Source: Promethearchaeum syntrophicum
Lineage (GTDB): Archaea > Asgardarchaeota > Lokiarchaeia > Sigyniarchaeales > Promethearchaeaceae
Length of the DNA stretch: 32,000 nucleotides
NCBI RefSeq assembly: GCF_008000775.2
Contig: NZ_CP042905.2
Span: forward strand, 4,290,001-4,322,000
Direction of reading: 5' to 3'
In this document: one piece after another, positions 1 to 32,000 of the stretch
How positions within the stretch are numbered: the first letter of the stretch is position 1
How the letters are laid out: the number at the start of each line of letters is the position of its first letter
Notes under the pieces: model-generated
Told to the model about the DNA's origin: nothing
What the model saw: the letters and a program-made list of their open reading frames with translations, nothing else
The model's database searches: none
Position numbers and translations under genes: made by a program

Positions 1-43
1 TAAATCTTTGAGGCATCTGAGAAAGATTTAGTTAATTATAAAT
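1..43 (+). promoter_or_regulatory. Conserved cassette leader, copy 1: perfect hairpin (AAATCTTT-N12-AAAGATTT, 2-29) followed by TATA-like TTAATTATAAAT (32-43)
   Basis: The 43 nt at 1-43 are identical to 320-362. The inverted repeat was verified by reverse complement. An AT-rich TATA-like box lies about 45-55 nt upstream of the following start codon. Confidence 0.6.
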
Positions 44-88
44 ACCTTAACTCTATACAATCTAATATATCCTCTTCTGCTTAAACGA

Positions 89-322
89 GTGAAAAAGATG
101 AAATCAATAAATCTCAAAAGATTTGGATTTTGGGTGGGTTTAATATCAGCTTTGGTTATAATATTAGTCTTAATTCCTAAGATCGAGCGATATACATTAT
201 TTTTTCTTATTATACTTGCAATATTCGGTCTTGAAAAATTAGGGGAAAGAATATGTGTAAGGATAAAATTAACTGCAGAGCAAGTTACGAATGCCCATAT
301 AAATAATCGTTCTAATCATTAA
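89..322 (+). CDS. Small two-TM membrane protein, cassette copy A (hypothetical)
   Basis: ORF of 77 aa with two hydrophobic helices (FGFWVGLISALVIILVLIP and YTLFFLIILAIFGL). It is a paralog of the 408-665 ORF. The start is either GTG 89 or ATG 98. Confidence 0.45.
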   Translation: MKKMKSINLKRFGFWVGLISALVIILVLIPKIERYTLFFLIILAIFGLEKLGERICVRIKLTAEQVTNAHINNRSNH

Positions 323-362
323 ATCTTTGAGGCATCTGAGAAAGATTTAGTTAATTATAAAT
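320..362 (+). promoter_or_regulatory. Conserved cassette leader, copy 2: same hairpin (321-348) plus the TATA-like box (351-362)
   Basis: Identical 43-mer to 1-43, offset by 319 bp. It begins with the TAA stop codon of the preceding cassette gene. Confidence 0.6.
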
Positions 363-407
363 TGCTTAACTCTATACAATTTAGTATATTATCATCTGCG
401 ATCAAGA

Positions 408-665
408 GTGAAAAATGTGAAATCAAAAAGCATTGTAAAAATTGGAGTTTGGACAGTTTTAACTTCAGCTTTGGCTATCTCCTTATTTCTAATTCCTACC
501 CTCGCGGAATATATAATAGTTGTTCTCACTATACTCATTATATACGGTATTGCACAATTTACGGCCCAATTAAGGGTAAGAAAAGAGTTGTCCATAGATC
601 AATCTATAAATACCTCTTTACAGTGCTCTGTCCTTTTAGTAGTTTTACTTATATTAATTCTATAA
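408..665 (+). CDS. Small two-TM membrane protein, cassette copy B (hypothetical)
   Basis: ORF of 85 aa. It aligns without gaps to copy A (KS..K.G.W..L.SAL.I.L.LIP...Y....L.I..I.G), roughly 40% identity by eye. GTG starts are possible at 408 and 417. Confidence 0.45.
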   Translation: MKNVKSKSIVKIGVWTVLTSALAISLFLIPTLAEYIIVVLTILIIYGIAQFTAQLRVRKELSIDQSINTSLQCSVLLVVLLILIL

Positions 666-698
666 AATTAGGTTAAAAAAATAAAGGAAGAATATTGA

Positions 699-1322
699 TT
701 ATTCTCCGAGTTCATCAAATGGAATATGCATAGTTTCAACTGAATTCATTGTAATTGCCATAATATCCATGGCATTTCCGGCCATTGCATCTCTTTTTAT
801 TGCGTTTCTTACCACTTTTTTCATTAACTCAATGCCTTTTTTTACTGTCAGAGTTGGTTTATATTCTGCTTCCAAGATTGAAACTGCGAAGGTTGCTGAG
901 CTTCCACTCACACCGTAATCGTCTTCCATTAAAGAACCAATAGCATCCATGGTGTAGACTCTAGGGCCATTTTCATCTATCCCTGCAACTTCTACATTAA
1001 CATATAAAGGAGCCATCTTTCTTTGATACATATAATTTGCTACCATTTTAGCCATAGCTTGAACTGAAATTTTATAGCCTTCTCGTAATTCATAGATGTT
1101 AGCTTGTGCATTCATGATTCGGGCTAATGCTTGGAAGTCTCCAATTAGACCGTAGCACGATATCGCTATCTTCTTGTCTTTTGTAAGAGGAAATATCTTC
1201 TTCACGTTCTTGTTATTAACCGTATAACCCCAAGTTGACCTTGTGTCATTACCTAAAACCACTCCATCCTTACATCTTATTGCCACGCTACAAGCGCCCG
1301 GAACCCAAATTTGCTGCGACAT
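699..1322 (-). CDS. psmB: 20S proteasome beta subunit, probably catalytically inactive (Thr1 replaced by Ala)
   Basis: The 207 aa align gap-free to archaeal PsmB. PG|ACSVAIRCKDGVVLGNDTR corresponds to G|TTTVGI...; Asp17 and Lys33 (VKKIF) are conserved, as are GSGS-like VSGSSA and RD(166). Confidence 0.9.
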   Translation of the reverse strand: MSQQIWVPGACSVAIRCKDGVVLGNDTRSTWGYTVNNKNVKKIFPLTKDKKIAISCYGLIGDFQALARIMNAQANIYELREGYKISVQAMAKMVANYMYQRKMAPLYVNVEVAGIDENGPRVYTMDAIGSLMEDDYGVSGSSATFAVSILEAEYKPTLTVKKGIELMKKVVRNAIKRDAMAGNAMDIMAITMNSVETMHIPFDELGE

Positions 1323-1335
1323 AATCTTCAGTTTT

Positions 1336-1365
1336 TATAGTTTTCTATAGTTTTCTAATAGTTTC
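1336..1365. repeat. Three tandem 10-bp units (tatagttttc, tatagttttc, taatagtttc) in the psmB / 1442-ORF divergent promoter
   Basis: Read directly from the sequence. The units lie 14-43 nt upstream of the psmB ATG on the minus strand (GAAAACTATA x2 plus GAAACTATTA). Confidence 0.8.
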
Positions 1366-1441
1366 GCAATTTAAATTTTTTCTTGTTTATTTTTATTAGT
1401 AAATAACAAAATTATTTACGGAGTTCTACAAAAATTCAATC

Positions 1442-2227
1442 ATGAGAACTAATATTTCACAATTTGAGAGTGTTGGGTATGAGTATGCAAATAAGCTCAA
1501 AAAGACTCTCAAAATAAAAAATGTGGATGATTTTGTTAAATACCCTATTGAATTTATCCATGAAAAATCGGGTATTGAAATTAAGCGCCTAGAACAATTT
1601 TCTGATTTATTTGATCTATTTAGAGTACCAAATCTATCCGCTCGGGAAACCGAATTGTTGTATAACGCTAATATTAATTCAGTTACGGAACTTTCTCATC
1701 GCCAAGCTATAAGAATTTATTACAAATTAAAAAACATTGATGAGGAAACATATTTTATCATTTTGCAGTTACCTACGTTTGCCAAAATTGACGAATGGAT
1801 TTATTTTGCAAAAATGTTAACAAAACGAATAAAAATCGGGCTGAATATTCCGATTATCTTATTCCCAATGGTTTCAATAAGATCAGCCAGCGAATTAAAA
1901 AATTTTAAGATTTTCACAGCAAACGATTTTATTACTAAAGAACCAAATATCCCAAAAATATGGCGTATGGTTGATATGAAAAGAAGAGATTATAAAAAAC
2001 TCAAGCGAATGATAAATTTCGTAAAAATCCCTGGAGTGGATATATATTTTGCGAAAATATTCCAGGAGGCTAAAATAAAGGATGTAATTGAATTTAAAGA
2101 ATTAGAAGCGGATGCGATTTTAGAGATGGTAAAACTTATTCAAGATCAGGAAGTCTCTTGCATTGAAAAGATAGATATTGAATTCATCAAAGAAATTCAA
2201 AAAAAAATTATGGAGGAGGAATTTTAA
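1442..2227 (+). CDS. Hypothetical protein with repeated helix-hairpin-helix-like (DUF4332-like) modules
   Basis: The 261 aa contain three segments that fit the DUF4332/HhH pattern: FESVGYEYANKLKKTLKIKNVDDF, FRVPNLSARETELLYNANINSVTELS and VKIPGVDIYFAKIFQEAKIKDVIEF. The stop codon directly abuts the next ATG. Confidence 0.5.
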   Translation: MRTNISQFESVGYEYANKLKKTLKIKNVDDFVKYPIEFIHEKSGIEIKRLEQFSDLFDLFRVPNLSARETELLYNANINSVTELSHRQAIRIYYKLKNIDEETYFIILQLPTFAKIDEWIYFAKMLTKRIKIGLNIPIILFPMVSIRSASELKNFKIFTANDFITKEPNIPKIWRMVDMKRRDYKKLKRMINFVKIPGVDIYFAKIFQEAKIKDVIEFKELEADAILEMVKLIQDQEVSCIEKIDIEFIKEIQKKIMEEEF

Positions 2228-5200
2228 ATGGCATTAATCGATAATTTGATAATAATTCTCTATAGTGTTGTGGGATTAAGCACATTTTTATTTGGATTCT
2301 CATTAGTTTTTAAAAATCTGAGAAAAATTAATCGAATCGAAAGAGAGAAATTTGATTTAGGTGATTGGCTTGCATCGATCGGTTTTGGTGTAATGTTTAC
2401 TCTCGCAATTTTATTTGCATTAAATCTTTCAATAGAATCTTTTATTATAACAGAGGATCCACTCCCTTCAATTGCTGGATTTTTATTAGTAATTATGATC
2501 GGAATACTCCTTATCTATCCACTATGGGAAGTGATATTTTTAGGAAGGCCTACAGCAGATAGTGTTCACGATTTTCATAAATTTCTGGAATCGAGAATAT
2601 TAGATAGATTTAAGGGTAAAATGGCATATTTAGTTTCTTTCGGAATATTTATTGTGATTTACATAATTCCTGTTATTGTTTTCACTCTTCTATTAGATTA
2701 TTCTTTTATAGAAATCCTTTTTGTATGGTTCTTATTATTCCCTCTATTCTTTTTAAACTATTTTGCAGCAAATGGAATTGTATCTGCAATTTTACAGACA
2801 AGTTTTAGAAAAACCATCTCATCGGACATAATAGAAGCGAGTAATACTGGTAAAAATACGAAAAAGATGATCATAAATGTATTTGTTATGATGATAACTT
2901 GGCTTCCTTTTCTTCTCAATGCTTATAATATAGCTAATCCCATCATAAGGGCAATTAATGGGTATGAATTACTTGAAAAAGATCCAATTATGGGTATAAT
3001 TTCATTAGTTACAACCGTTCCTCTAGGAATTAAGGGTTTCTTCAACAAATTCTGGAATAAAAAATCAAAAACAAAGACAATTGATTTCTTATTCAGTGGT
3101 TATATTTTTATTGCAATTGGAATTAACATGTTGATAAATTTCTTCCAAATCAATGAAGGATTAGTTGTTTCAGTTTTTAGCCAAGTAGGATTTCTCTCTT
3201 CACTTAGTGCAATTTTCTCAGATTATACCCTACTTGTTCCAATTATTGTGATTCAAAGTTTAATTACACTTGTTTATGGATTGATTATCTTTTTCCAAAA
3301 AAATTCAGATTTTCACTCTGATATTCGATTAAGGGCAACTTCAATCGCATTTGGAATTAAAGATCTTGATGATTTAATCAAAAAGGATGATCCGGGGGCA
3401 AAGAAAAAGAGGAAAGAAAAAGAAAGAAAGTATGATTATTTAACTTTATATAAATCTCTTTTACTTCCACCAGTTTTCTCAAAATATGGAGTCGATCTTA
3501 ACGAACAGGTTAGATTAAAAGCGCGACAGTATCTTCTCCTAATAAGTATTAATAGTACAGAACACGCTCAAAAAATTGTTGATTTTGTTTTTGAGACTTC
3601 AATCGATCCTAAATCTTCAGTGAAATTCAAATATTCCAAATACTCAGTAAAGGAAGCTATTAATTTGTTGGGGGATATCGGAAAGAAATATCCTGAATTT
3701 GTGATGACTCGAATGATTGAAGCACTACCCGAATCCGATATTCAGATTCAGAGGTATATTTTAGATGCCTTAGGAGATATAGGTGAAAAAAAGGAGAATT
3801 TAATTGTAATATTAGATGAAATAGAACCATTATTGGAAAGCACACGCTATGAATTAAGAACGGCTGCATTTCAAGCAATTTCAGAGATGGTTATGGAAGG
3901 ATCCAATGATGACAAGGAATTTATTCAGATAGCACTGAAGAAAGTTTACGAAATTTTATCTGAATGTTATAAAAATCCAGATATAATCGATACTGCAATG
4001 GAATCTTTAGTGCAAATGAGTGCAAGAATTGCGAATGATTTAGATATATCTAAAATAATTCCGTTCATTCATTATTCTGAAGGCAAAGATAAAGACACCA
4101 ATGATTATATTATACAAAATGCGATTATTGTTCTGGGTTATATGGTATATTATAATATTGATACGTTTCCGTTAGAAGATATTAAAAATTACCTTAAGGA
4201 TAAAAGGAATTTTATTAGATATGTTGCATGTGATGCTATCGGCAATTTTATTTTAAAATGTCCTGATAACTTCAAAGAATCTCTATTAGTAAATTTGATG
4301 ATTATATCTCTTTATGATGATGACGATGATGTATGTGAGATGTGCACTGAGAGTATTACAGAATTTTTAGTTTTGAATAAAAATTATGAACCGATAATTG
4401 ATGGTCAGAAAATCTCTGTTTTAAATTATTATTTAAAGGCCCTATCGAGTTCAGAACGAAAAATTGCAGAAAAAGCTAGCGAAGCCTTAAAATCAATCAG
4501 TCCACTTTATGAGGAAAATATTTATCCCCAATTAGAAGAAATCATCAAAAAACAAGAAAACTTGGAATTAGTTAGGGATAGTTTACATGTAATTGCGCTA
4601 TCTGGTATTGAGGAGCACCTTAGTGTTGATTTAAACTTGATATATGGATTAACTGAACATACTGATGCAAGTGTGCGTTCAGAAGCAGTCTATACATTAG
4701 GGTTACTCTCAAAAAATAGGACTGATATAGATGAAAACTATATTATAAAACTAATCGATGATCCCGATCCCCAAGTAAGAAGTCAAACAATTTTTGCATT
4801 GGGAAAAATAGGTATAAATAAACCTGATAAAGTAATTCCGATATTGATTCAGGGATTCTTTGAAATCGATAGGCAATCAGATGATAAAATAAACGAAGTT
4901 GAATTATTTGCTGAAAGTTTAGGATTAATTGGAGCTGAGCACCCATCAAATGAGATTATTGTTTCTCTTCAAAGTGGATTGATGGGGGACTCGAACCCTT
5001 TCACTAAAGATGTTATGGCTCATGCATTAGGAGCAATTGGACACGGTATGATCCGCTCGGGAAATGCAACGCGGAGAATAGAAAATGAAGCATTTTACAA
5101 TAGTGTTAGTTGGTTACGAAGTCAAAGCAAAAAAGAATATACTATCGGAAATCTAGTTATTATTTTCATTGAAGCATTGCAATTAAAATCCATTCCAAAT

Positions 5201-5758
5201 TCAGTCATGGATGAAATATCAGATTCAGTTCAAGATCTTTTACCTGTCTTCTTATTTGTTGACGAAGATGAAAGAAAAAAGAACAGAATCTTAACAACCA
5301 TTAAAGAATTACTTGCTCAAGCATATTATAGTAATTACAATAATGAAATTCTCGAAAATATAGATAGAATAGATAGTTTAATAAGCTTTAAACGTAGTTT
5401 CGAGACAGACTTAACATCTCTTCAGGAACAGTTCATTTTCTTTAGTAAACAGTACACAAGTGACGGAAAACAGTTTTATGACCAAGGTAATGTCTTTTTG
5501 CAATTAGTTAAGAAAGAGGAACCTGAATTCTATGATTATGCTCTTCGTTCTTTTGAAGTCGCGATCGATTTAGCTCCATTTGAATTTTTTACACCTAATT
5601 GTTTATTGCAAATGGCAATTATTTTGGAGCATAAAGGGGAACATTTGGAAGCGAAGAAGAAATATGAAGAAGCTTTAGAAATTTTCAGCAGTTTAGATGA
5701 AATTGAAAAAATGAAAGAATGTGAACAAGCACTTACTTCTATTCAGCAACATCTTTAA
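2228..5758 (+). CDS. Large polytopic membrane protein with cytoplasmic HEAT/ARM repeats (PBS-lyase HEAT-like) and a C-terminal TPR-like end
   Basis: 1176 aa. The first ~370 aa hold about 9-10 hydrophobic helices, followed by a basic linker (KKKRKEKERK). HEAT-like repeats include DASVRSEAVYTLGLLS, DPDPQVRSQTIFALGKIG, IQRYILDALGDIG and RYELRTAAFQAISEM. The C-terminus is TPR-like (AKKKYEEALEIFSSL). Confidence 0.75.
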   Translation: MALIDNLIIILYSVVGLSTFLFGFSLVFKNLRKINRIEREKFDLGDWLASIGFGVMFTLAILFALNLSIESFIITEDPLPSIAGFLLVIMIGILLIYPLWEVIFLGRPTADSVHDFHKFLESRILDRFKGKMAYLVSFGIFIVIYIIPVIVFTLLLDYSFIEILFVWFLLFPLFFLNYFAANGIVSAILQTSFRKTISSDIIEASNTGKNTKKMIINVFVMMITWLPFLLNAYNIANPIIRAINGYELLEKDPIMGIISLVTTVPLGIKGFFNKFWNKKSKTKTIDFLFSGYIFIAIGINMLINFFQINEGLVVSVFSQVGFLSSLSAIFSDYTLLVPIIVIQSLITLVYGLIIFFQKNSDFHSDIRLRATSIAFGIKDLDDLIKKDDPGAKKKRKEKERKYDYLTLYKSLLLPPVFSKYGVDLNEQVRLKARQYLLLISINSTEHAQKIVDFVFETSIDPKSSVKFKYSKYSVKEAINLLGDIGKKYPEFVMTRMIEALPESDIQIQRYILDALGDIGEKKENLIVILDEIEPLLESTRYELRTAAFQAISEMVMEGSNDDKEFIQIALKKVYEILSECYKNPDIIDTAMESLVQMSARIANDLDISKIIPFIHYSEGKDKDTNDYIIQNAIIVLGYMVYYNIDTFPLEDIKNYLKDKRNFIRYVACDAIGNFILKCPDNFKESLLVNLMIISLYDDDDDVCEMCTESITEFLVLNKNYEPIIDGQKISVLNYYLKALSSSERKIAEKASEALKSISPLYEENIYPQLEEIIKKQENLELVRDSLHVIALSGIEEHLSVDLNLIYGLTEHTDASVRSEAVYTLGLLSKNRTDIDENYIIKLIDDPDPQVRSQTIFALGKIGINKPDKVIPILIQGFFEIDRQSDDKINEVELFAESLGLIGAEHPSNEIIVSLQSGLMGDSNPFTKDVMAHALGAIGHGMIRSGNATRRIENEAFYNSVSWLRSQSKKEYTIGNLVIIFIEALQLKSIPNSVMDEISDSVQDLLPVFLFVDEDERKKNRILTTIKELLAQAYYSNYNNEILENIDRIDSLISFKRSFETDLTSLQEQFIFFSKQYTSDGKQFYDQGNVFLQLVKKEEPEFYDYALRSFEVAIDLAPFEFFTPNCLLQMAIILEHKGEHLEAKKKYEEALEIFSSLDEIEKMKECEQALTSIQQHL

Positions 5759-5781
5759 GAATAGAAGTGTTTATTTTTTTT

Positions 5782-7323
5782 ATGGAATTACCCAGATCTG
5801 CGGGTATATTATTGCACCCAACCAGCGTTTATACTCGTTATGGGATTGGTGATTTAGGTCCAGATACTTTTCAATTTATTGAATTTTTAAAAGCTAGTTC
5901 ACAACATTTTATGCAAGTATTACCAATTGGACCAACTGGCTATGCAGACTCTCCTTATCAAACCATATCAGCATTTGCGGGAAATCCTCTTTTAATTAGT
6001 CCAGATGGATTAATTCAAATGGAACTTATCACCTTGGAAGAAGTGGATCAATGCCTAAAGGAAATTAAAATACATGATGAACCTTCTAAGAATTTAAAAG
6101 TGAATTATCAAAATGTAATTGATCTTAAAGAGAAAATCTTAAAAATTGCTTTTAAAACATTTTTACAAAAGCAATTTCAACAGAATTCAAAATTAAATGA
6201 TTCTTTTGTTAAATTTTGCGAAGAACAAGCATATTGGTTGGATGATTTTGTACTTTTTTATTCTCTTAAGGTAGCAAATAATTTACAATCGTGGATAACC
6301 TGGCCAAAAAATTTTGCCTTGAGGCACAAAAATGCTTTAAAAGTATGGATTGCAGGTCATTCGAGAGAATTAAAACTATATAAATTTATACAATGGATAT
6401 TTTCAATCCAATGGACTAATTTACGAGATTTTGCTCATAAAAATAATGTTGAAATTATTGGTGACATGCCAATATTTGTTGCCCATGATTCTGTTGATGT
6501 TTGGGCAAATTCTGATTTATTCACATTAAATCCAGATGGAACTTTAGAATATCAAGCAGGAGTCCCCCCGGATTATTTTTCAAAAACAGGTCAGTTATGG
6601 GGCAATCCGTTATATAAATGGGAGATTCTACAAGAGAGAAATTTCAAATGGTTTATTCAAAGATTTAAAAGACAAATAGAATTATTTGATTGGATACGCG
6701 TTGACCATTTTCGCGGTTTTCAAGCATTTTGGAGAATTTCTGGAACCGCCAAGGATGCAATTGATGGAAAATGGATAAAAGCTCCTGGGGAAGATTTATT
6801 TATTGAGGTCCAAAAACAGCTTGGTATCCTGCCAATAATTGCTGAAGATTTAGGAGTAATAACATCTGAAGTAGAAGCATTACGAGATAAATTTAACTTT
6901 CCCGGAATGAAAATACTCCAATTTGCCTTTGGGAGTGATGAAGAAAATCCATATTTACCACATAACTTTGTTCATAATTGTATATCGTACACAGGAACTC
7001 ATGATAACAATACTACATTAGGGTGGTGGCAAAATGATGCAACTAAAACTGAAAAGAAGAATTTAAGAGAATATTTAAACACGAAATCAGAGAATAAAAG
7101 TGTAGTAGATGATTTAATTAGGATTCTTTATCGATCAATTGCAAAAGTGGCAATAATTCCAATCCAAGATCTTTTAGGCCAAGGCGAAGAAGCTAGAATG
7201 AATACTCCAAGTGTTGAAGGTGGAAATTGGCAATATCAAGTAAAAATTGATAATGATGTTAAAAATCGCGCAAAATTTCTGAAGAAAATAACAAAACTAT
7301 ACGGAAGAAAAGTGATTATATAA
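5782..7323 (+). CDS. malQ: 4-alpha-glucanotransferase (amylomaltase, GH77)
   Basis: The N-terminus RSAGILLHPTS...GIGDLG and the motif SPYQTISAFAGNPLLISPD match the family. The catalytic motifs IRVDHFRGF, IIAEDLGVI and YTGTHDNNT are all present. The ATG at 5782 is preferred over the GTG at 5767. Confidence 0.95.
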   Translation: MELPRSAGILLHPTSVYTRYGIGDLGPDTFQFIEFLKASSQHFMQVLPIGPTGYADSPYQTISAFAGNPLLISPDGLIQMELITLEEVDQCLKEIKIHDEPSKNLKVNYQNVIDLKEKILKIAFKTFLQKQFQQNSKLNDSFVKFCEEQAYWLDDFVLFYSLKVANNLQSWITWPKNFALRHKNALKVWIAGHSRELKLYKFIQWIFSIQWTNLRDFAHKNNVEIIGDMPIFVAHDSVDVWANSDLFTLNPDGTLEYQAGVPPDYFSKTGQLWGNPLYKWEILQERNFKWFIQRFKRQIELFDWIRVDHFRGFQAFWRISGTAKDAIDGKWIKAPGEDLFIEVQKQLGILPIIAEDLGVITSEVEALRDKFNFPGMKILQFAFGSDEENPYLPHNFVHNCISYTGTHDNNTTLGWWQNDATKTEKKNLREYLNTKSENKSVVDDLIRILYRSIAKVAIIPIQDLLGQGEEARMNTPSVEGGNWQYQVKIDNDVKNRAKFLKKITKLYGRKVII

Positions 7324-7423
7324 AATCTCTTCCCCCTAAGACATTAATTCAGTTATACTCCATTTTTTATTTACCATATTTTTAAATATATCAATTAAAT
7401 AAAGAGGATAGGAGAAGGAGTAT

Positions 7424-8689
7424 TTGAACGATCAAGACCCGAAATTGCGGACAAAAATCAATTCTGAGCAAAATATATCAAATAAAGAAGAATTTCCTTC
7501 AGAATTAAGACAAGAAAAAGTGAACCATTTTTCCGCTTCTATAGATAATTCTAATCAAGAATTCTCAAGAAATTTTATTGTTCCTTTAAACGGTAAAGAT
7601 AATCAAATAAAAAATGTTCAAGATTTCTTTTCACAATATGGAGAAATCAAAAATCTATTACAATTTAATTTAGATAAAATAGAAAAGCACAATGAAAGAA
7701 ATGGTGAAAAATTGGAAATTTATGATAACTTAGGGAAAATATCAGGAAAAATTCTTATAAAAACACCGAGAAATCATGAAATTCAATTATTTCTTCAACA
7801 ATTCTCATCTACAAATTATTGTAAATTATATAAAATTAATATATATAGACTTCTTGAGAAAATTAATAGAAATATTATTTCTTTGAAAGAAGAATTGATT
7901 AGATTTTTTATATTAAAAGATTTTCCTGAACCTTTTATTATTTTATTTCCTCTGGATGAGCTAGAATATTTCTCTCAAGAAGAAATCGTTCTCTTGTATT
8001 CAATATTTAAAATCACAGATAATTTTGCACCGATTTCATTAGGGGGATTATTTTTATTCGTCTCTTCACTAAAGCAAAATTTGCCACATGAGTTTAACAA
8101 TTTCTTTGATTTAGAAGTTAATGTAAAAATACCAGATATACAGAGCAAAAAGCGCTTAATAGAATCAATTTTAAAGAATATTCCGAATAATAATGTTGAT
8201 ATCGATCATTTTTCATTACAAGTAAAGGATTGGAATGTAGCATCAATTAGAAAATTCATTATTTTTGCTTATAGATACTTTCAAATTAATCAAAAAGATG
8301 ATTTAACAAGTAAAATGAAGTTTAATACCAAATTTCTTAGCGATTTAATTGAAAATAATTCAATAAATTTCAGAAACGATATTTCTTTAGATAAAAAAAA
8401 CGCAATACAGATTAATAATACAATAAATTCTCAACCTAAATTATTAGATTCAGGTAAAAAATTAAACCAAAACTTAGAAAACCAATTATATCAAGAATCT
8501 GCTTCAAAAAATTATGAGGATTTATGCATAATATTAGATAAAATTCAAAAAGGGATTGTTCTTTTGCCATTTGAAAGGCAAACACTAGCAGATAATTCCT
8601 TTATTCTAAAAGAAGACCCACAAAAAGCCTTGCAAAAACTAAATAAAGCAAAATCTACCGTTGATAAGTTTAAAAAGATTATTTCTTAA
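7424..8689 (+). CDS. Hypothetical protein with a degenerate classical-AAA+-like core (Walker A lost)
   Basis: 421 aa. A TTG start is preceded by GGAGAAGGAG, and there is no internal Met for about 300 codons. ILIKTPRNHEIQLF sits where GPPGTGKT is expected. PFIILFPLDELEYF is Walker-B-like. KIPDIQSKKRLIESILKNIP...VDIDHFSLQVKDWNVASIRKFIIFA resembles the AAA lid. Confidence 0.6.
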   Translation: MNDQDPKLRTKINSEQNISNKEEFPSELRQEKVNHFSASIDNSNQEFSRNFIVPLNGKDNQIKNVQDFFSQYGEIKNLLQFNLDKIEKHNERNGEKLEIYDNLGKISGKILIKTPRNHEIQLFLQQFSSTNYCKLYKINIYRLLEKINRNIISLKEELIRFFILKDFPEPFIILFPLDELEYFSQEEIVLLYSIFKITDNFAPISLGGLFLFVSSLKQNLPHEFNNFFDLEVNVKIPDIQSKKRLIESILKNIPNNNVDIDHFSLQVKDWNVASIRKFIIFAYRYFQINQKDDLTSKMKFNTKFLSDLIENNSINFRNDISLDKKNAIQINNTINSQPKLLDSGKKLNQNLENQLYQESASKNYEDLCIILDKIQKGIVLLPFERQTLADNSFILKEDPQKALQKLNKAKSTVDKFKKIIS

Positions 8690-8714
8690 ATTATTAATTT
8701 AACACAATTTTAAA

Positions 8715-11700
8715 GTGAATACTATGACCGAAATGAAAGGATTGGCAGAAAACATTGAAAAAACTAAATCAATGGAGTTATCCCCAATTCTAGATGAGAA
8801 AAAAGAGGTCATAAAAGATTTTAAAAATAAGATCAAATTAGAAAAAATTATTTTAGAAGACTTCATCTCATTCGATTATAATGAAGTAATATTTCATCCT
8901 GAATTTACAATCATTACTGGTCCTAATGGTGTTGGCAAATCTTCAATATATCATGCTCTTAAATTTGTACTAGGTTCTAATGATTATGATGGACGATATA
9001 ATAAATGGTCTAATTTTATTAGAACAGGACAAAAATATGCAATTGTAACTCTTTACTTGCAATTCTCTGGAAAAAAATATTGTCTTAAAAGAACCGTTTT
9101 TAAGGATAAAGCCCCAAAATTTTCTTTTCAAGGTCCAGATGAAAAAGAATTTCACGATGTTTCAGCAAAAAAGATTCAAGAATTTGTAGATAAAATTGGT
9201 ATTGATCCTGACCATGTGTTCTCATTTATGTCTCAAGGTAAAATTGGATCTCTTAAAAATTTTAAAGATGAAGCCTTGTGCACATTTGTGGAAAAAGGAT
9301 TAGGACTTAATATTCTTAGAGAAAATATATTAAGTCAAAAAGAACGAATAATTTATTTAAAAAAGGAATTTTCTGTGTTAATTTCACAACGAGACAGTAT
9401 GAAATATCAACTAGTTGAATTAGAACCTAAATTAAAACGTTTAGAGAAAAAAAGATCTTTGCTAAGTAAATTAGAAGGGTTAGATAATGAGCTATTATGG
9501 GCACAAAAAGAAGATATTATAAAACAAATTGATGTATATCGCGATCAGATTCATTTTAAAGAAAATTCAATTAAAGATCTTGAATTAAATATCAGTACTC
9601 TTCAAGAAGAAGAAAACTCCATTGAAGAGAATTTGAAACAAGAAAAAGACGAATACAAGATTACAATTGATATTTTTGCACAAAAAAAAGCGCATCTTGA
9701 AATTTTAAAAAAAGAAATTAATAAATGGACCTCTGAAAAGAATCAAATTGCTGATAAAATCGAGAAAATATCTAAAGATATAGATAAATTACAGTTAGAT
9801 ATTAATAAACAAGGTTTTGAGCTTAAATCTTATCAAAAGAGCATGGATGATTTGAAAACCTTAACTGGAGAAGCAAAACTTTTATTAAAATCATATGAAG
9901 ATGAGGAACGCTCTTTAAATAAAAAATTCATTAAATATCGGGAAATATTGTTTGAATTTGATTCAAAAACACAAATAGTTTCAAATTTAGAAGACAATTT
10001 GAAAGAAATAGAAGAAAGTCATAACAAAAAGGAATCAGAAATCAATGAAAAAGCCAAGGAAATTCAAAAAATCGACCATGAATTGAAGGATTTCAAATGG
10101 TTTATGGAAAATCCAAAAAAAGATTTACAAATTAAAATGAAAGCTTTAGTAGAAAAATATCAAAAATCAATAAATATCTTCAATGACGATTTAGTACAAT
10201 TACAAATTCAATATAAAACATTAACAAGTGAGATAGAACGCGTTAAACAATCTGTTCATGATAAAAGCATGCCTAAACCAAAATCCATAATATCCATGAT
10301 GGATGAAATTAAACAGAGGAACATGCAAAGTATTGGTCCGTTGATTGATTATATAACTTTTGATCCTTTATATCAAATGGCGGTTGAATCAATCTTTGGT
10401 TCAAGAGTCTTATATAGTTTCATTGCTAAAAATCATGAAGAATTTGCCCTACTTAAAAATATGGCTCAAAGATATAATGCAAGATGTAATCTATATTTAG
10501 AAAAACAAAAAAACCTAACTCCTTTACCTTCATTGAATGATTCTCAAGAAATGGGAGTATTTGGGTATTTAGCAGAAATAATAAAACCTACAATCCCGGA
10601 ACCTGCAATTCAAAAAGTTATTCATTCCGTAGCAAGTATAACACTTGTTGTTAAGGATCATATTGCTGGAACTAACTACACTCAAAAATTTAAATCCAGA
10701 AATTGGATTGTAACCTTAGATGGAGAACAATTAAGACCGAAAAAATTTGTTTTAGAAGCGCGTCCTTATATTTCAAATAATAAACAAAAAATTACAAGTG
10801 TCTCTCAGGCAAAAATAATATTAAATGAATTAAACGAAAAATCTGAAAGAAATCGTCATAATTATAATAAGCGAAGTTCAGATCTACAAAACCTTAAAGA
10901 AAAACATAAGAAAGTATTGAAAGATTTAGCACAAATTGATGTCCTATTAGTAAAATATAAACAAAAGGAAATAACTACTAAGGTTAAAAACGCTCTAATA
11001 AATGAGAGAGAGAAAAATTATACTAAAATTCAAGAAAAAAAGAAAAAGATTGAAGTTATTAAAAAAGAGATCGAAATTTTGAAAGAAAAATTACCCGATG
11101 ATTCAATATTAAATCATGATCGACTAACTCAACTACCAAATTTAATAGTTACTCAAAAAAATAAGATAACAGAATATGAATCTAAAAAAGACATTAATAT
11201 TCAGCAAATAAATGATATAAAAATTAAGGAAAATCTTCTTTCAAATGAAATAAATGCAAAAACAAAAGAAAAACAAGAGATAATTTCGGATTTAACTTCT
11301 CAAGATAAACATTATTATGATCTCATTCAAGAAAATATCAAATTAACAGGTCAAATTAAAAACATTAAAAATGAAATTGAAGAGAGCAACACAAAAATCA
11401 CTTCCTTAGAATTGGAAGAAAAAAAGATTTCTGAAGAAAAAAATCAACTGTTAATTCGGAAGGCCACGTTGAAAAATTCGATCGATGATATTAAATCCTA
11501 CATTGAAGAGAAAGAGAAGAAAATTGAAAGAATTAGCAATATTTTAAAGGAGATCAAAGAAAAAGTTTACCCAAAGCGTCCAATCATCGAAATTCAAAAT
11601 GATATCGAAGAAATAAATAAAATCTTGAGATCTTATTTCGATGTAGATGAAAATATCATATTAGAAAAACAACGAATTGAGGATTCAATAAAAAAAATAT

Positions 11701-12266
11701 TAGAAAAGCAAGAAACATCAGATAAAGAGATAAAAGCAGCAAAAGAAGCAGAATTAAAAATTGAACAAAACTATCTTAACAAATTCGAAAAATCTGTAGA
11801 TATTTTAGAAGATCTCGTAAATAAAAAATTAAAATTTACCCAAACTGATTTTAATGTGAATTTAAATTTAGAAGGGGAAATTGAAGAATTTAAATTAACA
11901 ATTAAAGCCGTTTCAACAAAAAATCAAAAAAATGTTCGTCCTTTTACAGCTTTGAGTGGTGGGGAACAATCTATGGTTGGAATTAGTCTAATGTTATCAT
12001 TGCACTATTTTAATCCTTCTCCTTTCAATATCTACGATGAAATTGAAATGTTTTTGGACAACCTAAACGCAGAAATCATCGCAAAATTAATCTTCGAAAT
12101 TACAACAAGTGGAATTCAATGCATTTTAATAATGCCAGATTCTTCCATTTCAATATTATATTATGCAAATAAAGTCATTGGGATTAGTAAAAATGGAACC
12201 AATGGTTCATCAACTGTGCATTATGCCAAGGCGCGAAAAAATTCTAATTTCCAAACTCTTAATTAG
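8715..12266 (+). CDS. smc: SMC-family chromosome ATPase (hinge-containing) with divergent head motifs resembling SMC5/6
   Basis: 1183 aa.
- Walker A: FTIITGPNGVGKSS
- Q-loop: FMSQGKIGSL
- Long K/E/I-rich coiled coils
- SMC hinge: IGPLIDYITFDPLYQMAVESIFG ... IVTLDGEQLRP
- Signature motif: LSGGEQSMVGISLMLSL
- Walker B / D-loop: FNIYDEIEMFLD
There is no CxxC zinc hook. The start is GTG 8715 or ATG 8724. Confidence 0.85.
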   Translation: MNTMTEMKGLAENIEKTKSMELSPILDEKKEVIKDFKNKIKLEKIILEDFISFDYNEVIFHPEFTIITGPNGVGKSSIYHALKFVLGSNDYDGRYNKWSNFIRTGQKYAIVTLYLQFSGKKYCLKRTVFKDKAPKFSFQGPDEKEFHDVSAKKIQEFVDKIGIDPDHVFSFMSQGKIGSLKNFKDEALCTFVEKGLGLNILRENILSQKERIIYLKKEFSVLISQRDSMKYQLVELEPKLKRLEKKRSLLSKLEGLDNELLWAQKEDIIKQIDVYRDQIHFKENSIKDLELNISTLQEEENSIEENLKQEKDEYKITIDIFAQKKAHLEILKKEINKWTSEKNQIADKIEKISKDIDKLQLDINKQGFELKSYQKSMDDLKTLTGEAKLLLKSYEDEERSLNKKFIKYREILFEFDSKTQIVSNLEDNLKEIEESHNKKESEINEKAKEIQKIDHELKDFKWFMENPKKDLQIKMKALVEKYQKSINIFNDDLVQLQIQYKTLTSEIERVKQSVHDKSMPKPKSIISMMDEIKQRNMQSIGPLIDYITFDPLYQMAVESIFGSRVLYSFIAKNHEEFALLKNMAQRYNARCNLYLEKQKNLTPLPSLNDSQEMGVFGYLAEIIKPTIPEPAIQKVIHSVASITLVVKDHIAGTNYTQKFKSRNWIVTLDGEQLRPKKFVLEARPYISNNKQKITSVSQAKIILNELNEKSERNRHNYNKRSSDLQNLKEKHKKVLKDLAQIDVLLVKYKQKEITTKVKNALINEREKNYTKIQEKKKKIEVIKKEIEILKEKLPDDSILNHDRLTQLPNLIVTQKNKITEYESKKDINIQQINDIKIKENLLSNEINAKTKEKQEIISDLTSQDKHYYDLIQENIKLTGQIKNIKNEIEESNTKITSLELEEKKISEEKNQLLIRKATLKNSIDDIKSYIEEKEKKIERISNILKEIKEKVYPKRPIIEIQNDIEEINKILRSYFDVDENIILEKQRIEDSIKKILEKQETSDKEIKAAKEAELKIEQNYLNKFEKSVDILEDLVNKKLKFTQTDFNVNLNLEGEIEEFKLTIKAVSTKNQKNVRPFTALSGGEQSMVGISLMLSLHYFNPSPFNIYDEIEMFLDNLNAEIIAKLIFEITTSGIQCILIMPDSSISILYYANKVIGISKNGTNGSSTVHYAKARKNSNFQTLN

Positions 12267-12270
12267 GAGG
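12265..12270 (+). promoter_or_regulatory. Shine-Dalgarno-like AGGAGG, 6 nt upstream of the kleisin ATG
   Basis: AGGAGG overlaps the smc TAG stop (12264-12266), and the ATG is at 12277. This is consistent with translation of an internal operon gene. Confidence 0.5.
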
Positions 12271-12276
12271 ATTTAA

Positions 12277-12957
12277 ATGTCCAGACTTATTTCACTGCTA
12301 GAACGAATAAGTTTTTTGAAAAATCAAGTTCTAATGGGAAAAAAAACATTACTTGATGAAGATTTGGAATCTTTATTTATTGAATTTAAGGATTTAATTT
12401 CAGAATCTGAATTAGAGACCAGTATTCAGATTATGGATAATGGGACTATAATTCTCGAACAGAAGCTCGAAGAATTAAGGAATTTCATATCTAATATCTC
12501 TCAAAAAGATCAAATTCTTGAATATCTTAGAAATTCTTCCTCAGATGAGTCCTTTTCTCAAATCTTGAATAAAACGTGGCAATCCCCTTTATTGTTACCT
12601 AATTTTTCACTATCATTTTTAACGAAAAGCTTTGAACGGCTTGTGCTAAACAAAAAATCCACTAATTTAGAAATGTTTTTTAAAGAAAAACCAATTCTTG
12701 GAGTCCCTGACATAAAAGAACTCCCTGAAATTGATAAACCTTATAAAATAAAAATGCTTGGGTATCTAAATTTGATTCGACCATTATTACCTGCTACTTT
12801 AGAGGAACTTATTGATAGAAACCATTCTATTGATGTATATTATGAAAATTTCTCTTATATCCTCCATTTACTCCAACTCGGATTTTTATCGTTCACGAAA
12901 AAAACTCAACATTTTGATATTACAAATAAAAAAATAGAAGGCAAATTTGATGAATGA
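12277..12957 (+). CDS. scpA: ScpA-like kleisin (SMC partner)
   Basis: 226 aa, located immediately after smc. The C-terminal segment FSYILHLLQLGFLSFTKKTQHFDIT fits the kleisin C-terminal winged-helix pattern (FLAxLELxKxxxxxxxQxxxFxxI). The N-terminus is only weakly ScpA-like. Confidence 0.55.
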   Translation: MSRLISLLERISFLKNQVLMGKKTLLDEDLESLFIEFKDLISESELETSIQIMDNGTIILEQKLEELRNFISNISQKDQILEYLRNSSSDESFSQILNKTWQSPLLLPNFSLSFLTKSFERLVLNKKSTNLEMFFKEKPILGVPDIKELPEIDKPYKIKMLGYLNLIRPLLPATLEELIDRNHSIDVYYENFSYILHLLQLGFLSFTKKTQHFDITNKKIEGKFDE

Positions 12958-13507
12958 ATATACAATTTTACTGTATTTATTGACTCGAACAAAACAAGGA
13001 AATTCTAATGATAAATTTGAAATTATTGGGGCTTCAGAAGAAGAATTATGTGATAGTTTACATTTTACAGGGAAATTTACGAAAATCCAATTGCATGAAC
13101 TTATGGATCAATTTTCAAAATCTATTTCAATCTTTAATCTCCAACTAAAACAAAATCCGTTTAATTTTCGATGGTATTTAACCCAATCATCTGAAATTGA
13201 AGAGTTTTTCAGTTCAAATCCATTTAGTGGAAAACCAAGAATAGCCGCAACACTTTGTACGGTTCTTTCTTTATGTATGACAAATAATGGAAAAATAGAT
13301 ATCAATTCGGTTCGGAAAATAAGAAATAAGAAGGATATCAGAAAAGATTTGCAAGAATTGGAGAAATTAAACTTCATAAATATGGAAAAGAAAAGCAATC
13401 TAATATCTATTAATCCTTATTTGGGGTATTTTATGGATATCGAGGGTTTTTTGAATATACTTGAAAATGAAATAAGAAAAAAGAATATAGAAAATGTTGA
13501 TGAATAA
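12950..13507 (+). CDS. scpB: ScpB-like kite protein (tandem winged helix)
   Basis: The start overlaps the kleisin stop (gATGAATGA). The first winged helix is YTILLYLL...ASEEELCDSL. The second, AATLCTVLSLCMTNNGKIDINSVRKIRNKKDIRKDLQELEKLNFI, matches the ScpB pattern (S.AALE.LA.I.Y.QPIT...I..IRG......L..L....L). Confidence 0.6.
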   Translation: MNEYTILLYLLTRTKQGNSNDKFEIIGASEEELCDSLHFTGKFTKIQLHELMDQFSKSISIFNLQLKQNPFNFRWYLTQSSEIEEFFSSNPFSGKPRIAATLCTVLSLCMTNNGKIDINSVRKIRNKKDIRKDLQELEKLNFINMEKKSNLISINPYLGYFMDIEGFLNILENEIRKKNIENVDE

Positions 13508-13585
13508 ACGCAAAATTCAATTTTACATTCGAATATCATTAGAATATTATTTATCATTTTAAACGAGAAATATTGAGCATTTATT

Positions 13586-13933
13586 ATGGGAATGTTTTCT
13601 CGCAAAAAAAAAAAAGAATATACTCATTTTACAAAAAGGTTAACAAATTCAATATATATCAAACAGATAGCAATACATTCAAATAGTGATTTTACAACTT
13701 TAAAGCATAATTTATTAGACGGACATATTATGGTATGCGATTTAACCCCCCTCGTTAGAATTGCAAAAGGATTACATGGTTCAAAAGAAGGAAATAAACA
13801 TATATTACATAATCAACTCCAGCAAATTAAAAAATATTGCCTCCAGCATGGAGGAAATGTTACTAAATTAAAGGAAAGTATATTATTGATTACTCCAAAT
13901 ATAAATTTCAAACTGCAGAATTTTATTAAATAA
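13586..13933 (+). CDS. sepF: SepF-like cell-division protein (archaeal type)
   Basis: 115 aa. The N-terminal MGMFSRKKKK resembles the membrane-targeting sequence. The core IYIKQIAIHSNSDFTTLKHNLLDGHIMVCDLTPL...GGNVTKLKESILLITPNINF aligns with the haloarchaeal SepF layout (..V.I..I....D...IK..+..G.++I.D+T.....GDIV.....+++TP). Confidence 0.6.
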   Translation: MGMFSRKKKKEYTHFTKRLTNSIYIKQIAIHSNSDFTTLKHNLLDGHIMVCDLTPLVRIAKGLHGSKEGNKHILHNQLQQIKKYCLQHGGNVTKLKESILLITPNINFKLQNFIK

Positions 13934-13940
13934 TTTTTTT

Positions 13941-14372
13941 TTATTTTAAACTTTCAAATAATGATTTTAAATCGTTTTTTCCCAGATTTTCTAACACAAT
14001 TATTAGATCATTTAAATTTCTAAATTTATGATGCCACAAGGCTTCATCTACTGCTCTAATTAAGCCGGGTTCAAAGACTGCACAAAGATATTGTAAACCT
14101 TTTGTGGTAGCAAAGACTTTAGGTTCAATCCTTAAATTAGAATCACTGAAAGTATTTAATGTGTCATTATAAATTTTTCCCCTGACATCAAAATATCTTG
14201 TAGTTGAAATACTTGAATTTATAATCCCAATTCCTATTGATGCAGAATATTTACCTGAAAATCTTTCCTCTCTAACAATTATTGCCTCCACTCCATTCTC
14301 TGGTTCTTGATGTATAGTGCCCTTTTCTTTAATTATATCCTTGATCTGTTTAATTAATGGTTCAATTTTCAT
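13941..14372 (-). CDS. Hypothetical protein (143 aa)
   Basis: A clean ORF in a gene-sized slot, convergent with sepF. I recognise no motif. Confidence 0.55.
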   Translation of the reverse strand: MKIEPLIKQIKDIIKEKGTIHQEPENGVEAIIVREERFSGKYSASIGIGIINSSISTTRYFDVRGKIYNDTLNTFSDSNLRIEPKVFATTKGLQYLCAVFEPGLIRAVDEALWHHKFRNLNDLIIVLENLGKNDLKSLFESLK

Positions 14373-14529
14373 TTTTATTTTCTACATTTTTATCTATGAT
14401 CTAAGATTAGAAAAGGCTTTTGATATTCTATTAGAGAAAGCTATAAATATATTTTGTATACAAAATAGTAAATGAAAATAATTTTACCTTAAATAGAATA
14501 AAATTTCGTAAAAAAATTGTGAAAAAAAA

Positions 14530-14826
14530 ATGAAAGAACCTGAACCTGAAGAAGGAAGAGAATTTGGTAAAGTGAAATGGTTTAGCCCGAGAAGAGGATA
14601 CGGATTCATAATCAGAGATGACATCCCACCAGAGCAAGAAAATCATGAGATTTTCTGCCATTATTCGAGTATTGATATGGAAGGATTTAGAACGCTTTTA
14701 CCCGACTTGAGAGTGAGTTTTGAGATCGCTCCTGGAAAAAGAGAGGGAACTGTTGAAGCAAAGAATGTGAAAATTGCACCTCCGATATTCGCTAATGAAG
14801 AGAAAGAAAAAGAAAAATCTGAATAA
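14530..14826 (+). CDS. Cold-shock domain (CspA-like) nucleic-acid-binding protein
   Basis: GKVKWFSPRRGYGFI (RNP1-like), EIFCHYSSI (RNP2-like) and GFRTLLPDLRVSFEI...EAKNVKI match the family. There are short acidic N- and C-terminal tails. Confidence 0.85.
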   Translation: MKEPEPEEGREFGKVKWFSPRRGYGFIIRDDIPPEQENHEIFCHYSSIDMEGFRTLLPDLRVSFEIAPGKREGTVEAKNVKIAPPIFANEEKEKEKSE

Positions 14827-14827
14827 C

Positions 14828-15904
14828 CTACTTCTGCATCATGGCAATTATGGTGCTTACAAGCGGAAGTTCATACTGCAAGAAATTATGTCCTCCCGAA
14901 TTTAAAATCTCCCAATTATTATTTTCTGAGATTAATTTTGCGACATCTCTATTTTCTAAGAAACTTTCAAATGAAATAATTTTATCATTTTTTGCGTGAA
15001 CTAGAAATAGCTTCTTCGAAGTGAAATCAACCCAATCAGCATCATTATTAAAACTTCTTCTTAACTGAGCCAATTGTAATTTGGGTGAAAGTTCATAATT
15101 TACTTCATCTAAAGGATTCATCTTTACCCCAAAAAAAGTGTATCTGAGCCATAACCACCAATTTTTTTTGAATGTAATTGGGGATTGGGGAATATTATTT
15201 CTATAATTGGACATTGCAGATACAGCAATTATTTTTTCAACAGAATCATCAGCTAATCCTTGTTTTATAGAAGCGAGTGATCCAAGACTAATACCAACCA
15301 GATATATTGTCCGATCACCCAAAATGGAATCATTTTTCACATATTTAATTACATCCTTCAAATCACGGGTTATTTCAACAAATTGGCTTGTTTTTCCTGC
15401 TTTTCTTGATTTTCCGGATCCTCTACTATCAAAAGTTAACACGTCATAACCGGACAAGGCAATAGGGATAGTGATATGGCGTGTGTAAATACAATCATCT
15501 GAAAATCCATGACTAAATATTACAACAGGGGATTTTGGGGGGGTTCCATCCTTATGCAAGATTTCCCCGTATAAGGTGGGATTTTCATTAGAATTGCTTT
15601 CATCATTCCTATTAATGTCAAGATTTTGATCTTTTTTAGACCAGAGTATTGGGATTTGAACTGATTTTATTTTTATTTGTAAAGGTTCAACCCTATGCCA
15701 TCTAAATTGCCAGAAATCTCTCAACTCAAAATACAAAGCCCAACAGAGCCACGTAAAAGCAAATGTCATTACGGATAAATAGATGCATCTCCAGAAATCA
15801 TTGCCAAAAAGAACGAAATTAACATAATATATGTATGCGGCCAGAGAAAAATCAACAATAAATAAAAGAATATGTTTGGGGCGGATTATTATACTATTTT
15901 TCAA
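14828..15904 (-). CDS. Membrane-anchored alpha/beta-fold hydrolase
   Basis: 358 aa with two N-terminal TM helices. It has an oxyanion-type VVIFSHGFSDD, the nucleophile elbow GISLGS, and a C-terminal GGHNF (His of the triad). Confidence 0.8.
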   Translation of the reverse strand: MKNSIIIRPKHILLFIVDFSLAAYIYYVNFVLFGNDFWRCIYLSVMTFAFTWLCWALYFELRDFWQFRWHRVEPLQIKIKSVQIPILWSKKDQNLDINRNDESNSNENPTLYGEILHKDGTPPKSPVVIFSHGFSDDCIYTRHITIPIALSGYDVLTFDSRGSGKSRKAGKTSQFVEITRDLKDVIKYVKNDSILGDRTIYLVGISLGSLASIKQGLADDSVEKIIAVSAMSNYRNNIPQSPITFKKNWWLWLRYTFFGVKMNPLDEVNYELSPKLQLAQLRRSFNNDADWVDFTSKKLFLVHAKNDKIISFESFLENRDVAKLISENNNWEILNSGGHNFLQYELPLVSTIIAMMQK

Positions 15905-15940
15905 CTAAATTCTCCTTGTTTTCATTTGGTCATATGGTTT

Positions 15941-18439
15941 TTATAGAATATTTTTAAAATCTTCAATTATTTTCTTACTATTTTTTTTATTGCCCGAATT
16001 ATTTAATAAGTTTCTAATTTTTTCTTCAATTTCATTTGATATTTTTTTCCCACCCCGAACGGAAGGTTCAAAATTTTGAATGTAATCTACCATATCATCA
16101 GGGAGATCATAGATTTTACCCAAAATAATGTCACAAATATCGATAATATTTTTCATTTCCGAAGTGTTAAACCTGCGGTGTTCCTTATCAAAACATTGCA
16201 TGAGTGATTTCATTAAAAAGGAAGAAAATTCTTTAAGAAGGTCAAAAAATGTCTTTAATTTATCTACAAGATCTTGAGAAAGGGGAAAAGCTTTCATTAT
16301 ATCAGAATTCATGTGCCTTCCATCACTATAAATTCTAAACCATACGTAATACAGTGAACTGTTAATTAGAATTAAGATAAAATATTTCAACCCTTCTATA
16401 TTTCTTGATATTTCTACCAGTGCAATCTGCGTTCCATAATAAGGTGGTTTTTCCCAAGCATTATACCAATAATTTCCTGATATTCTAACGGATATTAAAT
16501 CTTCAACCTTTTTTCCTTCTTTCTCAAATTGCATCAATTTATTTCTATACTCATCAATATTTCTAATAATTAAGAATCTGTTTAAAATATCGCCTAAAAT
16601 TAGTAATTTTTCATTAGAATTTAGAGTATAATGTTCTGAGAGCAACTCCAAAAATTCTCTTGCCCTTTTTTCACCTATTTTGGGAAGTCTGTGCTTTTTA
16701 TCAAAAGAAACTCCTATATTTTTTCCTAATAGAAAATTATTAGCCAGTACATATTTAATATTTCGAAGATCTGGCATTTTTCTAAACATATTTGTTGTCA
16801 GAATGTCTGAAAATTGATTTTTATTTAATTTTATGGAATTCTTGTTTATACATTGAATAATTGAAACAGATTGTGTCATTTTGGTAAAAAATCGGCATTT
16901 ATCTCTGTCAAAAGATGCAATTTTACTTATTTCATAGGAATTTACGATTTTTTGGCGCGTTTTAGAAAGATCTTTACTAAAACATATAGCATAACTAGTT
17001 AAAAATGCAATTATACCTTTGTTTCGATTGAGATCAATGGCCCGTTCAATGAAAACTGACGAAATTTCATTCAAGAATGAATAAAATGGATCGATTTCTT
17101 TTTTCTCAGAATTTGAAAGTAAATTTCCATACGGAGGGTTTCCTAAAATAATATCAAATCCAAAATTATTCGAGTTAATTGGAAAAACATCTGGAAATTC
17201 AACATTCCAATGAAAGGGTTTAATTTTGGTATTCTTTTTTATTTCTTTGGTATCTTTTTCACTCCAATTAATAGAACCTAATAAAGAATTTCCTGTGAGA
17301 ATATTTAATCTCAATAACCTAGGATTCAAAAATCTTGAAGATGAAAAATCCCATGAATCAATATAATTTAGAAAAAGTCTAATTTTCGCAATAATTACAG
17401 CGCGTGGATTAATATCTACTCCATATATAGCTGACGAAAATAAAAATTTCTTTAGAATGGCAATGGAATCTTTAAATTTTTCAAAGGAGTTTAAATCTAT
17501 TATCTCATCAGAAACTGTTATTAACAATACTCCCTTAATTTGGTAATTTCTTGATGCCGTCCATATATATTTGTATAATTTAATTAATATTTTTGTTATA
17601 CTAGCTAGAAAATGCCCAGATCCAACAGCTGGGTCCAAAATTTTAAAATTATTAATCTTTACAAAAAAATCTTGAATTTTATTAAGTTTTAACTTAAATT
17701 CATATTGATCTAGTTCTGATTTAAAGAAATTCTCACAATTTATCCAAAAAGGAACTTTTAAATTATCTGAAAACAATTTGGCATTTAGACTAGATTCAGC
17801 AAGGAAATCACAGATATTATCCGGAGTATAATATGCCCCCGTTGATTTTTTAGTGTCATCTGATAAAATTTTCTCAAACAGAGCTCCAATGATAAAATCA
17901 TTAATTGGACCCCCCACAATTTCCTGCAAGATGAACATATTAAATAATGGAAGTGAGTTAATTATTGATTCAGGAATTTTTTTGGATATTTTGATTTTTT
18001 CAAGTTGTGTACTATCAATATCTTGAAAAAATGCTTCATTTGGTAAGGACTTGTGAATAAACCCATCCCAAAGAAAACCGTGATTATCTCTCAGGAAATA
18101 ATCTCCTATAATAACGAGTTCTTCTTGGTTACTATTCCTTGATATGACGGGTAATTTTTTAGAATTCGAAGGAAAAATACTATTAAAAAATTTAGTTAAG
18201 AATTCAGAATAAAATTGGTGATTTAGGGATGACTTTTTTCGATTAAAGTGATTTAAAAAATATTCAGAATCTTTATTAAAACACAGCTTTCGTTGCAAAT
18301 ACCAGAGAGCGGTCATTAAAAGCACAAATCTATTTATTTTTTCTGGATTTATATCTGACTTGCTGATTCTTTGCAAGTATTCGCAAGATTTTTTAAAAAT
18401 ATTAAAAAATGAATCAATTTTTTTATTCTGTAGGCTCAA
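15941..18439 (-). CDS. N6-adenine DNA methyltransferase, gamma class (Eco57I/TaqI-like) with a C-terminal target-recognition domain; no nuclease domain seen
   Basis: The motifs are GAYYTPDNICDFL, ILDPAVGSGHFL (motif I), IYGVDINPRAVIIAKIRL and DIILGNPPYG (motif IV). The C-terminal TRD-like segment LINSSLYYVWFR and the tail KIYDLPDDMVDYIQ are typical of this family. Confidence 0.9.
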   Translation of the reverse strand: MSLQNKKIDSFFNIFKKSCEYLQRISKSDINPEKINRFVLLMTALWYLQRKLCFNKDSEYFLNHFNRKKSSLNHQFYSEFLTKFFNSIFPSNSKKLPVISRNSNQEELVIIGDYFLRDNHGFLWDGFIHKSLPNEAFFQDIDSTQLEKIKISKKIPESIINSLPLFNMFILQEIVGGPINDFIIGALFEKILSDDTKKSTGAYYTPDNICDFLAESSLNAKLFSDNLKVPFWINCENFFKSELDQYEFKLKLNKIQDFFVKINNFKILDPAVGSGHFLASITKILIKLYKYIWTASRNYQIKGVLLITVSDEIIDLNSFEKFKDSIAILKKFLFSSAIYGVDINPRAVIIAKIRLFLNYIDSWDFSSSRFLNPRLLRLNILTGNSLLGSINWSEKDTKEIKKNTKIKPFHWNVEFPDVFPINSNNFGFDIILGNPPYGNLLSNSEKKEIDPFYSFLNEISSVFIERAIDLNRNKGIIAFLTSYAICFSKDLSKTRQKIVNSYEISKIASFDRDKCRFFTKMTQSVSIIQCINKNSIKLNKNQFSDILTTNMFRKMPDLRNIKYVLANNFLLGKNIGVSFDKKHRLPKIGEKRAREFLELLSEHYTLNSNEKLLILGDILNRFLIIRNIDEYRNKLMQFEKEGKKVEDLISVRISGNYWYNAWEKPPYYGTQIALVEISRNIEGLKYFILILINSSLYYVWFRIYSDGRHMNSDIMKAFPLSQDLVDKLKTFFDLLKEFSSFLMKSLMQCFDKEHRRFNTSEMKNIIDICDIILGKIYDLPDDMVDYIQNFEPSVRGGKKISNEIEEKIRNLLNNSGNKKNSKKIIEDFKNIL

Positions 18440-19283
18440 TTTCTTTCAATTCAACAGGAGGTTTGTCTCTAAGAATAGTTGGTCTTGATTTTAATCTTAT
18501 CTTTTCTGCGTCAACTTCTTCTTTTTCAACGATTTCAGAGTGTTTAAAGATAGTAAATACAGAAATAAATGAAGATAAGAATATTCCAATACTTCCTAAT
18601 AAGATCCAAATCCAGAATAAAATAATCTCATACCTTTGAATTAAATATAAACTTGATTCTATTGATCCTGGTTGAAATTCAAATATAAAATTTCTTTGAT
18701 TCATGTATAAAACTAATCCAAGAGTAATAATAGTGCTCGACAGAGAGCATACTACTAGATAAATCTTTTGTGACCATATAGTACAAGCTAATTGCACACA
18801 TGTAATCCCAAACCATATCCAAGTAATTATAATTAATCTATCAAAATAACTTGTAAATTGAGAAGCAGTTACACTATATAATATGATTTCAGGTTTTTCC
18901 CATCCAAAAATTGAAAATCCTAAAATTGGAATTAAAAAACTAAGAATTAAGATACCTATTCCAAAATAAATTGAAATTTGCATAGGAAAAGTCCTTTCAA
19001 TTTTGATTATTGTATCTTCCCCGATAATCATTTCATCAATTTCAGCTTGAACCTTAAGAGGAATTACACTATCTAAGAGAACAAATTCAAACATTTTAAA
19101 CTTATTAATAATTTTGGATGCAAGATCAATTCCGATTTTTTGTTCGCGCTCTTTAGATTTTACTCCTGAATAAAAGTATACTTTCTTTTCCTCGTTATCG
19201 ATTAACAACGCTATATCATGAGGGTAAAGAGTTTCAGATTCAACGAAATCGTTCTTAGAGAGATCTAAAATATATAAAAACAT
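18423..19283 (-). CDS. Membrane protein: soluble N-terminal domain of ~95 aa (possibly gelsolin-like) plus four TM helices
   Basis: 286 aa. The N-terminal segment is LYPHDIALLIDNEEKKVYFYSGVKSKEREQKIGIDLASKI. Four long hydrophobic segments follow, then a charged tail. The gene end overlaps the methyltransferase start by 17 nt. Confidence 0.6.
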   Translation of the reverse strand: MFLYILDLSKNDFVESETLYPHDIALLIDNEEKKVYFYSGVKSKEREQKIGIDLASKIINKFKMFEFVLLDSVIPLKVQAEIDEMIIGEDTIIKIERTFPMQISIYFGIGILILSFLIPILGFSIFGWEKPEIILYSVTASQFTSYFDRLIIITWIWFGITCVQLACTIWSQKIYLVVCSLSSTIITLGLVLYMNQRNFIFEFQPGSIESSLYLIQRYEIILFWIWILLGSIGIFLSSFISVFTIFKHSEIVEKEEVDAEKIRLKSRPTILRDKPPVELKEIEPTE

Positions 19284-19358
19284 GCTATAATTGGAATTTA
19301 GTTGTTTCTTTTGAAAAAACTTTCGCTAAATATTGATAACAAAGAAAAAAATCTAATT

Positions 19359-20258
19359 TTAGATATTTAATTTAATTTGTTTTGCTCGTGTTCGCAAAGT
19401 TACTTCGGTAACTCTGGCAATTTCACTAATTTCTGTTTGAGTTTTTCGTTCTGCTGTTGATTTAGCTGCGATATAAAGAGCCGCTGCAGCCAATCCTTTA
19501 GGATCTTTACCCATTTTTTTTAATCCATGTTTTAATGCAGTTTTCAACATATTTGCTGCTTTTTGTTGAACTAGAACGGATAAATTCAAATCGTTTCCAA
19601 ACCGGAACACAAGTGGTCCTGGTGAAATTGGTTTGTAGCGAAGATTAAGCACTGGTAAAACATTTCGGACTACTAAACCTAAGGAACGATGAACACTTCG
19701 TAATGGAAGCAATGCTATGTCTACTACCTCTTCTAATAAGCGCGGGAAATTATGAATTCTGATTCCGGCATAAAGAGATGCTGTCACAAATGAATCAATG
19801 CTTCTTCCCATGGTTAATTTTTGTTTAGCAACCTCTGAATAGATTTTCCAGGCGGTTTCAAGAATATGATCCGGAATATTTAATTTCTGGGCAAGTTGGT
19901 TGATCTTTGGGCGAGCTTCCCAAAAATTACGCTCGAGTGAATTAACTAAAGAACCTTGGATTTTGGAAAGACGGTTAAACATTGCTTGTTTTTTGCCTTG
20001 AAGGGATACACCCTTTGCATCAGGTGAATTTGTACCAATTATTGTTCTGGGACCAAAGTTTCTCCATCGTGGCTCAGTTCTTTTACGATTTTTAACTTCG
20101 TCGGCTGTATAAGCGCGTTTTTCTGTTGCTACGAACGATCTTCCTAAAACCATCCCACAATTATGGCACACTCTCATCCCATCATCGTTATGGATAGCAG
20201 GATCACTGCAACATGGTTCATCTTCATTCTCCTTTTCGTAAAAATTTGGTATTGCCAT
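19359..20258 (-). CDS. tfb: Transcription initiation factor B (TFB/TFIIB)
   Basis: 299 aa with an N-terminal ribbon (CCSDPAIHNDDGMRVCHNCGMVLG) and two cyclin-fold repeats. The TFB C-terminus is characteristic: KTQTEISEIARVTEVTLRTRAKQI. Confidence 0.95.
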   Translation of the reverse strand: MAIPNFYEKENEDEPCCSDPAIHNDDGMRVCHNCGMVLGRSFVATEKRAYTADEVKNRKRTEPRWRNFGPRTIIGTNSPDAKGVSLQGKKQAMFNRLSKIQGSLVNSLERNFWEARPKINQLAQKLNIPDHILETAWKIYSEVAKQKLTMGRSIDSFVTASLYAGIRIHNFPRLLEEVVDIALLPLRSVHRSLGLVVRNVLPVLNLRYKPISPGPLVFRFGNDLNLSVLVQQKAANMLKTALKHGLKKMGKDPKGLAAAALYIAAKSTAERKTQTEISEIARVTEVTLRTRAKQIKLNI

Positions 20259-20598
20259 TTTAATTTCATCTATTTTCGCACTCTATTTTTATTAAGACAG
20301 TAATGAGGAAATATGATCCCTCAAAATACCCATTTTATGTTTAGAGCGCGTGTTCTACATAAATAATTTACTGATACAATAAATATTAATTCTTCTATAA
20401 TATTTCCAAAGTTTTTTGGAAAAATTTTTAGGAGATCCCTAGTTTTTGGTAATGAAATCTTCATAAATATAGTTGAAAAAATTGGAAAGATTCCCAAAAA
20501 TGGAATATAATATCTAAAAAGGGAAAAAAAGGATTTAAACGATTTAGAAAAATTACAAAATAATACAAGGTTTTTTATCTTTTTCATAATTTTTTTTT

Positions 20599-21081
20599 TT
20601 ACAAAAGAACAATGCCTATTCCTATACTCCCCGCTATGATAAATTCATTTAAAATTGCCCATTTTTTTTCTTTTAAATTTGGAAGCCAAGAAAAAAGGAC
20701 ATCTCTCACTTTATCAATGCTAGGATGAATAAGCGGATCTCTATGAAAAAACGGTCTTAAAACATACCAATCAATAATATCGGGTAAAACTGAGAAAAGC
20801 ATTACCCACCAATATTTTTCAATGAACCAAATGAAGATAAAGACACTCAGGCCATAAGCATATAATAAATGGAATATCTTAAAGAATAAATCATCCCAAT
20901 GTGCTTTATATGGATGATATGTTGAAATTGCAATGCAATCTAACAAATAATGAGAAATTACTGCTAGAACAGCAATAACTATTATTTTCAACGGAATCGG
21001 AGAAGTTACTAGTAATAAATTAAGTATTTTCGCAGTAAGAATTCCAATAAGAAAGTGAGTAGACATTTGCATTTGATTCAT
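20599..21081 (-). CDS. Polytopic membrane protein, possibly a YdjM/DUF457-like metal-dependent hydrolase
   Basis: I trimmed the track ORF (20599-21141) to the internal Met (MNQMQMSTHFLIG...) because its first 20 codons are the antisense reading of nothing but the tRNA-Thr gene. His/Asp-containing segments (STHF, SHYLLD, LPDIIDW) sit between the TM helices. Confidence 0.45.
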   Translation of the reverse strand: MNQMQMSTHFLIGILTAKILNLLLVTSPIPLKIIVIAVLAVISHYLLDCIAISTYHPYKAHWDDLFFKIFHLLYAYGLSVFIFIWFIEKYWWVMLFSVLPDIIDWYVLRPFFHRDPLIHPSIDKVRDVLFSWLPNLKEKKWAILNEFIIAGSIGIGIVLL

Positions 21082-21095
21082 TCCTTGAATAAATA

Positions 21096-21168
21096 AGCCA
21101 ATGGTGGGAATTGAACCCACGGCATCTTGATTACGAATCAAGCGCTATAGCCTCTAAGCCACACTGGC
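21096..21168 (-). tRNA. tRNA-Thr (anticodon CGU)
   Basis: Hand-folded cloverleaf.
- Acceptor: GCCAGTG/CATTGGC, 7 bp with one G-U pair
- D arm: GCTT/TAGC
- Anticodon stem: CTTGA/TCAAG
- Anticodon loop: TT-CGT-AA
- T arm: GTGGG-TTCAATT-CCCAC
- Discriminator: U
CCA is not encoded. Confidence 0.9.
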
Positions 21169-21224
21169 CTTTTTGAATCTTTAATTAAACAAGATTTCTG
21201 TAAAACTTTCTAATTAACTAAGGG

Positions 21225-21248
21225 AAAAAAGTATTGGGATGACCCAAT
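21225..21248 (-). terminator. Hairpin plus oligo-T downstream of the aminopeptidase gene
   Basis: The minus strand reads ATTGGG-TCAT-CCCAAT, then AC, then TTTTTT, starting 5 nt after the stop codon. Archaeal termination uses T-runs. Confidence 0.35.
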
Positions 21249-21252
21249 ATAA

Positions 21253-22740
21253 TTAATCCGCTTCAAAAAATGTTTTATATGCTAAATAAGTGGAAAATAG
21301 ATCTGCTATGTGAATAATTTCATAAGGGCTATGCATATTTATTACCGGAGTCCCCGCATCGACAACATCACAATTAAAGGATTCTGCAAAATATTTTGCG
21401 ATAGTTCCTCCTCCGCCTTCATCAACCTTTCCCAACTCTACAATTTGATATGGAACTGTTTTTTCATCGTAAATTTTTCTGATATAAGCCATTATTTCTG
21501 CAGGAACATCACTTGAACCATATTTCCCTCCACCACCTGTATGTTTTTCTATTACTATCCCTTTTCCTAATACTGCAGCGTTAAGAGGGTCATGAACTGA
21601 TGGAAAAATCGGATTTATTGCAGATCCTACATCAGCAGATAGCATAAGTGTATTTGACAGAGTTAAATGGAGATTAGTTAAAGTTTCAGAAACTCCTGTT
21701 CTTACCATAATATCATTCATTACAAAACGAATCCATGCAGATTGTGCGCCGGTACTACCATTGCTACCTATTTCTTCTTTATCAAAAATTGACATAATAG
21801 CGGTATTTTTAGGTGCTCCTTTAAGATCAATTAAAGATTTTATTCCTGTCCATGAACAAACCCCATCATCATGACCTGCCGCACCTATCATGCTTCTATC
21901 CAATCCGACGTATCTTGGGGGAAGTCCAGAAACCAAATTTAATTCGGCAGATTGAAGATCAGCTTCGGTAATTCCATGTTTTTCATTCAATATCTTTAAA
22001 ATATTAATTTTGAATTTTTCTTTAACCTTTTTTGCATCCTTATTATTGTTTTCATCAATCGGAAGTGCTCCAGCAAGAACATTTAATTCTTCTCCTTTAA
22101 AAGTCTCAGGTGATTTTCTTTTATTTTGAACGTTTTTAGATAAATGGGGTAAAATATCTGGAATGGTAAAAACTGGATCATCGGGATTCTTCCCAATATC
22201 AATTGGAATCTTAGTGCCATCTTTTTTCACGATTAAACCAGTTAAATGTAATGGAATTGTAGCCCATTGATATTTCTTTATCCCACCGTAATAGTGAGTT
22301 TTAAAAAGTGCAACAGCAGCTTTTCCGTCCTCATATAATGGCCGCATTTTTAAATCCAATCGGGGAGTGTCAATATGAGATCCAATCATGTGGATTTTTT
22401 CTATTAATGATTTTTGACCAATCACTGCCATAGCAACGTTTTTTTCTCTATTGACATAATAAATTTTATCACCGGGGTTCAATTTGTTAATATTTTTACC
22501 AATCTCTAATCTTTTAAATCCATTTTCTTCAGCTTTCTTTATTGTCCAAGTTGTTCTTTCTCGTTCGGTCCGGGCATTTTTCAAAAAGTCGAAATATTCA
22601 TCGGCAAGTTTCAAAGTTTCCTGTTTTTGGTCATCAGTAAATATTTCCCATCCATGTTTAAATTTATTAACCAATTTATCCTCCAAAGATGGTTCTTTAG
22701 GTTTATCTTCCGACTTACTTTCTGTTGTAAAATTGTTCAT
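21253..22740 (-). CDS. M18-family aminopeptidase (aspartyl aminopeptidase-like zinc metalloprotease)
   Basis: 495 aa. Motifs typical of M18 are MIGSHIDTPRLDLK, AAGHDDGVCS, FDKEEIGS and INMHSPYEI. Confidence 0.85.
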   Translation of the reverse strand: MNNFTTESKSEDKPKEPSLEDKLVNKFKHGWEIFTDDQKQETLKLADEYFDFLKNARTERERTTWTIKKAEENGFKRLEIGKNINKLNPGDKIYYVNREKNVAMAVIGQKSLIEKIHMIGSHIDTPRLDLKMRPLYEDGKAAVALFKTHYYGGIKKYQWATIPLHLTGLIVKKDGTKIPIDIGKNPDDPVFTIPDILPHLSKNVQNKRKSPETFKGEELNVLAGALPIDENNNKDAKKVKEKFKINILKILNEKHGITEADLQSAELNLVSGLPPRYVGLDRSMIGAAGHDDGVCSWTGIKSLIDLKGAPKNTAIMSIFDKEEIGSNGSTGAQSAWIRFVMNDIMVRTGVSETLTNLHLTLSNTLMLSADVGSAINPIFPSVHDPLNAAVLGKGIVIEKHTGGGGKYGSSDVPAEIMAYIRKIYDEKTVPYQIVELGKVDEGGGGTIAKYFAESFNCDVVDAGTPVINMHSPYEIIHIADLFSTYLAYKTFFEAD

Positions 22741-22927
22741 TATATTTTTTTATAGTGAAACTTTTTTTATAGGCTTTCTTCAATTTAATGTTCATTTGTT
22801 AAATGGGGATTTATGAGGCGATTATTGATCAATTAGAATAAAGAATTATGGCTTAAATTACGTAATTGCATTTGTATTTTTCTAGTTTTAACATTACAAA
22901 GGAAGGAAATGGAGTGATATTAATAAA

Positions 22928-24394
22928 ATGATAACGCAACGAGTAGATGAGAATATCTACGAAGTTCCAGCAGATATGAAATTAATTAAAGTTGAAGATA
23001 AAATCCTAAATTTTAACATGAAAGTGCCAGCGCGAATCTATGCTAATGAATATTTGATGGAAAGAATTAGTAAAGATAAAAGTATTGATCAAATTACAAA
23101 TGTTGCATGTTTACCTGGAATTAGAAAACATGTAATTGCGATGAGCGATGCTCACCAAGGATATGGATTCTGTATAGGAGGAGTTGCTGCCACGGATATT
23201 GAAGGAGGAGCAATATCCCCTGGAGGAGTTGGTTATGATATTAATTGTGGCGTGAGGTTATTAAAAACAGGTTTAGAGTACAGTGAGGTTTCAGCCCAAT
23301 TACCAGAATTAACAGAAGGATTGTTTCACAATATACCAAGTGGTTTAGGTTCTAAGGGAAAACTTCATATAACACCTACTGATTTAAATCAGGTTTTGGA
23401 TGAAGGAATTAATTGGGCGATAGAAAAAGGATTCGGGTATGATAAAGATCGTGAATTTTGTGAAGATCATGGTTTTACTCAAGGAGCTGACAGTTCTTTA
23501 GTTTCAAAAAGAGCAAAGGATAGAGGGATAAGACAACTAGGATCTTTAGGTTCAGGAAATCATTTCATCGAAATTCAACGTGTTGAAGAAATATTCGATG
23601 ACCGGGCAGCAAAAATAATGGGAATCCAAAAAAATCAAGTTACCATGATGATTCATACTGGAAGTCGTGCAATGGGTCATCAAGTATGTACTGATTCTTT
23701 GCAGGAAATCGATCATTTAATGCATCGAAATGGGATTATTGCACCAGATCGAGAGTTGGGTTATGCCATAAGTGGAACTAAAGAAGCAGATCGATATTTA
23801 GCTCAAATGCGGGCAGCAGCTAACTTTGCTTGGACTAATCGGCATATCATCATGCACTGGGCCAGAGAAACTTTTCAATCGGTCTTAGGGCTTGAACCTT
23901 CACAAATGGAATTAATTTATGGATTAGCACATAATATTCTTAAACAAGAAGAACATGATCTTGGTAATGGAATGCGTGGAATGGTGAATGTTCATAGAAA
24001 AGGCGCAACCCGAGCATTCCCTCCTGGTCATCCCGATGTCCCTGATAAGTATAAAGAAATCGGTCAACCCGTGCTAATACCTGGAAGCATGGGGACGTCA
24101 TCATATTTATGTGTTGGCCAAGAGAAAGCAATGGATTTGAGTTTTGCTAGCACAGCGCATGGAGGAGGTAGAGAAATGAGTCGTTCAAAAGCAAAACGTC
24201 AATTTTGGGGTAAAACCATTAAACAAGAATTAGGAAAACAAGGGATTGTAGTTCGAGCAGCCTCCCTCAAAATTTTAGCAGAAGAAGCTCCTTTAGCCTA
24301 TAAAAATATAGATGAAGTAGTGGGAGTTTCACATAATTTAGGGATTATTAAGAAAGTTGCGAAGTTAATTCCGATAGGTGTAACAAAAGGATAA
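22928..24394 (+). CDS. rtcB: RNA 3'-phosphate / tRNA-splicing ligase RtcB
   Basis: The motifs MSDAHQGYGFCIGG, GGVGYDINCGVR, GSGNHFIEIQ, HTGSRAMGHQ and VHRKGATRAF (nucleophilic His) are present. The protein is 488 aa with no intein-sized insertion. Confidence 0.97.
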   Translation: MITQRVDENIYEVPADMKLIKVEDKILNFNMKVPARIYANEYLMERISKDKSIDQITNVACLPGIRKHVIAMSDAHQGYGFCIGGVAATDIEGGAISPGGVGYDINCGVRLLKTGLEYSEVSAQLPELTEGLFHNIPSGLGSKGKLHITPTDLNQVLDEGINWAIEKGFGYDKDREFCEDHGFTQGADSSLVSKRAKDRGIRQLGSLGSGNHFIEIQRVEEIFDDRAAKIMGIQKNQVTMMIHTGSRAMGHQVCTDSLQEIDHLMHRNGIIAPDRELGYAISGTKEADRYLAQMRAAANFAWTNRHIIMHWARETFQSVLGLEPSQMELIYGLAHNILKQEEHDLGNGMRGMVNVHRKGATRAFPPGHPDVPDKYKEIGQPVLIPGSMGTSSYLCVGQEKAMDLSFASTAHGGGREMSRSKAKRQFWGKTIKQELGKQGIVVRAASLKILAEEAPLAYKNIDEVVGVSHNLGIIKKVAKLIPIGVTKG

Positions 24395-24424
24395 AAAAAT
24401 CGATTATAATGAAGCGGAAAATCT

Positions 24425-24829
24425 ATGGACACAACAGAAATTTTTACAATTCGGAATTTTGAACCTGTGAAAATTCGGGGTGAATTATATGGAAACCTTA
24501 TAGAGTTTAACAAAATTAAAAGGCATGTTAAATTCACCTCGAAATTTCATCAACCAGATTTTATTCATAACGATCAAATTGAAAAAATGATTATCAAATT
24601 TGATAATAAGAGAAAATTATTATGGTTGGGAATCGCAACAATAATACTTTTCATTGGAATTTTTGTTCTTCTTGCCTGGATTCGGTTACCACCATGGAAA
24701 ATCTCAATTAAACTAAAAAAGGAGCAGAAACCCATTGTAATTCGAGCACAGATAGATGAAAGCAAGGCTTCAAATCTCGCCAGTTTTTGTGCCGATCAAT
24801 TTCAAACGATTCTAATTAATCAAAAATGA
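24425..24829 (+). CDS. Hypothetical single-pass membrane protein
   Basis: 134 aa with one TM helix (LLWLGIATIILFIGIFVLLAWI). No motif recognised. Confidence 0.45.
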   Translation: MDTTEIFTIRNFEPVKIRGELYGNLIEFNKIKRHVKFTSKFHQPDFIHNDQIEKMIIKFDNKRKLLWLGIATIILFIGIFVLLAWIRLPPWKISIKLKKEQKPIVIRAQIDESKASNLASFCADQFQTILINQK

Positions 24830-24848
24830 TAATCCACTCTGATTTTTT

Positions 24849-25550
24849 TTAAATATGAAGGTAGTGACCGAACTTTTCTTGTTTGGTCTTGAGATAATTA
24901 GCATCATATTGTTGAGGTGGAATTTCCAATGGGACTCTTTCTGCAATTTCAATTCCATAGTCACCCAAAACCATTTTTTCCGGATTGTTGGTTAATAAGC
25001 GAACCGATTTCACTCCAATTTTCTTCAACATCTCCGCAGGGATTTCATAATTACGTTCGTCAGGTTTAAATCCCAGCAAAACATTCGCATCCAAAGTATC
25101 TACTCCATAATCCTGGAGCGCATAGGCTCGAAGTTTATTTACAAGCCCGATCCCGCGCCCCTCTTCTTGGTGATACAACAGAATACCTCTCGCTTCTTTT
25201 TCAATTAATTGAAGAGATGTATGTAATTGAGGACCGCAATCACATCGCTTGGAACCCAATGAGTCTCCCGTAAGGCATTTGGAGTGAATTCTTGTAAGAA
25301 TATTTTCTCCATCTTCGATGTCACCTTTAACTACCATAATATGTTCCTTATTATCTCGGCTGTTTACAAATGCTAAAATTTTAAATTGTCCATATTCGCT
25401 CGGAAAATCTGCTACTGAGACCAAACTCACACATATCGATTTACTGCATGCCCCACATTCCAGACTATGTGGTGAATCATAACATTGGCGGATAAAATTA
25501 ATATCTTGATTGATAATTTCATCAAATGTCGGTATTTTTACCATTTTCAT
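24849..25550 (-). CDS. ribA: GTP cyclohydrolase II (RibA type) with a Cys-containing N-terminal extension of ~40 aa
   Basis: RIHSKCLTGDSLGSKRCDCGPQL, RGILLYHQEEGRGIGLVNKLRAYALQD and VRLLTNNPEKM align residue for residue with E. coli RibA. Confidence 0.92.
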   Translation of the reverse strand: MKMVKIPTFDEIINQDINFIRQCYDSPHSLECGACSKSICVSLVSVADFPSEYGQFKILAFVNSRDNKEHIMVVKGDIEDGENILTRIHSKCLTGDSLGSKRCDCGPQLHTSLQLIEKEARGILLYHQEEGRGIGLVNKLRAYALQDYGVDTLDANVLLGFKPDERNYEIPAEMLKKIGVKSVRLLTNNPEKMVLGDYGIEIAERVPLEIPPQQYDANYLKTKQEKFGHYLHI

Positions 25551-25753
25551 TACTTTAATAAGTTCGTTAGGACTTAAATTTTGACTTTAATTCTGAGAAT
25601 GAAATCAACTTATTACCTTTTTTCTAATACCTCAGAATCTCCTATTCTTTTTAAAAAAAGTTACGTCAATTCTCAAAATTATTTAAGAGTCGAAAAAGAG
25701 AAAGAATCAATTAAACCTGATTAATTTTTAAAATATCATTAGAAGAAAGAAAA

Positions 25754-25869
25754 TGTAGGGAGAGGGATTTGAACCCTCGTTTCACTAAGAACTGGAGCCT
25801 CGGTCCAGCGCCGTTTTGACCAATTTTGGTATAACACCAAAAATGTAGACCATGCTTGGCTATCCCTAC
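25754..25869 (-). tRNA. tRNA-Leu (anticodon GAG), class II, with a ~30-nt insertion (putative non-canonical intron) in the D-loop
   Basis: Hand fold.
- Acceptor: GTAGGGA/TCCCTAC
- Discriminator: A
- D arm: GCC...GGC, interrupted by TACATTTTTGGTGTTATACCAAAATTGGTC
- Anticodon stem: CTGGA/TCCAG
- Anticodon loop: CC-GAG-GC
- Long variable arm: TTC-TTAGT-GAA
- T arm: GAGGG-TTCAAAT-CCCTC
The gene is 116 nt, and 86 nt without the insertion. Confidence 0.8.
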
Positions 25870-25911
25870 ATAAAAAAGTATGATCTAACAAATCATTCAT
25901 AAAAAATAAAT

Positions 25912-27846
25912 TTATCTATCTTTATTTGTTTCTGTTTCAACCATTTTTCGAACTTCAATTTCTTGGAAAATCATAATCAAACCATTGATGATTAAAATTA
26001 TCCCAAAGGTAATGAATATGATGAAAAATAAAACTTTAAGAAATTCTGAGTCTTGATTGCTAAATGAGGGGAGATGAGAAGATAATATAAAAATATCATT
26101 CAATATTAAAATCCCATAGACTAATAGAACCAAACCTATAAATATTAGAATACTAGCCCCTACAAAATTTAATCTCCGAGCAATTATTTCTTCTTTTTCT
26201 GAATGGTGAGTTATCCCACCGATTACTATGGTTTTCTCATCCTTCAAGAGTTTCGGTAAAATCCTTCGAATTGTAAAAAGATCGAATAATAAAGATATAA
26301 TCCCAATACATCCCATCAAATAGATTGAAATATTAAAGAAGAGTAGATCTGAGCCGTTAAAAGAAACTTTTATAGATAAAATACTCCAAAGTAGGATTAA
26401 AATAATGCTGATACCAAATTTACTACCGTTTAAAAGTAATAATAAATGAGTACGACGCGCAATACTAAAAAGGTAATAAATTATTCCCATTAGGATTAAA
26501 ATGATTCCAACTATTACACCTAGAAATCCTATGTCGGTGGAAAACATTGAAAATATTAAGATGAGACTTGCAATTATTGCCATAATGGGTATAAATGGAT
26601 ATAATGGAACCTTCCAAGGGCGAATAAGGTTTGAACGTGTATTTCTGAGAATAATTAAAGATATAGATAGGATTACCATAGATAATAAAAAGATAAAATT
26701 ACCTATCTCGGAAATCAAATTGATATCAGCAATAAATGTAATTATAATTATAAGCACAAAAGATGAACCCATAGCTACCCATTGAACTTGTTTTTTATTT
26801 TTTTTCAAAAATCCTTTATTTAAAAATCCGTCTCTTGCCATTGAATGGAGTAAGTGGGTGGACATTTGAAATCCTGAATTGATTGATGTAGTAGTTGCAA
26901 TCATACCAATTAAACCAATAAAATAAATGCCGAAGTTTCCAAATCCAAGACCGAATATATCTGCTAAAGGAGCATCAGATTGGTCTAAAATGATAGAATT
27001 CCAAGAATTTGATGATGTACTTCCAAGATTAATTAATGCAACAAAGCTAACTAACCAATAAATAACAATTCCGATTATAATGGATATTAGATATACCCGC
27101 GGAATAGTTTTTCTCGGTTCTTTAATTTCATCAAATTTAGTAGTAAGTGATTCAAAAGTAGAATTCCATTCATAAACGCAGAAAAAAACAAAGGAATATG
27201 CAGCGGTTGATAAGATTGGTCCAATTTCCATCCGTTCTTGAAAAATTTCAAATCCAAAATCATTATTTAGAGAACTTCCTAGAAAACCGCCCAATATAAT
27301 AAAGGTAATAAATCCAAATAGGAGAGTGTAGGTTAGAATCTTCATTATGCTATTAAGTTTATCGGGATAATATAAAGTAAAGACAAAAAAGAACAGAAGA
27401 ACTGCAAACCCGATAATAGAAACCGTAGTTGAGTTCAAAGAATTAACTGGAAGAAACACGGTCAGAGATAAGGCAAATCCAATTCCTGATAATGCAGTAA
27501 ATAATAAATTTCCAATCCACATTCCCCAACCGATTAGAAACCCCGAAAGACCGCCTATAGCTTCTTTTGAGAAAGAGTAGCCACCACCGGCTATCGGCAA
27601 AGACAAAGCAAGCTCACTGTAGATCATTATAAATAAGATCATAAGAAGTCCGCTAAGGATCAAAGAAATAAGGAGACCAGAATTAGCCTTTAATATAACA
27701 ATCCCCAGAATGGCGAAAATTGGTCCTCCAATAGTCCCCCCCAGAGCTTGCTTGAGCATTCCCAACATGCCCATTTTCTTTTGGTTTTTTTTTGAGAGTG
27801 TTACTGAAGGTTCTATTTCTTCATCAATTGCCATATCTAAAAACAT
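25912..27846 (-). CDS. APC-superfamily amino-acid/polyamine permease with about four extra C-terminal TM helices
   Basis: The N-terminus (LGGTIGGPIFAILG) and SELALSLPIAGGGYSF are typical of the APC family. There are about 12 core TM helices plus a ~200 aa hydrophobic C-terminal extension. I chose the internal Met (MFLDMAIDEE) as the start, to avoid overlap with the divergent gene. Confidence 0.8.
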   Translation of the reverse strand: MFLDMAIDEEIEPSVTLSKKNQKKMGMLGMLKQALGGTIGGPIFAILGIVILKANSGLLISLILSGLLMILFIMIYSELALSLPIAGGGYSFSKEAIGGLSGFLIGWGMWIGNLLFTALSGIGFALSLTVFLPVNSLNSTTVSIIGFAVLLFFFVFTLYYPDKLNSIMKILTYTLLFGFITFIILGGFLGSSLNNDFGFEIFQERMEIGPILSTAAYSFVFFCVYEWNSTFESLTTKFDEIKEPRKTIPRVYLISIIIGIVIYWLVSFVALINLGSTSSNSWNSIILDQSDAPLADIFGLGFGNFGIYFIGLIGMIATTTSINSGFQMSTHLLHSMARDGFLNKGFLKKNKKQVQWVAMGSSFVLIIIITFIADINLISEIGNFIFLLSMVILSISLIILRNTRSNLIRPWKVPLYPFIPIMAIIASLILIFSMFSTDIGFLGVIVGIILILMGIIYYLFSIARRTHLLLLLNGSKFGISIILILLWSILSIKVSFNGSDLLFFNISIYLMGCIGIISLLFDLFTIRRILPKLLKDEKTIVIGGITHHSEKEEIIARRLNFVGASILIFIGLVLLVYGILILNDIFILSSHLPSFSNQDSEFLKVLFFIIFITFGIILIINGLIMIFQEIEVRKMVETETNKDR

Positions 27847-27878
27847 GCTTTTATGTCTTAAAAATATATGATTAAATA

Positions 27879-28385
27879 ATGGGAAAAAAGAATTTAAAAA
27901 ATGAAGATATTGAAAAAGAACTTGCACAAGTTGATGAAATTTCGAATATTGAAGATATTCCAGATGACATTTTACTCAATGAAGATTTGGATGACCCCTT
28001 ACTTGATGAAATGGATGCGATTTTACATGGAAAAGAATACAAACCAAAGCCTAAACCTGAACTTAAGGAAAAATTATATAAAAACTCCAAAAATCAGGAA
28101 GGGTCTAAATCAAATTCAACCAATATTTCTAATAATATCGAAATCCCCCAACAAATTGTAAAGGAATTCACCATTTTCCTATTAAAAAAATCAAAAAGCT
28201 TTGAAGAAATGTCATTTCAAACAATTCTTAGGAAAATTCCCAAGGAATGGCAATTTACAGAGTTAATTTTAATTGATACAATAGAGAGTATAATTGAAAA
28301 AAAAGGAATTACATCTTTTAATATGAAAATGACCGCTAATTCTCTTAAATTTTATCCAATTAAGAAGAAAAAAAACAATAAGTGA
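27879..28385 (+). CDS. Hypothetical protein: acidic N-terminus, KP-rich linker, winged-helix-like C-terminus
   Basis: 168 aa. The regions are EDIPDDILLNEDLDDPLLDEMDAIL, KPKPKPELKEK, and a C-terminal ~70 aa with a helix-helix-helix-wing pattern. No named family recognised. Confidence 0.5.
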   Translation: MGKKNLKNEDIEKELAQVDEISNIEDIPDDILLNEDLDDPLLDEMDAILHGKEYKPKPKPELKEKLYKNSKNQEGSKSNSTNISNNIEIPQQIVKEFTIFLLKKSKSFEEMSFQTILRKIPKEWQFTELILIDTIESIIEKKGITSFNMKMTANSLKFYPIKKKKNNK

Positions 28386-28393
28386 TTAGAAAA

Positions 28394-29203
28394 ATGAATC
28401 CAGTCCCAACTTTCTATTTCATTTTAGATAAAAATCATAATTTTCTCGTGGAAAGTGTTGAAGGAAGAAAAGATCAAGAAAAATATTTTCCAAAAATTTC
28501 AGCTAAATTTAAAAAGAAACTCCAGGAGTCATTTCCGGAACAATTTCTTCTAAATCAGAATTTTCATCTAAAAATATTAAATAATACTGTTATTTTTGAA
28601 GTAATATTACTCAAACAAGAAATTAAACCAGAATTCCCCAATTTAAGATGGGTTTCAATATCAAAGATTACAGATAATGTAAATGTGGTTATTAATTCAA
28701 CTGAAAAAATAAGTATAGCCCCCGGTAAAATTCAAGAGATTTATTATTCAGAAGTTTTACAAGGGTATTCGCTGAAGGGAAAAGATTTTGAGGTATGGCA
28801 TTTTTGTAATAATGAATCTGATGCAAATAATCTTGCTGAATTGGTGAGAAAAGGGATAAAATGTGCGACAGCCAGTCTTTATGATGTTTATCAAGCAGAA
28901 AATGAACCGATCCCATCAATAGGTTCTCATTCAGTGATAATTAATTATGATGGTTTACCTCAATCCATAATTCGAACAACTAAGGTAGATATAGTTCCTT
29001 TTGAAGAAGTTTCCGCTGACTTTGCCAGAATTGAAGGTGAAGGTGATAAATCTTTGAACTATTGGCGTCGCGTGCATAATGAGTTTTTTTCAGAAGAATC
29101 CAAAGTATATAATGTGGCTTTCACGCCTAGAAGTTTAGTGATATGTGAACAATTTGAAGTGGTAAAAATTATTATTGAAAACAAAGAAAAAACTCATATA
29201 TAG
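28394..29203 (+). CDS. ASCH (PUA-like, YhfF/YqfB-type) domain protein with an uncharacterised N-terminal domain of ~130 aa
   Basis: The C-terminal half fits the ASCH/YhfF pattern: WHFCNNESDANNLAELVRKGIKCATASL...PIPSIGSHSVIINYDG...VPFEEVSADFARIEGEGDKSLNYWRRVHNEFF. The start is ATG 28394 (GTG 28382 is also possible). Confidence 0.7.
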   Translation: MNPVPTFYFILDKNHNFLVESVEGRKDQEKYFPKISAKFKKKLQESFPEQFLLNQNFHLKILNNTVIFEVILLKQEIKPEFPNLRWVSISKITDNVNVVINSTEKISIAPGKIQEIYYSEVLQGYSLKGKDFEVWHFCNNESDANNLAELVRKGIKCATASLYDVYQAENEPIPSIGSHSVIINYDGLPQSIIRTTKVDIVPFEEVSADFARIEGEGDKSLNYWRRVHNEFFSEESKVYNVAFTPRSLVICEQFEVVKIIIENKEKTHI

Positions 29204-29224
29204 TAAAAATCATATTATGTAAAT

Positions 29225-29734
29225 ATGGCTATGCTATACGATGATGAGCACTTCTGTAAACATTGCAATAAAAAAGTTGCTCATGTCCATTTTTGCACCC
29301 CAGCAGAGGAATCTAAGAAATTTAAATGCGAATATTGTGAAACTGAAAACATTAACCACCGTCATATGTGTTCTGAGAAATTGAAACACATTAAATTCTA
29401 CTGTAAAAATTGTGGAGCAGTTGCTGTGGATGAAACTCATGTATGTAATCCAATACCAATAGAAGAAGAATTGAAAGAACATTGGGATAAAATTAGTGAA
29501 AAATCAGAGTCTGAAGTTTTAACTTCTTGTGGTATATGTGGACAACCCGTAAGTCCTCCCGGTCATTATTGTGATCAGAAATTTCCTTACGTTTGTAAGT
29601 ATTGCGGGCAGGAAATCACTGCTGGTTATCACCAATGTAAAAAAAAATCAGGAAAATATAAATTTATTTGTAAAACGTGTGGTCGATTAGGCGTTAAATC
29701 AACAGATGTTTGCGCACCGGCTCCGATTGATTAA
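29225..29734 (+). CDS. Cys/His-rich protein made of six CxxC-x8-(H/D)xC units (putative multi-zinc-knuckle protein)
   Basis: 169 aa. The six units are CKHC..HFC, CEYC..HMC, CKNC..HVC, then an acidic linker, then CGIC..HYC, CKYC..HQC and CKTC..DVC. Confidence 0.7.
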   Translation: MAMLYDDEHFCKHCNKKVAHVHFCTPAEESKKFKCEYCETENINHRHMCSEKLKHIKFYCKNCGAVAVDETHVCNPIPIEEELKEHWDKISEKSESEVLTSCGICGQPVSPPGHYCDQKFPYVCKYCGQEITAGYHQCKKKSGKYKFICKTCGRLGVKSTDVCAPAPID

Positions 29735-30025
29735 AATTAGACTTATTTACATAATTTTTTCTTATTTTTGGCTAAAATTCCATATATTTATGAAAAACTT
29801 CTCGCATCAGTTACCCTAGGATTAACCTAGTATTATCATCATCGGTTCATTATAAACCTAAGACTTCCTCTGATTTCATCATCTGCAATTAAATAAAAAA
29901 TCAAACAAATGAAAAATTTTGGTATTTTGAATTTGATAAAGTGAAAGAGATGAAAAAGGTTTTAAAATGGTAAAAATCAAATGTAGATCAAATTGAAATT
30001 TGAATAAATTAAATGGTTAAAAAAA

Positions 30026-30982
30026 ATGGTCGTTATAGCAGATGGACGGTTTGAACTACCAGAAAGATACTTGTATTCTTCACAACATGTTTTTTTGGAT
30101 ACAAAAAAAAAGATCGCGGGTCTGGATCAAATAGGATATGCATATTTATCTAACCCCACTGAATTCAAAGTCTTAGTTGAAGAGAAGGTACAAATGAATG
30201 AACCTATTGCAGTTATTACAACCGATCGTGGAATTACGACACTTTATTCTCCATGTGCGGGAAAAATTAAAACTATAAACCAAGATCCTTTAAAAAATAT
30301 GGAATTGGATACTTATACGAAAGGTTTTATCTTGGAATTTGAATCAATTTCTGAAATTGACCCAACACTAATCACTGGAGATAAAATTGAACCTTGGGCT
30401 AATCATGAAGTAAAAACATTACTCAAAAATGAATATTCATTTAAAGTTATCGAAATTGGGGATTCAGCAGCAGGTAAAACCGCAATAAAAGTTAGATTCA
30501 CCGATGATTATTTTAAGCAGGATCTAAAAACAACTTTAGGTGTCGATTTCGGATCCAAAGAATTAAAATGTGAATATATAGCAGACGACACATTATTTGC
30601 AGGGGTGTATCATTTTAATGCAAAATTGAATGTATGGGATGCTGCAGGACAAGCTCACTTCGAAAAAATTCGCGGAATGTATTATAGGGATGCTAAAGGA
30701 GCCCTACTTTGTTTTGATGTTAACAATCCAGTTTCATTTAAGAATTTGGATACTTGGGTTGATGAATTAGATGAAAATGTTGGACGGAAGGTGCCAGTAT
30801 TATTAGTGGGCAATAAAATTGACTTAGAACGCCGTGTGAAGGCTAAAGATGCAGAAGATTATGCAGAAAAGCGAGGTTTCATTGGTTATGTGGAATGTTC
30901 TGCCAAAACAGGCATCGGTATTCAAGAAGCATTTATGAAATTAGCTCTTGCGATTTATAAATATGAAGAAGGTTTAAGTTAA
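30026..30982 (+). CDS. Rab/Ras-like small GTPase fused to an N-terminal GcvH-like (lipoyl-fold, non-lipoylatable) domain
   Basis: GTPase motifs:
- G1: GDSAAGKT
- G2: TTLGVDF
- G3: WDAAGQ
- G4: GNKIDL
- G5: CSAKTG
The first ~130 aa fit the H-protein pattern (YSSQHVFL..IAGLD...EPIAVITTDRGITTLYSPCAGKIKTINQD...KGFILEFE). There is no C-terminal CaaX. Confidence 0.88.
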   Translation: MVVIADGRFELPERYLYSSQHVFLDTKKKIAGLDQIGYAYLSNPTEFKVLVEEKVQMNEPIAVITTDRGITTLYSPCAGKIKTINQDPLKNMELDTYTKGFILEFESISEIDPTLITGDKIEPWANHEVKTLLKNEYSFKVIEIGDSAAGKTAIKVRFTDDYFKQDLKTTLGVDFGSKELKCEYIADDTLFAGVYHFNAKLNVWDAAGQAHFEKIRGMYYRDAKGALLCFDVNNPVSFKNLDTWVDELDENVGRKVPVLLVGNKIDLERRVKAKDAEDYAEKRGFIGYVECSAKTGIGIQEAFMKLALAIYKYEEGLS

Positions 30983-30987
30983 ATTCA

Positions 30988-32000
30988 TTAAGCTTTTTTT
31001 TTATGGGAACGAATAAGCCCTTTAATTAGAGAAATTCTTAGTAAAGCAGTAGATAAGATAAAAGACTGAAATATGGGTGCTAGTGGTGTAAAATTGGATT
31101 CAAAATTAACCACAGAAATCCTAGGTTCATCTTGAAAATTCTTTATTAAATGAGTATTATTACTAATTAATGCCATGCTTCCAGCGCGATTTAGGATTAG
31201 ATCTACTAGACGGGGAAGCGTATCTTTTTCAGTTTCTCCTGGTTCAAAAGCTCCAATCATAATGCATTTTATTTTTGTATTAATTGCTTTTCTTTCAAAA
31301 ATTTGAAAGGGTCCATGAAAAAAGAGACCTAAAGATATCCCTTCACACATTGAACCGATAAAACTGTTTGCGTTAAGTGCTAATAATTTGCAGGAAGATT
31401 CGCTTACAGGATCTCGAGAAATTAAATATACAATTTTAAAATCTTGACCTAAGAAATCAACTAAAATCTTTGTTTGTGTAGGTTCAACTTTTCTATATTC
31501 TTTTAATTCCGATATAAATTTCATAATTTTACTATGGATGTCTTCGGAAATTGGATCTTTTCCAAGTAATATCTGTGAAATGAAATAAAGGACTACAATT
31601 GTATGCGGAAAAGATTTTGATGACAAAACTATTTCAGAATCAAGATATATAGGAAGATTTATTCCACAATAGGAAGAAATGGGTGATTTTTTATTATTTG
31701 TTACTAACCATATAAGGTTTGGATCTATGTTTAGTATGTGTAATTGCTCAATTGCATTTTTTAATAAACGAGATTTACCAGATGTGGAAATAAAGATATA
31801 CAGGGTGCTTGTATCATATTCCTTAGGAAGAAAATAATCATAAAATTCGGTCATTTCAATATTCTGCCACGTAAAAGAGACACTTTCCTTGTCATTCATT
31901 AAAAGATATTTTGGAATTTCAGAGGCGAAAAAATTGAATGTATTTCCAATAAACACAACATGAGAGAACTGTAATGTTGATAGAATTTCTTGAATATGGT
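30988..32000 (-). CDS. SIS-domain sugar-phosphate isomerase-like protein (two SIS-like halves), 5' end outside the window
   Basis: LYIFISTSGKSRLLKNAIEQL fits the SIS motif (iSxSGxT). The reading frame stays open from the GTG at 31956 to the window edge (..HIQEILSTLQFSHVVFIGNT..), so the gene is probably truncated by the window. Confidence 0.55.
   Translation of the reverse strand, partial: HIQEILSTLQFSHVVFIGNTFNFFASEIPKYLLMNDKESVSFTWQNIEMTEFYDYFLPKEYDTSTLYIFISTSGKSRLLKNAIEQLHILNIDPNLIWLVTNNKKSPISSYCGINLPIYLDSEIVLSSKSFPHTIVVLYFISQILLGKDPISEDIHSKIMKFISELKEYRKVEPTQTKILVDFLGQDFKIVYLISRDPVSESSCKLLALNANSFIGSMCEGISLGLFFHGPFQIFERKAINTKIKCIMIGAFEPGETEKDTLPRLVDLILNRAGSMALISNNTHLIKNFQDEPRISVVNFESNFTPLAPIFQSFILSTALLRISLIKGLIRSHKKKA

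Follow-up and report, generated by a model that had tools for sequence, protein, structure and literature searches.

Archaeal operons encoding an SMC ATPase, a kleisin and a kite protein have been described as SMC5/6-related (Yoshinaga & Inagaki 2021, PMC8665677; van Hooff, bioRxiv 10.1101/2024.01.07.573240), and in both of these independent maximum-likelihood analyses the archaeal homologues, those of Asgard archaea included, were placed with SMC5/6. For Promethearchaeum syntrophicum, van Hooff et al. (bioRxiv 10.1101/2024.01.07.573240) assigned NZ_CP042905.1_495, _496 and _497 (orientation 1;1;1) to an SMC5/6-related SMC, an Nse4-related kleisin and an Nse1/3-related kite, respectively, and named this example in their supplementary text and Table S3. 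A separate condensin/cohesin-related operon was reported from the same genome, with _810, _809 and _808 encoding the SMC, the kleisin and a ScpB-like protein. In the same study, monophyly of the eukaryotic SMCs as a whole could not be rejected (p-AU 0.317).

Here we analysed a window of 32,000 nucleotides from P. syntrophicum MK-D1 (contig NZ_CP042905.2, positions 4,290,001 to 4,322,000). It very probably contains this SMC5/6-related operon, the second of two SMC-kleisin-kite complexes in the organism; the system, the gene order and the canonical operon alongside all agree with the published description. However, the published operons comprise three genes, whereas a fourth, encoding a predicted dead AAA+ protein, lies upstream in 15/15 loci that we inspected. 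An earlier note on this DNA had proposed an SMC5/6-like complex in a probable Asgard genome. The source is indeed an Asgard archaeon, and the proposal is supported by the published assignment and by our tests of the SMC, but it is not new: the complex had already been published, and the constant upstream gene is the only novel point.

Eukaryotic Smc5/6 resembles the MK-D1 system in its SMC heads (an x-P pair at the H-loop position, a short N-head loop and an LSGGE[QR]S-type signature) and in combining a kleisin with tandem winged-helix kites. It is, however, an SMC heterodimer with Nse1/Nse3 kites, the Nse2 SUMO-ligase and Nse5/6. The 'holocomplex' of the earlier note is an overstatement: there is one SMC gene, the single kite lacks a RING domain and is structurally nearer ScpB, and no counterpart of Nse2 or Nse5/6 was found for the MK-D1 complex. 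Smc-ScpAB shares the smc-kleisin-kite order, a hinge-dimerised SMC of ~1180 aa and the closest kite fold. Unlike in that system, the MK-D1 SMC falls under the TIGR02169 and TIGR02168 cutoffs and has neither the TH/SH/SL H-loop nor an N-head loop of 9 residues, no match to ScpA in Pfam was obtained for the kleisin, and a canonical operon is reported elsewhere in the genome. MukBEF, Wadjet JetABCD and Lamassu follow the same logic of an SMC-type ATPase, a kleisin and a tandem winged-helix kite, but their hinge and head sequence similarity is far lower, the MK-D1 operon has no nuclease subunit, and its locus is chromosomally conserved.

Organisation of the four-gene unit

The layout of smc, AGGAGG, kleisin and overlapping kite claimed earlier is present in the sequence, with all three open reading frames on the + strand (8715-12266, 1183 aa from a GTG start; 12277-12957, 226 aa; 12947-13507, 186 aa from a TTG start) and both junctions as described. 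Its boundaries needed revision. The unit starts further upstream than 8715, with a conserved fourth gene (7424-8689) preceding the SMC gene. The SMC itself likely starts at the ATG at 8724 (1180 aa) rather than at the GTG, because the gene call on an identical contig and orthologues of 1180 aa agree on this position; that contig, DRR199588_30 from an MK-D1 sequencing run, matches window positions 2277-22957 with 100.000% identity over 20,681 nt. For the kite, the most likely start is the ATG at 12950, giving 185 rather than 186 aa. With these starts the features are as follows.

7424-8689, + strand: predicted AAA+-like pseudo-ATPase of the classic CDC48/Vps4 clade, 421 aa, first gene of the four-gene unit
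8724-12266, + strand: SMC ATPase, very probably an SMC5/6-related archaeal paralogue (Pfam SMC_N 2.3e-14, SMC_hinge 4.6e-5)
8919-8945, + strand: Walker A motif GPNGVGKSS, residues 69-77, invariant across the clade
9012-9059, + strand: N-head block NFIRTGQKYAIVTLYL, residues 100-115, with a loop of just 3 residues from G105 to A109
10332-10661, + strand: hinge (dimerisation) domain, residues 540-649 (PF06470, 24.2 bits against a cutoff of 22.5)
11952-12002, + strand: ABC signature motif LSGGEQSMVGISLMLSL, residues 1080-1096
12024-12068, + strand: Walker B and D-loop FNIYDEIEMFLDNLN, residues 1104-1118, with D1108 and E1109 intact
12132-12137, + strand: Met1140-Pro1141 at the canonical H-loop position
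12265-12270, + strand: AGGAGG, Shine-Dalgarno-like
12277-12957, + strand: kleisin DSAG12_00498, 226 aa, 100% identical to P0119
12950-13507, + strand: kite with tandem winged helices, 185 aa (AF2 pLDDT 85.5, pTM 0.73)

The four genes (dead AAA+, SMC, kleisin and kite) form a transcribed, tightly coupled unit. A gap of 34 nt separates the AAA+-like gene from the SMC ATG; the AGGAGG overlaps the TAG that ends smc (12264-12266) and is followed 6 nt on by the kleisin ATG at 12277; and the kleisin TGA and kite ATG overlap within the 8 nt ATGAATGA (12950-12957). From its numbering, DSAG12_00498 would correspond to gene _496 of NZ_CP042905.1.

Proteins of the complex

From N to C terminus the SMC comprises one half of the head, a coiled-coil arm, the hinge, another arm and the other half of the head, and its Walker A, Q-loop, signature and Walker B motifs are all intact. 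S1081, G1082 and G1083 of the signature are invariant within the Lokiarchaeial subclade. The hinge scores above its cutoff and no CxxC zinc hook occurs in the sequence, bearing out the earlier description of a true SMC hinge distinct from that of Rad50. All four motif strings quoted in that description were located, among them IQCILIMPDSSISIL at residues 1134-1148, and the SMC6 strings with which they had been compared are correct, human SMC6 (PDB 9lwi_A) reading LSGGERSFSTVCFILSL...FRCLDEFDVYMD...RQFILLTPQSMSSL.

In its AF2 model (pLDDT 74) the kleisin has helices at residues 2-19, 31-40 and 43-86, which form the N-terminal domain, and a winged helix at residues 156-215, which forms the C-terminal one; the region between these domains is disordered. 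No Pfam or PDB sequence match was found for this protein. The best Foldseek matches, 7tve_G (E 0.023, probability 0.75) and 7qcd_F (E 0.13), are both in yeast Smc5/6 entries and are presumably Nse4 chains, whereas the ScpA and Scc1 C-terminal winged helices match at ~E 1.2. In these data the link of the kleisin to Nse4 is weak.

According to its AF2 model, the third protein is a true tandem winged-helix kite, the fold proposed for it before, and is marginally closer to ScpB than to Nse1, Nse3 or MAGE. The best Foldseek matches were to ScpB (E 5e-4 to 1e-3, TM up to 0.56), followed by MAGE-G1 (8.5e-3), MukE and JetB (both weak, ~1e-2) and Nse1/Nse3 (7dg2; 2.5e-2 to 9e-2). The Pfam ScpB model was matched by 6/40 members of the kite family (best 2.2e-6), and Pfam MAGE or Nse1 by none of the 40. 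Of the Nse4-like kleisin and Nse1/3-like kite envisaged in the earlier note, the former agrees, weakly, with the Smc5/6 matches; the kite comes out slightly nearer ScpB.

A dead AAA+ protein upstream of the SMC

The AAA+-like gene lies directly upstream of the SMC gene on the same strand, often overlapping it, in all 15 loci examined, which comprise Loki-, Thor- and Hodarchaeota-labelled assemblies and unlabelled metagenome contigs. Its product has no Pfam family match. A profile of 6 homologues matched VCP, CDC48 and CdvC-Vps4 in the PDB (E 2.5e-6 to 8e-6) over the sensor-to-lid region, and the protein matched IetA of PADLOC at E 1.5e-5. The protein lacks the Walker A lysine, the lysine of GK[ST] being absent at the aligned P-loop position in 13/13 homologues, and a C-terminal helical module (QLYQE-AS-NYE-L...KAK) is conserved. 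Judged by its sequence, the protein is catalytically dead and would be incapable of the usual ATP binding; most likely it is a structural partner or regulator of the SMC complex. To our knowledge, it has no counterpart in eukaryotic Smc5/6. Van Hooff et al. (bioRxiv 10.1101/2024.01.07.573240) do not mention an AAA+-like gene beside the SMC operon in their main text.

Relationship to other SMC families

The SMC belongs to an Asgard-wide clade whose members score from 1684 down to 378 bits, after which canonical archaeal SMCs follow at ≤250 bits. The SMC5/6-like head motifs claimed previously are borne out by two head characters, for which human SMC5, human SMC6 and yeast Smc5 served as the SMC5/6 set (n=3). 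At the H-loop position, all clade members (37/37) and all SMC5/6 proteins (3/3, as TP) have a proline, whereas none of the canonical SMCs does (0/99), TH, SH or SL standing there instead. An N-head loop of 3 residues is found in 34 of 37 clade members and in all three SMC5/6 proteins, compared with 9 residues in 72/99 canonical SMCs; this short loop may be ancestral, possibly Rad50-like, and not a shared derived character. When a clade HMM was compared with a canonical HMM, SMC5/6 heads favoured the clade in 5/6 comparisons (net +59 bits), whereas eukaryotic SMC2/3-like heads favoured the canonical model in 6/6. In a rough neighbour-joining (NJ) tree, the sister group of human SMC5/6 consisted of clade members only in 95/100 bootstraps.

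An alternative is that the protein is a divergent Asgard-specific SMC paralogue without specific kinship to SMC5/6, the shared head features being ancestral or convergent and the grouping due to long-branch attraction. The NJ tree gives this some room, being a distance tree built from 266 columns of the head, in which two taxa represent eukaryotic SMC5/6 and no outgroup is included: the exact bipartition of the clade with SMC5/6 appeared in just 30/100 bootstraps, and in ~43% of replicates the smallest group around eukaryotic SMC2/3-like sequences took in clade members too, so that long branches do attract each other in this tree and may underlie the grouping. Nor is SMC5/6 set apart by the raw profile scores obtained with PDB chains, which are about equal for SMC1-4 and SMC5/6 (SMC4 140 bits, Smc6 129, SMC3 128, SMC2 126, Smc5 109), and the ScpB-like look of the kite and the unrejected monophyly of eukaryotic SMCs point the same way. 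We nevertheless consider this explanation unlikely in view of the two published analyses, the H-loop proline, HMM log-odds of opposite sign for SMC5/6 and SMC2/3-like heads, and the Smc5/6 entries among the best kleisin matches.

We give still less credence to a role in defence or plasmid restriction, in which the SMC would belong to a module like Wadjet, Lamassu or Mks and act with a neighbouring DNA methyltransferase. The SMC matches PADLOC LmuB models at up to 73.5 bits and JetC models weakly, two kite-family members weakly match DUF4194, which we take to be the JetB family, and at 7 loci an Eco57I/MmeI-type N6-adenine methyltransferase gene is located no more than a few kb from the operon; eukaryotic SMC5/6 also restricts extrachromosomal DNA, which would fit such a role. 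However, the parts of the SMC that LmuB and JetC match are generic stretches of head and coiled coil, with scores far below those for SMC, a true hinge is present, and the operon contains no JetD/Toprim, LmuA or other nuclease gene. It is moreover kept across Asgard lineages, in conserved chromosomal synteny with housekeeping genes (proteasome, TFIIB, RtcB) in three genera, unlike the patchy spread typical of defence islands.

That the locus is the housekeeping Smc-ScpAB condensin with drifted motifs is barely credible, for although the gene order is that of archaeal smc-scpA-scpB, ScpB is the best match of the kite and TIGR02169 the top NCBIfam match of the SMC, this equivalog model is failed by a wide gap (181.9 bits against a cutoff of 729), the drop from 378 to 250 bits and the discrete head characters split the clade from canonical SMCs, and the separate operon _810 to _808 is reported. 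That published operon also answers the earlier query about a second, canonical smc, so the present protein is not the genome's sole SMC, nested in canonical SMC.

Proposed mechanism and role

A single SMC gene implies a homodimer for the SMC5/6-related complex. The solved structures of Smc-ScpAB and Smc5/6 suggest, by analogy, that two copies would pair via their hinges and that their ABC-type heads would engage upon ATP binding. One kleisin could then bridge both heads asymmetrically, its N-terminal helices binding one SMC at the neck and its C-terminal winged helix binding the other at the cap, with a kite dimer on its middle region. The resulting ring may entrap DNA or translocate along it. 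Since a canonical condensin-like operon is reported from another part of the genome, the role of the complex is probably specialised, for example in DNA repair, junction processing or extrachromosomal DNA control, and not bulk chromosome segregation.

At the seven loci with a methyltransferase gene near the SMC operon, the position and orientation of that gene vary.

Operon organisation

The operon under study encodes an SMC protein, a kleisin and a kite on the forward strand of the window, and an AAA+-like gene lies directly upstream.

Features of the window discussed in the text
1442-2227, + strand, 261-aa DUF4332/TfoX_C-like (helix-hairpin-helix) protein
2228-5758, + strand, 1176-aa HEAT-repeat protein
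7424-8689, + strand, 421-aa AAA+-like protein
8724-12266, + strand, SMC protein
12277-12957, + strand, kleisin (DSAG12_00498)
12950-13507, + strand, kite
13586-13933, + strand, 115-aa ORF
15941-18439, - strand, methyltransferase

The three ORFs, the AGGAGG and the kleisin/kite overlap described in the earlier note were all found in the sequence, with exact junctions. AGGAGG (12265-12270) overlaps the smc stop codon TAG (12264-12266) and is followed after 6 nt by the kleisin ATG at 12277, and the kite ATG at 12950 overlaps the kleisin TGA within ATGAATGA, giving a gene overlap of 8 nt. Orthologues, together with the gene call on a contig from run DRR199588 that is 100.000% identical to window positions 2277-22957 over 20,681 nt, favour an SMC start at ATG 8724 (1180 aa) and a kite start at ATG 12950 (185 aa).

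The SMC protein carries a complete split ABC ATPase head with Walker A, Q-loop, signature and Walker B (Pfam SMC_N match 2.3e-14), and the motif strings quoted previously were all located, at residues 100-115, 1080-1096, 1104-1118 and 1134-1148. An SMC_hinge match above the Pfam threshold (24.2 bits, cutoff 22.5) covers residues 540-649, centrally between putative coiled-coil arms, and no CxxC zinc hook was found in the protein, in agreement with the earlier description of a true SMC hinge without the Rad50 hook. By both its head and its hookless hinge, the protein belongs to the SMC proteins sensu stricto.

Head motifs of the SMC protein (residues counted from the GTG at 8715, 1183 aa)
Residues 69-77, Walker A GPNGVGKSS, present
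Q174, Q-loop, present
Residues 1080-1084, ABC signature LSGGE, present
D1108-E1109, Walker B, present

Affinity of the SMC protein

The window SMC failed both equivalog models for canonical SMCs (the bacterial/archaeal Smc-ScpAB type), scoring 181.9 bits on TIGR02169 (cutoff 729.4) and 172.1 bits on TIGR02168 (cutoff 567.35). It is not a Rad50 either, as the NCBIfam Rad50 models gave at most 61 bits with cutoffs of at least 700, and neither the ASRP model (60, cutoff 300) nor Rkd4 (arcadin-4; 24.5, cutoff 860) was passed. When 1.84 billion representatives were searched exhaustively by profile, it fell in an Asgard-wide SMC group (hereafter the clade), whose scores grade from 1684 to 378 bits before dropping to canonical archaeal SMCs at no more than 250 bits. 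Named members come from the Promethearchaeota, Helarchaeota, Hodarchaeota, Baldrarchaeia, Odinarchaeota and Thorarchaeota.

Head sequences of human SMC5, human SMC6, yeast Smc5 and yeast Smc6 were taken from PDB alignments and aligned with 142 full-length SMCs for character comparison. At the level of this alignment, two discrete head characters separate the clade and SMC5/6 from canonical SMCs. The H-loop position is x-Pro throughout the clade (37/37) and in SMC5/6 (TP, 3/3) and in none of 99 canonical SMCs, which have TH, SH or SL. The N-head loop, G105-A109 in the window SMC, comprises three residues in 34 of the 37 clade members and in 3/3 SMC5/6 heads, as against nine residues in 72/99 canonical proteins. 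With its M-P and three-residue loop, the window SMC does not show the canonical states. Head HMMs point the same way: SMC5/6 heads favour the clade model over the canonical model in five of six comparisons (net +59 bits), and three eukaryotic SMC2/3-like proteins favour the canonical model in all six (+22 to +66 bits each).

We computed a rough neighbour-joining (NJ) tree of 266 head columns, in which the sister of human SMC5/6 consisted of clade members only in 95/100 bootstraps, and the exact bipartition of clade plus SMC5/6 was recovered in only 30/100. In this rough test, the window SMC groups with eukaryotic SMC5 and SMC6, apart from canonical SMC and SMC1-4. Such a distance tree of head sequences, though crude and open to long-branch attraction, agrees with published maximum-likelihood trees. 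A ranking by PDB profile score (SMC4 140 bits, Smc6 129, SMC3 128, SMC2 126, Smc5 109) was dropped as a classifier because the scores are about equal across eukaryotic SMCs and do not tell SMC5/6 from SMC1-4. Failed equivalogs, head characters, HMM preference and the NJ tree thus bear out the earlier proposal that the SMC is SMC5/6-like.

A divergent Asgard-specific paralogue drawn to SMC5/6 by artefact is an alternative compatible with our data, though we consider it improbable. An SMC-based defence module of Wadjet or Lamassu type is a weak alternative. In its favour, an Eco57I/MmeI-type methyltransferase recurs near the operon at seven loci, in varied positions; against it, the PADLOC matches are generic and weak (best JetC match 20.5 bits; LmuB 73.5 bits, in regions that are generic), neither JetD nor LmuA is there as a nuclease partner, and the genes around the operon are housekeeping genes in conserved order. 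A housekeeping Smc-ScpAB with drifted motifs is contradicted by the failed canonical equivalogs and by a report that the MK-D1 genome has a canonical operon elsewhere (van Hooff et al., bioRxiv 10.1101/2024.01.07.573240).

The SMC5/6-like reading is right, yet it has already been described for exactly this locus. Archaeal SMCs have been divided into 'canonical' and 'SMC5/6-related' groups, the latter mostly from TACK and also from Asgard archaea (Yoshinaga & Inagaki, PMC8665677). Van Hooff et al. (bioRxiv 10.1101/2024.01.07.573240) described two complexes, one related to condensin/cohesin and the other to SMC5/6, the latter composed of an SMC, an Nse4-related kleisin and an Nse1/3-related kite. 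Promethearchaeum syntrophicum is named in their supplementary text and Table S3, where the Prodigal genes NZ_CP042905.1_495, _496 and _497, all on the + strand, form the SMC5/6-related set and _810/_809/_808 the condensin/cohesin-related set of MK-D1; their maximum-likelihood tree (LG+C60+G) puts _495 in the SMC5/6-related clade. In our profile search the 226-aa kleisin had a full-length match of 100% identity, hypothetical protein DSAG12_00498 of P. syntrophicum, encoded on the DRR199588 contig, and the window is accordingly from MK-D1; no such match was found in the protein database for the MK-D1 SMC or kite. From the numbering, DSAG12_00498 fits _496, and gene order and orientation also match; the sole alternative operon lies about 300 genes away from _495-_497.

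Since the two-complex picture had been published for this very genome, our finding is a correct rediscovery. To it we add the discrete head characters (proline for the H-loop histidine, short N-head loop), which tie the Asgard clade to real SMC5/6, and, as the residual novelty, a dead AAA+ gene strictly conserved in the operon. The locus bears on how eukaryotes gained separate SMC complexes. MK-D1, the first cultured Asgard archaeon, has a compact SMC5/6-like complex beside the condensin-like operon reported for it.

Kleisin and kite

In the AlphaFold2 model of the kleisin (pLDDT 74), residues 2-86 form helices, residues 126-151 are disordered and residues 156-215 fold into a winged helix, which matches the layout of the kleisin superfamily (Nse4/ScpA/Scc1): N-terminal helices, flexible linker and C-terminal winged helix. 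Its two best Foldseek matches, both weak, are chains of yeast Smc5/6 entries (7tve_G, E 0.023; 7qcd_F, E 0.13), which are probably Nse4; the kite model matches neither, which argues against their being Nse1/Nse3. The C-terminal winged helix also aligns with Scc1 and ScpA (TMt 0.5-0.67, E ~1.2). The structural link to Nse4 suggested by the model is weak, albeit in the right direction, and the published tree labels _496 as Nse4-related (bioRxiv 10.1101/2024.01.07.573240).

The model of the kite (pLDDT 85.5) shows two winged-helix domains and its gene adjoins that of the kleisin, as expected of a kite. Foldseek placed ScpB first (E 5e-4 to 1e-3, TM up to 0.56), followed by MAGE-G1 (8.5e-3), MukE and JetB (~1e-2) and Nse1/Nse3 (7dg2; 2.5e-2 to 9e-2). 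Six of 40 kite-family members matched the Pfam ScpB model and none matched the MAGE or SMC_Nse1 models. By Foldseek and Pfam alike the protein is therefore closer to ScpB than to the Nse1/Nse3 (MAGE) type, and a RING domain has no room in 185 aa. The kite is genuine, but by the present tests not specifically Nse1/3-like, in disagreement with its published HMM- and tree-based label as Nse1-3-related (bioRxiv 10.1101/2024.01.07.573240).

A Pfam scan of 44 kleisin homologues returned no match to a kleisin family, Nse4_C included, and sequence profiles of the kleisin and kite families against the PDB gave only chance-level matches (Spc24, MvhD), with no link from the kleisin to known kleisins. Both assignments rest on fold, not sequence.

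The operon contains a single SMC gene, and neither another SMC nor an SP-RING protein nor an Nse5/6-like gene was recognised in it; eukaryotic Smc5/6, in contrast, is an Smc5-Smc6 heterodimer with Nse2 and Nse5/6. Of the proposed 'SMC5/6-like holocomplex', the SMC affinity and the true kite fold stand; the kite is nearer ScpB, no counterpart of Nse2 or Nse5/6 was found in the operon, and there is one SMC gene. Overall, the observation is confirmed. Its interpretation is supported too, subject to reservations about the kite and about calling the unit a 'holocomplex'.

The HEAT-repeat protein is encoded on the same strand as the SMC operon, 3 kb upstream of it, and matches Pfam Cnd1 (condensin CAP-D2 family; 39.5 bits, cutoff 26.4), just missing the stromalin SCD domain (25.3 against 27.5 bits); its PDB sequence matches are designed alphaRep repeat proteins only. 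The gene order recurs in L. ossiferum and Harpocratesius. This synteny is confined to close relatives, is broken by a GH77 gene and is absent at more distant loci, and the protein is therefore probably a case of generic HEAT similarity and local synteny; as a hawk or Nse5/6-like partner it was set aside. The DUF4332/TfoX_C-like gene ends exactly where the HEAT gene starts (2227/2228), and the pair is also adjacent in L. ossiferum (locus L001, 1097-1879 and 1881-5462).

Upstream AAA+-like gene

The AAA+-like ORF stops 34 nt short of the SMC ATG at 8724. At all 15 loci examined, a homologue lies directly upstream of the clade SMC on the same strand, often with a few-nt overlap. These comprise L. 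ossiferum, Harpocratesius, four metagenomic relatives, one Thorarchaeota-labelled MAG, one 517-kb contig, five contigs found via the AAA+-like gene itself (unbiased as to SMC), a second Thorarchaeota-labelled locus and one Hodarchaeota-labelled locus. The family profile matches VCP/CDC48 and CdvC-Vps4 in the PDB from sensor-1 to lid (E 2.5e-6 to 8e-6), and there is a further match to PADLOC IetA (1.5e-5); by these matches the protein belongs to the classic clade of AAA+ proteins, with their alpha/beta core and lid.

In AAA+ ATPases the Walker A lysine is required for ATP binding. At the aligned P-loop position the lysine of GxxGxGK[ST] is absent in 13/13 homologues, with replacements such as GPPGTDFE, APYGSDII and TPRNHEIQ, and the product is therefore a dead AAA+ protein. 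The most conserved part of the family is a C-terminal module, QLYQ[ED]AAS-NY-EL...KAK. Van Hooff et al. (bioRxiv 10.1101/2024.01.07.573240) make no mention of the gene in their main text.

We infer that this protein belongs to the SMC complex as a subunit with a structural or regulatory part. Tentatively, and with some doubt, we propose that it is a fourth, hitherto undescribed subunit dedicated to the complex. On this reading, a dead CDC48/Vps4-type AAA+ protein, its C-terminal helical module conserved and its gene translationally coupled to the SMC gene that follows in assemblies labelled Loki-, Thor- and Hodarchaeota, could serve as a loader or ATPase regulator, a functional analogue of Nse5/6; with the recurrently neighbouring N6-adenine methyltransferase, it might link the complex to DNA-substrate discrimination. 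A genuine subunit would be a concrete new component for work on MK-D1 or recombinant proteins, and one could then ask if the pre-eukaryotic ancestor of SMC5/6 already possessed its own regulator, which was subsequently lost or gave way to Nse5/6.

Neighbouring genes and variant loci

At seven loci, the SMC5/6-like operon has an N6-adenine DNA methyltransferase of Eco57I/MmeI type (Type IIG/PglX-like) no more than a few kb away, downstream on the opposite strand in close relatives and immediately upstream on the same strand in distant ones. The window and L005 proteins share 24% identity over 613 aa (E 1e-15), and a functional link with the SMC operon is possible.

Methyltransferase homologues at the compared loci
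L001, 17102-19981
L003, 15521-18640
L006, 17336-end
L004, 4347-6347
L005, 3232-5214
L010, 245-2281

Just 3' of the kite, the 115-aa ORF has a sub-threshold SepF match (E 0.0011; 19.6 against 27 bits), and ORFs of similar size (105-106 aa) occupy the same position in L. ossiferum and Harpocratesius.

Five clade members, P0197 (labelled Hodarchaeota), P0198, P0202, P0206 and P0204 (Baldrarchaeia), have a degenerate ABC signature, SEGQK/SEGQR or SKGQQ in place of SGGE/Q; judged from these motifs, the lineage closest to eukaryotes may differ in how its heads engage on ATP. Another group of divergent SMCs (P0236, P0242 and P0279; ~188-217 bits in the representative search) has the signature SSGEY or SSGQQ, I-P or V-P in the H-loop place and a short N-head loop, and scores better on the clade HMM than on the canonical HMM. 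The Promethearchaeia MAG DRO88 has two copies each of the SMC and the kite found in operons of this type, P0006/P0063 (DRO88_06945/06935) and P0017/P0066 (DRO88_02065/02055), whose SMCs are 68% and 39% identical to the window SMC; either the bin is mixed or the whole operon was duplicated in this lineage. At L008, in a MAG labelled Thorarchaeota, two ORFs, 1147-1998 (283 aa) and 2178-4613 (811 aa), together make up the orthologous SMC; the break reflects a frameshift, pseudogenisation or misassembly.

Follow-up and report, generated by a model that had tools for sequence, protein, structure and literature searches.

A Rab-like GTPase joined to a lysine-less H-protein-fold domain in Promethearchaeum syntrophicum, with a possible link to heterodisulfide-reductase-type complexes

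Introduction

Asgard archaea encode dozens of eukaryote-like small GTPases, and the roles of these proteins before endomembranes existed are a question of eukaryogenesis. Eukaryotic Rabs are anchored to membranes via C-terminal cysteines.

In an AF2-based survey of 74 GTPases of Promethearchaeum syntrophicum MK-D1, Tran et al. 2024 (Commun Biol 7:273, PMC10933270) assigned the protein WP_147661646.1 and its paralogue WP_147662223.1 to the Rab clade and gave them the label "GCVHG" (GCVH+G; Supplementary Figs 4-5). The legend of a main-text figure there groups domains other than roadblock and longin as "?", and in the accessible part of the text and supplement the words "lipoyl" and "glycine cleavage" never occur and the architecture is not discussed. 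As far as that source is accessible, the GCVH-G architecture has been known as a label since 2024 and is hence not new. A preliminary description of the present locus implied that a fusion of an H-protein fold with a GTPase was novel; this was overstated, because the survey tags the exact accession. Apart from that label in the accessible supplement, the searchable literature holds no discussion of Asgard or Lokiarchaeota GTPases with H-protein or lipoyl architecture.

On the side of the carrier fold, one comparable system is LbpA, a GcvH-like protein that is genetically tied to hdr-like clusters in sulfur oxidation. Its lysine is strictly conserved, and it usually has two conserved cysteines, one near each terminus, which are absent in some archaeal LbpA proteins (Cao et al. 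2018, eLife 7:e37439).

Here we describe the gene for WP_147661646.1 as it stands in a window of 32,000 nucleotides of the MK-D1 chromosome, which is the whole stretch of DNA that was analysed.

Results

Gene identity and integrity

The open reading frame was exact as first reported in its ends, strand and length (Table 1). Its product is 100 % identical to WP_147661646.1 / QEE14702.1, annotated as "GTP-binding protein" of MK-D1, and belongs to lineage A of its family (see below). All of the peptides quoted in the preliminary description were found in the translation, namely YSSQHVFL (17-24), IAGLD (30-34), TTDR (65-68), LYSPCAGKIKTINQD (73-87), KGFILEFE (99-106), TTLGVDF (169-175) and WDAAGQ (204-209).

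Table 1. Positions of the fusion gene, its predicted domains and motifs, and neighbouring features within the window
Feature	Residues	Positions	Strand	Basis
RtcB gene, syntenic upstream marker		22928..24394	+	Pfam RtcB, E=1.7e-163
Upstream intergenic region, 291 nt, 23 % GC, AT-rich		29735..30025	+	Sequence
Whole gene, GcvH-like/Rab-like fusion	1-318	30026..30982	+	318 aa, ATG start, TAA stop, uninterrupted frame
Predicted GcvH-fold domain, cofactor-less	1-134	30026..30427	+	AF2, Foldseek, family profile, PF01597
Arg68 codon, lipoyl-lysine equivalent at hairpin tip	68	30227..30229	+	HMM alignments
C-terminal helix of GcvH-like domain	118-134	30377..30427	+	AF2 helix; runs directly into GTPase
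Predicted Rab-like GTPase domain	137-314	30434..30967	+	Pfam Ras, PDB profile matches, Foldseek
G1, P-loop GDSAAGKT	145-152	30458..30481	+	G145, G150, K151, T152 invariant in 60 aligned homologues
G2, switch I T170, in TTLGVDF	170	30533..30535	+	T170, G172, D174, F175 invariant (60 homologues)
Interswitch beta2-beta3 hairpin insertion, 10 residues	186-195	30581..30610	+	Gap relative to Thor-Rab
G3, switch II DAAGQ, catalytic Gln	205-209	30638..30652	+	D205, G208, Q209 invariant (60 homologues)
G4, NKID	263-266	30812..30823	+	N263, K264, D266 invariant (60 homologues)
G5, SAK	292-294	30899..30907	+	S292, A293 invariant, K294 in at least 90 % (60 homologues)
SIS-domain gene, convergent with the fusion, conserved neighbour		30988..31956	-	Weak Pfam SIS match

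One genuine gene encodes the two-domain protein, with a GcvH-like half followed by a Rab-like half. So unusual an architecture makes it reasonable, a priori, to worry that two genes, one GcvH-like and the other for a Rab, had been merged by a frameshift or assembly error near 30400-30440, a concern already raised in the preliminary description. We found no point in support of such an artefact and give it practically no weight. The frame is uninterrupted across both domains, and the search for the architecture across Asgard genomes that had been proposed yielded at least 103 full-length fused homologues of 300-345 aa among the 120 matches listed. The same architecture of ~318 aa is present in at least 103 clusters from separate NCBI, JGI, ENA and Logan assemblies, among them complete chromosomes of 4.3, 6.0 and 6.3 Mb. 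Additionally, the residues around the domain junction are kept across homologues: W124 (invariant) and E128 (near-invariant) in the helix that closes the first domain, followed by L132, Y137 and K140.

Among these homologues (at least 103), the N-terminal domains have a mean pairwise identity of 0.50 and the GTPase domains one of 0.64. The divergence of the two halves is correlated (r=0.82), so both domains evolve as a single unit. Judging by the source names of the matches, from which we took the taxonomic spread, the fusion family is conserved and, among the matches listed, restricted to Asgard archaea; a scan of GTDB genomes with the single protein yielded 4 loci. The protein has the order that defines Asgard GCVH-G, i.e. 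a GcvH-type domain and then a Rab-clade GTPase in one polypeptide, and each of the two domains was verified independently.

The N-terminal domain and H-proteins

For the fold search against the PDB, residues 1-135 were modelled separately. AF2 predicted this domain with a pLDDT of 94.7 and a pTM of 0.87; the full-length model reached a pTM of 0.62, which means that the relative placement of the two domains is not confident. All 22 significant Foldseek matches of the N-terminal domain were GcvH or GcvH-L structures (probability 1.0, TM 0.6-0.74, 120-137 aligned columns). A profile of the family matched solved H-proteins with E=4e-6 over residues 10-107, and alignments reached 17-124. These results agree with the earlier suggestion that residues 1-130 are H-protein-like, and the profile and fold searches that had been named as its decisive check returned a GcvH fold. 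That suggestion was based on a comparison with E. coli GcvH. With the family profile, the E. coli GcvH sequence reaches 23.3 bits, as do the PDB entries of the E. coli H-protein, so the comparison was sound.

Taken as a single sequence, the domain could pass for a generic barrel-sandwich of the biotinyl/lipoyl type with no specific relation to H-proteins. Its top Pfam match is Biotin_lipoyl (E=8e-4), its top PDB match is an E2 lipoyl domain, and it stays below the thresholds of both candidate families (19.6 vs 22.1 bits for Biotin_lipoyl, 17.3 vs 22.2 for GCV_H). However, GCV_H (PF01597) is matched individually by 33 of 40 orthologues, with a best E-value of 7.6e-11, against 8 of 40 for Biotin_lipoyl. 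The profile alignments with H-proteins run over most of the domain, and E2 and BCCP domains rank below the leading H-proteins in the Foldseek list, with E>0.02 and TM ~0.3. We consider a generic domain very improbable; by profile and predicted structure, the N-terminal half is an H-protein fold specifically, a hybrid barrel-sandwich set apart from minimal lipoyl domains by its N-terminal strands and C-terminal helix.

Loss of the lipoyl lysine

HMM alignments with T. thermophilus GcvH, M. tuberculosis GcvH and an E2 lipoyl domain pair Arg68 with the lipoyl lysine, and the K-to-P distance of 8 residues is as in those proteins. The earlier statement that TTDR replaces the ESVK site and prevents lipoylation holds. 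Across at least 103 homologues this position is occupied by N (24), Q (18), R (17), K (12), S (9) and others, and its entropy of 3.15 bits is the maximum of the hairpin. The frame around it is conserved (T66, G69, T72, L73, S75, P76, G79), with G69 kept in 100 of 103 homologues and P76 and G79 invariant. Since the protein has Arg68 and the position is unconstrained across the family, the domain would be a cofactor-less module. With the lipoate-carrying lysine lost, and as far as the sequence tells, it cannot act as a swinging-arm lipoate carrier.

The retained H-protein fold and hairpin frame might nevertheless be taken to mean that a working acyl or lipoyl carrier, GcvH or LbpA, is coupled to the GTPase, the more so as 12 of 103 family members have a lysine at the tip and the closest stand-alone relatives still possess it. 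Against this, K80 is the only lysine within residues 55-80, the hairpin itself has none, and none of 16 deep-branching members has a lysine at position 68. Additionally, the domain lies far under the curated GcvH cut-off (TIGR00527, 19.6 vs 115.85 bits). Neither gcvT nor gcvP was found among the annotated ORFs of the window or in 17 related loci inspected, and the window contains no lipoate-ligase gene. For the fusion protein a working carrier is hardly credible and, as judged from sequence, in effect refuted by Arg68.

The GTPase domain

The second half has the sequence of a complete Rab-like domain of the Ras superfamily, as had been proposed. It matches Pfam Ras (PF00071) with E=5e-46 and a score of 156.7 bits (cut-off 21.6), far beyond chance; residues 140-311 cover positions 1-161 of the 162 in the profile, and all five G motifs are intact. 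Its best solved match is the Thorarchaeota Rab 7ezb (E=1.6e-34), then come Rab11, Rab2 and Rab1, and Rab26, Rab21 and Rab10 are also among the top PDB matches. In a Foldseek search with the full-length model the matches were Rab32, Rab8, Rab2 and Rab11 at TM ~0.8; only Rab and Ras structures were matched and none to the N-terminal domain. The LGVDF of switch I and a YYRDA motif resemble the RabF motifs of the Rab family. Because the nucleotide-binding and catalytic motifs are complete, the domain most likely alternates between GTP- and GDP-bound forms, as other Rab-type switches do.

The insertion in the beta2-beta3 hairpin, which shows as a similar gap in the alignment with Rab11, is family-specific. 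Nearly all of the at least 103 members have it; 95 of 103 keep D188 and 91 of 103 keep G193. The protein has cysteines only at positions 77, 182, 229 and 291 and ends in KYEEGLS, so a C-terminal prenylation cysteine (CC, CXC or CAAX) is absent; none of 103 members has a cysteine in the last 10 residues.

Stand-alone relatives

An exhaustive profile search returned the fusion family at E<=1e-26 and, after a gap, stand-alone proteins of ~140-150 aa at 58-75 bits, with bacterial GcvH at 23-40 bits. These stand-alone GcvH-like proteins are from Asgard archaea, keep the lipoyl lysine and are the closest relatives of the fused domain. The W-x3-E motif of its last helix is present in 39 of the best-scoring 40 of them; it is absent from the E. 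coli GcvH sequence used for comparison. The N-terminal domain of the fusion probably descends from this distinct, lysine-bearing subtype. One of the relatives (P0337) has no cysteine at all, and C77 is the sole cysteine of the fused domain.

Two of the stand-alone relatives are encoded in the order HdrC-like, HdrB-like, GcvH-like (loci L015 and L016, with a 4-nt overlap in L015). We found nothing in the searchable literature on Asgard lysine-bearing GcvH-like proteins encoded after HdrC/HdrB-like genes as the closest relatives of this domain.

Gene neighbourhood

In MK-D1 the fusion gene is apparently transcribed as a unit by itself. A scan with sigma-70 promoter and terminator models gave no more sites than shuffled sequence, and the sigma-70 model is inapplicable to an archaeon. 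Full-length homologues of the SIS-domain gene adjoin the fusion in five other loci (L004, L007, L011, L014 and L017), and in L017 the SIS gene is co-directional and lies 36 nt downstream of it. RtcB is encoded immediately upstream of the fusion orthologue in three other genomes (L004, L012, L014); in the window ~5.6 kb of other genes lie between the two.

A Cys-rich 169-aa gene upstream (29225..29734) was considered as the conserved neighbour of ~169 aa and rejected, being unrelated by alignment. No ORF of the window matches the profile of that neighbour family.

An HdrC-HdrB-HdrA-MvhD(FlpD)-Fer4 cluster adjoins members of the fusion family in L003, L007, L009, L010 and L017; in the last, the fusion is co-directional with the cluster and 155 nt downstream. 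Such neighbourhoods point to a heterodisulfide-reductase-type redox complex as a candidate partner. The window gene itself is not beside an Hdr cluster in MK-D1, where only its paralogue is, and no Hdr gene lies within 5 kb of the two deeper family members in L005 and L006. The adjacency in related Lokiarchaeia genomes may also reflect common descent of the gene order and have no bearing on function. We found no mention in the searchable literature that in several genomes the fusion family adjoins HdrABC-MvhD genes and a SIS gene.

Two paralogue lineages

The family comprises two old paralogue lineages, A and B, each present once in MK-D1, L. ossiferum and Harpocratesius and found as tandem neighbours on two contigs; the MK-D1 member of B is WP_147662223.1. 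Deep-branching clades apparently have one copy per locus. Near lineage B there is a conserved small partner gene encoding ~169 aa, DSAG12_01132 / NEF87_002034, for which single sequences gave no Pfam or PDB match and the profile gave none in the PDB. Fuz_longin_1 was detected below threshold in 2 of 22 of these partners (20.7 bits vs a cut-off of 26.1), which is a lead only. Nothing on the two lineages or on the small gene accompanying one of them was found in the searchable literature.

The retention of A and B side by side could mean that the GcvH-like domain has its role inside the protein or family itself, either as a platform for A-B dimerisation or as an autoregulatory lid on the switches or the interswitch hairpin. 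The very short, conserved interdomain junction and the coexistence of the interswitch insertion with the N-terminal domain in nearly all members would be compatible with this. However, we know of no H-protein that serves as a dimerisation module, the deep-branching clades seem to manage with a single copy per locus, and the interdomain geometry predicted by AF2 is not confident. A role confined to the protein or the family seems unlikely to us.

By analogy, a dimerisation platform of this kind may be pictured on the model of RagA and RagC, which pair through roadblock domains.

Discussion

Taken together, we read the locus as a genuine fusion gene for a Rab-like switch and a lysine-less GcvH-fold docking module, in its specific version linked to Hdr/Mvh, and give this joint reading a probability of roughly 0.6. 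The N-terminal domain is most likely a docking or adaptor module that sets the partner specificity or the location of the switch. The preliminary description had suggested a module for protein interaction or localisation, which the present data would narrow towards an Hdr-type partner. In the most specific version it would still recognise an Hdr/Mvh-type iron-sulfur complex, or else the client of the old carrier; this version is suggested by the lysine-bearing relatives that are encoded directly after HdrC/HdrB-like genes in two Asgard loci.

A fuller scenario is tentative and, in our estimate, rather improbable as a whole. At the 3′ end of an hdr operon, the GcvH-like carrier gene of that operon would have fused in place with a gene for a Rab-like GTPase. 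Although lysine-less, the carrier domain would go on docking to an electron-bifurcating complex of the HdrABC-MvhD type, and the Rab-type switch would control the assembly, activity or placement of this core complex of energy metabolism, with the small longin-like partner perhaps acting as its GEF or GAP. If true, Rab-like GTPases would be used outside membrane traffic in the archaeal relatives of eukaryotes, and the lipoate-carrier fold would have a new fate.

If the Hdr link holds, a Rab-like switch is wired to energy metabolism and not to vesicles; if it does not, the fusion is still a clean case in which a cofactor-carrier fold was reused as a module without cofactor. In both cases the GCVH-G family offers a concrete handle: a carrier origin traceable to an Hdr operon, a conserved neighbourhood, a pair of paralogue lineages and a gene for a candidate regulator. 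Each is open to study with recombinant proteins of MK-D1 and L. ossiferum, which are both in cultivation.

Comparison with known systems

Compared with GcvH as defined by PF01597 and TIGR00527, the N-terminal domain shares the predicted fold from end to end and the Y-x3-H, G-(I/L)-(T/D) and S-P-x-x-G positions, together with the signature positions N and (D/P)-x-Y-x-x-G. It differs in the missing lipoyl lysine, in scores under the Pfam and NCBIfam cut-offs, in the extra W-x3-E helix motif, in the absence of a gcvTHP context and in being joined to a GTPase.

The likeness to LbpA is one of gene context in the wider family and not at the window gene itself: HdrC/HdrB-like genes precede the nearest stand-alone relatives, and several fusion genes adjoin HdrABC-MvhD clusters. 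In contrast to LbpA, the fusion has an arginine at a variable position in place of the conserved lipoyl lysine, and it occurs in anaerobic Asgard archaea. Its stand-alone relatives are without the two typical cysteines, so the comparison with the Hdr-LbpA system of sulfur oxidation is a loose one.

With Thor-Rab 7ezb and eukaryotic Rab1, Rab2 and Rab11 the protein has in common the GTPase fold and G motifs, at 30-36 % identity and TM ~0.8. Unlike them, it has a GcvH-fold domain of 134 residues added at the N-terminus and the beta2-beta3 insertion, and the prenylatable C-terminal cysteines are missing.

The Asgard fusions of longin or roadblock domains with GTPases (Rag-like LG, GR and LGR) are comparable in that a covalent accessory domain stands in for a lipid anchor and genes for small longin or roadblock partners are frequently close by, a theme that they have in common with the present family. 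Here, in contrast, the accessory domain has the fold of a metabolic carrier and the GTPase is Rab-like rather than Rag/Arf-like.

A single gene for two domains

The fusion ORF (957 nt) lies in a window of 30.5 % G+C. Its product is 100 % identical to WP_147661646.1 / QEE14702.1 from the 4.32-Mb chromosome of P. syntrophicum MK-D1, which the database annotates as "GTP-binding protein" only. The protein consists of a GcvH-like N-terminal domain followed by a Rab-like GTPase, and each peptide quoted in the preliminary description was found in the translation where it had been placed.

When 5.8 billion clustered proteins were searched, 149 matched; 120 of these were listed, and 103 of those listed show the two-part layout at full length (300–345 aa). 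These full-length homologues come from NCBI, JGI, ENA and Logan assemblies, some of which are complete chromosomes (MK-D1 and two genomes of Lokiarchaeum ossiferum). Among the matches listed, all those with an organism name are Asgard (Promethearchaeum, Lokiarchaeum, Harpocratesius, "Lokiarchaeia", Helarchaeota, Hodarchaeota, Sigynarchaeota).

In the family alignment the domain junction has an invariant W124, with conservation also at E128, L132, Y137 and K140. The divergence of the two halves correlates (r = 0.82), with mean pairwise identities of 0.50 for the N-terminal domain and 0.64 for the GTPase. Because many assemblies share the layout, the junction is conserved and the halves diverge together, an artefactual merger of two genes, which had been raised as a possible error near the junction, is excluded: at least 103 full-length homologues bear out one gene.

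The preliminary description knew of no fusion of an H-protein fold to a GTPase. That the architecture was unknown is not supported, since it is already on record: in an AlphaFold2 survey of the 74 small GTPases of MK-D1 (Tran et al. 2024, Commun Biol 7:273, PMC10933270), Supplementary Figs 4-5 assign WP_147661646.1 and its MK-D1 paralogue WP_147662223.1 to the Rab clade with the tag "GCVHG". We found no discussion of it in the accessible portions of that paper's text or of the searchable literature. As far as we can tell, the lysine analysis, domain origin, paralogue structure and synteny have not been recorded before.

Structure of the N-terminal domain

As a single sequence, the window protein stays below threshold for Biotin_lipoyl (19.6 vs 22.1 bits), GCV_H (17.3 vs 22.2 bits) and NCBIfam gcvH (19.6 vs a cut-off of 115.85 bits). 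A profile built from residues 1-135 of 40 sequences matches a dozen solved H-proteins (best E=4e-6), with alignments running from residues 10-107 to 17-124, and 33 of the 40 members match PF01597 individually (best 7.6e-11). The AF2 model of the domain alone reached pLDDT 94.7 and pTM 0.87. In a Foldseek search of the PDB with this model, all 22 matches at E<=1e-3 were H-proteins or GcvH-L (probability 1.0, TM 0.6-0.74, 120-137 aligned columns). These results together establish that the domain specifically has the H-protein fold, as first proposed. A generic lipoyl domain is effectively excluded, as E2 lipoyl and BCCP domains follow far behind (E>0.02 only, TM about 0.3). The original observation is thereby confirmed and its structural interpretation supported.

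The lipoyl lysine site

Arg68 faces the lipoyl lysine in HMM alignments, and both lie 8 residues away from the conserved proline. The proposed replacement of the lysine therefore holds, and the hairpin of the window protein contains no other Lys; continued lipoylation is effectively excluded. Across 103 homologues, position 68 is occupied by N (24), Q (18), R (17), K (12), S (9) and others, and no other position of the hairpin reaches its entropy (3.15 bits). None of 16 deep-branching members has Lys there. Around it, G69 (100/103), T72, L73, S75, P76 and G79 are nearly fixed. This combination of variable tip and nearly fixed surroundings indicates that the hairpin is held as a structure or surface while the tip side chain is free, the pattern that would be expected of a domain no longer carrying a cofactor.

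Lineage A, one of two paralogue lineages, prefers a basic residue at position 68 (R or K in 17/24), lineage B prefers Q, S or A, and deep clades N or Q. Such preferences might mean that the two paralogues have different partners.

The GTPase half

Residues 140-311 align with Pfam Ras end to end (E=5e-46). G1 GDSAAGKT, G2 T170, G3 DAAGQ, G4 NKID and G5 SAK are invariant or almost so in 60 aligned homologues, which suggests, as judged from motifs, a competent switch. Among solved structures the Thorarchaeota Rab 7ezb comes closest (E=1.6e-34), followed by Rab11, Rab2 and Rab1 (~30-36 % identity), in agreement with the earlier reading of a complete Rab-type GTPase. In contrast to canonical Rabs, the family has a conserved insertion of 10 residues (186-195) in the beta2-beta3 hairpin, and the fusion lacks a C-terminal cysteine, Cys being absent from the last 10 residues in all 103 members.

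Paralogues and gene neighbourhoods

A distance tree shows two Lokiarchaeia-wide lineages, with the window gene in A. Both lineages are represented once each in MK-D1, L. ossiferum and Harpocratesius, and on two contigs the paralogues adjoin in tandem. A tandem pair on a 9-kb contig has two further genes next to it, one of them a third fusion-like gene (323 aa, ~40 % identical), the other a Ras fragment of 120 aa; this suggests local expansion of the family in some lineages.

Within 5-25 nt 3' of lineage B (MK-D1, L. ossiferum, Harpocratesius) comes the gene for a conserved hypothetical protein (about 166-169 aa). Its family, Asgard-only and about 160-175 aa long (MK-D1 DSAG12_01132, L. ossiferum NEF87_002034), also follows tandem pairs and occurs near lineage A in L. 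ossiferum. All that annotation offers is a sub-threshold match to Pfam Fuz_longin_1 (MON1/FUZ/HPS1 longin) in 2/22 members. This small partner may be a regulator of the fusion GTPases, serving as a GEF or GAP platform. The Cys-rich 169-aa protein of the window is unrelated to it.

An HdrC-HdrB-HdrA-MvhD(FlpD)-Fer4 cluster adjoins lineage B and the tandem pair. In lineage A, a SIS-domain gene lies downstream in the window, L004, L007, L011 and L014, and RtcB upstream in the window, L004, L012 and L014. At L017, from a deeper clade, one strand carries HdrCBA-MvhD-Fer4, 155 nt, a single fusion gene, 36 nt and a SIS gene. Given this combined order, the separate contexts of A and B look like two halves of one older arrangement. 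Neither neighbour was seen at two more distant members (L005, L006).

RtcB is directly 5' of the fusion gene in L004, L012 and L014; the roughly 5.6 kb in between in MK-D1 indicates a local insertion or rearrangement. Eco57I/MmeI-type methylase genes are no more than about 12 kb away from the fusion gene in the window, and no more than about 4 kb in L007, probably by coincidence. In the gene run at 1442..12266 (+), a HEAT subunit of the condensin/cohesin type is encoded close to an SMC gene, in an Asgard archaeon.

Features of the window and of related loci on other genomes or contigs (L numbers)
Feature	Location	Strand	Remarks
Fusion gene	window 30026..30982	+	
Upstream intergenic region	directly 5' of fusion gene		291 nt; 23 % G+C
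SIS-domain gene	5 nt past fusion stop		converges on fusion gene
DUF4332 protein	window 1442..2227	+	
HEAT-repeat protein	window 2228..5758	+	1176 aa; Cnd1 (condensin) and stromalin-domain matches
4-alpha-glucanotransferase	window 5767..7323	+	
Unannotated ORF	window 7424..8689	+	421 aa
SMC-like ATPase with hinge	window 8715..12266	+	1183 aa
Eco57I/MmeI-type restriction-modification methylase	window 15941..18439; L007:12707-14497	-	
Genes between RtcB and fusion (MK-D1)	window 24425..29734		134-aa ORF, GTP cyclohydrolase II, amino-acid permease, 168-aa ORF, ASCH-domain protein, Cys-rich protein
Cys/His-rich repeat protein	window 29225..29734	+	169 aa; C-x2-C ... H-x-C units; weak double-zinc-ribbon matches only
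Third fusion-like gene and Ras fragment	L008:5295-6656	-	
Small partner family	L003:2853-3362; L007:9103-9612; L008:4817-5293; L009:4977-5477; L010:4957-5466		
Small partner family	L013:4006-4407 and 6422-6817	-	
SIS-domain neighbour, tandem duplicate	L004:6009-8227; L007:9605-11815; L011:5259-6949; L014:3977-6045		
HdrC-like, HdrB-like, stand-alone GcvH-like	L015:4639-6447		GcvH-like overlaps HdrB-like gene by 4 nt
HdrC-like, HdrB-like, stand-alone GcvH-like	L016:3612-6423		282-aa opposite-strand gene in between

Possible role and origin

The two-domain anatomy is shown with high confidence. In the favoured model, the fusion protein would act as a Rab-like nucleotide switch, in which a covalently joined H-protein-fold domain that carries no cofactor would set partner specificity or placement in place of a lipid anchor. 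Loss of the lysine, together with strong purifying selection elsewhere in the domain, argues for a docking role, to which we assign a probability of about 60 %. The chief competing view is that the domain works internally, either in A-B heterodimerisation or in autoregulation via the extended interswitch hairpin; the conserved insertion and the paired paralogues count in its favour, and we consider it unlikely. As for the docking role, domain ancestry and synteny point to an Hdr/Mvh-type complex as the partner, tentatively and with the odds well against it. The function is testable, and confirmation of an Hdr link would come as a surprise.

When 1.84 billion representatives were searched exhaustively with HMMER using the N-domain profile, the fusion family (E<=1e-26) was separated by a gap from mostly stand-alone proteins of ~140-150 aa, which start from E about 1e-15. 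The stand-alone relatives retain the lysine (e.g. "EAGKG", "ESGKW") and have the C-terminal W-x3-E helix in common with the fusion. Against the profile they score 58-75 bits, compared with 23-40 for GcvH of bacteria and 52 for one GcvH from Atabeyarchaeia, and the nearest are Asgard proteins.

In the two loci inspected (L015, L016), the stand-alone gene, whose 140-148 aa product falls slightly under the NCBIfam GcvH cut-offs, comes after HdrC-like and HdrB-like genes; the setting is not a glycine-cleavage operon. LbpA of sulfur oxidisers has conserved cysteines (Cao et al. 2018, eLife 7:e37439), and because the Asgard stand-alone proteins are without them, we do not class these as LbpA. The likeness to the Hdr-LbpA system, in which LbpA is paired with Hdr, lies in the pairing of Asgard GcvH-like genes with Hdr-like genes.
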